This document shows, in pieces, positions 1-64,000 of a stretch of 64,000 nucleotides of DNA. The notes below the pieces were generated by a model. That model made no database searches. It worked only from the letters and a program-made list of their open reading frames with translations, and was not told the origin of the DNA. Every line of letters starts with the position of its first letter. Positions within the stretch are counted from its first letter, which is position 1. Origin of the DNA: Planctomycetota bacterium. Its GTDB lineage: Bacteria; Planctomycetota; UBA1135; UBA2386. Location: NCBI GenBank assembly GCA_041398565.1, contig JAWKUN010000002.1, forward strand, positions 338,068-402,067, given 5' to 3'. The position numbers were made by a program, and so were the translations under genes.

Positions 1-789
1 ACCCACCAAGACCACCGACGCGGCGATCGCGCACTCGACCAGCGTCGACGGCAGCGCGATCCAACCCAGGGCCGCCGCCACCAGAGTCAGCGAGTGGGCC
101 ACGGTGAACGTGGTGACGACGAGCGCCGCCTGACGCCACGTCGCCACGGCCAGCAGCAGCCCCAGCAGGAAGGCGAGGTGGTCGAGGCCGCCGACCACGT
201 GCTCGACGCCCAGCGTGACGAACGCCAGCAGCTCCGGCGCCGGCGCCTCGCCTGCCTGCGCACGAAGCCCGAGCGTCCGCTGCGCCGGCGACAGCAGGGC
301 CTGCCCGACGCGGTGGCCGCGTTCGCACACCTCGACGAACTGCCGATGTCCGTGCGGCAACGACGCAAGCGACGGCACCGCCACCGCCACCTGGTCGCCG
401 GGCGGGCGCGAGCCCACCAGGTCGACCAGCACGTCGCCGTTGGTCTGGGCGCGCGCGCGCAGCGTCTGCCACGCAACCGGGACGCCGTCGAAGTTCACCT
501 CCAGCCACGCGGCGGCGTCGATGCTGGCGGCCCGCGCCAGTTCGGCCGGCGCCAGGCTGCCGTCGCCGTCGGCGTCGAGCACCCGACCGGGCCCCGCCAC
601 GAAGTCGGCAGCGGCGAAGCCGAACTCCACCTCGACCCGCTCCGGCTGCAGGCGAACCTGTAGCCGGCTCAGGCCGGGGTCGTGCGCCGGCAACGCCGCC
701 GCGCAGGCGAGCGCCGCCGCGACCAAGCGCCACGCCCGGCCACGGTCGACGCGCCCGACAGCGCCGCAGCGCTCGCGCTCAGCGGTCAT
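1..789 (-). CDS. HupE/UreJ-family membrane protein (3' end runs off the left window edge)
   Basis: Absent from the ORF track because it has no in-window stop. My translation from ATG 789 gives MTAERERCGAVGRVDRGRAWRLVAAALACAAALPAHDPGLS... (signal-like). Further on it reads ...LAFVTLGVEHVVGGLDHLAFLLGLLLAVATWRQAALVVTTFTVAHSLTLVAAALGW, which carries the GxxHxxxGxDHLxFLL motif of HupE/UreJ. The start overlaps the upstream gene's stop by 11 nt. Confidence 0.7.
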   Translation of the reverse strand, partial: MTAERERCGAVGRVDRGRAWRLVAAALACAAALPAHDPGLSRLQVRLQPERVEVEFGFAAADFVAGPGRVLDADGDGSLAPAELARAASIDAAAWLEVNFDGVPVAWQTLRARAQTNGDVLVDLVGSRPPGDQVAVAVPSLASLPHGHRQFVEVCERGHRVGQALLSPAQRTLGLRAQAGEAPAPELLAFVTLGVEHVVGGLDHLAFLLGLLLAVATWRQAALVVTTFTVAHSLTLVAAALGWIALPSTLVECAIAASVVLVG

Positions 790-2221
790 GGACGTGGTTG
801 CGCCCGTTGAGCGGAGTCCCCGCGTACGGGAACACCTTGTTGTAGGCGACATCGTTGGCGTCGACGTTGTCGCCGGCGGTGCGGATCACCGGCGGGTTGA
901 CGCGGAGGTCGCTGATCACCGCCGACACGCCGATGTCGATGACGTCGTCGCCGAAGCGGCGCCCGTTCGGCCAGCCGCCGGGCACGTTCTGGTTCTGCAA
1001 GCGACTGAACAGGACGTCACCACCGAACACCGACAAGCGCGAGAAGCCGGGGTCGTCCGGGTTGGTCGGGTGGTTGGCGCCGCCGCCGGCGAGGCGCGCC
1101 GGGCCGGTCGACAGGTCGACCTTGATGAGGTCCGGAGCGAAGATGCCCGCGAGGTCGGTTCGGTTGGTCTCGATCCCGCCGATCGGGTTGCCGCGGAAGA
1201 CGATGGCGTTGAGCAGTCGCGCCAGCTCGGGCTGCAGCGCGTAGCCGCGAAACCGGGCAGCATCGCTCGCCGGCGTCGTGCGGTTGTATTCGTCCTTGTC
1301 GGCGATGGCGACGAACGCCTCGCAGAACAGCGGGTTGCCCTGCCGGCCGACCTGCACGTAGTTGCCCAGACGCAGCGGCTCGCGCGTGTCGAAGCGCACT
1401 TCGATCTGCTGGCGGAAGGTGGTGGCGTGCACGCCTGCGACCTGCATTTCGCCGCCGAGGTCGGCGATCGGGATCTCGAGGGCGATCGTGTGCACGTTGA
1501 AGCCGGCCTGGCTGTCGCGTGCCTGGCCCGGACCCCGCAGCGCCAGCAGGTCGAAGATGGCCTGGATGTCGCCGTAGAAGCCGTCCTCGCGCTGGCCGGC
1601 GAACGCGCGGTAGCCGGCGTTCAAGCGGCCGACGCCCTGCGCCGTGTAGCGATCGAGCGTCGCCTCGGTGGCCACTCCTTCGCGCGCCGGGCCGTCGCCG
1701 CCGTTGGTGTTGTACTGCGGGGTGGCACGCCCTTGGTTGTTGGGAGGGACGACGCCGGTGCCCAGCACCCGGAAGCCCGTGCCGTTCTGCCGCGTGTCCA
1801 CGCTGTACACCGCGTAGCGCTGCACCAGGTTCTGCCCGGCGTCCGCCACGTCGTTCACGACGCCGGTGTAGGACTGCAAGATGGTGTTGCGGTTGCGCTC
1901 CTCGGTGGTGAACTGGAAGAAGTAGCTGATCGTGGCGCGCCCCGCGGCCAGGTCGCTGCCGAGCGAGACGTGCAGCGCATAGAGGACGTTGGGGTCGAAG
2001 TTGTAGCGGTTGGGGCCGATGCCCGGATCCTCGAACGGATACACGGACACCGCCGCTGTGAGGTATGCCTGGCCGTTGCGGCCGGTCACGAACGCGTAGA
2101 CGTCGGTCGTGTTGGCAGCATCGTCGAGGGTGATGAGGGGCGCATCCATGTGGCTCGAAGCCAGGAGGGCACCGGTGCAGAGCACGCTGCTCAGCGCAGC
2201 GCGCGGGATCGTGAGGTTCAT
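779..2221 (-). CDS. DUF4331-family secreted protein (480 aa)
   Basis: Inner part of ORF 779..3313, starting at MNLTIPRAALSSVLCTGALLASSHMDAPLITLDD. It has a signal peptide followed by an SSHxxAP motif, and protein-like composition throughout. The upstream 364 aa of the track ORF are Arg/Pro junk. Confidence 0.85.
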   Translation of the reverse strand: MNLTIPRAALSSVLCTGALLASSHMDAPLITLDDAANTTDVYAFVTGRNGQAYLTAAVSVYPFEDPGIGPNRYNFDPNVLYALHVSLGSDLAAGRATISYFFQFTTEERNRNTILQSYTGVVNDVADAGQNLVQRYAVYSVDTRQNGTGFRVLGTGVVPPNNQGRATPQYNTNGGDGPAREGVATEATLDRYTAQGVGRLNAGYRAFAGQREDGFYGDIQAIFDLLALRGPGQARDSQAGFNVHTIALEIPIADLGGEMQVAGVHATTFRQQIEVRFDTREPLRLGNYVQVGRQGNPLFCEAFVAIADKDEYNRTTPASDAARFRGYALQPELARLLNAIVFRGNPIGGIETNRTDLAGIFAPDLIKVDLSTGPARLAGGGANHPTNPDDPGFSRLSVFGGDVLFSRLQNQNVPGGWPNGRRFGDDVIDIGVSAVISDLRVNPPVIRTAGDNVDANDVAYNKVFPYAGTPLNGRNHVHDR

Positions 2222-2310
2222 GAGTCGGTGACGTTGGACAATCCGGCGCGTCGTGTGGCGATGTGACCCACGCACGGTCCGGGAGGACTGAGGGCAGCGG
2301 GACACGTGGG

Positions 2311-3585
2311 TCAGAGCGCCGCCATCCGCCGCGCCAGGTCGGCGCGTTCGGATGGCCACAGCGTGCCGGCGCGGCGCTGCGCCACCGCGAAGTGGGTGCG
2401 CGCCGCCGCCGCGTCGCCGCGTGCCGCGGCGATGGCGCCGGCGTGGTATTCGATCCGGGCGTCGCCGGTTCCGAGTGCCAGCGCCGCATCCATGGCGGTC
2501 TGCGCCGCCTCGACACGATCGTTGGCGAGCAGCGCCCACGCGTGCAGGTCGTGGGTGAAGACGTCTTGGCGCGCCGCCAGCTCCTGCGTCGCCAGGGCCA
2601 GTGCGCGCGGGCGGTCCTCGCCTCGACTCAGCAAGAACAGGGCGAAGTGGCGGGCGTCGTCGCGCGCGCCGGAGCGGCGCAGATCGGCCGCGAGCGCGGC
2701 CGCGCCCGCAGGGTCGCCGTTGCGCTCCAAGAGGTCGATCGCGAGCCAGCGGTGCTCGGGCAGCGGGCACAGCTCGGCCGCGCGCAGCGCCACGCTGCAC
2801 GCGGCGTCCCACTGGTCGTCGGCGGCGAGCACCCGCGCCCTGGCCAACAGCACCGAGACCGCGTCCGCGTCGATCGCCTGCGCGCGCGCACACTGCTCGG
2901 CGGCGGCCGCGAGCTGGCCGGCCTGCAACTCCACCAGCGCCAGGCGCGCGTAGGCCCAACACAGAGCCTCGGGGTCGCGGTGGCTGCCGGCACCGATGGC
3001 GAGCTGCAGCAGTTGCCGCGCCCCGTCGAGGTCGCCGCACAGCCAGCGCACCTGGGCGGCGCGCGCGTAGCTCTGCAGGCACGGCTTGAGGTCGAGCATG
3101 CGCTGGTAGCTGGCGAGCGCCTCCTCGACCCGACCACGATCGTAGAGCACGTCGCCGAGCAGACCGTGATCGGCGAAGGCACCGCGGTCTGCCACCAAGC
3201 GCCGCGCCACCGCCTCGGCCTCGGCGAAGCGATGCAGGCTGTGCAGCACGTGGCCACGCAGCAGGCGGCCGCCGCAGTGCTCGGGTGAGCGGCGCGCGAT
3301 GCCGTCGGCACACGCTTCGGCCAGCTTGTAGAACCCAGGGTCCTGCGCGAGACGCGCCTTCGCCACGTAGAGGCGACCGAGACCTTCGAGGGCGGCGACC
3401 ACGTCGCCGCCGCGGCGCACTTCTTCCTGCGCGCTCACCAGCCGCCGGTCGAGGTCGCCGCGTGGCTCGCCGCCGTCAGCCGCTGGTACCAGCACGAGGG
3501 CCAAGTCGTCGAGCGAACCGGCGTCGGACGACGCGTCTCCACACGCGGGCAGCAGCAACAGGAGCAGCAACACGAGACGGTGCAT
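2311..3585 (-). CDS. TPR-repeat lipoprotein (424 aa)
   Basis: Inner part of ORF 2311..4839, starting MHRLVLLLLLLLPACGD (lipobox LPAC). The rest is Ala/Leu-rich helical repeats of TPR type. It lies directly upstream of the DUF4331 gene. Confidence 0.75.
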   Translation of the reverse strand: MHRLVLLLLLLLPACGDASSDAGSLDDLALVLVPAADGGEPRGDLDRRLVSAQEEVRRGGDVVAALEGLGRLYVAKARLAQDPGFYKLAEACADGIARRSPEHCGGRLLRGHVLHSLHRFAEAEAVARRLVADRGAFADHGLLGDVLYDRGRVEEALASYQRMLDLKPCLQSYARAAQVRWLCGDLDGARQLLQLAIGAGSHRDPEALCWAYARLALVELQAGQLAAAAEQCARAQAIDADAVSVLLARARVLAADDQWDAACSVALRAAELCPLPEHRWLAIDLLERNGDPAGAAALAADLRRSGARDDARHFALFLLSRGEDRPRALALATQELAARQDVFTHDLHAWALLANDRVEAAQTAMDAALALGTGDARIEYHAGAIAAARGDAAAARTHFAVAQRRAGTLWPSERADLARRMAAL

Positions 3586-3617
3586 GCTGACTTCAGGTCG
3601 CGGCGCGCGCGGGGATG

Positions 3618-4853
3618 TCAGGTCAACTGCCGGCGGCAGTCGAGCAGCCCATTCGAGCGCGCGAGCGAGCGCGTGACCGCGCGTGCGCCGAGGCCGCAGC
3701 CGACACCGCTCGCCAGCAGGCGTCGTGGTGTCGCCGCCGCGCACACACCGGCCATCGCCAGGCCGGCGGCGCGCCACGTGCGGCGCAGCCACGTGGGGCC
3801 GCCCGCCGCGTCCGGCCGGCCGACGGCGGCGAAGGCGCGCAGGTCGCGCGCCAGATCGGCGGCGCGGGCGTAGCGTCGGCGCGGGTTCTTGGCCAGGCAG
3901 CGCCCGAGCACGCGCGACAGCGCCCGAGGCACGTCGGCGACGCGGTGCGCGGCCGGCACACGACCGCTGCGCACCGCGTCGAGCACGCGCGGCAACGCGC
4001 CGGGCACCACGGCCGGACGGCCGGTCACACACTCGTAGAGCACCGTGCCCAGAGAGTAGATGTCGGACGGCGCTCCCACCCGCGCTTGGTCGCCCGACGC
4101 CTGCTCCGGCGACATGTAGGCCGGTGTGCCGAGGAAGTCGGACGAGCAGGTGATGTGGTCGACCGGCGAGGTGCTCAGCCCGAAGTCCAGCACGGTGAGC
4201 GCACCGTCGCCACCGAGCATGAGGTTGCTCGGCTTGAGGTCGCGGTGGACGACGCCGCGCGCGTGCGCCACGTCGAGCGCCTCGGCCACCGCCGCGAAGC
4301 TGCGCGCCATCGCCCGCGCGTCGGCGAGCCAGGGCGTCGAGCGCGTGCGCAGCACCTCGTGCAGGGGTGTACCGCCCACCAGGTCCATGACCAGGAACAG
4401 ACGACCGCCGTCGTCGCCGCACTGATGCACGGCGACCAAGCGCGGGTGCCGGATGCTGGCGGCGATGCTGGCTTCGCGCAGCAGGCGGGCGCGGCTGTGC
4501 GGGTGCGCGGCGAGATGCGGGTGCAGGACCTTCACCGCCACTCTCCGCCCGTCGTCGGGCGAAGCAGCGACGAACACGCGCGCCGTGCCCCCTTGGCCGA
4601 GCAGACGCTCGATGCGGTAGCCGCCGATGCGGACCGGCAGGTCGTTCGCCGCGGCCAAGCGCGACGACGCCGCGAGCATCTGGCGCGCCTGCACCAGGAA
4701 CTCGCCGCGCCAGACCTCCGGCAAGCTGGCGGCGAAGCACGTCGCCGCGAGGTCGGCGTCTTGGTCGCGGCGCAGCAGGAAGGCGACCAGCGCCTCCTCC
4801 ACCGCGGCTGTCACGCTGGCCGGCGGTGCCGGGCAACACCAGGTTTCGCGCAT
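3618..4853 (-). CDS. Hanks-type Ser/Thr protein kinase (411 aa)
   Basis: Inner part of ORF 3618..5453, starting MRETWCC. Kinase motifs are present: GQGGTARVF...VAVKVL, HRDLKPSNLML, DFGLS, GTPAYMSPE. Confidence 0.85.
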   Translation of the reverse strand: MRETWCCPAPPASVTAAVEEALVAFLLRRDQDADLAATCFAASLPEVWRGEFLVQARQMLAASSRLAAANDLPVRIGGYRIERLLGQGGTARVFVAASPDDGRRVAVKVLHPHLAAHPHSRARLLREASIAASIRHPRLVAVHQCGDDGGRLFLVMDLVGGTPLHEVLRTRSTPWLADARAMARSFAAVAEALDVAHARGVVHRDLKPSNLMLGGDGALTVLDFGLSTSPVDHITCSSDFLGTPAYMSPEQASGDQARVGAPSDIYSLGTVLYECVTGRPAVVPGALPRVLDAVRSGRVPAAHRVADVPRALSRVLGRCLAKNPRRRYARAADLARDLRAFAAVGRPDAAGGPTWLRRTWRAAGLAMAGVCAAATPRRLLASGVGCGLGARAVTRSLARSNGLLDCRRQLT

Positions 4854-4863
4854 GGCGAGGACC

Positions 4864-5601
4864 TCAACTCGCTTCCAGGAGCTCGTCGTGCAGCGACGAA
4901 CGCAGGAGGAGCAGACAGCCGTTGCGGGTCCACTGCACCGGGTGCACCGACCCCTTGCCCGCGACCTGGTAGTCGCCGCACGCCATCGCCGTGTCCCCCA
5001 CCTGCAGGTCGCCCTCGAGGACGTAGCACTCCTCGTCGTCGCCGTGCCGGTGCGCCGGGTACGACGCTCCGGGTTCCATGCGAACCAACACCGTGGCGTA
5101 GCCGGCCGTGTCGTCGCGGTGCAGCGTGCGCGCCGACACCCCGGCGACGCGCAGCGGCACGAAGTCGCCGGCGTCGCGCTGCTGGAAGGTGAGCGCGTCG
5201 CGCGACGTCGTCGTCGGCTGCACTTCTTCGATGGCCGCGGCGAACGGCGTCGAGGGCCCGCGGGCCGCCTGCCCGCGCACGCGCTGCAGCACGCGCGCCC
5301 ACAGGCCTGGTACCGGCGCCACCGCCGGCACCAGGCCGCCGACTTCGCCGGCGACGGCCCGGTAGGCATCCACTTCGCTCTCGAGTTCGCGGTCGAGGTC
5401 GGCGCGCGCATCGAACGCCGCGGCGGCGTCGGGAGCGAGCGCATCGAGCGCACGCAGGGCAGACTCGCCGGAGAGGTCGTCGCCAGCGGATGCCTCGAGG
5501 GCGGACGCCTCGGCCGCAGACACGTCGGGTGCGGGGTTGGTGCAGCGCGTGCACTCGGGGGGCGACGCCTCGCCCTGCGGATCGGGGTCGGACGCGGTCA
5601 T
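4864..5601 (-). CDS. ChrR-like anti-sigma factor with C-terminal cupin domain (245 aa)
   Basis: Inner part of ORF 4864..6540, starting MTASDPD. The C-terminus reads VRMEPGASYPAHRHGDDEECYVLEGDL (cupin). Its start overlaps the sigma gene's stop in an ATGA (5598-5601). Confidence 0.7.
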   Translation of the reverse strand: MTASDPDPQGEASPPECTRCTNPAPDVSAAEASALEASAGDDLSGESALRALDALAPDAAAAFDARADLDRELESEVDAYRAVAGEVGGLVPAVAPVPGLWARVLQRVRGQAARGPSTPFAAAIEEVQPTTTSRDALTFQQRDAGDFVPLRVAGVSARTLHRDDTAGYATVLVRMEPGASYPAHRHGDDEECYVLEGDLQVGDTAMACGDYQVAGKGSVHPVQWTRNGCLLLLRSSLHDELLEAS

Positions 5602-6209
5602 CGGTTCTCCTCCTCGGCGACGGTGAGGGCGCGGCGCAGCGCGCCCAGACCATCGCGAATCCTGCTCTTCACGGTACCGAGCGGGACCTGCAGGGTGGTC
5701 GCGATCTCGGTGTGGGTGAGTCCGACGAAGAACGCCGCCGCCAGCGCCTCGCGCTGACCGCGCGGCAGGGCCGCGGCCGCTTCGCGCACGCGCCGCGCCC
5801 GCTCGCTCTGCTCGCTGGCTTCCGCCGGCCCTTCGTCGCGCGCCAGCAGACCGCTGGCCAGATCGGCGACCTCGGCTTGCGTCGCCCGCCCCGGACGCAG
5901 GCGCCGGCGGCGGTCGAGCGCGCGCGAGCGCGCGATGTTGCGCACCCACGCCAGCACGGTCCCCTTGTCTTGGTGGTAGCCCTTGGCGCGCTCCCAGACC
6001 TGCGCGAACGTGTCGACCACGACTTCCTCGGCGGCCTGCCGGTCGCCGACGATGCGCAGCGCCAGGCCGAACACGGTCGCGGCGCAGGCTCGGTACAGTT
6101 CGGACAGCGCCTGCTCGTCGCGCGCCGCGATCCGCCCCAGCAGGGCCGTCGCGTCGGCCGCCGCGGGCGCGGCGTCGAGCAGGCGGAGCGTCGGTCTGGG
6201 TTGCACCAT
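5598..6209 (-). CDS. ECF (sigma-70 family, RpoE-like) sigma factor
   Basis: The 203-aa ORF has region 2 (ALSELYRACAATVFGLALRIVGDRQAAEEVVVDTFAQVW) and a region 4 HTH (REALAAAFFVGLTHTEIATTLQVPLGTVKSRI). Confidence 0.9.
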   Translation of the reverse strand: MVQPRPTLRLLDAAPAAADATALLGRIAARDEQALSELYRACAATVFGLALRIVGDRQAAEEVVVDTFAQVWERAKGYHQDKGTVLAWVRNIARSRALDRRRRLRPGRATQAEVADLASGLLARDEGPAEASEQSERARRVREAAAALPRGQREALAAAFFVGLTHTEIATTLQVPLGTVKSRIRDGLGALRRALTVAEEENR

Positions 6210-6296
6210 CCGTCGCCTCTACGCGCGCACGGCGGCGCTGGATGGGTGGCGGGCTCGGAAATCCGTGCGTCTCGGGCGCCCGGCACGTCCCGCTTC

Positions 6297-7790
6297 CTAC
6301 TGCAACCCGACCCAGGCCAGGTTGGTGAGCCGCATCCAGGCCCGCGCCGGCGCGAAGTGGAAGGCCTGGAAGTGCACGAAGCGGCCGCGCAGCGCGGCGA
6401 CGTTCGGCACGCGCAGAGTGCGGCTGGCGAGGCCCGAGGGCGGAACGAGGACGAGTGCGGGGTCGGTGACGGTCGTGGCCGGATCGAGCCACAGATGGCC
6501 GAAGGGCGTCTGCAAGGGAACGGTGAGTCTCGGTCCGCACAGCGCCAGGGTGGCCACGCCGTCGAAGCCGAACATGCGCAGCGTGACGTTGCTGCCGATG
6601 GTGGCAGCCCCGGGGGCCTGCAGGTGGGTCGCGGCACCCCAGGCGATCTCGGTCTGCAGGCCGTGGCCGAAGAAGAGGTCGAGGTCACCGTCCTGATCGA
6701 CGTCCAACAGGTAGAGGCCGTCCTGGCCGACGACGAAGTTCGGCGTGCCCCAGAAGTGCTCGGGACTCATCGGTTCGAAGGTGCCGTCGCCCCGGTTGAC
6801 GTCCAGGTAGAGCACATTGCCGGAGGAACGCACGATGTCGAAATCTCCGTCGAGGTCGACGTCGCCCACGGCCGCGGCAATCAGCGAAGGGCTACGTGAG
6901 TTCCATCGCGACAACCGCTGCGACACGTCGGTGAAGATGCCGCCACCGTCGTTGCGCAATAGGAGCGACTGCGAGTTGATGCCGACGATGAGCACGTCGC
7001 GGTCGCCGTCGCCCTCGAGGTCGAGGGTGCGCACGAGAAGGGAAGGGATCTGCCTCGAGTGCAACGTGGAGTAGGTGTGGAAGTGACCCCGACCGTCGTT
7101 GAAGAAGGCGTAGTCGGGCTCGATGGGGCCCCAGCTCCCGTTGGCGGTGACGAAATCGACGTCGCCGTCGCCGTCGAGGTCGGCAAACTCGACGTCGGCC
7201 GTCTGCTGCGGCACGTTGGGCATCGCCGTCGGGTCCTCCGTGAAGACGCCTCGACCGTTGTTGAAGAAGGCGCGCATGGGCATGGCTCCGAGCACGATGT
7301 CCGAGTCACCATCGCCGTCGAGGTCGACGAATCGCCCAAAGTTGTACGGTCCGACTGGCGGGCCTCCCGGAAAGGCGGTTGCGGATCCATCGCCGAAAGC
7401 ACCGTTCCCGTCATTGAGCATGATGCTGCACGACTGCGGGCCGAAGGTTGTTTGCAGAGCATCCAGGTCGCCGTCTCCATCGGCGTCCGCCAAGTCGAGC
7501 CTTGCGCCCCACCAAGGCGACGGCGGCGGATACAAGACGTACGGCGCGAAAGCGCCGTGACCCAGTCCCTTCCACACTTGCAGGCCAGCGACCGCGCACG
7601 ATGCTGCGTCCATCAATTGGTCGCCATCGATGTCGGCGAATCGAAACAAGCGACCACCGAACCCAGGCCGTGGCCCCGGCACGATCGTGAACAGAGGCTT
7701 GGGCTGCAACACAGGCGCCGGCGGACTCACAAGCGACTGAGCGGCCGAGGCGCAAGTCAGGACGCAGACAGCAGCGATGGTGCTACGCAT
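6297..7790 (-). CDS. Secreted FG-GAP/VCBS-repeat protein (497 aa)
   Basis: It has a signal peptide (MRSTIAAVCVLTCASAAQS). DxDGDGDxD calcium-type loops recur: DIDGDQ, DADGDGDLD, DLDGDGDSD, DLDGDGDVD, DLEGDGDRD, DVDLDGDFD, DVDQDGDLD. Confidence 0.8.
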   Translation of the reverse strand: MRSTIAAVCVLTCASAAQSLVSPPAPVLQPKPLFTIVPGPRPGFGGRLFRFADIDGDQLMDAASCAVAGLQVWKGLGHGAFAPYVLYPPPSPWWGARLDLADADGDGDLDALQTTFGPQSCSIMLNDGNGAFGDGSATAFPGGPPVGPYNFGRFVDLDGDGDSDIVLGAMPMRAFFNNGRGVFTEDPTAMPNVPQQTADVEFADLDGDGDVDFVTANGSWGPIEPDYAFFNDGRGHFHTYSTLHSRQIPSLLVRTLDLEGDGDRDVLIVGINSQSLLLRNDGGGIFTDVSQRLSRWNSRSPSLIAAAVGDVDLDGDFDIVRSSGNVLYLDVNRGDGTFEPMSPEHFWGTPNFVVGQDGLYLLDVDQDGDLDLFFGHGLQTEIAWGAATHLQAPGAATIGSNVTLRMFGFDGVATLALCGPRLTVPLQTPFGHLWLDPATTVTDPALVLVPPSGLASRTLRVPNVAALRGRFVHFQAFHFAPARAWMRLTNLAWVGLQ

Positions 7791-7945
7791 CGAATCACCT
7801 CCTGAACTTCAGCTCGGCCGCCCGACGCAGCGAAGTCATCTCTCCCAGACGTTGTGGACGCGTCCGGTGCAAGCCAGCCCAGCGTTGCCATGGCCAGCAG
7901 GGCGAGGTTGCCGCGGCGGAAAGCGCTACGCGGCGACCGCGTTAG

Positions 7946-7996
<51 letters not shown>

Positions 7997-8276
7997 CTCC
8001 GGATCTTCGAATGCAGCATGCGAGACTCCCGTTTGGTCTTCATTCCCCGTGTTGCCAGTTGCCTGGATGCGATGCCGTCGACTCGTCAAAGGGCCGCTCT
8101 GACGATGGCAAAGAGGCTAACCCGGCGTCGTCAGGCGTCAAGGCACCCCCGAACGGTCACTTTGCCCGTGGCCCACGCGGCGGTCCAGACGGTCGCAACG
8201 GTCGCACCTCCCCCACCTGCCCTTCTTGCCCAGACCGAGCGCCGAACCACCGGCGAGGCTGGCTACGCTGCCGCGC

Positions 8277-10517
8277 ATGCGTCTCGCGTGGCTGACTCTC
8301 CTCGCCCTCCTCGCCCAACCAGCCGGCGCCCAAGATGCGGCAACGACGTCCGCGCCCAAGAAGCCGCGCTTGCAGACGCGATGGGCCGCCGACGTCGACC
8401 CGAGCGCGCCGCGTCCGGAGTATCCGCGACCGCAGCTCGTGCGGTCACGCTGGCTCAACCTGAACGGCACCTGGGATCTGTCGATCACCGGTGCCGACGA
8501 GGCGCCCGCGTACGACGCGCGCGTGCTGGTGCCGTTCCCGCTGGAGTCGGCGCTGTCGGGAGTGGCGACGGCCCTGCGCCCCGAGCAGTGCGCGCGCTAC
8601 CGGCGCACCTTCCGCGTGCCGGCGGCGTGGCGCAGCGAGCGCATCTGGCTCCACTTCGGCGCCGTCGACTGGGAGGCGCGCGTCCGGGTCAACGGCACCG
8701 ACCTCGGCACGCACCGCGGCGGCTACGACCCCTTCAGCGTCGACATCACGCCGGCGCTGCAAGAAGACGAAGAGCAAGAACTCGTCGTCGAGGTGCGCGA
8801 TCCCACCGACCGCAGCACGCAGCCGCGCGGCAAGCAGGTGCTGCGTCCGGGCGGGATCTGGTACACGCCCACCTCGGGCATCTGGCAGACGGTGTGGCTC
8901 GAGCCGGTGCCGGCGCTCGGCATCGGCGGCCTGCGCCTGCGCACCAGGGTCGACCCGGCTCAGGTCGAAGTCCAGGTCGACGGGCGCGTCGAGGGTCTGC
9001 GTCTGGTGGCCGAGGTCGGCACGCCGGGACCCGAGTCGGCCACAGCGCCGGTCTTGGCCGAGGGTCCGGCCGACGCGCCGCTCACCGTGGCGATCCCACA
9101 CCCCCGACTGTGGACACCCGACTCGCCGACGCTGTACGAGCTGCACCTCACCCTCGAGAACGGCGGCGAGACGATCGACCGCGTGCAGAGCTACTTCGGC
9201 CTGCGCGAGATCGCGCGCGGCGTGGTCGACGGCAAGCCGCGCCTGCTGCTCAACGGCAAGCCGCTGTTCCAGCTCGGGCCCCTCGACCAGGGCTTCTGGC
9301 CCGACGGGCTCTACACCGCCCCCACCGACGCCGCCCTGCGCTTCGACCTGGAAGCCACCAAGGAGCTCGGCTTCAACATGGTGCGCAAGCACGTCAAGGT
9401 CGAGCCGGCGACGTGGTACGCGCACTGCGACCGCCTCGGTCTGCTGGTGTGGCAGGACATGCCCAGCGGCGACCGCTACATCGGCAGTCGCGACCCCGAC
9501 GTCGAGCGCAGTCGGGAATCGGCCCAGCAGTACGAGCGCGAGCTGTGCGCGGTGATGGACGCGCTGCGCAACCATCCGAGCCTGGTCATGTGGGTGCCGT
9601 TCAACGAGGGCTGGGGCCAGTTCGACACCGCGCGCATCGCCGAACTGGTGCACAGGCGCGACCCGACGCGTCTGGTCGACTCGGCCAGCGGCTGGACCGA
9701 CCGCGGCGTCGGCGACGTGCACGACGTGCACGTCTATCCGGGTCCGGGCATGCCACCCGTCGAGGCCGAGCGCGCTGCCGTGCTCGGCGAGTTCGGCGGC
9801 CTCGGCCTGCCGCTCGCCGGACACACCTGGCAGGACGAGAAGAACTGGGGCTACCGCAGCTTCGACGACCAGGCGGCGCTCACCGACGCCTACGTCGAGG
9901 TGCTGTCGGAGCTGCCCTTCCTCATCGAGCGGGGTCTGTGCGCCGCGGTGTACACGCAGACGACCGACGTCGAGATCGAGGTCAACGGTCTGCTCACCTA
10001 CGACCGCGAGGTGTGGAAGATGGACCGCGCGCGGGTGCGCGCAGCCAACCTGGCGGTCCACCAGCCGCCACCGAAGATCGAGGTGCTCGCACCGTGCGCC
10101 GAGCAGGGCCGCGTCGAGTGGCGCTACTCCACCGGCAAACCCGAGACGGGCTGGCAGGACGCCAGCTTCGACGACTCCTCGTGGCAGGTGGGAGCAGGAG
10201 GCTTCGGCACCGAGGGCACGCCCGGCGCGCGGATCGGCACCGCCTGGCAGACGGGCGACATCTGGCTGCGCCGCCACTTCGCGCTGCCCGCCGACATCGA
10301 CCCGGCCGGCCTGCGCCTGCGCCTGCACCACGACGAAGACGTCGAGGTGTACGTCAACGGCATCGAGGTGGCGCACCAGAAGGGCTACCGCACCTCCTAC
10401 CGCTACCTGGCCCCGAGCACGCGCTCGCCGTTCCGCGCCGGCGACAACGTGCTGGCGGTGCACTGCAAGCAGACCACGGGCGGCCAGTACGTCGACGTCG
10501 GCGTGGTGCGCTGGTAG
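8277..10517 (+). CDS. Glycoside hydrolase family 2-like secreted protein
   Basis: From ORF 8226..10517; I prefer the start at MRLAWLTLLALLAQPAGAQD (signal peptide). GH2-type sugar-binding and TIM segments are present (WLHFGAVDWEARVRVNG, NMVRKHVKVEP, WQDMP, VMWVPFNEGWGQ). The C-terminus is a galactose-binding-like domain. Confidence 0.8.
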   Translation: MRLAWLTLLALLAQPAGAQDAATTSAPKKPRLQTRWAADVDPSAPRPEYPRPQLVRSRWLNLNGTWDLSITGADEAPAYDARVLVPFPLESALSGVATALRPEQCARYRRTFRVPAAWRSERIWLHFGAVDWEARVRVNGTDLGTHRGGYDPFSVDITPALQEDEEQELVVEVRDPTDRSTQPRGKQVLRPGGIWYTPTSGIWQTVWLEPVPALGIGGLRLRTRVDPAQVEVQVDGRVEGLRLVAEVGTPGPESATAPVLAEGPADAPLTVAIPHPRLWTPDSPTLYELHLTLENGGETIDRVQSYFGLREIARGVVDGKPRLLLNGKPLFQLGPLDQGFWPDGLYTAPTDAALRFDLEATKELGFNMVRKHVKVEPATWYAHCDRLGLLVWQDMPSGDRYIGSRDPDVERSRESAQQYERELCAVMDALRNHPSLVMWVPFNEGWGQFDTARIAELVHRRDPTRLVDSASGWTDRGVGDVHDVHVYPGPGMPPVEAERAAVLGEFGGLGLPLAGHTWQDEKNWGYRSFDDQAALTDAYVEVLSELPFLIERGLCAAVYTQTTDVEIEVNGLLTYDREVWKMDRARVRAANLAVHQPPPKIEVLAPCAEQGRVEWRYSTGKPETGWQDASFDDSSWQVGAGGFGTEGTPGARIGTAWQTGDIWLRRHFALPADIDPAGLRLRLHHDEDVEVYVNGIEVAHQKGYRTSYRYLAPSTRSPFRAGDNVLAVHCKQTTGGQYVDVGVVRW

Positions 10518-10565
10518 CAGCGCAGCCGCGGCGCAGGCGGTGGCCCGGCCGCAAGGCCGCGCGGT

Positions 10566-12170
10566 TCAGCTGGGCATGACCTGACCGGCGAACCAGGTGG
10601 AGGCCTCCACCCAGCCGTTGCCGCTGCCTCCCCAGCCCTGGTTGACGTAGAACCAGCGGCTGTAGACGCGCACGCGGGTGAAGAAGGACGTCACGTCGCG
10701 ATAGCGCACCGCGTAGCCGTAGGCGAGCGGATAGTGGCTCAGCCAACCGGTCCCGATGATCGCCGGCGTGCGGTTCTGCACGATCTCGTCGATGGCGCGG
10801 TCGCGCAGGTCGTCCCAGTGGATGCCGACGGTGCTGTAGTGGGTGCTGATGCGACCAGGAGTGCGCGTCCGCATGTACTCGCTCGCCTCGTCCATGTCCC
10901 ACGGGAAGGTCGCACCGCTGCCGAAGGCGCAGAACGTGTCGATGTGACCGCGGATCTCGCTGATCATGTTGCGCACACCGGTGTCGAGGTAGCGCGGAGC
11001 GATCGTGGCAGCGCTGCCCGTGACGCTGCCGTTGGTGCGGTAGAAGCCGGTGCGGTAGCGCCAGCGAGGATCGTTCTGCGACGCCTTGAGGTCGATCCAG
11101 CCGAACAGCATCGCCCAGGCGGTGGCTCCGCAGCCGGTCACGCAGCCACAGCACGAGAACTGATCGTAGAGGCGCTGGTCGGCGTGCGTTCCGGCCCACG
11201 AGTACACCCAAGGGCTCCAGTCGTCCTGCGGCCCGACCGCGGCTTCCGCCACCCTCTCGGCCTCCCAGGCCAGGGCGGCCCGCATCCTCAGGTTCTCGAT
11301 CATCGGCTTGTAGGCGGCCACGAAACCGGTCTGGAGCTCGACCATCGACGACCACGGGTCGAAGCGGAAGCCGCCCTGTGCGTTGGGGTCGGGCACGAGC
11401 TTGGCCGGCATCGAGCCGACGTTGGCGACCATACGACCGCCAGCGTCGACGGCGACGTAGCACAAGGCGTCGAGTTTGAAGAGCTTGGTTGGCGTGTCGC
11501 CATGGGCCGCCGCCGTGCGCTCGAGCTCGCTCCCGATCGGCGAGCCGAGATCGTTCCAGTGCGCGATCGGATGATCGTGCTCACCGGTAGAGACCACGAC
11601 GAAGCCCTCTGGCTGGACGGCGAACTCGTAGTAGGCCACGCCGCGGACGTCGGGACGGTACATGGCGCGTGCCGGACCCACGAGCGACGCGTGCGCCCAA
11701 CCCGGCGCCAGCGTCCCACCCACTGCTTCGACGTGGCGTGCGGCGCGGCGCGCACACTTCGCCTCGTCGTCCCGTTGGGCGAACTCGGCGTGCAGCGAGA
11801 CTTCGGCCAGGCGCGACAGCGCGACCGCGTCGGCCTGCTGCACGAGATGTTGGTAGCTGAACGTGCCGGTCGGCATCGCCTGCAGGAACGGAACCAACCC
11901 CGGGCCGAAGCCGGCGAAGCCGCGCAGGCTGGCCAGGGAGGCCGGGTCGAGCTGCAGGCTGCCGACCCCCGGAACCAATGCGTCGGCGTGGCTGCCCGCA
12001 GCGAGCAAGAGCACGGAGTCGCCACGCTGTGCGTCGCCGATCACCGGCGGCAAGGGCATGGTGCGGGGCGACAGACTCGCTGGCGACTGGGTCTGTAGCG
12101 ACTGGGTCGACACCGGCAGGGAGATCGCCAGGGCGAGTGCCCCGGCGGTGAACATGACTGGGTGGCTCAT
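10566..12170 (-). CDS. Secreted papain-fold cysteine peptidase, C10 (streptopain)-like (534 aa)
   Basis: Inner part of ORF 10566..12434, starting MSHPVMFTAGALALAISLPVSTQ. Candidate catalytic Cys lies in CVTGCGATAWAMLFGW and candidate His in GWLSHYPLAYGYA. The tail WFYVNQGWGGSGNGWVE resembles the C10 motif FYHVNWGWGG as I remember it. Confidence 0.6.
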   Translation of the reverse strand: MSHPVMFTAGALALAISLPVSTQSLQTQSPASLSPRTMPLPPVIGDAQRGDSVLLLAAGSHADALVPGVGSLQLDPASLASLRGFAGFGPGLVPFLQAMPTGTFSYQHLVQQADAVALSRLAEVSLHAEFAQRDDEAKCARRAARHVEAVGGTLAPGWAHASLVGPARAMYRPDVRGVAYYEFAVQPEGFVVVSTGEHDHPIAHWNDLGSPIGSELERTAAAHGDTPTKLFKLDALCYVAVDAGGRMVANVGSMPAKLVPDPNAQGGFRFDPWSSMVELQTGFVAAYKPMIENLRMRAALAWEAERVAEAAVGPQDDWSPWVYSWAGTHADQRLYDQFSCCGCVTGCGATAWAMLFGWIDLKASQNDPRWRYRTGFYRTNGSVTGSAATIAPRYLDTGVRNMISEIRGHIDTFCAFGSGATFPWDMDEASEYMRTRTPGRISTHYSTVGIHWDDLRDRAIDEIVQNRTPAIIGTGWLSHYPLAYGYAVRYRDVTSFFTRVRVYSRWFYVNQGWGGSGNGWVEASTWFAGQVMPS

Positions 12171-12457
12171 CGTTGTCCTCGTCGTTGTTGGGGTTGGGAA
12201 GTCACCCTGGCAGCGACTGGAGGCATCCGGCCGTTCGCGAAGAACGAGAACCTGCGCGGCGAGAATCCTGTCGACCGCATGCTCGGCGGGCGAAGCAGCT
12301 CTCGAGACACCTGATCGGGACACGCGAGCGCCGCGTTCGGATCCGACGTTGTCGTTCCCCTGCCATGGCGGCGAACTCACCCACGACCGACGCCACCGGA
12401 GGCCCGAAGCCACAAAGCGGACGAGGCCCATCACACCGGCCGGCTATCCTCCTGCAG

Positions 12458-15400
12458 ATGCCTGCCCTGATCTCCCGGATCACCCTCGTCCTCACGGCGA
12501 TCGCGCCGTGCATTGGCCAGCGCCTGGTCGACGACATCAACCGGACGGCCCCCGGGTTTTCCACGAGTCCCGACCCTGGAGTGACGGTCGCCGCCTTGCC
12601 CCGCGACCTCCTGTTCTTCCCGGTGCGCACCCCGCTGGTGGGCCACGAGCTGGCGGTCACCGATGGCACCGTGGCGGGCACCTTCATCCTGATGGACATC
12701 GCCCCCGCCGGCGACTCGAGCCCGGCGGACCTGGCCGAGGTCGGTGGCGCGCTGTGGTTCAGCGCCGACGATGGCGTGCACGGGCGCGAGGTGTGGCGCA
12801 GCGATGGGACACCTGCCGGCACCCGACTGGTGGCGGATGTGGCCAACGGCAACGCCGCCTCCGCCCCCTCCGGCTTCGTCACGCTCGGCGCCCGCGTGCT
12901 CTTCTTCGCCGACGACGGTGTGCACGGCCGGGAGCTGTGGACCAGCGACGGCACCGCCGCCGGCACGAGCCTGGTCGCCGACATGGTGCCCGGAGCCCTG
13001 GGCTCGGCGCCCGCGGGGCTGACCGTCGTCGGCAGCGTCGCCGTGTTCGCAGCGACCGACGCCACCGGCGACCGCGAGCCCTGGGTGACCGACGGCACCG
13101 CGGCCAACACGCATCGGCTCGCGGACCTCCGCCCCGGTTTCAGCTCCGACCCGTCCCAGTTCATCCGCGCCGGCAGCGTCGTCCTCTTCGTCGCCAACGA
13201 CGCCGTGCACGGTTACGAACTGTGGCGCACCGACGGTACCGCCGCGGGCACGGTTCTCTTGAAGGACATCAACCCGACCGGCGGTTCGCTGGTCGCCGGC
13301 ATGCGCGCGGTGGGCAATCGCGTCTTCTTCGCGGCCTTCGACAGCCACGGGGTCGAGCCGTGGGTCAGCGACGGAACCGCCGCCGGGACCAAGCTGGTGG
13401 CCGACATCAACACCACGATGTTCGGCAACAGCAACCCGGCCGGCTTCACCGGCGACGGCACCAACGTGTTCTTCGCCGCCAACGACAACTTCGGCGAGCG
13501 CGAACTGTTCGTCACCGACGGCACGCCGTCGGGCACCGTGCGCATCGACGTGGCGCCGGGCAGCGGCGAGTCCTCGTTCCCCAGCGACTTCGGGCTGGCC
13601 AGCGGCGGCATGGTGTTCCTGGCGCGGACGCTGCACACGCGCCCCGAACCCTACGTCTCCGACGGCACCAGCGCCGGCACGGGCACCGTCAGCGGCGCGC
13701 CGCCCGGATCGAGCGTCTCGGCGACCGTTTTCGTCGGCACTGCCAACGGCCTCTACTTCTTCGGCGGCGACGACCCGGTCACGTCGACCGTCGAACTCTG
13801 GGCCACCGACGGCACCTCGAGCGGCACGCGCATGGTGGTCGACCTCAGCCCCGACCCGCCCGGACGCACTGCCGATGCCTTCCCCGGCCGTCCGGTGCAG
13901 CTCGACGACGGCAGCCTCCTCCTTTCGGCCGCGACCTCGCTGGGGATCGAACTGTGGCGCGTCGAGCTCGCCAGCGGTGCGAGCCTGGTGCGGGACATCG
14001 CACCCGGTGCCGAATCGTCGGAGCCGCACGGGCTCGTGTCGCTCGGCGCGCGCGCGGTGTTCGCCGCCTACGACCCGGCGACCGGAGTCGAACCGTGGGC
14101 CAGCGACGGAACAGCAGCCGGCACCGTGCTGCTCGCCGACATCGTCGCCGGCGCCGGTGGCTCGCAGCCGACCGGCTTCACCCGTCTCGGCACGCGCGCG
14201 CTGTTCCTCGTCGCCGACCCGAGCTTCGGCACCGAGCTCTGGAGCTCCGACGGCACGGTGGCGGGCACGAGCCGCATCCTCCTCATCGACCGCACGCCGC
14301 CGACGTTGTCGCAAGGCTTCGTCGTCGCCGGCGGTCTCGCCTACTTCAGCGGGGTGACCGCCGCCCAGGGCGCCGAGCTCTGGGTCACCGACGGAACCGC
14401 CGCCGGCACCCACATCGTCCTCGACATCGCTCCGGGAGCCGTGAACGGGATCCCCGACCCGGTGCTGTTCCTGCGTCAGGCGGGCACGCTGGGCAACAGC
14501 ATCGTGTTCGTCGCCGACGACGGCAGCACCGGCATGGAGCCGTGGATCAGCGATGGCACGGCGGCGGGCACCCGCCTGCTGGCGGACCTCGAGCCAGGGC
14601 CGGTCGGAACCGCGCCTTTCTTCGCCCTCGAGCACGGCAGCGCCGCCTACCTGGTGGCAAGCACCGCCGCTACGGGCCGCGAGCTGTGGCGCACCAACGG
14701 CACCGCGGCCGGCACCGTGCTCGTGGCCGACCTCGTCGCCGGCGCGGATGGCAGCTTCCCCGACGGCTTCGCCAGCCTGGGCGCCAAGTTCGTGTTCGGC
14801 GCCGGCCCGCACGCCTTCGCCCGCTCGCTGTACGCGAGCGACGGCACCACGGTCGGAACGGTGGCGATCTCGCCGGTCTTCCAGATGAACGGGCTCCGCC
14901 GGGTCGGCGACAGCGGCGTCGCGTTGTTCGCCAACGACGACAGCACGCATGGGTCCGAGCTGTGGCGCACCGATGGCACGCTGGCTGGCACCGCGATGGT
15001 CGCCGACGTCAACCCGGGCCCGGCGTCGAGCCAGCCCGGTGAGTTCGTGACCTTCGGTCGCAACGTCACGTTCGCAGCCGACGACGGCGCGACGGGACGC
15101 GAGTTGTGGGTGGTCGACCGCGTGCGGGTGGGCGCCGCCTTCGCCTCCACCTACGGCGTCGGTTGCGCTGGCACCGGCGCGCTGGTGCCGCAGCTCGCCG
15201 CGTCGGGTCGTCCGGCCTACGGCAACGCCACCTTCGCCGCGCGCCTCACCGACGCGCGCCCGAGCAGCGTCGCCGCCGTCATCCTGTCGGCCGGCCGCGC
15301 CGACGTCGTCATCGGCGGCTGCCACCTGCTGGTGGACGTCACGCGCATGGTCTCGCTGGCCACCGCCACCGACGCCAACGGCAGCGCGACCCTACCGTTG

Positions 15401-15529
15401 CCGCTGCCGCCGCTGAAGGTCCTGCAAGGGAGCGAGCTCTACACGCAGGCGGTCGTCGCCGACTCCGGCGGCACCTTCTTCAACACCGCCGCGTTCAGCA
15501 ACGGGGTCGATCTCATCATCGGATACTAG
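12458..15529 (+). CDS. ELWxxDGT-repeat secreted protein, paralog 1 (1023 aa)
   Basis: Inner part of ORF 12173..15529, starting MPALISRITLVLTAIAPCIG. There are about 18 repeats of roughly 50 aa with the core G(R/T)ELW(R/T/V)(S/T)DGT(A/P)AGT. The C-terminal Cys-containing domain reads YGVGCAGTGALVPQL...GGCHLLVD...LQGSELYTQAV...FSNGVDLIIGY. Confidence 0.85.
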   Translation: MPALISRITLVLTAIAPCIGQRLVDDINRTAPGFSTSPDPGVTVAALPRDLLFFPVRTPLVGHELAVTDGTVAGTFILMDIAPAGDSSPADLAEVGGALWFSADDGVHGREVWRSDGTPAGTRLVADVANGNAASAPSGFVTLGARVLFFADDGVHGRELWTSDGTAAGTSLVADMVPGALGSAPAGLTVVGSVAVFAATDATGDREPWVTDGTAANTHRLADLRPGFSSDPSQFIRAGSVVLFVANDAVHGYELWRTDGTAAGTVLLKDINPTGGSLVAGMRAVGNRVFFAAFDSHGVEPWVSDGTAAGTKLVADINTTMFGNSNPAGFTGDGTNVFFAANDNFGERELFVTDGTPSGTVRIDVAPGSGESSFPSDFGLASGGMVFLARTLHTRPEPYVSDGTSAGTGTVSGAPPGSSVSATVFVGTANGLYFFGGDDPVTSTVELWATDGTSSGTRMVVDLSPDPPGRTADAFPGRPVQLDDGSLLLSAATSLGIELWRVELASGASLVRDIAPGAESSEPHGLVSLGARAVFAAYDPATGVEPWASDGTAAGTVLLADIVAGAGGSQPTGFTRLGTRALFLVADPSFGTELWSSDGTVAGTSRILLIDRTPPTLSQGFVVAGGLAYFSGVTAAQGAELWVTDGTAAGTHIVLDIAPGAVNGIPDPVLFLRQAGTLGNSIVFVADDGSTGMEPWISDGTAAGTRLLADLEPGPVGTAPFFALEHGSAAYLVASTAATGRELWRTNGTAAGTVLVADLVAGADGSFPDGFASLGAKFVFGAGPHAFARSLYASDGTTVGTVAISPVFQMNGLRRVGDSGVALFANDDSTHGSELWRTDGTLAGTAMVADVNPGPASSQPGEFVTFGRNVTFAADDGATGRELWVVDRVRVGAAFASTYGVGCAGTGALVPQLAASGRPAYGNATFAARLTDARPSSVAAVILSAGRADVVIGGCHLLVDVTRMVSLATATDANGSATLPLPLPPLKVLQGSELYTQAVVADSGGTFFNTAAFSNGVDLIIGY

Positions 15530-15619
15530 GCCAAGGGCCGGCGCAGAGGTGACTCGGTGCGCCGCCTGCCGGAGCCGACGCCGCTTCGCGGCGCAGCTCA
15601 CCAGGCGCCAACGAGTCCC

Positions 15620-17431
15620 TCAGCGGTTGTCGGCCGCGAAGGTCGTCTGCACGACGTGGTCGACGTCGTCGTCGGTGACGCGGAGGTCGTTGGCCACCGC
15701 GGGCTCCCAGACGAACAGGCTGCGCGTCGTCGACGCCGACACCTTGCGCGTGTAGAGGATGCGGCCGTCGTCGAGCCCGCGCGCCATCTCCTCGTCGTCG
15801 GCCGACGCGGCGAGGACGACGATGCCGCCGGCAGACTCGTCCCACAGGGACAGGTCGAACTGCCCACCGTTGTCGACCTTGACCACGAAGTCGCCGGCCG
15901 TCGGCATCACCGCCACGAACTGCGACGTGGCGCCGAAGACGATCGTGCCGCTCGTGCTGGGCACGAAGAGCGTCACGCCACCGCTCGTGGTGTTGCGATA
16001 CACGAGCTTGTCGTTGGTCAGCACGGTCTCGAGGGCGAAGCTCTGGCCCGAGGTGGTCGCCACCGGCGTCTCGCTGACGCTGGTGCCGTTGTACGACGCC
16101 AAGAAGAGGTGGGTCCCGGTGGCCTCGGCCTTCGACACCACGACACGGTTGTCGCTGAGCGTGCCGACCACCATGTCGTTCACCGCGCTGGCCGGGAACG
16201 CGCGCGACGTTGCCAGGGCGACGTCGAACAGACGCACGTCCAAGTCGACGCCGCCGGTGAGCACGTAGTAGAGGACGTTGCCGTTCGGCAGGGCTGCGGC
16301 GAACGACTCGTTGTCGCCCGTGGTGGCCACCGCGGCGGTGATGCCGGCACTCGGATTCCACACGTAGAAGTCGAGCTGGCCGCCGTTGTTGGCGGTGAAG
16401 GCGACCAGGCTGTTCACCGTCGAGCCGCCGAAGGTCTTCGACAGGGTGGCGATGCCACCGATGTCGCCACCGACCTCCACGACACCGACCTCGCGGCGAT
16501 AGTAGAAGAGGTCGGTCTCGGCAGCGTCGCCGCGACGCGAGAAGATCAGCGCTCCGTCGGCGAGCACGGCCACGGTCTCCTCGGCACGCGGGTTGGTGGA
16601 CACCGCGGTGGAAGTGCTCGTGGCGGGGTCGAACACGTAGATGTCGTTCTGGCCGCCACCGGTCAGCTCGTAGTAGACGAGGTTGCCGTTGCTGACCAGC
16701 GGGTCGCCGGCGCGCTCGCCGTCGACCGCGGCGATCAGTGTGGTGAGACCGGTGTCGACGTCGTAGAGCGACAGGCTCTTCCTCGTCGAGGTCTCGGCCG
16801 TGAACAGCACGCGGTTCTCACCCACCTTGCCGGCGTAGTGCTCGGCCACGTTGCGCTCGTCGCCGAGCACCACCGTCGCGGTGGTGTTGGCGTCGTAGAC
16901 GTAGAGGTCGTACTCGCTGCCAGCCTGACGCTCGTAGACCACGTAGCCGCGGCCGAGGGCTGCTTGGTAGTGCACGGTCCAGCCGTTGCTGCTCGCCAGC
17001 GGGCGGGAATGCAGCGTGTCGGTGTCGATCAGGCGCAGGTCGTTGCCCGCGGTGATGACGCCCAGGTTGGCCGTCTGCACGCGAACCCCGAACGTCGTCT
17101 CGACGAACTTGCCGTCCGGATCGGAGACGCGCACGGTCACGTCGTACGCGCCGAGAGTGTCGAAGGTGTTGGTGTAGACGCTCCCGGCGAAATGACCGCC
17201 GCCGGACACCACGGTGAACATCAGGCTCACCACGGGGGTCTCCCGATCGTTGAAGTGGTCGGCGAGGTCGAGGGTGAACGTGCCGCCGCCGTTGGCGCTC
17301 TGGTCGGGGACGTCGCTGGTCAGCCGTGGCGCGCTGTTCTGCACGTTGGCCTGATTGCACCCCGACAAGAGCGTCAGGCCGGCGCCGCCGAGCAGCGTCG
17401 CGACCGAATGGATACTCCCCTTGCTGAACAT
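15620..17431 (-). CDS. Lipoprotein with cadherin/Ig-like domain and beta-propeller-like repeats (603 aa)
   Basis: Inner part of ORF 15620..17662, starting MFSKGSIHSVATLLGGAGLTLLSGC (lipobox). An N-terminal Ig-like segment follows (FTLDLADHFND...YDVTVRVSDPDG). Blade-like motifs then recur: DLYVYD, DIYVFD, DLFYY, LDFYVWN, DVRLFD, FDLSLWD. Confidence 0.7.
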   Translation of the reverse strand: MFSKGSIHSVATLLGGAGLTLLSGCNQANVQNSAPRLTSDVPDQSANGGGTFTLDLADHFNDRETPVVSLMFTVVSGGGHFAGSVYTNTFDTLGAYDVTVRVSDPDGKFVETTFGVRVQTANLGVITAGNDLRLIDTDTLHSRPLASSNGWTVHYQAALGRGYVVYERQAGSEYDLYVYDANTTATVVLGDERNVAEHYAGKVGENRVLFTAETSTRKSLSLYDVDTGLTTLIAAVDGERAGDPLVSNGNLVYYELTGGGQNDIYVFDPATSTSTAVSTNPRAEETVAVLADGALIFSRRGDAAETDLFYYRREVGVVEVGGDIGGIATLSKTFGGSTVNSLVAFTANNGGQLDFYVWNPSAGITAAVATTGDNESFAAALPNGNVLYYVLTGGVDLDVRLFDVALATSRAFPASAVNDMVVGTLSDNRVVVSKAEATGTHLFLASYNGTSVSETPVATTSGQSFALETVLTNDKLVYRNTTSGGVTLFVPSTSGTIVFGATSQFVAVMPTAGDFVVKVDNGGQFDLSLWDESAGGIVVLAASADDEEMARGLDDGRILYTRKVSASTTRSLFVWEPAVANDLRVTDDDVDHVVQTTFAADNR

Positions 17432-17752
17432 GTTCGTCGTTCCCCTTGGTGTCACTCGATGAAGCGTCGACTGATGAGCGTCCTTGGGGTTGTCGAGAGG
17501 GTGTGCGCCCGGCGTTGAGTTGACCGACAATCCGGCGGTGCCATGGCTGCGACCAGCCGCAAGGGCTGCGGATGTCGCGGCGCGCCCGAATCTGCCAGGC
17601 CGTGTTTCGCCACCCGCGCGAGATCCGCCGGGCTCGAGCAGCATCGGAAGGTCCAGTAACAAGGCTGCCTGGTCACCGCGGGTCCGCAGAGACTTCGCAT
17701 CGACCGAGCCGCGTCGAACGAGCCGCGTCGACAGGCCGGTGCCTCGTTCGGT

Positions 17753-18886
17753 CTAGCGCTGGTGGAGCGCGAGATGCGCTGGCGCCGGCCTCGGCGCCCG
17801 TTTGCGAGCGAGCTCGCGGGCGATCTGACGCGGGCGCGCCAGCCACGACTCCATCTCCACACGCAGCTCCTTGCGCGCACGCATCGAGGTCGAGGTGAAA
17901 TCGCTCGGCCTCAGCTCGCCCAGCTTGCGCAGCTTGGCGGCGAGCTGACTCTCCAGGGCTTCGGCCAGCTCGAGCTCGATGGCTTCCTCCGGAGTCAAGC
18001 CGATCGGCGGCCGCTGCTCACGGTCTCGACGGGTGAGGCTGACGATGGCCTGGCCGGCCGCGGTCGGGCAGGTTGCGAAGGCCAGGCTGTCGCTGTCCAC
18101 GCGGACGAGCGCCGCCGGCGACGCCAGTTCGGGCGCCGTCCGGCCGCCGGTGTTCTCGCACCACCAGACCGAGGTCGCGCCGTCGCCGGTGAGCAGATCC
18201 AGGTCGCCGTCGCCATCCCAGTCGCAAACCGCGACGTCGTGTGCGGCGGCGCCGAGCGGGACCGCAGCCGTGGCGATGCGGCCAGCCTGGCCGGCGTGGA
18301 GCTGCACGCGACCGCGCAGCGCCACCAGGACATCGATTGTTCCGTCGCCGTTCCAGTCGGCGAGAGCCAGCGACGTCGCCCCTTCGGGAACCCGCCACAG
18401 GTCGCCTGCGGGTGCCCGCAGCCAGCCTCCGGAGACGAAGCCCGCTCCGGTGCCGAACCGTTCACCGGCGCGGAACCAGCGCACGGCGGGGGTCGCCAGA
18501 TGGAAGAGCACGCGCCCCTCGCCCTCGATCGGCTGCGTGTCCACGGGCGCGAGGGCTACCAGGTCGTCGCGGCCGTCGCCATCGATGTCGGCGAACAGCG
18601 GGCAACCGGGCAGATCGCAGGTCCCGCCGAGGCGCAGCGGAGCACCGTCGGCCGACAAGGCGACGCTGAGACCGAAGGATCCATCGGTCGCACTGGGGCG
18701 CCACGACACGCCGTCGGCGCCGGCGAGGATCAGGTCGGCCCGTCCGTCCCCGTTGACGTCGCAGCAGGCCACGGCGACCGCCCCGGTGGAGTCCGGCCCT
18801 GCGTCCAAGGCCATTGTGCGCGTCAGGGCTTGTGCCGATGCGAGCGCCGGCCAGGCGAGTGGAGCGAGGGCTGCGAGCTTGCGCAT
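17753..18886 (-). CDS. Secreted FG-GAP/VCBS-repeat protein with charged helical C-terminal tail (377 aa)
   Basis: It has a signal peptide (MRKLAALAPLAWPALASAQA) and the repeats CDVNGDGRADL, ADIDGDGRDDL, ADWNGDGTIDV and CDWDGDGDLDL. Confidence 0.75.
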   Translation of the reverse strand: MRKLAALAPLAWPALASAQALTRTMALDAGPDSTGAVAVACCDVNGDGRADLILAGADGVSWRPSATDGSFGLSVALSADGAPLRLGGTCDLPGCPLFADIDGDGRDDLVALAPVDTQPIEGEGRVLFHLATPAVRWFRAGERFGTGAGFVSGGWLRAPAGDLWRVPEGATSLALADWNGDGTIDVLVALRGRVQLHAGQAGRIATAAVPLGAAAHDVAVCDWDGDGDLDLLTGDGATSVWWCENTGGRTAPELASPAALVRVDSDSLAFATCPTAAGQAIVSLTRRDREQRPPIGLTPEEAIELELAEALESQLAAKLRKLGELRPSDFTSTSMRARKELRVEMESWLARPRQIARELARKRAPRPAPAHLALHQR

Positions 18887-19004
18887 GGACGCCGCCCAAC
18901 GCTACTGGCGGCGACGAACTCCTTGCCCCGGCAAACGGCAGCTCGGCGGCGGCGCACATGGACTCGGGACCCCTCGGCGCGTGCGCCGAGACCGTAGCTG
19001 GAGG

Positions 19005-21512
19005 TCAGTCGGCGAACACCAGCTTGACCACCTCGTCGAAGCGCTCGACGAAGTGCAGCTTCAGCCCGGCGGTCATGTCCTTCTTGAGCTCGGCGACGTC
19101 GCGCTTGTTCTCCATCGGCAGGATCACCCGCCTCAGGCGATAGCGCTGCGCGGCCAGCACCTTCTCGCGCACGCCGCCGATCCCGAGCACCTCGCCCACC
19201 AACGTGACCTCGCCGGTCATCGCCAGGTCAGGCGGGAAGCGCTTGCCGGTCGCCAGCGACACGAGCGCACTGGCCACGGCGATACCCGCCGACGGACCGT
19301 CCTTGGGAATGGCCCCCGCCGGGAAGTGCACGTGGATGTCGCGACTCTCGAACCAGTCCTTGGCGATGCCGTAGCGCGCCGCGCGGCCACGCACGCAGTT
19401 GACGGCGATGCGCACCGACTCGGTCATCACATCGCCCAGTCTGCCGGTCAGGGTCAGGCCGCCCTTGCCCGGCGTCGCCGCGGCCTCGATGTAGAGCACG
19501 TCGCCGCCGTGCGGCGTCCACGCGAGTCCGCGCGACACCCCGGGCACGCGCATCTTGCGCTCGGCGGAATCGAGGTAGCGCGGCTGACCGAGTGCACGCT
19601 CGAGCTCGACGAGACTGAGGCGTCCAGGCGGCTTCTTGCGGCTGGCCACCGCCAACGCCGCCTTGCGGCAAACGCGCTGGATGCTCTTTTCGAGGCCGCG
19701 CACGCCGGCCTCGCGCGTGTAGAGCTGCACCATTTGCCTCAGCACCGGCTTGCCGAACGACAGGTGGCGCTTGCCGAGGCCGTGGCGCTCGAGCTGCTTG
19801 GGCACCAGGTGGCGCAAGGCGATCTCGACCTTCTCGGCGGCGACGTAACCCGGGATCTCGATGACCTCCATGCGGTCGCGCAACGGCTCCGGAATCTGCG
19901 GCAGTGCGTTGGCGGTGGCGATGAACATGACGCGCGACAGGTCGAACGGCACGTCGAGGTAGTGGTCGAGGAAGGTGACGTTCTGCTCGGGGTCGAGCAC
20001 CTCGAGCAACGCCGAGGACGGATCCCCGCGGTAGTCCTGACCGAGCTTGTCGATCTCGTCGAGCACGATCACCGGGTTGTTGGTCTGGCAGGCCTTGAGC
20101 CCCTGGAGGATGCGGCCGGGCATGGCACCGACATAGGTGCGACGGTGTCCCTTGATCTCGGCCTCGTCGCGCATGCCGCCGAGGCTGAAGCGCCAGAATT
20201 GGCGCCCCATCGCGCGCGCGATGCTGCGGCCGAGGCTGGTCTTGCCCACACCCGGCGGACCGGCGAAGCAGAGGATCGACCCCTGGTGTGCCGGCTTGAG
20301 CTTGCGCACCGCCAGGAACTCGAGGATGCGAGCCTTCACCTCCTCGAGCCCGTAGTGGTCTTCGTCCAGCACCTTCGCCGCCACCTGCAAGTCGCGCCGA
20401 TCGTCACTGGACACGCTCCACGGTAGGGTGGTCAGCCAGTCGAGATAGTTGCGGATGACCCCGTACTCGGGAGACTCGGCCGGCGTCGTGCGCAGGCGGT
20501 TGAGCTCCTCCTCGGCTCGGCTGTGCGCCGCGTCCGGCAAGCGCGCGCTCTCCAACGCGGCCTCGATCCGCTGCAGCTCGCTCTGCCGCGCGTCGACCTC
20601 CTCGCCGAGTTCGCGCCGGATGATCTTGATCTGCTCGCGCAGGAAGTACTCCTTCTGCGCCTTCTCGGTCTTGGCCCGGATCTCGGCCTGGATCTTCTGG
20701 CCGAGCTCGGCCACCTGCAGATCCTCGGTGGTCTTCGCCACCGCGATCTCCAGACGCTTGTCGACGTCGATGGCCTCGAGCAGCTGCTGACGTCCTTCGA
20801 CCTCCTTCACGAAGTAGCTGCCACAGAAGTCGGCGAGCTGCTCGGGCCGGTCGATGTTGATGACGGCGGTGCCGAAGTCCTCGTTGTAGGAGCCCCCGAT
20901 CTCGACCAGACGCTTGAGGTTGCCCTGGAGCACCTTGAACAGCGCCTTGCCGCGTTTGCTGCGCGCCGGGATGTCGAGCAACACCTCGATCCGCGCCAGG
21001 AAGAACGGCTGCCGGCGCACGAAGCGCTCGACGCGGGCGCGCCGCAAGCCCTGCGCCATCACCGTGGCGTTGCCGTCCGGCAGCTTGAGGACCTTGAGAA
21101 TCTTGGCCAGCACGCCGACGCTGTAGAAGTGCTTGGCGTCGGTGGGTTCGACCTCCGGGTCGCGCTGCGTCAGCAACAGCAGGTGCCCGTTGTGCGCCTC
21201 CGCCTTGGCGGCGATCTCCCGCGCCAGCGGCGTGTCCAGCAGCACCGGCATCACCAGGTTGGGGAACGGCACCGCGCGCCGCAGGGGCAGCACGAACAGC
21301 GTGGTCGGCAGGGTCTCCTGCAAGACGATCGAGTTGCCCTTCTCCAGGCCCTCGACCGTCACCGCCGGCGGCACCGGCTCGACCGCCTGCGCGGTGCCCT
21401 GGTCGTCCTCGTCGGCGCCGGGTGGCTTGCCTGAGGGGCTGGAACTGCCCTGGTTCTCCGGGTCTGACTGCATGGGGCGGGGTCCGTCGGGAATGGTCGA
21501 AACGAGCGCCAA
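19005..21512 (-). CDS. lon: ATP-dependent Lon protease
   Basis: The 835-aa ORF has a LON N-domain, Walker [10 protein letters not shown], Walker [10 protein letters not shown], and a protease Ser-Lys region ([24 protein letters not shown]...). The alternative start M14 (21473) is possible. Confidence 0.95.
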
Positions 21513-21689
21513 GATCGGACCCGCGGCCGCAACTTTCCAGCCTCGTGCTGCGGGGGGCGACTCCGGTGCGACCTCCCGGCTGGCGGCAAGCAGGGGCCAG
21601 CCGCTCGGCGCCCGAGTGTGCGCGTGGGCGGCGCGTGGCGGCGGATCCTCGCGTGGACCCGAGCCCTGCGCGTCCCGATCGGGGCACCC

Positions 21690-22224
21690 GCTCGATGCGG
21701 CGCACGATGACCGAGAGAGCGACGAGTGGCGCGACCAGTTCGTGCAGACCTATCTCGCGCGTGACCTTCCCCAGCTCGGCCTGCGCCTGCCTGGTGAACT
21801 GCTCGGTCGCTTCTGGACCATGCTCGCGCACGGGCAAGGCAACCAGCTGAACGCAGCGCGGCTCGCTGCCAGCCTCGGCGTCAGCGGCAACACCGTCCGC
21901 CACTACCTCGACGTGCTGACCGATCTGTTCATGGTCAGGCAGCTACGACCGTGGTCCGGCAACAGCATCAAACGTCTGGTCAAGGCGCCGAAGGTCTACG
22001 TGCGCGATTCGGGGCTCGCGCACCACCTCGCACACAGCCAGGACCTCGACATCCTCCTCGGGCATCCGTTGCGCGGCGCTACCTGGGAGGGGTTCGTGCT
22101 CGAGAACATCCTGGCGCGGCTGCCGAACGGCTGGCAGGCAAGCTACTACCGGACCTCGGCGCAGGCCGAGATCGACCTGGTGCTGCTTATCTGCCGACCC
22201 CATGGTAACCTGCGTGTTTCATGA
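21690..22224 (+). pseudogene. Remnant of an AAA+/DUF4143-family ATPase gene, with the N-terminal ATPase domain missing and the C-terminus truncated
   Basis: Only the tail of ORF 21133..22224 is protein-like: WRDQFVQTYLARDLPQLGLRLPGELLGRFWTMLAHGQGNQLNAARLAASLGVSGNTVRHYLDVLTDLFMVRQLRPWSGNSIKRLVKAPKVYVRDSGL. There is no P-loop upstream, and the ORF ends abruptly after AEIDLVLL. Confidence 0.6.
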
Positions 22225-22508
22225 ATGCATTCGATGCCCTGGGCAATCGGGTCCGCCGCAAGATCATGGTGGAGCTGAGGCGCTCGCCGCTGCCGGTCGG
22301 CGAGCTGGCCGAGAAGTTCTCGATCAGCCGACCCGCCGTGTCGCGCCATCTTCGGGTGCTGCAGGACGCCGGCCTGGTCAGCCCGGTCGAGCGTGGGGCG
22401 CAGAACATCTATTGCATCCGCGTCCAGGGGTTCCGCAGCGTCCAGGAGTTCATCGACAGCTTCTGGGACGAGGCCCTGTCGCAACTGGAACGATTGGCCA
22501 AGCGATGA
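22221..22508 (+). CDS. ArsR/SmtB-family transcriptional regulator (95 aa)
   Basis: It contains a winged HTH: VGELAEKFSISRPAVSRHLRVLQDAGLV. Confidence 0.9.
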   Translation: MNAFDALGNRVRRKIMVELRRSPLPVGELAEKFSISRPAVSRHLRVLQDAGLVSPVERGAQNIYCIRVQGFRSVQEFIDSFWDEALSQLERLAKR

Positions 22509-22921
22509 TCGACAAGAGCGTGATGCTGGCGTGCAGGCCCGAGCGGGCCTTCGAACTCTTCACCGAGCACGCCGGGCTGTGGTGGCCGGCGGCGCGGCGC
22601 CACTCCAAGGACCCGAACAGCACGATCCGCATGGAAGCCGCCGGTCGCTTCTACGAACGGTCGCGGGATGGTAGCGAGGTCGAACTCGGCGTCGTGCGCC
22701 ATTTCGAGCCGGGCCGGCGCCTGGTGCTCGACTGGTATCCGGGCACCGGCCCGCAGGCCCCGACCCAAGTCGAGATCACCTTCGAGCCGGTTGACGGCGG
22801 CACGAAGGTCACCGTACGCCACGACCGGGGCGCGGCGGACGAGGACACCTTCGGTCGCAATGCCCCAGCCTACGATAGATCCTGGGATCTGGTGCTGGCG
22901 GCGGCAGCTGCCGCCAGTTGA
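22505..22921 (+). CDS. SRPBCC (Aha1/START-like) family protein (138 aa)
   Basis: Inner start MIDKSVMLACRPERAFELFTEH of ORF 22202..22921, overlapping the ArsR stop in an ATGA. The ArsR-SRPBCC pairing is a common gene arrangement. Confidence 0.8.
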   Translation: MIDKSVMLACRPERAFELFTEHAGLWWPAARRHSKDPNSTIRMEAAGRFYERSRDGSEVELGVVRHFEPGRRLVLDWYPGTGPQAPTQVEITFEPVDGGTKVTVRHDRGAADEDTFGRNAPAYDRSWDLVLAAAAAAS

Positions 22922-22952
22922 TGCCTGGTAACGCCTACGTTACATTGGGTCG

Positions 22953-23375
22953 ATGAAGTCCTTCGCTTCCAGCATCATGATCCGGGGCACGCCCGAGGCC
23001 GTGTGGCAGGTGCTGACCGACGCGCCGGCCTACCCGAGCTGGAACACGACCGTGACCCGCGTCGACGGCACGATCGCGCCGGGCGGCAAGGTGACCGTGC
23101 ATGCCAAGGTGGCGCCGGGCCGCGCGTTCCCGGTCAAGGTCGCGGCATGGGATGCGCCGCGCCGCATGGTATGGAGCGGTGGTATGCCCCTCGGGCTGTT
23201 CAAGGGCGAGCGGGTGTTCGAATTGCGACCGAAGGCTGAGGGCAGCGTCGAGTTTTCGATGCGCGAGGACTACACGGGCTTGCTGGCGCCGCTGATCACG
23301 AAATCGATTCCCGACCTGCAACCCTCGTTCGATGCGTTCGCGGCGTGCCTCAAGGCACGTGTCGAAGGGAGCTGA
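22953..23375 (+). CDS. SRPBCC (polyketide cyclase/dehydrase-like) family protein (140 aa)
   Basis: The N-terminus MKSFASSIMIRGTPEAVWQVLTDAPAYPSWN is typical of the family. Confidence 0.8.
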   Translation: MKSFASSIMIRGTPEAVWQVLTDAPAYPSWNTTVTRVDGTIAPGGKVTVHAKVAPGRAFPVKVAAWDAPRRMVWSGGMPLGLFKGERVFELRPKAEGSVEFSMREDYTGLLAPLITKSIPDLQPSFDAFAACLKARVEGS

Positions 23376-23377
23376 GC

Positions 23378-23794
23378 ATGGGCAAGACTGCAGCCGCCGC
23401 CGGCACGCCGGAAGCGCCATGGGAATTGAAGACGCCCCCGGGCACGTCAGCTTTTCAGGCTTGGCGCGACGCGGCGCTGGACCCGCCAGCGCTGGTCGTG
23501 CAGGTCGGCAAGACGCAGTTGAGGTATCACCTGCGATGCATCGAGGACCTGCACACGATGCTGAAGGCTCACGGCGACTGGATGCCTCTGGGCAGTGCCG
23601 ACGAGCAAAAGCCGGCGGCCGAGGGCACGGTGGAAGCCTGGGGTCGGTCGGTCGGCAACCCGGTCAAGGGCTGGTACGGCATCAAGAAGGGTCTGCGTGG
23701 CCGCTTCGGCATGTACGTGCCTCCCGTGCTCGAAGCGCTGGGGCTCGCCGAGCTGGAGCACAACCCGAAGAACAACCGCATCCGCGCGAAGTAG
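23378..23794 (+). CDS. Conserved hypothetical protein (138 aa)
   Basis: Inner start MGKTAAAAGTPEAPWELKTPPGTSAFQAWRD of ORF 23345..23794. Composition is protein-like and the tail reads GRFGMYVPPVLEALGLAELEHNPKNNRIRAK. I recall homologues annotated only as hypothetical. Confidence 0.5.
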   Translation: MGKTAAAAGTPEAPWELKTPPGTSAFQAWRDAALDPPALVVQVGKTQLRYHLRCIEDLHTMLKAHGDWMPLGSADEQKPAAEGTVEAWGRSVGNPVKGWYGIKKGLRGRFGMYVPPVLEALGLAELEHNPKNNRIRAK

Positions 23795-23985
23795 TTGCGG
23801 GCTCGTTCTGTGTCGAGGGCGGCTCTCGCAGTAGCGACCTTTGGTGTAGGACCGCTCCTGGCCGCAGGACCAGACCGCTCGCGCGGTACCCGCTCCGGGT
23901 GAGGCCGCGGTAGTCAGCGGCGCCGCTGGTTCTGCGAAGTTGGCGATCGAGGCAATCCGCCTCGTTCACCAACGGAGCTGCAATC

Positions 23986-24078
23986 ATGGACACGACCACC
24001 CGCGCGGGCACGCCGCTGCGTCAACGCATGATCGAAGACATGCGCATGCGCATGCTGGAACCCAGAACCCAGTCGTGA
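23986..24078 (+). pseudogene. 30-codon N-terminal stub of a tyrosine recombinase/integrase
   Basis: My translation is MDTTTRAGTPLRQRMIEDMRMRMLEPRTQS*. The motif PLRxRMIEDMxxRxLxxxTQ matches the N-terminus of integrases often found beside IS91-family transposases. This comparison is from memory. Confidence 0.45.
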
Positions 24079-24289
24079 CCTTCCCCACTTTGGTGGACGG
24101 TGGGGTGCCCATCACTTGTACTCCTCACGCGTGTTGTCGGCGTAGATGACCTGCTGGACGCGGAACACCACCTGCATGTCCTTCACGTCCGTGCTCTGCA
24201 ACCACCGGTGCGAGTCCAGGAACCGGTTGTAGTGGACGCCCACGCCTTCGGACGGTGCGCGCCGGCAGCCTTCACCGGGTCGTTGATGG

Positions 24290-25174
24290 TCACGTTGCTC
24301 TGCGCCAACCTCGACGGCTTCTCCCTGCACGCGGCAGTCCGCGTCGATGGCTGCAACAAGGACCGACTCGAGCGTCTGTGCCGCTACGCTCTTCGGCCTG
24401 CCCTCGTGCACGAACGCTTGTCGCTGACGCCCGGCGGCAAAGTGCTATGCGTTCAAGCGACCTTGGCGCGACGGTTCGACCCACGTGGTGCTCGACCCAC
24501 TCACTCTCTCGAGCGCCTGGCCGCCTTGATCCCTGCCCCACGCAAAAAGCTCATCACCCACCATGGGGGCTTCGCGCCCGCCTTCCCTCTGCGGCACACC
24601 GTCGTGCCGCCCCCGCCGGTCGCAGAAGCCGCCACTGATGTACCCGTCGAGCATCCTGACCCGCTCCGCGCGTGTGCGCACGCCGCCTCGGCGCCAGCCT
24701 CGGTTCCTCTCTCGACACCCGCCACCGCCGAGGCGCCGCCGAACAAAGCTCGGCCCAAGCCCCGGCCCCGCTACCTGTGGGCCGACCTCCTACGCCGCAC
24801 CTACCTCGTCGACGTACTCACCTGCCCAACCTGCAAGGGCAGACGCCGCCTCCTCGCCTTCATCACCGAACGCGAGTCCATCGTCAGGATCCTTCGCCAC
24901 CTCGGCTTGCCCACCGAGCCGCCGGTCGTGGCTCCCGCCAGACCGCCACCGGCCTTGGCGCTGCCGTTCTCGTAGTTCCCAGTCCTCCGCCCGCATGCCA
25001 GCCACTCCGGGCCGCCTGGATCTCCGTACCCATCACCGCCACGACCATGCTCACCGGCTAGAACACCCGCCCGTCCAGCCAGTGCGACCGAGCACCGGGC
25101 ACGACGCGCCCGAAACCAACCATTGGCCCACCAGGACCAAACCCGAGGGACGCAGCTTGCTCTTCTTATCCCGC
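24290..25174 (+). mobile_element. IS91-family element, 3' half only (fragment 'a'): frameshifted transposase C-terminus plus right-end tail
   Basis: ORF 24100..24975 contains CANLDGFSLHAAVRVDGCNKDRLERLCRYALRPALVHERLSLTP, then a frameshifted stretch, then LERLAALIPAPRKKLITHHGGFAPAFPLRH...TCPTCKGRRRLLAFITERESIVRILRHLGLPTEPP. This is paralogous to 47873..49402. The about 200-bp tail after the stop matches 49403-49487 plus 51320-51433. Confidence 0.8.
25153..25174 (+). repeat. IS91-like right-end (putative oriIS) 22-mer cagcttgctcttcttatcccgc, copy a
   Basis: An identical 22-mer occurs at 31392 and 51412, and a degenerate copy at 42961. It marks the point where homology between IS91 copies stops. 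Confidence 0.65.
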
Positions 25175-25423
25175 CCGCCACCGGGCCACGCTTCGCCATC
25201 CGGGAGCCGCGCGATCTCCTCGCCTGCCGGCTGCTCGAGCACCGTATGTGCCGCGCCCATCACCAGCCTCCGAACCAGCCTTCGAAGAGTGCGATGGAGG
25301 CGTGCAGAGTCCGAAGCACCCGCGAGGAGCCGCGCCATGGCGCCAGATCCCCGCGAACGACAAGGACGACTCGACGCGACCGACACTCTCATGGAGGCCC
25401 GTGGGCTCGCTTCGCCCACAGGC

Positions 25424-26008
25424 TCAGGACGACGTGTCCCGCTGCTGGCGTTCGATGCGGTCCGCGAGTTCCTGACGGGCCCTGGCGAGGCGCGACTTGA
25501 CGATCGACGCGTCGACGTCGAGCACCGATGCGATCTCGTCGCGGCTCAGCTCGTCGAAGTAGCGCAGGAAGAGCACCTCCGCGTGTTCCTTGGAGAGCGA
25601 CGCGATCGCCTGCCAAAGGCGATCGCTGTCCTCGAGCCGCACCGCCGCGGTCCGCGGCCCGGTGCGTGGCGAGAGCAGCTCCGACGCGCGTGCCAGGCCG
25701 TCGACCATCGCCCGTGCGTGCCGGCCGTCCCGAACGGAGTTCAAGCAATGGTTGCGGGCGACCCGGTACAGCCAGGCGCGCAGCGAGCCCTGCGGCCACG
25801 CCTCGAGCGCGAGCATCTTGGTCAGCACGTCCTGGGCCGCGTCCTCGGCCGCCACCTCGCTGCCGACGTAGCGGCGGCAGAAGTGGACGAGGCGCTCGCG
25901 ATGCCGTGCGAGGAGCGCGCTGGCAGCCGCGCGGTCGCCGGCGCGCGCGCGCGACTCGAGCGCGATCTCCGTCGACGACGGGATCGATTCGGTGTGGTGG
26001 GCGGTCAT
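25424..26008 (-). CDS. ECF sigma factor (194 aa)
   Basis: Inner start MTAHHTESIP of ORF 25424..26302. It has region 2 (ERLVHFCRRYVGSEVAAEDAAQDVLTKM) and region 4 (EVLFLRYFDELSRDEIASVLDVDASIVKSRLARAR). Confidence 0.85.
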   Translation of the reverse strand: MTAHHTESIPSSTEIALESRARAGDRAAASALLARHRERLVHFCRRYVGSEVAAEDAAQDVLTKMLALEAWPQGSLRAWLYRVARNHCLNSVRDGRHARAMVDGLARASELLSPRTGPRTAAVRLEDSDRLWQAIASLSKEHAEVLFLRYFDELSRDEIASVLDVDASIVKSRLARARQELADRIERQQRDTSS

Positions 26009-26316
26009 CTCGTTCGGCCGCGCGGCAATCAGCGGCACAGCTCGCCAGCGCTGCGCCATCCTACCGCGCCCGAACCAGTGGTGGACCTCCGTCGCCGGAC
26101 GGACAACGACCTCGCCGACCGCGGCAGGCTCTCGGCCAGCGCGCTTCGATTCGCTCGGACGAGGTGGATTTCGTGCGCCGGCGCGCTGGGCCCAGGGTGA
26201 ACGGGACAGCACCGGACGGTCGCGGCGCGGACATCGCTTCCTGCGTCGAGCGGTCGTCAGGGTGCTTCTGCATCCCCAGGCGCTCCCGGCGCCGCGTCCC
26301 ACTGCGACGATCGAAC

Positions 26317-27891
26317 ATGCAACATCTCTCTCGCGACCACCGTCGAGGCGCCCGCGGGCTCCTCGCGCTCCCCCTCCTCATGGGCACCGCCGCCCAGTTG
26401 CCGGCCCAGCCCGCCACGATGGTCCTCGACATCAACCCCGGAGCGACGAGCACGAACCCTGGCAAACTCGTCGCGCTCGGCAGCACGCTGTTCTTCGTGG
26501 CTTCCCAGCCCGGCACCGGCCTCGAGCTGTGGAAGACCGACGGCACGACGGCTGGCACGCAGCTCGTGAAGGACATCAACCCCGGCGCGGCGAGTTCGAG
26601 CCCGCAGTTCCTCACGCCGTTCGGCGGCGCGGTGTTCTTCCGGGCCTACGAGCCGAGCACTGGCTACGAGCTGTGGAAGAGCGATGGCACCAGCGCAGGG
26701 ACGGTGCTGGTGACGGAGACCACGCCCGGTCCCGCCGGCAACGCGCTCCATCTGATCGTCGTCGGCGACAGGTTGTTCTTCGATGACGGCATCACAGCGT
26801 CGAACAGCCTCTGGACCACGGACGGGACCGCGGCCGGCACCGAGCGCGTCGGGTTCAGGATCGATGGTCTCGGGTATCGAGCCGCCGTCGGTGACATCAT
26901 GTTCTTCGACCAGGAAAGCGAGTACGGCAACGAGCTGTGGCAGACCGACGGCACCCTTGCAGGCACGCGGCCGACCTTGGGCGTCCGGAGCGTGCTCCAG
27001 TCACCGCAGGGCTTCTGGACCACCAGTCGCCTCGTCTACTGGACCGGCTTCGATCTCATGGGGAATCCGGACGGCCTTTGGCGGAGCGACGGCACCGTCA
27101 ACGGCACCTTCCGCCTGTTCGGCGGCAGCCTCGTGTTCCGAGCGGCCGCGGTGAATGACACGCTCTACTTCGTTCCGTTCAACGCTCTCCCCTTTGCACT
27201 GTGGAAGACCGATGGGACCGAGGCCGGCACGGTGCACGTCAAGGATCTCCCCGGCGAGGCGTCCACAATCGCCAGCGCGGGCAACCGGCTCTTCTTCACC
27301 CTCGGCAGCGAACTATGGGTCAGCGATGGCACCGAGGTAGGAACGGCCCAGGTCCGCGCGTTCACCGCGGCGGTTCCCCAGCCGCATGGAATCACGTCCG
27401 TGGGGAACGCGAGCGTGATGTTCTCGGCCAACGATGGCTCGAACGGGCTAGAGCCGTGGTTCAGTGACGGCACGGCTGCCGGCACCACCATGGTGCAGGA
27501 CATCGCTGCGGGAGCGGCGGGTTCGGCACCGCAGTCGTTCACCGTGGCCGGCAGCAACGTGTTCTTCACCGCGGACGACGGCGTCGCCGGCCGCGAGCTC
27601 TGGGTGCTTCCCAACGTCGTCACCGAGCCGCCGCTGCTCGTCGAAACGTTGATGGTCGACGTCGTGATCCTCAACCTGCAGAACGGCATCCTGAACAGCC
27701 TCGATGCCAAGCTCGACTCGGCCCTGCAGGCCCTGGTCGACGTCCACCAGGCGAACAACATGTCGGCGTTGAACTCGCTGAACGCGTTCATCAATGCCGT
27801 CCAGGCGCAGAGCGGCAACCACATCCCCGCGTCCGACGCCGATGCCCTGATCGCCCAGGCGCAGGCGATCATGGCCCAGCTCGGGCAGTGA
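26317..27891 (+). CDS. ELWxxDGT-repeat secreted protein, paralog 2 (524 aa), with a helical FIMAH-like C-terminal tail
   Basis: Inner start MQHLSRDHRRGARGLLALPLLMGTAAQLPAQP of ORF 25528..27891. Repeats include GLELWKTDGTTAGT, GYELWKSDGTSAGT, NELWQTDGTLAGT and GRELWVL. The tail reads LNLQNGILNSLDAKLDSALQALVD...LNSLNAFINAVQAQSGNHIPASDADALIAQAQAIMAQL. Confidence 0.8.
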   Translation: MQHLSRDHRRGARGLLALPLLMGTAAQLPAQPATMVLDINPGATSTNPGKLVALGSTLFFVASQPGTGLELWKTDGTTAGTQLVKDINPGAASSSPQFLTPFGGAVFFRAYEPSTGYELWKSDGTSAGTVLVTETTPGPAGNALHLIVVGDRLFFDDGITASNSLWTTDGTAAGTERVGFRIDGLGYRAAVGDIMFFDQESEYGNELWQTDGTLAGTRPTLGVRSVLQSPQGFWTTSRLVYWTGFDLMGNPDGLWRSDGTVNGTFRLFGGSLVFRAAAVNDTLYFVPFNALPFALWKTDGTEAGTVHVKDLPGEASTIASAGNRLFFTLGSELWVSDGTEVGTAQVRAFTAAVPQPHGITSVGNASVMFSANDGSNGLEPWFSDGTAAGTTMVQDIAAGAAGSAPQSFTVAGSNVFFTADDGVAGRELWVLPNVVTEPPLLVETLMVDVVILNLQNGILNSLDAKLDSALQALVDVHQANNMSALNSLNAFINAVQAQSGNHIPASDADALIAQAQAIMAQLGQ

Positions 27892-27949
27892 CGGTCGGGC
27901 AGGCAGCCGCCACCGGGTCGGGCGACTTCGACCGTGGCCTCTCAGTTGG

Positions 27950-30900
27950 CTAGCGGTTCGACGACGAAGCTGCCCGCTCCGTCGGGCCAGCGTCATCGGC
28001 GCGCAGGCACGACCGGAACTCGACCACGAAGCGGTGCCCGTCGCCGAGCGCTGCACACAGGACCGGGAATGCCTCCGCCGCGATCGTCGCCGCGCGCTCG
28101 GGGTCGCTCGCCACCAGCCACCGGGCCATCTCGCAGCGTACCAGCGCGGCCTGCCAGTAGCCGTCGCCGAACGCGACGCGGGCGCGTGCGTAGGCGTCCT
28201 CGAGCCAACGCCGCCCTTCGGCCCGTGCACCGCGGGTGCCGAGCACCCGTGCGAGCGCCCACTCGGCCAGGGCGAACTGCTCGGCTCCTTTCTTCTGCCA
28301 TCCGCGCCCGAGGGCGACGGCCCGCCGGAGTCGATCCTCGGCCTGGGCGAGGTCGCCCAGGTCGGCCCGGACCAGCCCTTCGACGCGCAGGGCCTCGATC
28401 ACGACCGGTTCGTCCTTCGCGTGGTCCGTCGCGAGCTGCGCGAGGTGCGCGAGTTCGGACGGTTCCACCCGGTCTCCGAGCCACGCGCGCGCGCTCGCCA
28501 GCGCCACCCTCGCCCTGATCACGGCAGGGGCCTCGGGCCCGAACTCGCCGTCGAGCCTCGTCAGGAGCTCGTGACACCGGGCCGCGGCATCGGCCAGCCG
28601 CCCGACCCGTTCGAGACACTCGACCCATCGAAGCTCGGCCTCCGGCGCGCGGCCGCCCGTCCGCCCCGCGGCCTCGGCGCATGCGACCACATGCTCGCCG
28701 ATCAACCGTACCTCGTCCGCCGGACACTGGTCCTGTCGGGCCGCAATCGCCAGATCCCACAGCGCGTCCGCGCGTCGCGCCGGGTCGTCGGCAAGCGCCG
28801 CGAGCTCGGCGGCGAACGCTTGGGAAGCCTCGCGCTCTCTCTGCGGCTCCGCGGCGGCGTGCCAAGCGCGGACGAGATGCGCGAGGATCTCCAGGCGCCG
28901 GTGCGGTCGCCTCAGGTCGACGTCAGCATCGTGCAGCGCAGCCAGAGCCTCTTCGAACGCACCCGCCGCCAGTCGCGGCTCGTGTCGGGTGACGAGTAGC
29001 TTCGTCCCCAGGGCCATGCAACGGTAGCCGCGGTCGCCCCAGTGGCTACCGATCCACGGCGAGCGCGCGAGTTCGCAGGCGCGACGCGCGAGCGCGATGG
29101 CCTCGTCCGCGTCGGTCTCTTCGGGAGCGAGCGAGAGGGCACGCTTGGCGACTGTCGACGACAGGAAGCAGACCGCTTGGTCGACGTCCCAGGTGCGCAC
29201 CGCCCCGGTCTGCCGCAGCGCCAGCGACTCCCGCATCGCCAGGCCCGCCCGGCCCCGTTCCACGCACGTGTCGAGCTCCTCGACGCCGTTGGGGAAGCCG
29301 CCCAACTCGGTCAGGAGCCAACCCTCCTCACTCGCTCGCGCATCGCTTTCCGGGAGCGTGCGCACCAGGGCGAGCGCGCGGGCGAGGCTGATCTCCCCGG
29401 TGAGGACCCAACCCGCTCCGGCGAGCGGTTTGGCTCGGTCGACCGGGCCGAGGAAAGCCAGGGTCCGCAGGCTGCCGACGACGTCGACCGTCAGCGGAAC
29501 CTCGCCCGCTTCGAAGCGGGCGACGTTCTCACCCAGCACCGCTCGGGCTTCTTCGGGGACGGCTGGATCGACGGCGGCGTTCCAGCCCCCCCGCGGCGTC
29601 AGGAGTGCGAACAGCGCCGTGCCCAGGGCCAGGCGGGCGGCGACCGTCTTGGGGTGCGCGGGCCCGAGGATCCGCTGGCTGAGGTCGATCGCCCGTCGCA
29701 GGTGCGGCAACGACCTCTCCAGCTCCTGGACGTCACGCAAACCGACGCCGACCAGCATGCGCAGCTCCGCCTCCGCCAACGACGGCCGGTCGAAGACCGC
29801 GGCGGCACCCTCGAGGGGTGTGGCGATGCGCTCGAAGATGTCGCGCACGGTCAGCGGCGCACCCGCCCGCCCTGGGTCGGCGCGTCCCAGCACACCGGTC
29901 AAGATCCCGGTCATGCGGCCCATCTCGTCGCGCTGCCGCCGTGCCTCGACGAGACCGTTCCACGCCAGCCCGGCTCCGGCGAGCACGGCCGCGAACGACA
30001 CCAGGACGGCGGCCACCAGGGCCTTGTGCAGGCGCACGAAGACGCGCACGCGGTAGCCGTAGCCCGCGGGACGCGCAGCAACCGCCTCGCCGGCCAGGAA
30101 GCGGCCCAAGTCGTCGGCCAGGGCCGCGGCCGAGCCGTAACGCGCGTCGGGCACGATCGCGACAGCCTTCAACACGACGTCGCCGAGCTCCCGCGGGATG
30201 CGCGCGTCCACTTTCGACGGGTGTTGCGCAGGCGTGCCGGCGAACGCCTGCAACGCAGCGCTCGCGGTCGTCGGCCGTCCGTACGGCAGCCGCCCGGTGA
30301 GGAGCTGGTAGAGGAGCACGCCGAGTGCGTAGACATCCGTGCGCACGTCGAGCGAGGCATCGTCGCCGCGCAGCGCCTCCGGACTCATGTACGGCAGCGT
30401 CCCGGCCGGCTCGAGCCTGGCCAGCGTGTGCGTCAAGGTCACGTCGTCGACCGGGTCGAGAAAGCGCGCCAGACCGAAGTCGAGCACGTGCGGGCGTCCC
30501 TCCGCATCGACCAGCACGTTCGCCGGCTTGAGGTCGCGATGGATCACTCCTCGTTGGTGGGCGTGATGGACCGCGTCGGCGATGTGCGCCAGCAGGGCCA
30601 CACGCGCGCGCAGCGGCAGCGCCGTACCGCGCGCCTCGCAGTACCGGTCCAAGCGCTCGCCATCGACCAGGTCCATCACCAGGTAGAGCTGACCGCGCTC
30701 GGTGACCCCGGCGTCGTGCACGCCCGCGATCGAAGCATGGCCGAGTCTGCCGAGCGCAGCGATCTCGCGCCGGAAGGCCGTCAGGCGCGCGCGGCTGGTC
30801 GCCCCCGCGGGCTGCATCACCTTGAGCGCCACGCGCCGCGCCGTCGAGATCTGCCGGGCCTCGTAGACGATGCCCATCCCCCCGCTGCCCAGCGTGCGCA

Positions 30901-31213
30901 CGATCCGATACTCGCCGATGCGATCCGGGGGCGGCGATTCACTGCTCTTGGCGATCGACTGCAGGCCCTCGTGCAGGCGGCGGATCGTGCCGAGGCTCTC
31001 GCGACAGAGTGGGCATCGGGCGACATGATCATGCAGCTCGGCGCCAGCGGAGGAGGGCTCGTCGATCAACCCCCAGAGTTGGTCGGCCGAGGCGCGCGGG
31101 CACGCGCCAGAGGTCGATTGCCGGCTCCCACTCGTCGAGGCGGGCTCTGGTGCGTCCTCGGCGCCCCGCGACCTCGCTCCCGACCCTCCGGACGACGGAT
31201 TCTCCTGGCGCAT
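27950..31213 (-). CDS. Ser/Thr protein kinase with TM segment and long TPR-like C-terminal region (1087 aa)
   Basis: Inner start MRQENPSSGG of ORF 27950..31582. Kinase motifs are GSGGMGIVYEA, ALKVM, HRDLKPANVLV, DFGLARF and TLPYMSPE. A TM segment (LVAAVLVSFAAVLAGAGLAW) follows, then about 650 aa of helical repeats. Confidence 0.85.
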   Translation of the reverse strand: MRQENPSSGGSGARSRGAEDAPEPASTSGSRQSTSGACPRASADQLWGLIDEPSSAGAELHDHVARCPLCRESLGTIRRLHEGLQSIAKSSESPPPDRIGEYRIVRTLGSGGMGIVYEARQISTARRVALKVMQPAGATSRARLTAFRREIAALGRLGHASIAGVHDAGVTERGQLYLVMDLVDGERLDRYCEARGTALPLRARVALLAHIADAVHHAHQRGVIHRDLKPANVLVDAEGRPHVLDFGLARFLDPVDDVTLTHTLARLEPAGTLPYMSPEALRGDDASLDVRTDVYALGVLLYQLLTGRLPYGRPTTASAALQAFAGTPAQHPSKVDARIPRELGDVVLKAVAIVPDARYGSAAALADDLGRFLAGEAVAARPAGYGYRVRVFVRLHKALVAAVLVSFAAVLAGAGLAWNGLVEARRQRDEMGRMTGILTGVLGRADPGRAGAPLTVRDIFERIATPLEGAAAVFDRPSLAEAELRMLVGVGLRDVQELERSLPHLRRAIDLSQRILGPAHPKTVAARLALGTALFALLTPRGGWNAAVDPAVPEEARAVLGENVARFEAGEVPLTVDVVGSLRTLAFLGPVDRAKPLAGAGWVLTGEISLARALALVRTLPESDARASEEGWLLTELGGFPNGVEELDTCVERGRAGLAMRESLALRQTGAVRTWDVDQAVCFLSSTVAKRALSLAPEETDADEAIALARRACELARSPWIGSHWGDRGYRCMALGTKLLVTRHEPRLAAGAFEEALAALHDADVDLRRPHRRLEILAHLVRAWHAAAEPQREREASQAFAAELAALADDPARRADALWDLAIAARQDQCPADEVRLIGEHVVACAEAAGRTGGRAPEAELRWVECLERVGRLADAAARCHELLTRLDGEFGPEAPAVIRARVALASARAWLGDRVEPSELAHLAQLATDHAKDEPVVIEALRVEGLVRADLGDLAQAEDRLRRAVALGRGWQKKGAEQFALAEWALARVLGTRGARAEGRRWLEDAYARARVAFGDGYWQAALVRCEMARWLVASDPERAATIAAEAFPVLCAALGDGHRFVVEFRSCLRADDAGPTERAASSSNR

Positions 31214-31391
31214 GGTCACGCGCACCGATGGTACCTGCCGGCCACTACCGTGGAAACTCGGCCTCTCTCGGCGAGACCGGTCGAGGAGGGTGCGGTCGAA
31301 CGCTCGCGGCATCCCGTGGAGTCGCCCCCAGACCCGCCCCGGCGATGCGTTCCACCACCTGGCAGCGGCGGCGGATGGGAGTGGCCTCAGC

Positions 31392-31413
31392 CAGCTTGCT
31401 CTTCTTATCCCGC
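31392..31413 (+). repeat. Solo copy of the IS91-like right-end 22-mer (copy b)
   Basis: It reads cagcttgctcttcttatcccgc followed by g-GAAC-gcc, with no transposase homology upstream. It lies between divergent genes starting at 31213 (-) and 31659 (+). Confidence 0.6.
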
Positions 31414-31658
31414 GGAACGCCGGATTCGAGACCTCGACGCCACCTGCGGTCAGGGTGCCGCGACGCGCCTCGGGGGTTCCTGCGCGTGTTCGGGACCAGG
31501 TGTGCCTCGCGCGGGCACCCGTCCTGCGATGGCGTGCGTCGCGCGCACGTGGCAGCGACCGTTGCGCCCCTTCGCGTCCCAATCGACGCCGGCCGATCGC
31601 GTTACGCGGTTCGGCCGCCGAACTACTCCCCCCGACTCTTCAAAAGAAGACTCGCGAC

Positions 31659-34520
31659 ATGCGCCTGCGTCACATCTCGATCCTGTCCCTTTGCGCGGCG
31701 GCGGCAGCTCAGGCCCCGCGCCTCCTCCTCGACATCGACCGGACTCCGGTCGGGCCGCCATCGTCGAACCCCTACGCGTTCACCTTCCTCGGCAGCGAAG
31801 CCTACTTCAGCGCCGACACCCACCCGTTGGGGGTGGAACCGTACCGTACCGACTTCACGGCGGTCGGGACGGCCGTCCTGCGCGACCTCGCACCCGGGCC
31901 CGACTCGAGCTTCCCCAGCGCCTACGGCAGGCTGGGCAACGACGTCCTCTTCCTGGCCGAGGACAGCCGGCTGAACGGCCACAAGCAAGTGTGGCGCAGC
32001 GATCGCTCCGCGGTCGGGACCGTGCTGGTGGCCGACATCGGGTCCCTGGGCGCCCCCGCGGTCGTGGCGACCGCCACCGAGCTTCGAGGTGCGGTCGTGT
32101 TCGCGTCCCACGATGGATCGACCCGACTCCTCGTGCGCAGCGACGGGACGCCGGCGGGCACCAGCGTCCTCGGCCAGTTCCCCAACGTCTCGCCGCGCCT
32201 CTACACGGCGAAGGTGAGCAGCACCTTCGGGTCACTGTGGTTCCTCTCGGGCTCGAGCCTCGTGCGCACGGACGGCACGGCCGCGGGGACGTCGGTCGTG
32301 GTCGCCGACACCATCCCGCTCGAGATCGCGTCCCTCGGGCAGGATGTCTTCTGCAGCGCGGTGGACGGACTCTGGCGCGTCGGCGCGGGCTCGGCGGCGC
32401 TGGTCTATCCCGACCGCTCGCTGCGCACGGGCGTCGCCAACGTCAACGGCCGACTGCTGTTCGCGTCGGGGAACGACCTGTTGGTGAGCGACGGCACCGG
32501 CGCCGGCACGACGGTGCTACGCACGTTCACCAGCGTCGGCGGTGTGGTTGCCGCGGGCGCGGTCGGCTACTTCGTCGCCGACGACGGCGTGGCCGGACGC
32601 GAGCTCTGGCAAACGGACGCTACCGCGGCGGGAACGCGGCTGGTGGCCGACCTCACGCCCGGTGCGGCCGGCTCGAACATCCTGGGGATCACTGCGCTGG
32701 GTTCGCGCGTGCTGTTCCGCTTCCAGACCGCGGCGTTCGGCGACGAACTGTGGGTCAGCGACGGGACGGCGTCCGGGACCCTGGGCTTCGATCTCGAACC
32801 AGGTCCCGCCGGCTCCCAGCCAGGCAACATCGTGGCCGATCCGAGCGGGCAGCGCGCGCTCTTCTCGGCCAGGCGCGTCGCCACCGGGTTCGAGCCATGG
32901 GTGACCGACGGGACCGCGGCCGGCACCCACATGGTTGCCGACCTCGCGACCTCCGCGCCTCGCACGGAGGGGTCGGAACCCGTGGGCTTCGCCCGGATCG
33001 GCACCCAAACGCTGTTCTTCGCCAACGACCCCAGCACCGGCGTCGAGCCGTGGACGAGCGATGGCACGACCGCAGGCACCCGGCTTCTCCTGGACATCAA
33101 CGCGGGGCCGGCTTCTTCGATCACGTTCCGCTCGCCGCCGCTGTCGACGGGCAACCGCGTGTTCTTCTGGGCCAGCACGAACACGTTCGGCAACGAGCTC
33201 TGGGTGACGGACGGGACCGCCGTGGGGACGCGCATGGTCGCCGACTTGACGCCCGGGTCCTCGGATACCTCGCCGGGCCCGTTCGCGCGCCTGGACGAGC
33301 GACGGGTGCTGTTCACCGGTTCCACGGGCGGTCCTCGAGGCCTGTTCGTCTCGGACGGGAGCGCCGCGGGCACTCTGCGCCTGGCCGATGTGTCCGGTGG
33401 CGTGATCGCCGTGGCCAACGGCAAGGCCGTGTTCGCCGGCCGGGACGCGCTCGGTGCCGAGCCGTGGATCACCGACGGTACCGTCGCCGGCACGCATCTC
33501 ATCGCCGACGTCGTGCCCGGCGCGCAGGGTTCCGATCCGCAACCCGTCGTGTACGGCGACGCGGTGTACTTCGCAGTGAGCGCGGGCGTGGCACCGGGAC
33601 TCTGGCGCACCGACGGATCGACCTTGGGCACGCACCTCGTGGTGCCGCTGACGCCAGCCGCGACGGCCCTGACCTCGGCGCGCAACCGTCTGTACTTCAC
33701 GGGGCTGGACCCGCAGACGGGCCGCGAGCCGTGGGTCAGCGACGGTACCGTTGCGGGGACCTATCTGTTGGCGGACGTCGAGCCCGGCCCGCTCGGGTCG
33801 AGTCCCGCCGGGTTCGTCGCCGTGGACAACGGCGTCCTGTTCCTGGCGAGTTCGAGTCTGTGGCGCACCGACGGTTCTCGAGCCGGCACCCAGAGTGTCT
33901 TCGATCCGGGTCCCGCCACATCCGGCAGCGGCTTCGTCGCCGGTAGTCGGCGCTTCTGGGCGTCGAGTGCGTCCAGCGCCTGGGGGAGCGACGGCACGGT
34001 CGCGGGCACGCGCGTCCTTTCCGGACTCTCGGCGGGACGGCAGCCGCAGTTCGGTCTCGCCGGCAACGCGCTCCTCGGCGGCATCGACGACGGCGTGCAC
34101 GGCAGCGAGCTGTGGCTGATCGAAGTGGCTGCGCGCGCGGTGCGCGTGGGCGCGGGTTGCGGCTCGGGGTGGCGCGAGCTGCGGCTGTCGGCGAGCGACC
34201 CGGTTCTGGGGACCTCGGTGCATTTCGATGGGGCAGGGCTGTCGCCGGGGAGTCCGGCCGCCATCGTCCTGGGCTCGCCGCTGCGGCAGCCACTGGCGTT
34301 CCCGGGCACGACGTGCACCCTCTACCTCGACGCCGCGGCGCCCTACCTGGTCTTGCCGACGGTGGCGCTCGGCGTCGACTACGTGGCCAACCTGGGACTG
34401 CCCGGCGTCCCGTCGCTCAACGGTGCCCAGCTGATGGCGCAGGCGATCGGCCTGTCGCCCGCGTTCGGGCTCGGGTTCGAGACCAGCAACGGCGTGGCGT
34501 TGAGCCTCGGGTCGAACTGA
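31659..34520 (+). CDS. ELWxxDGT-repeat secreted protein, paralog 3 (953 aa)
   Basis: Inner start MRLRHISILSLCAAAAAQAP of ORF 31212..34520. Many repeats are present (GRELWQTDATAAGT, GDELWVSDGTASGT, GFEPWVTDGTAAGT, NELWVTDGTAVGT and others). The C-terminal Cys domain reads GAGCGSG...GTTCTLYLD...LNGAQLMAQAI...SNGVALSLGSN. Confidence 0.85.
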   Translation: MRLRHISILSLCAAAAAQAPRLLLDIDRTPVGPPSSNPYAFTFLGSEAYFSADTHPLGVEPYRTDFTAVGTAVLRDLAPGPDSSFPSAYGRLGNDVLFLAEDSRLNGHKQVWRSDRSAVGTVLVADIGSLGAPAVVATATELRGAVVFASHDGSTRLLVRSDGTPAGTSVLGQFPNVSPRLYTAKVSSTFGSLWFLSGSSLVRTDGTAAGTSVVVADTIPLEIASLGQDVFCSAVDGLWRVGAGSAALVYPDRSLRTGVANVNGRLLFASGNDLLVSDGTGAGTTVLRTFTSVGGVVAAGAVGYFVADDGVAGRELWQTDATAAGTRLVADLTPGAAGSNILGITALGSRVLFRFQTAAFGDELWVSDGTASGTLGFDLEPGPAGSQPGNIVADPSGQRALFSARRVATGFEPWVTDGTAAGTHMVADLATSAPRTEGSEPVGFARIGTQTLFFANDPSTGVEPWTSDGTTAGTRLLLDINAGPASSITFRSPPLSTGNRVFFWASTNTFGNELWVTDGTAVGTRMVADLTPGSSDTSPGPFARLDERRVLFTGSTGGPRGLFVSDGSAAGTLRLADVSGGVIAVANGKAVFAGRDALGAEPWITDGTVAGTHLIADVVPGAQGSDPQPVVYGDAVYFAVSAGVAPGLWRTDGSTLGTHLVVPLTPAATALTSARNRLYFTGLDPQTGREPWVSDGTVAGTYLLADVEPGPLGSSPAGFVAVDNGVLFLASSSLWRTDGSRAGTQSVFDPGPATSGSGFVAGSRRFWASSASSAWGSDGTVAGTRVLSGLSAGRQPQFGLAGNALLGGIDDGVHGSELWLIEVAARAVRVGAGCGSGWRELRLSASDPVLGTSVHFDGAGLSPGSPAAIVLGSPLRQPLAFPGTTCTLYLDAAAPYLVLPTVALGVDYVANLGLPGVPSLNGAQLMAQAIGLSPAFGLGFETSNGVALSLGSN

Positions 34521-34542
34521 GTCCGGCCGGCGCGGTCGACCG

Positions 34543-35209
34543 TCAGCTCGGCTTCGCGCCCGCCCACGCGGCGGCCAGGTAGAGGCGTCCGCCGACCGCG
34601 TCGACGCGCACGTCGGCGTCCGGTCGCACCCGCACGACGTGGTCGCCCTCGGGGCACGTCTGCGTCGCCCCGGCTTGGGTCACACGGCCCTCGCCCTCGG
34701 CGCGCACGAACAGCACGAGTTCGTCGCCGTAGCTGACCCCGGGCGGCGTCAGTGGCCGCGGCAGGGTGACGAAGGCGTCCTTCGGCAGGGCACACTCGTC
34801 GAGGCTCAGCGTCTGCGCCTTGAACGTGACGCTGAACACCCACTCGACGACGACGTCGCCGACCGCCAGGCGCTCGATCGCCGAAGGCCCAGGCCAGCAC
34901 CTCGTCCGGAAGCGCATCGCTGTGGCGGTGCTGCCAGCCGGTGGCGCCGCCCTTGAGCTTGGTGCGGGGATCGTCGCTGTGCACGCGTGCGAGCATCGCG
35001 AACGTCTTGCCCTTGTCGAGCTGCAGGCGCAAGTCCGCCGCCTCTTTCTCCGCCGCCTCGAACGAGCGCGACACGAGCTGGTTGGGAGTGGCGCTGGCGC
35101 GCAGCCACAGCACCTCGATCTGCCGGCGTGCGCCGTAGCGGGCGCGCGTCTCGGTCGGATCGTCGCGCAGCCACAGCTCGCGGTACTCGCCGGCCTGGAA
35201 GGCCACCTG
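34543..35209 (-). pseudogene. Parvulin-type PPIase-like gene remnant with an internal frameshift near 34885
   Basis: One frame gives RRQIEVLWLRASATPNQLVSRSFEAAEKEAADLRLQLDKGKTFAMLARVHSDDPRTKLKGGATGWQHRHSDALPDEVLAWAFG (parvulin-like). The continuation IERLAVGDVVVEWVFSVTFKAQ...LYLAAAWAGAKPS* is in a different frame (ORF 34543..35421). I found no signal peptide or convincing start. Confidence 0.4.
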
Positions 35210-35245
35210 ATGCGCACGCTGGGCCCGCGCGACAACTGCGGCGCC

Positions 35246-35545
35246 ATGACGCTGCCCGATGGATCCGTCGTCCGGGTGACCGCGGCCTTCCCCGACGGCA
35301 CGCCCGCCGCTGGCGCCCGCGTGAGCTTCAGCCCCGGGTACCCGCTCCGGTCTCTGGGCCGGGTGTCGCAGTTCGGAACCGCTGGCGCCGACGGTACCTT
35401 CGCCCTGCGCGTCGATGCCAACGAAGTGTTCGCCCTCTGGGTCTTGTGGTCGCGCGACGGCCAGGGCTACGCCCATTCGGAGATCGTCGGTCCTGACGAG
35501 CATGACCTGAACGTCGTTCTCGAGAAGCGACACGGCCGCCTGTGA
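35246..35545 (+). CDS. Small ORF or fragment with a carboxypeptidase-regulatory-like (CarboxypepD_reg) beta-sandwich signature (99 aa)
   Basis: The tail of ORF 34766..35545 reads MTLPDGSVVRVTAAFPDGTPAAGARVSFSPGYPL...GTAGADGTFALRVDANEVFALWVLWSRDGQGY. It may be a remnant of a larger gene. Confidence 0.35.
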   Translation: MTLPDGSVVRVTAAFPDGTPAAGARVSFSPGYPLRSLGRVSQFGTAGADGTFALRVDANEVFALWVLWSRDGQGYAHSEIVGPDEHDLNVVLEKRHGRL

Positions 35546-35707
35546 CGAACGACCCGGACACGGCGGAATGGAACACCGCGGACTCGAGCACTTCGCCGGC
35601 TTCGATCCGTAGCGCCGCCGGTGAGGCGGCGACGCCGTGCCAGCGAGCAGGGTACGCGGCGCCGTTCGCCCCCGACGGCGGCGTGGCCGCCACGACCACG
35701 CGGCGGC

Positions 35708-38239
35708 ATGATCCACGCCATGCTCCTGGCCGGTCTCCTCGTGGCGCTGGCGCCGCAGTCCTTCGCGCGCGCCGACGACTGGTGCAGCACCGGCCTCGAT
35801 TGCGCTCTGTTCGCCGCCGGTGACGTCGACGGCGACGGCTTCGCCGACGTGGTCACGCTGAACGGGTCGCACCAAATCTGCTTTGCCGCCAGCGTGCACG
35901 GCTGGAAGGCGGCCGGCTGGGAAGTCCTGCGCGAAGGCGTCGCCGACGGCGCGGTCGCGCTCGAGGTCGGCGACTTCCTGCCCTCGGAGCCTGGCACCGA
36001 GGTGGCGGTGCGCTACGCCGACCACGCGGTCGTGTTCGCGCGCCGGCAGGCGGGCCGCTTCGCCGACGAGCATCCGTTCGCGGCGCCGCCTGCCGCGACC
36101 GTCGGACCGGCGTCGGCGCTGGAGCCACCCCCGTACGAGCCAGACGCCCCGGTGCTGTGCCATGCGCGCGGCGACATCGACGGCGATGGCCGCGACGACA
36201 AGTTGACGGTGTTCACGGCCAGCCGCCCGCACCCGCATCGCGTCGTGCGCGTCGGCGTGGCCTTGCGCACGCACCCGGGCGACGAGAGGACCGGCAAGGA
36301 CAGCGTCACCCACGACGGCACCACTCGAGACGGTGTCGCGGAGAGCCGGGCCCCCGACCACACTGCCGACGCCTCCGCCACGACCGACATCGACGGCGAC
36401 GGTCTCTCCGACGCGCGCGAGCGCGAACTCGGCAGCGACCCGACCGACCGCGACACCGACGACGACGGTCTGCTCGACGGCTGGGAGGTGAACGGGCTGC
36501 CGCGCGGCGTCGCCGCCGGCGACGGCGCCCTCAGCCCCGTGCACCGCGACGTCATCCTGGTGGTGTCGCGCTACGAGCAGCTCGACGAGGCCGCGGTGCG
36601 GGCTCAGGTCGAGAAGAGCAAGCGCCTGTTCGCCGCCATGCCGATCGCCAATCCGGACGGCACCCACGGCATCGCCGTGCACGTGCGCTTCACGGCGCCG
36701 GTCCCCGCTGCGATGCAGGGCAACTGGCGCGACGTCGGCGCGCGCATGCTGCGCGACGACGAACGCGGCCTCGTGCACTGGATGCAGGTGACCCCCGGCG
36801 GCGGCGGTCAGGCCCAGCAGACCGGCGACATGGGTAGCTCCGGCGCCCATTGGGCGGCGTTCGCGCACGAGGTGGGCCACCAACTGTCGCTGTCGCACAC
36901 CGGCGACTCCGAGCCGGGTTGGTGTCCGCTGTACCCGTCGCTGATGAACTACGCGTTCAACTACCAGCTCGGCGGCGACGGCAACGCCATCCGCTTCAGC
37001 AACGGCCGCTTCGCCGGCGTCGAGCTGCGCGAGACGGCGCTGGTCGAGCGCCTGCCGTTCCCGCTGGCCGAGCTGCGCTACCTGCAGGCGCCGCCGTACC
37101 GCTTCACCCTGGAAGCCGACGGCGACCAGGCGACGCGCATCGACTGGGACCACAACGGCCGCTTCGACGAGGGCCCCGTGGTCGCCGACGTCAACTACGG
37201 CGGCTCGACCTACTGTGGCATCCGTCACAACGTCGAGATCTGCGGCGCGGCGCCGGCGCTGTGTGTGGTCGGCGGCGTGGTGCAGCTCGTCACCGTCGAC
37301 CCGCGCTGCTCGGCCGTGAGCGTGCGCGCCTGCGAGGGCGACGGCAAGTGGTCGGCGCCGCGGGCGGTGTCCGCGAGTGCCACACGCGACGACCCGGTGG
37401 CGGTGTCGGCTGGCGACGCCGGCTTCGTGCTGTTCCGCAGCCAGCGCGCCTGGCACATCGTGCGTTTCACCGCGGATGCCATCGAGGCGCCGGTCGAACT
37501 CGGCGCGCTCGGCAGTCGCGACGCCAGCGCCGTGTTCTGCAACGACAAGGTGCTGATCGTCAGCCGCGACGACGACGACCGCCTGGCCGCGTGGTGGTAC
37601 GACTGGCACGGCAAGCACCTGGGCGAGCCGCAGGCCCTGCCCGTGCGCTCGCACGTTCCACCGGGCCTGGCCCTCGAACCGGCCGTGCCGACCGCCGGCG
37701 GCGCCGCCAACCCACGCCTGGTGCTGGCGGCGAGCCACGTCAAGCCGGGCCACGACTGGTGCCTGTCGATCACCTGGTTGACGCGCGACGGCACGAGCCT
37801 GGAGGCGGGCGAGACGCTGTGGACCCGCGGCGCCGCCGTCAACCACTGCACCACCCGTCCGGTCGTCGCCTTCCGCGGGACCGAGCTCAACGTCTTCCAC
37901 ACCGGCTGGTTCGACGGCAACGGCCTGACCACGGCGTGGCGCACGCGTCGCGTCGGCAACCGCGCCCTCGACGACGGCTGGCTGACTTGCCTGCTGTACG
38001 ACCAGTGGACCCTGACGCGGGTGGGCGTCGCCTTCGCCGAGGGACCGCAGGGGACCGTGTACGCCTACCGCTGGGATCCGGGCGACCACGGCGACATGAA
38101 GGTCAACATGGTGCAGACCGCCCACAACGGCTGGGGGATCGAGGCCGCCCCGATGCGCGACTTCGACGACTGCGACAAGATCGCCCGCTGGGGGATCCGC
38201 CATTCGATCCTGTACATGCGCCGCACCGGCGGATCGTGA
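35708..38239 (+). CDS. Secreted zinc metalloprotease-like protein (HExxHxxxxxH) with FG-GAP/TSP3-like calcium repeats (843 aa)
   Basis: Inner start MIHAMLLAGLLVALAPQSFARAD of ORF 35621..38239. Calcium-type repeats include GDVDGDGFADVV, GDIDGDGRDD and TDIDGDGLSDARERELGSDPTDRDTDDDGLLDGWE. The zinc site is AAFAHEVGHQLSLSHTGD. The last about 400 aa are not recognisable to me. Confidence 0.7.
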   Translation: MIHAMLLAGLLVALAPQSFARADDWCSTGLDCALFAAGDVDGDGFADVVTLNGSHQICFAASVHGWKAAGWEVLREGVADGAVALEVGDFLPSEPGTEVAVRYADHAVVFARRQAGRFADEHPFAAPPAATVGPASALEPPPYEPDAPVLCHARGDIDGDGRDDKLTVFTASRPHPHRVVRVGVALRTHPGDERTGKDSVTHDGTTRDGVAESRAPDHTADASATTDIDGDGLSDARERELGSDPTDRDTDDDGLLDGWEVNGLPRGVAAGDGALSPVHRDVILVVSRYEQLDEAAVRAQVEKSKRLFAAMPIANPDGTHGIAVHVRFTAPVPAAMQGNWRDVGARMLRDDERGLVHWMQVTPGGGGQAQQTGDMGSSGAHWAAFAHEVGHQLSLSHTGDSEPGWCPLYPSLMNYAFNYQLGGDGNAIRFSNGRFAGVELRETALVERLPFPLAELRYLQAPPYRFTLEADGDQATRIDWDHNGRFDEGPVVADVNYGGSTYCGIRHNVEICGAAPALCVVGGVVQLVTVDPRCSAVSVRACEGDGKWSAPRAVSASATRDDPVAVSAGDAGFVLFRSQRAWHIVRFTADAIEAPVELGALGSRDASAVFCNDKVLIVSRDDDDRLAAWWYDWHGKHLGEPQALPVRSHVPPGLALEPAVPTAGGAANPRLVLAASHVKPGHDWCLSITWLTRDGTSLEAGETLWTRGAAVNHCTTRPVVAFRGTELNVFHTGWFDGNGLTTAWRTRRVGNRALDDGWLTCLLYDQWTLTRVGVAFAEGPQGTVYAYRWDPGDHGDMKVNMVQTAHNGWGIEAAPMRDFDDCDKIARWGIRHSILYMRRTGGS

Positions 38240-38322
38240 CGGCACCAAGGCCCAACCGCCGCACGGTCGGGTTGGCCGAGTCGCCCCTTCCATAGAAGTC
38301 ATCCGTCTGCTTTCCTGGAGGC

Positions 38323-38961
38323 ATGGCTGCTGCACCCTCGTTGCGACATCTCCTCGAAAGTGGTCAGGCCTGGCGGCTCGGCGCCGAGCATGCCGCGCCC
38401 TCGACGTGGACACTCTCCGGTCTGAGTGGGCGCTACGTCGAGCTGGCGGCGCACGGTCCGGCCGCGCGGCTGACCCTGGCCGGCGCGCTCGTGCTCGAGG
38501 CGCAGCTCGCCCGCCAGCCGGCGGCGTGGATCACGTCGCCGCAGTCGTCCTTCCACCCGCCCGATCTCGCGCACAACGGTGTCGACCTCGCTGCGCTGGT
38601 GGTGGTGCGCGTGCCGAGGACCGACGCGATGCTGCGCGCGGCCGAGATCCTGCTGCGCGCCGGCGCGTTCGCCCTCGTCGTCGTCGATCTCGAGAGCGCG
38701 CAAGACCGAGGCGACGTCGCCCTGGCGGCGCAGACGCGGCTCGTCGGTCTGGCCCAGCACCACGGCTCCCTCCTCCTGTGCCTCACGTGCAGCGACGACC
38801 GCGCGCCGCACTCGCTCGCCTCGCTGCGCGTCGAGGCGAGCTTGCGCCCGCTCCCCGACCAACGCTTCGCCTGCGAACTCGAGGCGGTGAAGGACAAGCG
38901 TGCCGGTCCTGGCTGGCGCGCGCAGGTGGTGTGCCGCGGCGTGCCCGGCCTCGCCGTCTGA
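38323..38961 (+). CDS. imuA: ImuA-like (RecA-fold, SulA/ImuA family) protein, 212 aa; only full-length copy in the window
   Basis: A GGAG motif lies 3 nt upstream of the ATG. The sequence LSGRYVELAAHGPAARLTLAGALVLEAQLARQPAAWITSP...PPDLAHNGVDLAALVVVRVPRTDAMLRAAEILLRAGAFALVVVDL...LEAVKDKRAGPGW matches my memory of deltaproteobacterial ImuA proteins. No imuB or dnaE2 follows. Confidence 0.6.
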   Translation: MAAAPSLRHLLESGQAWRLGAEHAAPSTWTLSGLSGRYVELAAHGPAARLTLAGALVLEAQLARQPAAWITSPQSSFHPPDLAHNGVDLAALVVVRVPRTDAMLRAAEILLRAGAFALVVVDLESAQDRGDVALAAQTRLVGLAQHHGSLLLCLTCSDDRAPHSLASLRVEASLRPLPDQRFACELEAVKDKRAGPGWRAQVVCRGVPGLAV

Positions 38962-40487
38962 ACGCGAGGGAGCGAACGGTCCATCTCGGCAGACCGACGG
39001 ACCGGCACAGCAAACGGCGCGCGACGAAGCCGGCCGTCACACGGAGCGACCGCGGCGCCGCCCAGCGATCAGCGCACCGCCGGTGGCCATCGCCTCCGGC
39101 CCGGTGACCGAACGCTCGTCCCGGGCCACTCGTCCTGCCGGTGGTCTCCATCGCCCGGACTGGCAGCGCCGGCAGCCCGCGACCACCGTTCCCTACCGGC
39201 TCCTCACCGAACGCCTCGAGACCTTCTCGCCCGCACCGCCGACGACGATTGCGCCGGCCCCCTGCCGCGCTTCGTCGTGCGCGAGCTACGCGACTTCGCC
39301 TGCGGACTCGCGCCGCTTCTGCCGCGTCCACTGCGACTCGTGCGGCAAAGACGACCTCGCCGCATTCTCCTGCAGGCGCCGCGGCATCTGCCCGTCCTGC
39401 GGAGCGCGCCGCATGGTCGATGGCGCCGCGTGGCCGGTCGACCGTCTTCCCCGACGTTCCCGTGCGCCGGTGGGTGCTGTCGCTCCCGCACCGAGTGCGC
39501 TGGGCCTGCGCGTTCGACCACCGTGCCACGCAAGGCGTGCGCAAGATCCTCGTGCGCGCACTCGCAGGCTTCTACTGCACCGACGCCAGAACGCGCGGGA
39601 TCGTGAACGCCAAGGCCGGCGCCGTCGTCTCGGTGCAGCGCTTCGACTCCGCCTTGCGCCTGAACATCCACTTCCACTCGCTCTGGCCGGATGGGACCTT
39701 CACCTGTGCCCTGCGCCAACCCGAGGCCACGTTCCACCCGGCTCGCCGGATCACCGACCAAGATCTCGAAGGTCTCGTGCAGAAGATCCGCCGCCGCGTC
39801 CTGTGCTACCTGCGCAAGACCGGCAAGCTGACCGATCTCGACACGGCAGATCACGACGTACAGGATCCGTCCCTCTTCGACACCTTGCGCGCCGCCGCGA
39901 TCCAGGGCAAGACCGCGCTCGGCACGCGGGCTGGACGGATCGATCCCCGCCTCGGCCAGGGCTCGCGGGTCGCCACCGACTTCACGCGCGGCAGGCTCTG
40001 CGCCAACCTCGACGGCTTCTCCCTGCACGCCGCCGTACGCATCGATAGCCGCAACCGCGACCGCCTCGAGCGTCTGTGTCGCTACGCGCTGCGGCGGCCG
40101 TCGTCCACGAACACTCGAGCGCTTGTCGCTGACCCTCTCGGGCAAGTGCTCTACGAGTTCAGGCGACCGTGGCGCGACGGATCGACCCACGTGGCGCTCG
40201 ACCCACTCACTCTGCTCGAGCACCTGGCGGCCTTGATCCCTGCCCCACGCCGGAAGCTGGTCCCCACCACGGGGTCTTCCCGCCCGCCTTCCCTCCGCGT
40301 CACACCGTCGCGCCCCCGCTGCCAGAGCCTGACACCGTAGCGCCGGTCGAACATCCTGACCCGTACCGCGCGTGAGCACTCCGCCTCGGCGCCGGCCTCG
40401 GCCTCGGATCCTCTCGCGACACCCGCCGCCAAACAAGCGCCACCGAACAAAGCTCGGCCCAAACCCCGATCCCGCTACCTGTGGGCC
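38443..40487 (+). repeat. Segmental repeat copy 1 (imuA 3' part plus IS91-like transposase region), homologous to 47176..49210
   Basis: The coordinate offset is a constant 8733 nt through the imuA stop (38961 versus 47694). The ORF translations are near-identical until about 40.09 kb and then clearly diverge, with indels. The repeat ends abruptly at gtgggcc|tagctcgag (40487). Confidence 0.85.
39100..40487 (+). pseudogene. IS91-family transposase, copy 1: multiple frameshifts and 3'-truncated
   Basis: The N-terminal motifs lie in three different frames, as in copy 2. ORF 39141..40340 carries VFPDVPVRRWVLSLPHRVRW...QRFDSALRLNIHFHSLWPDG...CANLDGFSLHAAVR...RLERLCRYAL. An 8-nt insertion and further shifts follow, and homology stops at 40487, before the CPTCKG zinc motif. 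Confidence 0.8.
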
Positions 40488-40490
40488 TAG

Positions 40491-40619
40491 CTCGAGCTCG
40501 GCTACGTGGCAAAGGACAGGGTCGCGCTCGACGACGCGTCGCGCGCCGAGGTCGAAGCGTTCCTCGATGGCTTCGACGACCACGACGACGTGCACCGCAT
40601 CTACACGGGCATCGATTAG
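40491..40619 (+). pseudogene. C-terminal 42 codons of a YebC/PmpR-family regulator gene (remnant)
   Basis: My translation is LELGYVAKDRVALDDASRAEVEAFLDGFDDHDDVHRIYTGID*. It resembles the ...LxxLIDxLEDxDDVQxVYxN tail of YebC proteins. An in-frame TAG lies immediately upstream, at the IS91 truncation junction. Confidence 0.45.
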
Positions 40620-40820
40620 TCAACGCCAGCGGAGCGCTCCTTCGCACTCCCCGGCCGTCGGCTGATATCGAACGCCGCTGGTTCGTTGGGCCCGGACGCG
40701 CGACCCGCCCAGTCCACCGGAGGCAGGCGAGTTGACCGGATGCCGGCGCCATGCGAGGCTTCGTGTTCCGACTCGAATACCGGTCGAGCGCAGCCACGGC
40801 GCCGCCCCTCCGACCACCCG

Positions 40821-42227
40821 ATGAAGGCGTTCGTCTCTTCCACCTACGAGGATCTGCGTGAGCATCGTGCCCACGTGATCTCGGCCCTGCGACGCGCCGG
40901 GATTGCCGTCGACCCGATGGAGGATTGGACGGCGACGGGTTCGGAGCCACGCGAGTTCTGCGCCGACCGGCTTCGGGGCTGTGAAATCTGCGTGCTGTTG
41001 GTCGCCAGGCGGCGTGGCTTCGTGCCGCCGCGCGAGGCCAAGAGCATCACCCAGATCGAGTACGAGGCGGCCCGCGAGCGGAAACTGGAGGTCCTCGTGT
41101 TCCTGCTCGACGATGGCGCGCTGTGGCGACGCGAGTGGGACGAACTCGATCGCGATCCCGAACTCCGGCGCTGGCGCGAACGGCTCACCACCACACATGG
41201 TGTCGAGTTCTTCTCGCACGACCCGCGGTCCATCGACGTCGCGCCGGCTGTCGCGCGATGGGTGGCCAGAGGCGCTCCCCCCCAGCGGGTGGTTCGTGAG
41301 CAGTTCCGCGTCGAGTGGTCGGTGTTCCTGCCGTTCTGCCCGGGCGTGCCACCGCCTGACGGGGAGATCCCGGGGCTGCGGCTGTCGGCTGCGGATGCGG
41401 AGTCGACTAGCTTCGAGTCAGCAGCGGATGCCAATCTGACGATGCGGTGGTTCGGGTTCGGCGGCGCGGTGTGGACGCTGCGGCAGGAGCGCCGGTTCGG
41501 CACCCTCGCGGAGTTCGCGCAATCCCGCCGCCAACTCTACCGGGCCATCCTGCACCACCCCGCGCGCGCTGCGGACCACGCGATCCCGGCGCTGACCGCG
41601 GCAGTGAACGAGGCGGCGGCGGCGCGCTGCGCCGCCGCCCTCTGCCAGCGACAGATCGGGTACGCGCTGAGCCTCGTCAGCCTCCTCGATCCGGGCTGGC
41701 AAACGCTGCAGATTCCGCACGCGCTCCAGGTGCTCGCCTGCCCGAGCCTCCTGCTCAATCTCCCTGAAGCAGAGGACTGTGCCCTCGACGATCATGCCGC
41801 GGACCCCCTGGTCCTGGACCACCGCGAAGCCGCGCTCGTCGCCGACGGCAATCGCGGCCACGACCTGAAGGAGTTCCGCCTGCCCGGCGTGATGCACGCC
41901 GTCGCGTGCTGGGCCGGCGTGGCGGCGCACGTGCAGTCGACGCACCGAGATGCCATGGTTGCGGCATTCGTCCGCTTCGAGGAATTGATCCAAGCGCTAT
42001 GGTGGCGGCTGCACTCCCTTGAATCGCTGCTCGACGTGGGGCAGATCCCACAGGAGGCGAAGGCGCAACTCACGTCCATCGAGCGCCACGTCCACAAGGC
42101 CCTGCGGATCGGTCCGACCGAGGTGACGGCGACGAGGCTGTTCAAGGAAGCCGTTATCCAGACGAGCCGGATCGAGTCCGTCTTCAATGAGTTCCGAAAC
42201 ACGGTGCGAGACCTGAGATCGCCATGA
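40821..42227 (+). CDS. DUF4062-type N-terminal domain protein with an unrecognised ~330-aa C-terminal domain (468 aa)
   Basis: Inner start of ORF 40686..42227. The N-terminus MKAFVSSTYEDLREHRAHVISALRRAGIAVDPMEDWTATGSEPREFCADRLRGCEICVLLVARRRGFVPP...SITQIEYEAARERKLEVLVFLLDD fits the (V/A)F(I/V)SSTxxDLxxER...E signature of DUF4062 (from memory). The rest has no motif I recognise. Confidence 0.75.
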   Translation: MKAFVSSTYEDLREHRAHVISALRRAGIAVDPMEDWTATGSEPREFCADRLRGCEICVLLVARRRGFVPPREAKSITQIEYEAARERKLEVLVFLLDDGALWRREWDELDRDPELRRWRERLTTTHGVEFFSHDPRSIDVAPAVARWVARGAPPQRVVREQFRVEWSVFLPFCPGVPPPDGEIPGLRLSAADAESTSFESAADANLTMRWFGFGGAVWTLRQERRFGTLAEFAQSRRQLYRAILHHPARAADHAIPALTAAVNEAAAARCAAALCQRQIGYALSLVSLLDPGWQTLQIPHALQVLACPSLLLNLPEAEDCALDDHAADPLVLDHREAALVADGNRGHDLKEFRLPGVMHAVACWAGVAAHVQSTHRDAMVAAFVRFEELIQALWWRLHSLESLLDVGQIPQEAKAQLTSIERHVHKALRIGPTEVTATRLFKEAVIQTSRIESVFNEFRNTVRDLRSP

Positions 42228-42778
42228 GCAAGCCCCTCCTCCTGGTCGTCGACGTACAGGTCGGATTCGTGAACCCGGCGACCGAACATGTGCTGGATCC
42301 GATCGTCGACCTCGTACGTCTCGCGGACGCGCAGGGCGTTCCGGTCGCGTTCACGCGATTCCTGAACTTCGCGGGGAGCGGGTGGGTGAAGTGGTTGCAC
42401 TGGTCACGCTTCATGGCGAGCCCCGAGATCGACCTGCATCCGCGGGTACTGCCGCTCGCCCGGAACGTCTTCGACAAGTCGGCCTATGGCGCCTTCACTC
42501 CCGCGTTTGTCGAGTTCGTCGCACGGCACGAGATCGACCGGATGTTCTTGTGCGGTGTTGCGACCGACGGCTGCGTGCTCAAGAGCGCCGTCGACGCCTT
42601 CGAGCGGGACATCGAACCATTCGTCATCGTGGACGCGTGCGCCAGCCACGCTGGTTCCGCGGTGCACCAAGCGGGACTCCTGCTCGCCTCGCGGTTCCTC
42701 GGCAAGGGGCAACTCATCACGATCGACGATCTGACGTCTGCTGGGTTCGGGGCACCGGTGTTGGCGGCGCGGCGCTGA
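42224..42778 (+). CDS. Isochorismatase-family (cysteine hydrolase / nicotinamidase-like) protein (184 aa)
   Basis: The N-terminus is MSKPLLLVVDVQVGFVNP. Candidate triad residues are D10, K85 (FDKSAYGAF) and C117 (GVATDGCVLKSAVDA). The start overlaps the upstream stop in an ATGA. Confidence 0.85.
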   Translation: MSKPLLLVVDVQVGFVNPATEHVLDPIVDLVRLADAQGVPVAFTRFLNFAGSGWVKWLHWSRFMASPEIDLHPRVLPLARNVFDKSAYGAFTPAFVEFVARHEIDRMFLCGVATDGCVLKSAVDAFERDIEPFVIVDACASHAGSAVHQAGLLLASRFLGKGQLITIDDLTSAGFGAPVLAARR

Positions 42779-42960
42779 CCCCGGGACCGCGGCAGTTCAC
42801 GACCGGGTTCGCCGTGATCCCCGGCAAGAAGGGCGACCGCGTCGACCTGCGCGGGCGCTTCGTCTGGTGCGGCCGCGGCGCCGAGGAAGAGCTGCCCAAG
42901 GGCCTGGCCAACGCGATCCCGGTGGTGCTGGCCGGCGGGAGCATCCGACCACGCGGGACG

Positions 42961-42982
42961 CAGCTTGCTTGCCTTGTCCCGC
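42961..42982 (+). repeat. Degenerate copy (d) of the IS91-like right-end motif
   Basis: gggacgCAGCTTGCTtGcCTTgTCCCGC compares with gggacgCAGCTTGCTCTTCTTATCCCGC at 25147 and 51406. Confidence 0.45.
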
Positions 42983-43025
42983 GTGCGAGACGAGCGAGTC
43001 GAACGCGGGTCCGCTCGGGCCAGCG

Positions 43026-43094
43026 GTAGACCCCAACCGTGAATCCACAGGCGTAGATCCACAGCCGTGAGTCCCCAGCCTCGAGTCCACCGCC
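43026..43094. repeat. Degenerate 14-bp tandem repeat, about 5 units (consensus GTRRRTCCMCAGCC)
   Basis: Read directly: gtagaccccaacc / gtgaatccacaggc / gtagatccacagcc / gtgagtccccagcc / tcgagtccaccgcc. The period is not a multiple of 3. It lies between the degenerate IS91 end and the stop codon of the ELW paralog 4 gene (43105). Confidence 0.7.
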
Positions 43095-43104
43095 TCGACG
43101 CACG

Positions 43105-45885
43105 TCAGCGCCCGAGGCGCCAAAACAGGCCGTTCGACAACTCGAGGCCGGACGCCGACCCGACGACCGCTTCGAGCAGGATCGACGCGTCGAGCAGGTC
43201 GCGCGTTGCGGGGATCGGCAACAGCTCGTCGAGGCGGCCGCCCTGGAAAGGCCGCGTCCACTGCGCGGTCGGCCCGTTCCACTGGCCCCATGTCACGCAA
43301 CTCGTGCCCGGCAGCGCGATCGGCGCCGGCGCCGACAGCAGCAGGCGCAGGGCGGCCACCCCGGTCGCGGGCAACGCCGCCAGGTGGAGCCGGGCGGTGC
43401 CGCCGAGCACCGGGACCGAGCCGCTGAGCTCGGGGACCACAGCCCGGACACCGCAACCGAGGCCCAGCACCTGCGCGGCCGCCCCGACGTCGAGCACGAA
43501 CGGTTCGCTGCCGTGCACCAGGTCGTCGGCGCCGAAGTACACCCGGCCCGCGGCGTGGCACAGCGAGGTGAAGTCGAACGGCGGCGTCGGCAGCAGCGTG
43601 GTGCCGGCGGCGGTGCCGTCCGAGCGCAGGATGCCGCTCGGCACCAGGCTCGCCCAGTAGGCGTAGCGGCCGTCGGCGTCGACGAACTCGCCGAGCGCCT
43701 CGCGGTCGCGCAGGCGCACGGTGCCGGCGGCGGTGCCGTCGGTGCGCCAGATGCCGCGTGGCGTGCCGATGAGGACGCGACCGTCCAACGTCGACAGGTT
43801 GACGCGGTCGCCCTCGACGTCGCCGACGTGAAGCGTCCCCGCGGCGGTGCCGTCGGTCACCCACACCGCGCTGGATGGGGAGGAGGGCGGCTCGACCATG
43901 TAGGTGCGGCCGTCGACGGTCAGTGCCTGCCAGACGCCAGCGAAGGGCATCAACGCCTGCGTGCCCGACGCGGTGCCGTCCGAGACGTAGAGGCGGTTGA
44001 GACCGCCGTCGATCGCCGTGAACAGCACGCGATCATCGAGGGCCGCAACCGGGGCCACGCGCGCGTCCTCGCTGCCGTTGAGGCTGAGCACCTGGTGCGT
44101 GCCCGCGGGCGTGCCGTCGCTCACCATGAGCTCGTACTTGCCCCGGGCGACGCGGCCAGCGAAGAAGACGCGCGTGCCGACCCGCACCTGGTCGGAGGTC
44201 GGACGCGCGTCCGCCAGGTGGGTCGCCGCCAGGCCGTCGGTCACCCAGATCGAATCGTCCTCGAACACCGAGGCGGTCAGCGCCAGGATCGCCCGCCCGG
44301 CGTCGAGGGGACGCAGGCGCGCCTGCAGCAGTCCGGCGGGCCGCGGCAGCAGGACCCGGGTACCGGCGGCAGTCCCGTCGCTCACGTACATCGCCGGCCC
44401 GGTCGGCGCGAGCGCACTGAAGTAGACCAAGCCGGCGTGCCAGCCGTAGATGCGCGGGTCGGACGAGGCGCGGCCCGGCGAGAGATCGGTCACCAGGCGC
44501 GTGCCGGCGGCGGTGCCGTCGGTCCACCACAGTTCGCGACCGTGCACGTCCTCGTAGGCGGCGAAGAACGCCGACCCCGCCGCCGCCGTGAACCCGTTGG
44601 GCCACGAGCTCTCGCTGACGATGCCGGGCGCGAGGTCGGCGAACAGCGACGTGCTCAGACCGCCGGTCGTCAGCCAGAGTTCCTCGCCGGCGATGCCGTC
44701 GTCGGCGCCGAACAGCGCCAACCCGCCGCTCGCGGCGCCGGCCTGCACCCGCGCTCCGAACACGTGCAGCACGAAGGGCGGCGCCACGTCCGAGACCCTG
44801 GCCAGGATCGATGTCCCCGAGGGCGTCGTGAACGCGTGCAGCAGGTCCGAGCCGAAGGGAAGCAGCAAGTCGTGGCGCGCCGACTGCGGTCCGGGGACCG
44901 CGTCGTACGCGAGACGGGTGCCGGCCGCCGTGCCGTCGCTCAGCCACAGCTCGGCGCCGTGGATCGCGTCGTTCCCGACGAAGTACAGGGAGTTGCCAGC
45001 CGGAGTCAGCAGGCTGGGAGTGACACTCGTGAGGCGCACCGGCTGCGGGTTCGCGACGTCGAACGCCGAGAGTAGGCCATCCTCGATGAAGACGACGCGG
45101 CCCGGCAGGGCGGCGAAGTCGGCCACCGCCGCGGCGGTCGGAACGACGAGTCGGCTCGAGGTCGCGTCGGCGCGGTAGATGCCACCGTCGGAGCCGTAGT
45201 AAGCGGCGTTGCCGACCGCGACCGGCTGCATGAGGATGTGCGCCGACCGCCCGAGCCGCTGCGTTCCACTGGCCGTGCCGTCGCTCCGCCACACTTCCAA
45301 CCCGGAGTTGAACACCCACGACGAGCCGAACGCGGCGGCCCGGCGCGTCAAGCCCAGGACGCCGTGGAAGGCATCGATGCGCACGGTGCCGGTCGCCGTG
45401 CCGTCGGTCCGCCACAACGCGTCGGTGGTCATCAACAGCAGCGACCCGCTCGCCTCGCCGGCCAGGATCCAGATGGACTGCCCGAAGGCGAACAGCCGGC
45501 GCGTGCCCGCCGCCGTGCCGTCGCTCACCCAGAGCTCTTGCGGCCCTCGCACCTGGCCGGCGGCGAACACGACGCCGCCGCCCAGCGGCGTCACCTGCGT
45601 GATCGGCACCTCGCTCGGTCCGGGCGCCAGGTCGGTGAGATGCAGGGTCCCGGCAGCGGTGAAGTCGCTGCGCCAAAGCTCACGCCCGTCGGCCTGCGTG
45701 CGCGCCGTGAAAAACACGCGCCCGCCGGCGGCGGTGAAGTCGCGCGGCGCCGAGTCCGCGGGGCGCAGGGTCGCGCGCACGTCGGCGACGAGCTGGGGTG
45801 CTTGGCCAGCGAGATCGCCGGGGTGGAGCGTTGCCGCAAGGAGACCGCATCCGGAAGCGAGGGTGCCGAGAGTTCGAGGCCACAT
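43105..45885 (-). CDS. ELWxxDGT-repeat secreted protein, paralog 4 (926 aa)
   Basis: Only the 3' 926 codons of track ORF 43105..47595 are real. The start is MWPRTLGTLASGCGLLAATL. Repeats include GRELWRSDFTAAGT, QELWVSDGTAAGT, AELWLSDGTAAGT and GRELWWTDGTAAGT. The C-terminal Cys domain reads GLGCGV...GTSCVTW...SNGLFWRLGR. Confidence 0.85.
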   Translation of the reverse strand: MWPRTLGTLASGCGLLAATLHPGDLAGQAPQLVADVRATLRPADSAPRDFTAAGGRVFFTARTQADGRELWRSDFTAAGTLHLTDLAPGPSEVPITQVTPLGGGVVFAAGQVRGPQELWVSDGTAAGTRRLFAFGQSIWILAGEASGSLLLMTTDALWRTDGTATGTVRIDAFHGVLGLTRRAAAFGSSWVFNSGLEVWRSDGTASGTQRLGRSAHILMQPVAVGNAAYYGSDGGIYRADATSSRLVVPTAAAVADFAALPGRVVFIEDGLLSAFDVANPQPVRLTSVTPSLLTPAGNSLYFVGNDAIHGAELWLSDGTAAGTRLAYDAVPGPQSARHDLLLPFGSDLLHAFTTPSGTSILARVSDVAPPFVLHVFGARVQAGAASGGLALFGADDGIAGEELWLTTGGLSTSLFADLAPGIVSESSWPNGFTAAAGSAFFAAYEDVHGRELWWTDGTAAGTRLVTDLSPGRASSDPRIYGWHAGLVYFSALAPTGPAMYVSDGTAAGTRVLLPRPAGLLQARLRPLDAGRAILALTASVFEDDSIWVTDGLAATHLADARPTSDQVRVGTRVFFAGRVARGKYELMVSDGTPAGTHQVLSLNGSEDARVAPVAALDDRVLFTAIDGGLNRLYVSDGTASGTQALMPFAGVWQALTVDGRTYMVEPPSSPSSAVWVTDGTAAGTLHVGDVEGDRVNLSTLDGRVLIGTPRGIWRTDGTAAGTVRLRDREALGEFVDADGRYAYWASLVPSGILRSDGTAAGTTLLPTPPFDFTSLCHAAGRVYFGADDLVHGSEPFVLDVGAAAQVLGLGCGVRAVVPELSGSVPVLGGTARLHLAALPATGVAALRLLLSAPAPIALPGTSCVTWGQWNGPTAQWTRPFQGGRLDELLPIPATRDLLDASILLEAVVGSASGLELSNGLFWRLGR

Positions 45886-46452
45886 GGTCGGAAACGAGGG
45901 GGTCCATCTCGCGGGTCGGGGGCGCCGCACGAGTCGCGCCTCCGAGCGCAAGATCGAGCGAGTCGTGACGGCGAGAGTTCGCGGAAAGCGTGACGGCGCC
46001 ATGGTGCAACGCCTGGGACGCTCGGCGACCGCGGTGGTCTCTCGAAGCCTGTGAGAGAATCGAGGGTGCAGGCTCCGAGCCATGTTGATGGCGATCGCCT
46101 TCGCGATCGCGAGCCTTTCGGCTCGGTGGAGAGCACCCGACCTCGCGAGACCGGCGGCGCGGCGAGCCCCTTGCGCGTGCGTCCGACCCACTCGGATCCA
46201 GCCGACTCGGGCGCTCGACCCCTGCCGATCCGGGCCACGCACAGGAAAACGCGGAACACCGCGCCCGGTCTTCCCCTGGTCGTGGTGAGGACTTGGTGAC
46301 GCCCCCCGGCGCTCGTCCTGCCTCCTTCGCTCCCGCGCCTGCACCGCCATGACCGACGACCCCGACGATCGCGTCCAACGCCTGGCCGACGTGACCGAAG
46401 CCCGGCGGACGCACCTCCCGTCGACGCGCGACGGGGCCCCCTCGACAAAGCA

Positions 46453-47694
<1,242 letters not shown>

Positions 47695-47872
47695 ACGCGA
47701 GGGAGCGAACGGTCGCTCTCGGCAGGCCGACGGACCGGCACAGCAAACGGCGCGCGACGAAGCCGGCCGTCACACGAAGCACCGCGGCGCCGACAAGCGA
47801 TCAGCGCACCGCCGGTGGCCATCGCCTCCGGCCCGGTGACCGAACGCTCGTCCCGGGCCACTCGTCCTGCCG

Positions 47873-49402
47873 GTGGTCTCCATCGCCCGGACTGGCAGCG
47901 CCGGCAGCCCGCGACCACCGTTCCCTACCGGCTCCTCACCGAACGCCTCGAGACCTTCTCGCCCGCACCGCCGACGACGATTGCGCCGGCCCCCTGCCGC
48001 GCTTCGTCGTGCGCGAGCTACGCGACTTCGCCTGCGGACTCGCGCCGCTTCTGCCGCGTCCACTGCGACTCGTGCGGCAAAGACGACCTCGCCGCATTCT
48101 CTTGCAGGCGCCGCGGCATCTGCCCGTCCTGCGGAGCGCGCCGCATGGTCGATGGCGCCGCGTGGCCGGTCGACCGTCTTCCCCGACGTTCCCGTGCGCC
48201 GGTGGGTGCTGTCGCTCCCGCACCGAGTGCGCTGGGCCTGCGCGTTCGACCACCGTGCCACGCAAGGCGTGCGCAAGATCCTCGTGCGCGCACTCGCAGG
48301 CTTCTACTGCACCGACGCCAGAACGCGCGGGATCGTGAACGCCAAAGCCGGCACCGTCGTCTCGGTGCAGCGCTTCGACTCCGCCTTGCGCCTGAACATC
48401 CACTTCCACTCGCTCTGGCCGGACGGGACCTTTACCTGTGCCCTGCGCCAACCCGAGGCCACGTTCCACCCGGCGCGCCAGATCACCAACCAAGATCTCG
48501 AAGGTCTCGTGCAGAAGATCCGCCGCCGCGTCCTGTGCTACCTGCGCAAGACCGGCAAGTTGACCGATCTCGACACGGCAGATCACGACGTACAGGATCC
48601 GTCCCTCTTCGACACCTTGCGCGCCGCCGCGATCCAGGGCAAGGCCGCGCTCGGCACGCGGGCTGGACGGATCGATCCCCGCCTCGGCCAGGGCTCGCAT
48701 GTCGCCACCGACTTCACGCGCGGCAGGCTCTGCGCCAACCTCGACGGCTTCTCCCTGCACGCCGCCGTACGCGTCGATGGCTGCAACCGCGACCGTCTCG
48801 AGCGTCTGTGTCGCTACGCGCTGCGGCCCGCCATCGTCCACGAACGCTTGTCGCTGACTCCCTCGGGGAAAGTGCTCTACGCATTCAAGCGCCCCTGGCG
48901 CGATGGATCGACCCACGTGGTGCTCGATCCTCTCACTCTGCTCGAGCGCCTGGCGGCTTTGATCCCTGCCCCACGACGAAAGCTCGTCACCCACCACGGG
49001 GTCTTCGCGCCCGCTTTCCCTCTGCGTCACACCGTCGTGCCGCCGCCGCCAGAGCCCGACACCCAAGCACTCGTCGAACAGCCTGACCCGCACCGCGCGT
49101 GTGCGCATCCCGCCTCGGCATCGGCCCCGGTTCCTCTCTCGACATCCGGCACCGCCAAGGCGCCGCCGAACAAAGCTCGGCCCAAGCCCCGACCCCGCTA
49201 CCTGTGGGCCGACCTCCTACGCCGCACCTACCTCGTCGACGTACGGACCTGCCCAACCTGCAAGGGCAGACGCCGCCTCCTCGCCTTCATCACCGAACGC
49301 GAGTCCATCGTCAGGATCCTTCGCCACCTCGGCTTGCCCACCGAGCCGCCGGTCGTGGCGCCCCCCAGACCGCCCCCGACCTTGGCGCTGCCGTTCTCGT
49401 AG
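47873..49402 (+). pseudogene. IS91-family (Y2/HUH rolling-circle) transposase, copy 2: long ORF, but the N-terminal zinc-binding region lies in other frames
   Basis: ORF 47873..49402 carries VFPDVPVRRWVLSLPHRVRW, QRFDSALRLNIHFHSLWPDG, CANLDGFSLHAAVRVDGCNRDRLERLCRYALRP and CPTCKGRRRLLAFITERESIVRILRHLGLP. The expected upstream motifs are TVPYRLLTERLETF (frame of ORF 47815), PLPRFVVRELRDFACGLA (frame of ORF 47145) and RRFCRVHCDSCGKDDLAAFSCRRRGICPSCGARRMVDGAAW (frame of ORF 47815). Reading them together requires three frame changes. Confidence 0.75.
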
Positions 49403-49487
49403 TTCAGTCCTCCGCCCGCAATGCCAGCCACTCCGGGCCGCCTGGATCTCCGTACCCATCACCGCCACGACCATGCTCACCGGCTAG

Positions 49488-51315
49488 ACCTTGAACCAGC
49501 GAACTCGCGCCCGCTGAAAGTCTGAAGATCCCCGAAACACCACTCTCCGCCGTTCGTACGTGCTTCTGCACAACAACGAACCAACGCCAGGGAGGGCGTT
49601 CCGGGTGAACACGAAAGTACGAGATGAGATCCTCCGGCGCCAGCGTCGGAACACGCGGCGGCTGCAGCAAGCAGGGGGCAACGACGGCCAGCCCGTGCTG
49701 GACACGAGGAGCGCGGAGTTCGAGATGTCGAACCGGACCTGCGCCACGAGCGCCGGCGGCGTGCGACTTGCCCACGACCTTGCGCGCTCGGTGGAGTTGC
49801 CACAAGCGATCGATCAGCAACTCAACCTGCTGAAGCTGCACCGCCCGTACTACGAGTCGGACCATGTGCTGTCGCTGGCCTACAACCTGCTCGCCGGCGG
49901 CACCTGCATCGAAGACCTCGAGCAACGCCGAAGCGACGACGCCTTCCTCGACATGCTTGGCGTGGACCGCATCCCCGACCCGACGACGGCCGGCGACTTC
50001 TGCCGCCGCTTCGGCAGCAAGCAAAACGTCGACGCACTGCAGGACGCGATCAACGAGAGCCGCCTCCGCGTGTGGCAGCGGCAGTCGAAGGACTTCTTCG
50101 CGCAGGCCATCGTCGACGCCGACGGCACGATCGCAGAGACCACCGGCGAGTGCAAAGAAGGCATGGACATGTCCTTCAAGGGGCAGTGGGGCTACCAGCA
50201 CCTCATCGTGTCGTTGGCGAACACGCAGGAGGTCTTGTTCCAGGATCTGCGACCCGGCAACCGCCCGTCGCACGAGGGTGCGGCCGAACGACTCGACCAA
50301 GCAGTCGCGCTGCTGCGGCGCGGCGGCTTTCGGAAGATCCTGATGCGCGGCGACACCGCCTTCAGCCAAACGGTCTTCCTCGACCGCTGGGATGCCGACT
50401 GCATCGAGTTCGTGTTCGGCATCCAGGCTGCCGAGAGCCTGCGCGAAACCGCCGATGCGCTGCCGGACTCGGCCTGGACGGTGCTTGAGCGCAAGCCGCC
50501 GTACGCGGTCCAGACGTCGCCGCGGGCGCGCCCGCGCAACGTGAAGGACGACATCGTCATGGAGCGCGAGTACTACAACCAGCACCTCTGCCGCGAGGAC
50601 ATCCCCGAGTTCGACTACCGCCCGAGCGCGTGCAAGGTGCCGTTCCGCATCGTCGTGCTGCGCAAGATCATCTCGCACGAGCGCGGACAGAAGCTGCTGC
50701 ACGCCGAGCACCGCTACCTCTTCTACATCACCAACACGGCGCATCCGGCTGCGCGCGTCGTCGAGCTTGCGAACCAGCGTTGCAACCAGGAGCGTACGAT
50801 CGGCGAGCTGAAGTCGGGCGTGAACGCACTACGCATGCCGCTCGGCGATTTGGTGTCGAACTGGGCCTACTCGGTGATCGCGACGCTGGCGTGGAATCTG
50901 TCGCGGTGGATCGCCCTGATGCTGCCAGCGCGTGGCAGGTGGCGCGACAAGCACGCCGAGGAGAAGCGTGACGTGCTCCGCATGCGCTTCCGGACCTTCG
51001 TCCAGCGGCTGATGCTCTTGCCGGCTCAGGTCGTAACGACCGGTCGCCGGCTCGTCGTGCGGTTGCTCGACTGGAATCCCTGGCGACACGTCTTCTTCCG
51101 CGCCATCGAGTCGGTCCAGCTCACGACGTAGCTGGCCAACCCCGAAGCCAGAGCACGGACGCTCTGGTCCGCCGCGGACCTCGAAGCACGCAAGGAGTCG
51201 ACACCAACAAGATGGACAACTCGACGATCACCGCGACCGGCCCTGGCCGGTCAGGCGGCGGCGCGTACGCTCGCGCTCGGACGTGCGGAGCCAGTGATCT
51301 TCGCTTGTTTGAGGG
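49488..51315 (+). mobile_element. IS1380-family insertion sequence (~1.83 kb) nested in the IS91 tail, with a CTAG (or CTAGA) target duplication
   Basis: The uninterrupted tail at 25049 reads ctcaccggCTAGaacacccgcc. Here ctcaccggCTAG|accttgaacc appears at 49484-49487 and ...ttgagggCTAG|aacacccgcc at 51316-51319. The imperfect terminal inverted repeats are ccttgaaccagcgaa and ccctcaaacaagcgaa (about 12 of 16 match). Confidence 0.85.
49560..51131 (+). CDS. IS1380-family DDE transposase
   Basis: The 523-aa ORF is protein-like throughout. Segments include DHVLSLAYNLLAGGTCIEDLE, AIVDADGTIAETTGECKEGM, ILMRGDTAFS and ANQRCNQERTIGELKSGVNALRMPLGDLVSNWAYSVIATLAWNLSRW, which matches the family's C-terminal signature as I recall it. 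The true start may be internal. Confidence 0.85.
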   Translation: MLLHNNEPTPGRAFRVNTKVRDEILRRQRRNTRRLQQAGGNDGQPVLDTRSAEFEMSNRTCATSAGGVRLAHDLARSVELPQAIDQQLNLLKLHRPYYESDHVLSLAYNLLAGGTCIEDLEQRRSDDAFLDMLGVDRIPDPTTAGDFCRRFGSKQNVDALQDAINESRLRVWQRQSKDFFAQAIVDADGTIAETTGECKEGMDMSFKGQWGYQHLIVSLANTQEVLFQDLRPGNRPSHEGAAERLDQAVALLRRGGFRKILMRGDTAFSQTVFLDRWDADCIEFVFGIQAAESLRETADALPDSAWTVLERKPPYAVQTSPRARPRNVKDDIVMEREYYNQHLCREDIPEFDYRPSACKVPFRIVVLRKIISHERGQKLLHAEHRYLFYITNTAHPAARVVELANQRCNQERTIGELKSGVNALRMPLGDLVSNWAYSVIATLAWNLSRWIALMLPARGRWRDKHAEEKRDVLRMRFRTFVQRLMLLPAQVVTTGRRLVVRLLDWNPWRHVFFRAIESVQLTT

Positions 51316-51411
51316 CTAGAACACCCGCCCGTCCAGCCAGTGCGACCGAGCACCGGGCACGACGCGCCCGAAACCCACCATTGGCCCCACCAGGACCAAA
51401 CCCGAGGGACG

Positions 51412-51433
51412 CAGCTTGCTCTTCTTATCCCGC
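51412..51433 (+). repeat. IS91-like right-end 22-mer, copy c (end of IS91 copy 2)
   Basis: It reads cagcttgctcttcttatcccgc and is followed directly by GAACgcc. Confidence 0.65.
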
Positions 51434-51592
51434 GAACGCCTTCAGCTCGCGCCGGCAGAACCCCGGCACCGACCGTTCGCCGCCCGCGAGGCCGCGCTCG
51501 AACCTGAGCCATTCCCGCTGCACCACGCGATACAGCACCGTGGTCTCGGGCTCCCGCCGCGAGCGCACTGCGCCTCGCCGCTCCCGAGTGCG
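51434..51592 (-). pseudogene. N-terminal fragment (~53 codons) of a second, divergent IS91-family transposase, in opposite orientation and cut by the end of copy 2
   Basis: My minus-strand translation is RTRERRGAVRSRREPETTVLYRVVQREWLRFERGLAGGERSVPGFCRRELKAF. It parallels RRQPATTVPYRLLTERLETF...PLPRFVVRELRDF of the plus-strand copies and stops exactly at 51434. Confidence 0.55.
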
Positions 51593-52091
51593 CGTCCCCA
51601 CATGACGTCTGTGCCCCGACGCGGCCGCTGGTTACATGCAGTTCGCTGTGCGCCGACCCGTCAGGCCACAAGAACGACCGCGTGCACGTGCACGCATTCG
51701 CCACGAGTGGCGACGAACCCGAACGAGTTAGAGCGAACGAGAGCGAACCATTGCGAAAGGCGTCCACTACTCCTCACCTGCCGAAGTCCCGATCACTTAC
51801 CGACCTCGCGGCGATCAACTGCGACGTGGTCACAAGGTCGAAGTCGCAGGTTCGAATCCTGCACGGCGGCGCGCGCCAGGCGCGCGACGCGATCCCGCGA
51901 ATCCGCTCGACCAATTCGCCCACGTCCGCGTCGGTCACGCCGCCGTACCGGCGCGAAACAACGCATTGCCGGGATGCGCCGGATCGGCGTGCCACGGCGA
52001 TTGCTGCGGTTCCGCGATGGCTGCGCCGATCCCCAACGTCGAAGCGAGAAGCGTGCGGTAGTTCACGGCGTTGTCCGTTCTCGATCGCTAG

Positions 52092-53420
52092 TCATCCCTC
52101 GGTGCTTTCGCTTAGCTGCTTCATGAGTGACTGGGCGAGGAACCCGTACGCGTCCTCGGCCTGCGACGGCCCGCGTTGCTTCGTGAACTCCACGGCCGAG
52201 GCGAAGGCTGCGACGCCGATCCGGGCTTCCCCGACGGCGAACGCGAGCATCGCCTCCTCGAGGAACTGCAGTTCGGTCGACGCCTGTCGCGTTCGCACAG
52301 CGTCGAGCAGAAAGCGCAACGAACCCGTGTCGTCCGCGGACAGTTCGGTTCCTTTCTCGACGACGTCGAACAGGTCGGGCACATAGGCCTGAACGAATTG
52401 GCTTGCCATCGTGCCCAATGCGCGCTGCAGGCCGGCGATGATCGCGCGCGCGCGTTCCTCGGGCGGCGTGCCCGCCGGCGGCCGCGCGGCATCAGCGGGC
52501 GCTTTCTCGGCGATGTCCTTCATCATGCGATGCGTGGCGCCGGCACCGAGAATGCCGTCGGCGACGTTGGGCGACGGGTCGACGCTTTGCAGCGCGTGCA
52601 GGGCGATCGCGGCTTCGGCGAAGCGGCCGCTGTTGAGCAAGTACATCAGCAGGCAACACCAGCCGTGGATGTGCATCGGCTGGCGTTCCAGCAACCGGGC
52701 GATCTCGCAGCAGTCGCGAAACCAGGGTACAGCGTCCCTGGCCGTGAGCCCGCCCGTTGCCTCCGTCTTCCTAGCCAGATCCTGCAAGCGGGCGACGATG
52801 GCGAGGACGTTGTCGCCGCGGTCGCCTGTTCGGCGTGCGATGAAGTCGCGCGTCTGAGCGGCGTGTTGGTTGTCGGGTTCCTTCTCGAGCACACGGTCGA
52901 TCCGCGCCATGCCGTCGACCGGATCGCCGAGGAGAGTCACGATCTGGGATGCGTACACGGCGAACTCGGCCACGTCGGAGTAGAGCGAGTCGAGCAGTTT
53001 CACGTGATCGCGGGCCCGCTCGGCCATCGGCCCCGACAGCTCTACTCCTCCCGATGCGAAGCACTTCGATCGAAGGCGAATCATCGTCGGCAGCATGCCG
53101 CCTCCCATCGAAGCCGCGAGGTGAACCACGACGGCACCGTCCGTCTGCTGGATATCCGGGTTCAGGTGGATGGCCTTGGGGTCCTTCGCGAGCTCTCGCA
53201 AGTGTCGCAGCTGCTGCTCGAACCCGTCCGGCATCTTCAGAACGCGGTCGAGGAGCTGCAGAGCCTCGGCTTCGCGGTCGCCGCCGTACAGTTCTTCGAT
53301 CTTGCGTAGCACCGAGAGGCCGTCGCTCATTCGCGGGCTTTCGCGTTCGGATCCCGACTCTGCCGGCTGCTTGCCGCCCTGCCCGAGCGCGGCCCGGAGT
53401 TTGTCCATTCGGTTCTTCAT
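52092..53420 (-). CDS. Hypothetical all-helical protein (442 aa), translationally coupled partner of the STAND protein
   Basis: The ORF is protein-like (MKNRMDKLRAALGQGGKQPAESG...KQLSESTEG), with no motif I recognise. Its ATG overlaps the upstream stop in an ATGA (53417-53420). An AGGAGA Shine-Dalgarno lies 5 nt upstream of the ATG (53426-53431, minus strand). Confidence 0.7.
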   Translation of the reverse strand: MKNRMDKLRAALGQGGKQPAESGSERESPRMSDGLSVLRKIEELYGGDREAEALQLLDRVLKMPDGFEQQLRHLRELAKDPKAIHLNPDIQQTDGAVVVHLAASMGGGMLPTMIRLRSKCFASGGVELSGPMAERARDHVKLLDSLYSDVAEFAVYASQIVTLLGDPVDGMARIDRVLEKEPDNQHAAQTRDFIARRTGDRGDNVLAIVARLQDLARKTEATGGLTARDAVPWFRDCCEIARLLERQPMHIHGWCCLLMYLLNSGRFAEAAIALHALQSVDPSPNVADGILGAGATHRMMKDIAEKAPADAARPPAGTPPEERARAIIAGLQRALGTMASQFVQAYVPDLFDVVEKGTELSADDTGSLRFLLDAVRTRQASTELQFLEEAMLAFAVGEARIGVAAFASAVEFTKQRGPSQAEDAYGFLAQSLMKQLSESTEG

Positions 53421-56400
53421 GATGTTCTCCTGTCGGCGTGCGCGGCAAGTTCGACGCGGTAGGTGCGCACGCTCCCGTCGTCACACAGGACGTGAACGGA
53501 TTCGCCGTCGTTCGCAAACGCGACGTCCTTCACGGCTTCGTCCATCGGGAGCGTGGCGAGGGGATCGGTCGATCCGATGCGCCAGAGATGAAGGCAACCG
53601 TTGGCGTGCACGCTGCAGAATGTCGGGTCATCGCAGCGCCAGGCGATCAGCTGCTGGCATGACGAGGTAGTGCCCCGGAAGAGGAGCCGGCGAGACTTCG
53701 CGGTCGCGAATCGGCCGAGCTCGTCGCCACTGCCAGTATCCCACGCCACGATCGATCCGGCGATTGGCCCATGCGCGGTGATCGCCGTAGCGTCGTCGAG
53801 CAACGTCAGCCTGGTCGTCGCCGATTCGACCTCGATGCCACCGAGGACGTCCCACCGCGGGATCGCCACCGCGAAACATGCGACGCGGTCGAGAGCGACG
53901 ATGCACGTCGCGCCGGACGGCGAGACGGCGAAGTCGTCGACGCGCGCATCGACGCGGTGGACGGCCTTCGTGCCGTCGCGGCCGAACAGCACGATTCGGT
54001 CGCTCATCGCTGCCACGCACGCGATCGGACCCGAAGAGAGCAACGCGTGGCGCACGATCGAACCAGCGGCGCCGGTGTCGTCGTGAGGGTCGTACACGGC
54101 GACACGTTGTCCTGTCATCGGTTGCCATACGTGAATCAACTCGTCGGCTCCGATCGCGGACAGCAGATCACCGTGCCACCGCGGCTCGCGCAGGAATCCG
54201 GCGCCGGGCCGGACGGTGCGCGCAACTGCACGTGTCTCGGCATCGACGATGTAGAGGACTCCGGTGTACGACAGGGCAACACGGCGGCCGTCCGGCGAAA
54301 GGGCGCCGCCGTCCAGCCCCACCCCATCCGGTAACTCGGCACCCATCGCACCGTTGTCGTTCGCGTTCAGCACGAACAGCTCCGCCATCCCGCCGGCGAC
54401 GAGTTCGTTTCGTCCGGCCAGGAGGTCCAGGGAACGAATGCCGTCCGGTGAATCCCGCAGTCGCCTAACTACGCCGGTGCCGAGATCGAGCGCGATGGTG
54501 CCACCTGTCGCGAGCCGTTGATCCGGTGCGCTCGACGCCGCGATGACACGCTGCCCGACATCGTCGAAGACCAGCGATGTAACGCACTCGCGCAGGTACG
54601 TGTCGCCGGTCACGTCATCAGCAAGTTTGCCGTCCACGACCATGAGCCGCCGCGAGTGCTGCTCGGTCAGATTGCGAAACTGGCGTTCTGCCCATCCGGG
54701 TTGGCACGCCTCGATAAAGCCGGTGTCCGCGTTCACGACGAACACGCCGCCCTGCGAGGTTCCGATCGCGACGTAGCGACGAGAGCGGGCCACAGCGACC
54801 GCCGAAACGCTGCTCGGCCATTCCATCTTGAAGAAGACCGACGGTGAGGAACCATCGATCGGCAGGCGCCAGACTGACTTTTGTCCATCGTACTCAGAAC
54901 GCCCGAGCACGGCGAAGACGGCCGAGCCGTCGGGGGCCGAAGCCATCGACACGACGCCCTGAGCGGTCGCGTCGCCGACATCCTTGATGTCCTCTTCGAC
55001 GAGATCGACGACCGAGAACCGCACTACGTCCTTCATCCGAATGGCGACGACGACCAGGCCGTCGCGGCCGATGTGCGCGGCCTCCAAGTCCGCGCCGACG
55101 GTCGCGAGCTTGGCGATCCTGCGGCCGTCGATGTGCGCAGCAACGATGTCGCCGTTCTTGCGGACGGTCATGATCAATCCGCGATCTCCGAGCCAGCGGA
55201 CCGCCAACGGCGTGTCCGCCGCGGACTTCGACGCGTGTTCCGTGATCGTCCAGACCTTGCGGCGTTCGTCGACGTCCCAGACGTCGAGTGATTCTCGGCC
55301 GATTGCGGGGCCCTCCGATCGACACACGAACTGGCGTTGGGCGGGGCTGCACGACACGAGGTCGTACGACGCGGCGGAATCGAGGACGACTCGTCCGGTC
55401 GCTCGGGATGGCGATGTCGGCGTTCGTTGCGGCGTGATCGCGCGGAACCAAACGCCGCGGCGTGACAGGTGCAGGGCGGCCGAGTTGCGGATCCGGGGCG
55501 ATGCGCTGGCCGAGTTCGCGAGATGCTGCGCGACGAGCTCGGGGTACATTCGAGTCTCGAGTTGGACGGCAAGCAGAGCCCGTCGCAGGTCGGCGGCGAG
55601 TTCGCGCGTCGATGCTGGCAGGTTGTTCCGGCCGGCGAACGTCTGCAAGTCGTTCGCGAGGTGCATCACACCGAGATGATCGACGCGCTGGGTGTGCCGA
55701 TAACTAACGTGCAGGTGCGTGCAGTAGGCCGTGATGAACTCACTGTCCAGCAACGCGGCCTCCGCTTGGTCGTGCATGTCGTACGTCAGCGACAGGGCAT
55801 GCAGGCGTTCGGTCAGGTTGCGCAGATCCGCGGAGTCGCCGGTCATCACAGGCCGGTTGCAGAAGTAGCGCGCGACCGCGGAGTGGAACGCGGCGCGATC
55901 GTCACCCGAGCCGAACAGCAAACGCGCGACTGATTCGACGGCCGCGCCGGCAAACCGCAGAGTCGTGCCGCCGAACGCGCGGCCCGGAACCAGGAAGCGG
56001 TCGATGTCGTGACAGAACCGCAAGAACACCGATGCCGGGACGGCGCGGATGCCCTTGAGTTCGTGTGCTGAGTCAGCGACGAGGTCGTTCCAGAACTCAT
56101 CGTCGGCCGCGAGCAGATCCGTGAGTTCCTGTTCTGTCAGACCGAACCGCGATGCGAGCACGAAGGCGCAGGCGCGCCGCACGAGTACCGGGCTGTGGTG
56201 GGCGACCTTCGAGAGGCCGCGCAAGTCGTCACGAATGAACTCCGCGGCGGAGCGAGCGAGGTTGCTCGGATTCTCCCAGGAACGCCACTCGCGGGCTGCG
56301 AGTGCGATCATCCGGCTGTAGTGCGGAGAGACACGCTCGCCGAACCGATCCCGCAGAACCTCGAGCTGTCGAGGTGCGACCGTCCGCCGCATACGGAAGC

Positions 56401-64000: not shown

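Follow-up and report, generated by a model that had tools for sequence, protein, structure and literature searches.

A conserved, previously undescribed C-terminal domain paired with an isochorismatase-family hydrolase as a candidate sensor-effector module in a planctomycete

A pair of overlapping genes in the genome of a Planctomycetota bacterium raises the question of why a protein that opens with a DUF4062 domain should be coupled to an isochorismatase-family hydrolase, and what the two might do together. The pair lies in the stretch of 64,000 nucleotides analysed here (hereafter the window). Gene A (40821-42227, + strand) encodes a protein of 468 amino acids starting with MKAFVSSTYEDL, and the ORF call placed its ATG start within a longer TTG-initiated ORF (40686-42227). 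The database entry identical to its product is titled 'MAG: DUF4062 domain-containing protein [Planctomycetota bacterium]'. Gene B (42224-42778, + strand) encodes a 184-amino-acid cysteine hydrolase of the isochorismatase family (PF00857, E value 1.5e-30), and its start overlaps the stop of gene A in an ATGA. The initial annotation, made from the letters alone, had read the DUF4062-like start, the overlap, the isochorismatase-like product and a D10/K85/C117 triad in this pair, and the ORF call, Pfam and the alignments of homologues described below bore these out.

The N-terminal part of gene A (residues 1 to about 153; 40821-41279, + strand) is an NIR (DUF4062) module consisting of a TIR-like core and a helical extension. 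PF13271 (DUF4062) matched residues 2-84 with an E value of 4.8e-17 and a score of 62.4 bits against a gathering cutoff of 24.7, the profile being covered in full (1-82), and residues 1-150 shared 54-66% identity with DUF4062 proteins carrying other C-termini. The full-length protein was modelled by AF2 with a pLDDT of 84 and a pTM of 0.74. Foldseek searches with the AF2 N-terminus retrieved the TIR domains of RPS4/RRS1 (probability 1.0, TM-target 0.54-0.61), the CMP N-glycosidase BcmB (TM-target 0.66), the SARM1 TIR domain and deoxyribosyltransferases (NDTs), at E values of only about 1e-3 and with an N-terminal pLDDT of 60-83. Three preprints from 2026 describe DUF4062, or 'NIR', as a TIR-like NADase in anti-phage defence, and this activity was demonstrated experimentally in Swarozyc, Evangelion and NIR/Vulcan/Vesta (Vulcan and Vesta: 10.64898/2026.09.04.749371). 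Hence the earlier supposition that DUF4062 is a TIR- or NDT-like module acting on NAD+ holds, and the TIR, BcmB and NDT matches found here agree with it. The catalytic glutamate of these proteins is E97 in KpSwz, E98 in Vulcan, E103 in VstA and E1008 in TEP1. All family-conserved residues are kept in the gene A N-terminus, including E80 in SITQIEYE, which sits at the expected site of the family-invariant S.TQ.EY motif and was matched by position only to E97, E98, E103 and E108 of characterised homologues. E80 is likely to be the catalytic glutamate, and gene A is, by prediction, an NADase head (NIR) joined to a novel C-terminal domain.

This C-terminal domain (C-domain; about 310 amino acids, residues 155-468, 41283-42224, + strand), which we propose to be a ligand sensor, had no HMM or PDB counterpart: no match was found in Pfam, NCBIfam, PADLOC or PHROGs, nor in the PDB by sequence or Foldseek. 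A profile search of the PDB sequences matched only the wHTH heads of some family members, and the best Foldseek matches, the soluble domains of ZntB and CorA, were insignificant (E 0.04-0.24, TM about 0.2). AF2 modelled the domain alone with a pLDDT of 92.9 and a pTM of 0.92, as a mixed beta-sheet with long helices after it at the C-terminus. As modelled, it is without a recognisable ligand-binding fold and could equally sense a protein or a nucleic acid. The family comprised 166 matches and about 140 clusters among 1.84 billion representatives, with HMM E values across members of 1e-50 to 1e-108 and hhalign probabilities of 99.8-100 against members with other N-termini. Its conserved motifs are PFCPG, RWF..GAAVW, IGYALS, GYA(S/C)WAGV, LQALWW and IGPTE...RLFKEAVI.TSR. 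The segment of about 330 amino acids that the initial annotation could not assign therefore does lack a database match, as had been reported; it is not a mere appendage, however, but the conserved, defining and previously undescribed core of the system.

Related loci were collected from genomes with alignment A6 of the isochorismatases and from metagenomes with alignment A1, and the module was defined by C-domain homology together with an isochorismatase gene that follows at once on the same strand, both of which the window pair shows. Such a gene lay directly downstream on the same strand in all 17 distinct loci to which the C-domain led (the window, L001, L002, L003, L004, L008, L011, L012, L013, L014, L104, L105, L107, L109, L110, L102 and L103), including all four DUF4062-type loci (the window, L001, L104 and L107), so that the pairing is conserved beyond this genome, as the initial annotation had required. 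Seen from the hydrolase, the 80 closest isochorismatase relatives in species-representative genomes included 52 with a C-domain gene directly in front of them, another two with pseudogenised C-domain copies and three with a divergent copy downstream. About 22 of the 80 had no C-domain neighbour, and unpaired close homologues adjoined glyoxalase and aldehyde oxidase genes. The distance from stop to start within the pair had a mode of -4 nt over 60 pairs, and the distance matrices of the C-domain proteins and the hydrolases were strongly correlated (r = 0.92). Chance is excluded as the source of the pairing. Among the C-domain/isochorismatase neighbourhoods, no third gene was universally conserved, and the pair alone was. 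An FAD oxidoreductase followed the hydrolase in only about 10 loci, and the small ORFs upstream of actinomycete pairs were GntR or XRE regulators; on Streptomyces plasmids, small upstream ORFs may belong to the plasmid backbone.

The N-terminal head of the C-domain proteins is exchanged between members. Among 116 members, Pfam identified Trans_reg_C in 29, HTH_31 in 20, HTH_3 in 18 and SIR2_2 in 10, followed by the rarer Trypsin_2 (4), DUF4062 (3), TIR_2 (1) and Pkinase (1). OmpR-type or XRE HTH domains thus make up the majority of heads, and HTH fusions accounted for about 50 of 60 genomic pairs, mostly in actinomycetes; one HTH member lies on the S. venezuelae plasmid NZ_CP018075. Since the same hydrolase stands behind HTH-, trypsin- and kinase-headed proteins, it is the partner of the C-domain rather than of the NADase: the hydrolase tracks the C-domain, not the NADase head. 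In the relatives, matches to PADLOC-DB v2 were confined to the N-terminal effector heads. These heads are of a defence type: the TIR head matched ThsB (7e-48), the SIR2 head matched the pAgo-SIR2, ThsA and PDC-S65 models, and the trypsin head matched PDC-M35A. At one locus (L014), a trypsin-C-domain gene adjoins Trypco1/Pepco. Pepco is a death effector that is cleaved by trypsin proteases fused to diverse immune sensors (10.1101/2025.11.14.688446), and this arrangement therefore puts the C-domain in the sensor position. The same locus has Macro and NUDIX genes near the pair, L012 has an ADP-ribosylglycohydrolase gene nearby, and L008 has HEPN_AbiU2 and CHAT-TPR genes. Three loci (L003, L011 and L104) lie on ICE or plasmid backbones, and the L104 and L107 homologues are lower in GC than the window pair. 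The INPHARED phage collection contained no match, and IMG/VR yielded only seven isochorismatase relatives, four of them with a C-domain neighbour; some were in possibly proviral contigs of isolate genomes.

The hydrolase itself is equally well conserved. D10, K85 and C117 are intact in gene B, invariant in the partner alignment A6 and at least 95% conserved over 60 paired homologues, and 33 hydrolase positions, the triad included, reached at least 95% conservation across all N-terminal types in these pairs. A pocket kept under every head suggests that the substrate would be the same regardless of the output. The closest PDB relatives of gene B were 3eef (CSHase-related) and, in second place, 1im5 (P. 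horikoshii PncA). It shares the fold and the D-K-C triad with PncA, CSHase, RutB, BiuH and YcaC; in contrast, it fell far below every NCBIfam equivalog cutoff (20-30 bits vs 174-378), and it is not a housekeeping PncA or RutB. With the PncA model NF008623 it scored 22.3 bits against a cutoff of 174, short of equivalog level. The TRDWH segment of P. horikoshii PncA (1ilw/1im5) aligned with TRFLN in the gene B family, D52 and H54 being replaced by F46 (invariant in A6) and N48 (at least 95% conserved over 60 pairs). D52 and H54 are metal ligands that hold the pyridine nitrogen; judged from this alignment, gene B is without the nicotinamidase metal site that PncA has. Gene B belongs to a clade of its own, most members of which adjoin C-domain genes.

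Within the window, the cassette is surrounded by traces of mobile elements. A repeat of about 2.05 kb occurs in two copies of 95% identity (38443-40493 and 47176-49216), which bracket positions 40494-47175. Copy 1 (2.05 kb, + strand) contains the 3' part of a RecA/ImuA-like gene and a truncated IS91-family Y2 transposase, whose Y2_Tnp match at 39141-40340 corroborates the truncated IS91 copy noted earlier. Copy 2, together with a longer IS91-family transposase (47873-49402, 509 amino acids; Y2_Tnp E 4.5e-21), spans 47176-49402 on the + strand. It breaks into a Ser/Thr kinase gene, in which the Pkinase match (46453-47694) stops at profile position 197 of 263. A rearrangement scar at about 40491-40617 (+ strand) has the translation '...FDDHDDVHRIYTGID*' / 'LELGYVAKDRVALDDASRAEVEAFLDGFDDHDDVHRIYTGID*', which we take, from inspection by eye, to be the C-terminal stub of a YebC-family gene. 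Downstream of the cassette, the 14-bp tandem repeat reported before was located at 43020-43098. The cassette is only slightly poorer in GC than the window (67.4% vs 70.1%; GC3 84% vs 93% in a neighbouring gene), and the values of 55-63% first given for it were not reproduced. The window was not convincing as a defence island, with PADLOC matches on neighbours limited to generic kinase and Lon/AAA ones. A second NIR gene, of the NIR-STAND-WD40 type, is also present in the window and, like the IS91 copies, counts among the mobile or defence contexts of the family. Both genes of the pair are intact, with all conserved residues kept.

Several known systems resemble this pair in part. Swarozyc, Evangelion and Vulcan also have an N-terminal DUF4062 NADase and a variable C-terminal region that determines activation; unlike the pair, they are single-gene systems without an enzyme partner that sense phage proteins or replication intermediates, and their C-terminal regions (stem helices, a short AUX region and HEAT repeats) differ from the C-domain. 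The portal triggers Swarozyc and lambdap79 triggers Vulcan (Vulcan: 10.64898/2026.09.04.749371). Vesta, which consists of the NIR protein VstA (WP_274410426.1) and the alkaline phosphatase VstB (10.64898/2026.09.04.749371), has two genes, an N-terminal NIR/DUF4062 NADase with a catalytic glutamate, an uncharacterised, putatively ligand-binding C-terminus, and a hydrolase as second gene that is tightly associated across genomes. It differs in that the partner is an alkaline phosphatase rather than an isochorismatase-family cysteine hydrolase and that VstA has been described as a small protein. The C-domain occurs in only three clusters with DUF4062, and since all three have an isochorismatase gene downstream, the VstA C-terminus, compared here by description, is probably not a detectable C-domain homologue. 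In Metis, the effector carries a fused domain that senses a small molecule derived from the host, and MisB degrades the basal ligand, preventing autoimmunity (10.1101/2025.11.05.686725). The likeness is one of logic only, namely a swappable effector (type I has an NAD+ diphosphatase, type II a membrane protein) with a hydrolase partner; the sensor domain is different, the effector is of the NUDIX type, and MisB is a HAD phosphatase acting on m6dAMP, so that a phosphate ester is hydrolysed there, whereas C-N (amide) hydrolysis would be expected for gene B. Pfam found no NUDIX or HAD domain in either window protein. CARF and SAVED sensors are likewise fused to HTH factors or toxic effectors and accompanied by ligand-degrading enzymes (ring nucleases), and type III CRISPR and CBASS have a dedicated signal synthase (Cas10 or CD-NTase). 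Unlike them, the C-domain module conserves no synthase, and its fold and ligand class are unrelated. PADLOC-DB v2 gave no family match for the proteins of gene A and gene B, and none of the papers searched linked isochorismatase with anti-phage defence. The pairing of C-domain and isochorismatase is therefore unnamed, as first thought, while the DUF4062 NADase itself is already known.

The module looks like an undescribed small-molecule-sensing immune module, because the tail keeps its hydrolase even where other killing or DNA-binding domains have taken the place of the head. The explanation that we favour, at a little short of an even chance, is that the two genes make up a sensor-effector module from an undescribed family, in which an NADase-sensor protein is accompanied by a ligand-hydrolysing buffer enzyme. 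In the gene A fusion, the C-domain would control the N-terminal TIR-like NIR NADase, and we infer that it binds a small molecule accumulating in phage infection or another insult, one that probably bears an amide, carbamoyl or ureido bond. Gene B, the translationally coupled D-K-C cysteine hydrolase, is predicted to hydrolyse the same ligand rather than make it, which would keep the basal ligand under the trigger threshold and reset the system, a role like that of MisB in Metis, the ring nucleases for CARF effectors and possibly VstB in Vesta. Once triggered, gene A would deplete NAD+, and in this way the window copy may defend its host against phage.

The same linkage, operon structure and conserved active site would fit equally well if the hydrolase made the signal, turning a phage- or stress-derived precursor into a product that the C-domain senses and that activates the NADase. 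The module conserves no further gene that could generate a signal, and the inducer of many catabolic operons is the product of the first enzyme. We nevertheless consider this arrangement unlikely: the two-gene analogues with a hydrolase partner (Metis with MisB, possibly Vesta with VstB) use a dispensable buffer, and a constitutively co-translated activator would leave the system dependent on the appearance of substrate alone, a possible arrangement for which the systems compared offer no precedent. The nicotinamidase role put forward in the initial annotation, in which gene B removes the nicotinamide released by the NADase, relieving product inhibition and blocking nicotinamide-based NAD+ salvage by host or phage (or, as a variant, the C-domain senses nicotinamide as an alarm for NAD+ depletion), draws on the fusion of three unrelated nicotinamide-releasing NADase families (SIR2, TIR and DUF4062) to the C-domain, on the NAD- or ADPR-related neighbours at L014 and L012, and on the rank of P. 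horikoshii PncA as second-best PDB relative. The hydrolase follows the C-domain, however, with the same pocket behind trypsin, kinase and HTH heads, the last being most of them, and TRDWH has become TRFLN; with the metal ligands replaced and a PncA score of 22 against 174 bits, the proposal is not supported and we regard it as improbable.

A hydrolase fold that chiefly binds the C-domain protein and holds the effector inactive until its release or degradation, with catalysis secondary, would resemble a toxin-antitoxin pair. The tight overlap, which implies 1:1 co-translation, and the strongly correlated protein distances speak for it; conservation of the triad and surrounding pocket at 95% or more over 60 pairs argues for a retained enzymatic function instead, and the upstream partner, a large protein of several domains, does not resemble an antitoxin, making this reading very doubtful. 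The pair might also be non-immune, a one-component regulator with a catabolic or detoxifying amidase for an environmental compound such as an antibiotic or a signalling amide, with rare effector fusions, the window one included, that are incidental or serve metabolic regulation and a window copy that is passive cargo flanked by IS elements. HTH fusions do dominate (about 50 of 60 pairs, mostly actinomycetes), some have an FAD-dependent oxidoreductase downstream and small GntR/XRE regulators upstream, unpaired close homologues lie by glyoxalase or aldehyde oxidase genes, and the window is no clear defence island. Because the HTH fusions of actinomycetes, sometimes with the FAD oxidoreductase, look like a regulon for ordinary catabolism or detoxification, it is not established that the family as a whole serves defence. 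Yet replacing HTH by SIR2, a ThsB-like TIR, NIR or a trypsin beside Pepco has no metabolic rationale and is a signature of defence modularity, members with effector heads are carried by ICEs and plasmids and have HEPN and CHAT genes as neighbours, and both window genes are intact in all conserved residues; a purely non-immune function thus seems to us unlikely.

Returning to the favoured sensor-effector reading, we advance more tentatively the wider proposal that the C-domain is a new, widespread family of small-molecule receptors that reads an amide-bearing metabolite as a danger signal, with interchangeable outputs and a co-evolving cysteine hydrolase that sets the threshold. The outputs would be three NADase families, a Pepco-activating protease, a kinase and a transcription factor, and the role would be like that of a CARF, SAVED or Metis sensor, with an unrelated fold and without a dedicated synthase. 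The window cassette would then be the NIR-output member of an undescribed 'one-component' immune/regulatory class. If this is true, bacteria would have connected a new sensor domain to six or more kinds of output, of which three deplete NAD+, and an isochorismatase-family amidase would have its first role in an immune-type module. The compound that this small, soluble D-K-C enzyme hydrolyses would name the signal of the sensor, a new infection-associated metabolite, and the logic of Metis, in which a sensor is joined by a buffer enzyme, would extend from phosphatases and nucleotides to amidases. It would also explain why hundreds of generically annotated pairs of an XRE/OmpR regulator and an isochorismatase are present on the chromosomes and linear plasmids of actinomycetes.

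The cassette consists of gene A (468 aa, 40821-42227, + strand), whose product starts MKAFVSSTYEDL, and gene B (184 aa, 42224-42778, + strand), the two overlapping in an ATGA. Pfam assigned DUF4062 to residues 2-84 of gene A (E 4.8e-17) and Isochorismatase to gene B (E 1.5e-30), thus the two-gene cassette of the initial annotation, a DUF4062-type protein coupled to an isochorismatase-family hydrolase, was borne out. A protein identical to gene A is encoded on a 2.3-Mb contig of a Planctomycetota MAG. NCBIfam gave no match for gene A, and its BiuH, PncA, RutB and YcaC models scored far below threshold on gene B. The GC content of the cassette was lower than that of the window (67.4% vs 70.1%), as had been noticed, but the 55-63% counted by hand was not reproduced; GC3 was 84%, compared with 93% in one neighbouring gene.

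The mobile-element scars reported around the cassette were also present: a truncated IS91-family Y2 transposase recognised by Pfam (39141-40340), what we take to be a YebC-like C-terminal stub, recognised in translation and ending near 40617, and a 14-bp tandem repeat (43020-43098). A 2.05-kb direct repeat, made up of the 3' part of a RecA/ImuA-like gene and an IS91-family transposase, occurs twice at 95% identity (38443-40493, truncated at 40493, and 47176-49216) and brackets 40494-47175, and a partial third copy, 80% identical, lies at 24297-24789. IS91-type elements undergo one-ended rolling-circle transposition, which fits the host sequence upstream of the transposase in this unit. Copy 2 breaks a Ser/Thr kinase gene (46453-47694, +) at about residue 241; the Pkinase profile match stops at position 197 of 263, and the frame runs into the duplicated RecA/ImuA-like sequence as a chimeric ORF. 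A DDE transposase gene (49560-51131, +; DDE_Tnp_1_4, E 1e-32) lies directly 3' of IS91 copy 2, and the region is a mobile-element pile-up. On the - strand, about 43108-46200 encodes a large protein without a Pfam match, whose many degenerate ELW.SDGTAAGT-type repeats correspond at the DNA level to the 46-86-nt direct repeat families D3, D4 and D8. DUF4062 (E 1.9e-8) recurs in the window in a 1545-aa protein (53420-58054, -), where it is combined with an AAA_16/STAND NTPase and, at the C-terminus, WD40 repeats, as in NIR proteins of NLR/Avs- or TEP1-like architecture; a 442-aa ORF downstream (52092-53420, -), without a Pfam match, overlaps its end by 4 nt.

Three 2026 preprints demonstrate that DUF4062 ('NIR') is a TIR-like NADase, with a catalytic Glu, that yields ADPR and nicotinamide; Swarozyc, Evangelion, Avs2, Vulcan and Vesta all use it as their effector. 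Gene A retains every residue conserved in 23 homologues, including E80 of S.TQ.EY, and its N-terminal model resembles TIR domains, BcmB and NDTs. Residues 1 to ~150 share 54-66% identity with DUF4062 proteins that have unrelated C-termini, some with NACHT, indicating that the head moved as a unit.

A word-indexed search with gene A retrieved one full-length relative (P0002, 50% identity) and four proteins without DUF4062 that match only its C-terminal 65-79%, all four with an isochorismatase gene directly 3' on their contigs. The question therefore shifted from DUF4062 plus isochorismatase to the C-terminal domain of ~310 aa (C-domain) plus isochorismatase. An exhaustive profile search with alignment A1 over 1.84 billion representatives gave 166 hits, and a domain-only HMM found the C-domain in 142 of the re-scored candidates. 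In a Pfam scan of 116 members, the N-terminal heads were Trans_reg_C (29), HTH_31 (20), HTH_3 (18), SIR2_2 (10), Trypsin_2 (4), DUF4062 (3), TIR_2 (1) and Pkinase (1), the HTH_31 and HTH_3 counts probably overlapping because both are related XRE-type models; clustering of the N-terminal regions agreed. Using hhalign, the same domain was confirmed in two proteins, one of 422 aa without a Pfam match (probability 100, E 5e-94) and one of 532 aa with SIR2_2 (probability 99.8, E 2e-27). The DUF4062-headed form is rare, with three clusters among the representatives and one further metagenome locus, and the GC content of these four loci ranges from 49% to 70%. No match to the C-domain was found in Pfam, NCBIfam, PADLOC, PHROGs or PDB sequences. 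Modelled alone by AlphaFold (pLDDT 92.9, pTM 0.92), it is predicted to combine a mixed beta-sheet, into which helices are inserted, with four long helices at its C-terminal end. Neither PDB nor BFVD gave a significant Foldseek match; the best ones, the soluble domains of ZntB and CorA (E 0.04-0.24, TM ~0.2), offer only a lead.

In every locus readable from the C-domain side, an isochorismatase gene lies immediately 3' on the same strand, whether the head is DUF4062 (window, L001, L104, L107), SIR2 (L008), TIR (L011), trypsin (L014), kinase (L105), Trans_reg_C (L012, L109), HTH_31 (L013, partial), XRE on Streptomyces linear plasmids (L102, L103) or unknown (L002, L003, L004, L110), so the pairing extends beyond this genome. 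From the hydrolase side, a partner alignment (A6) was scanned against one genome per species and the best 80 loci were kept; the C-domain gene was directly upstream in 52 of these 80, a frameshifted remnant in 2, a divergent C-domain gene downstream in 3, and about 22 had none. Neighbourhood clustering confined conservation to the pair. Among 60 non-redundant pairs, the stop-to-start distance was -11 to +36 nt (mode -4; one outlier at -170), and the distance matrices of the two proteins correlated (r = 0.92, Mantel p = 0.001), with a contribution from shared phylogeny. Across the same pairs 33 hydrolase positions, including the D10, K85 and C117 proposed as a triad, were at least 95% conserved regardless of the partner's head. 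Together with the head-independent linkage, this points to one conserved job tied to the C-domain and not to the output domain.

The downstream divergent copies (L050:6405-7688, L058:6513-7721, L061:6538-7767) come from Salinibacteraceae, an actinomycete and Saccharibacteria MAGs, and in L075 the hydrolase gene is closely followed by a second C-domain gene in opposite orientation (6556-7965, -). Two Streptomyces genomes have an intact isochorismatase gene preceded by a frameshifted or remnant C-domain gene (L084:4987-5966, L088:5621-5932), indicating that the enzyme can outlast a decayed sensor. Unpaired close homologues of the hydrolase (43-56% identity) occur in L022, L024-L026, L039, L052 and L060 (Nostoc) and in Gammaproteobacteria MAGs (L007, L015, L016), the latter flanked by genes for a glyoxalase and an aldehyde-oxidase-type molybdoenzyme; they might point to the substrate class.

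Judged from its sequence, gene B is a D-K-C cysteine hydrolase, about equidistant from the CSHase-related 3eef and P. horikoshii PncA (E about 1e-16). Where PncA carries its metal ligands (TRDWH), the family of gene B has a conserved TRFLN, which rules out a canonical nicotinamidase. An FAD-dependent (thioredoxin-reductase-like) oxidoreductase gene lies directly 3' of the isochorismatase gene in about 10 loci (L102:7406-8317, L103:7406-8317, L012:2571-3569 and ~7 others), and two such loci (L021, L074) lack a C-domain gene; the oxidoreductase may act on the small molecule that the hydrolase acts on.

Several members have mobile or defence-related surroundings. One compact operon (L014:91-3635) has five genes in the order Macro, Trypco1/Pepco, trypsin-C-domain, isochorismatase, NUDIX. 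Trypsin proteases joined to diverse immune sensors free Trypco1/Pepco, a death effector that is otherwise latent (10.1101/2025.11.14.688446), so here the C-domain takes the place of the sensor. Macro and NUDIX give this protease-output locus an ADP-ribose theme. In PADLOC the TIR head matched ThsB (7e-48), the SIR2 heads pAgo-SIR2/ThsA/PDC-S65 and the trypsin head PDC-M35A; by these matches the three heads are of defence type. Effector-type members also lie on ICE or plasmid backbones (L003, L011, L104) or adjoin HEPN_AbiU2 and CHAT-TPR (L008).

The closest precedents share the two-gene logic of effector-sensor plus hydrolase. Metis couples MisA, a sensor of m6dAMP with swappable effectors, to MisB, which breaks down basal ligand (10.1101/2025.11.05.686725); Vesta has a NIR protein with a putative ligand domain and a phosphatase dispensable for defence (10.64898/2026.09.04.749371). 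The window cassette differs from Vesta in its isochorismatase-family partner, and from Metis in its sensor domain. One receiver domain is fused to transcription factors or suicidal effectors, a dedicated small hydrolase accompanies it at every locus read from the C-domain side, and no synthase emerged as conserved from neighbourhood clustering. A small-molecule sensor with a ligand-acting enzyme best accounts for these features, which, taken with both precedents, favour gene B as a buffer. With confidence just short of even, we propose by analogy that the C-domain senses a ligand and gates the NIR NADase. It would keep the NADase off until a metabolite with a hydrolysable C-N bond, held low by gene B under basal conditions, built up on infection; the NADase would then switch on and NAD+ would collapse.

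That gene B instead produces the signal is unlikely, since the precedents favour removal. Less likely still, the family would not be immune and the window copy would be passive cargo. The main caveat to an immune role is that HTH fusions in actinomycetes make up most of the family; some of these pairs have small GntR or XRE regulators before and the FAD oxidoreductase after, an arrangement resembling an ordinary inducible unit for catabolism or detoxification. The defence-type heads and the settings of the effector-type members speak against the non-immune reading. The nicotinamidase model, product removal or salvage block, is improbable given TRFLN and a hydrolase that goes with the C-domain across heads, and toxin-antitoxin-like protein-protein control appears equally remote. 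Of the NAD-conflict interpretation, the NAD-centred effector and the conserved pairing stood, whereas the nicotinamidase logic and the C-terminus as an appendage did not. The pairing is also unnamed, as supposed: PADLOC matched neither gene, no paper combining 'isochorismatase' and 'anti-phage' was found among 8 million, and neither the DUF4062 papers nor the eLife paper naming Trypco1 mentions isochorismatase or nicotinamidase.

The NIR effector and the effector-sensor plus hydrolase logic are thus already known, while the sensor domain, its pairing with an isochorismatase-family amidase and the variety of outputs are undescribed. Possibly, though we propose this tentatively, the C-domain marks a new receptor family. 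Its effector-fused members may have arisen when an older regulator-enzyme pair was put to immune use.
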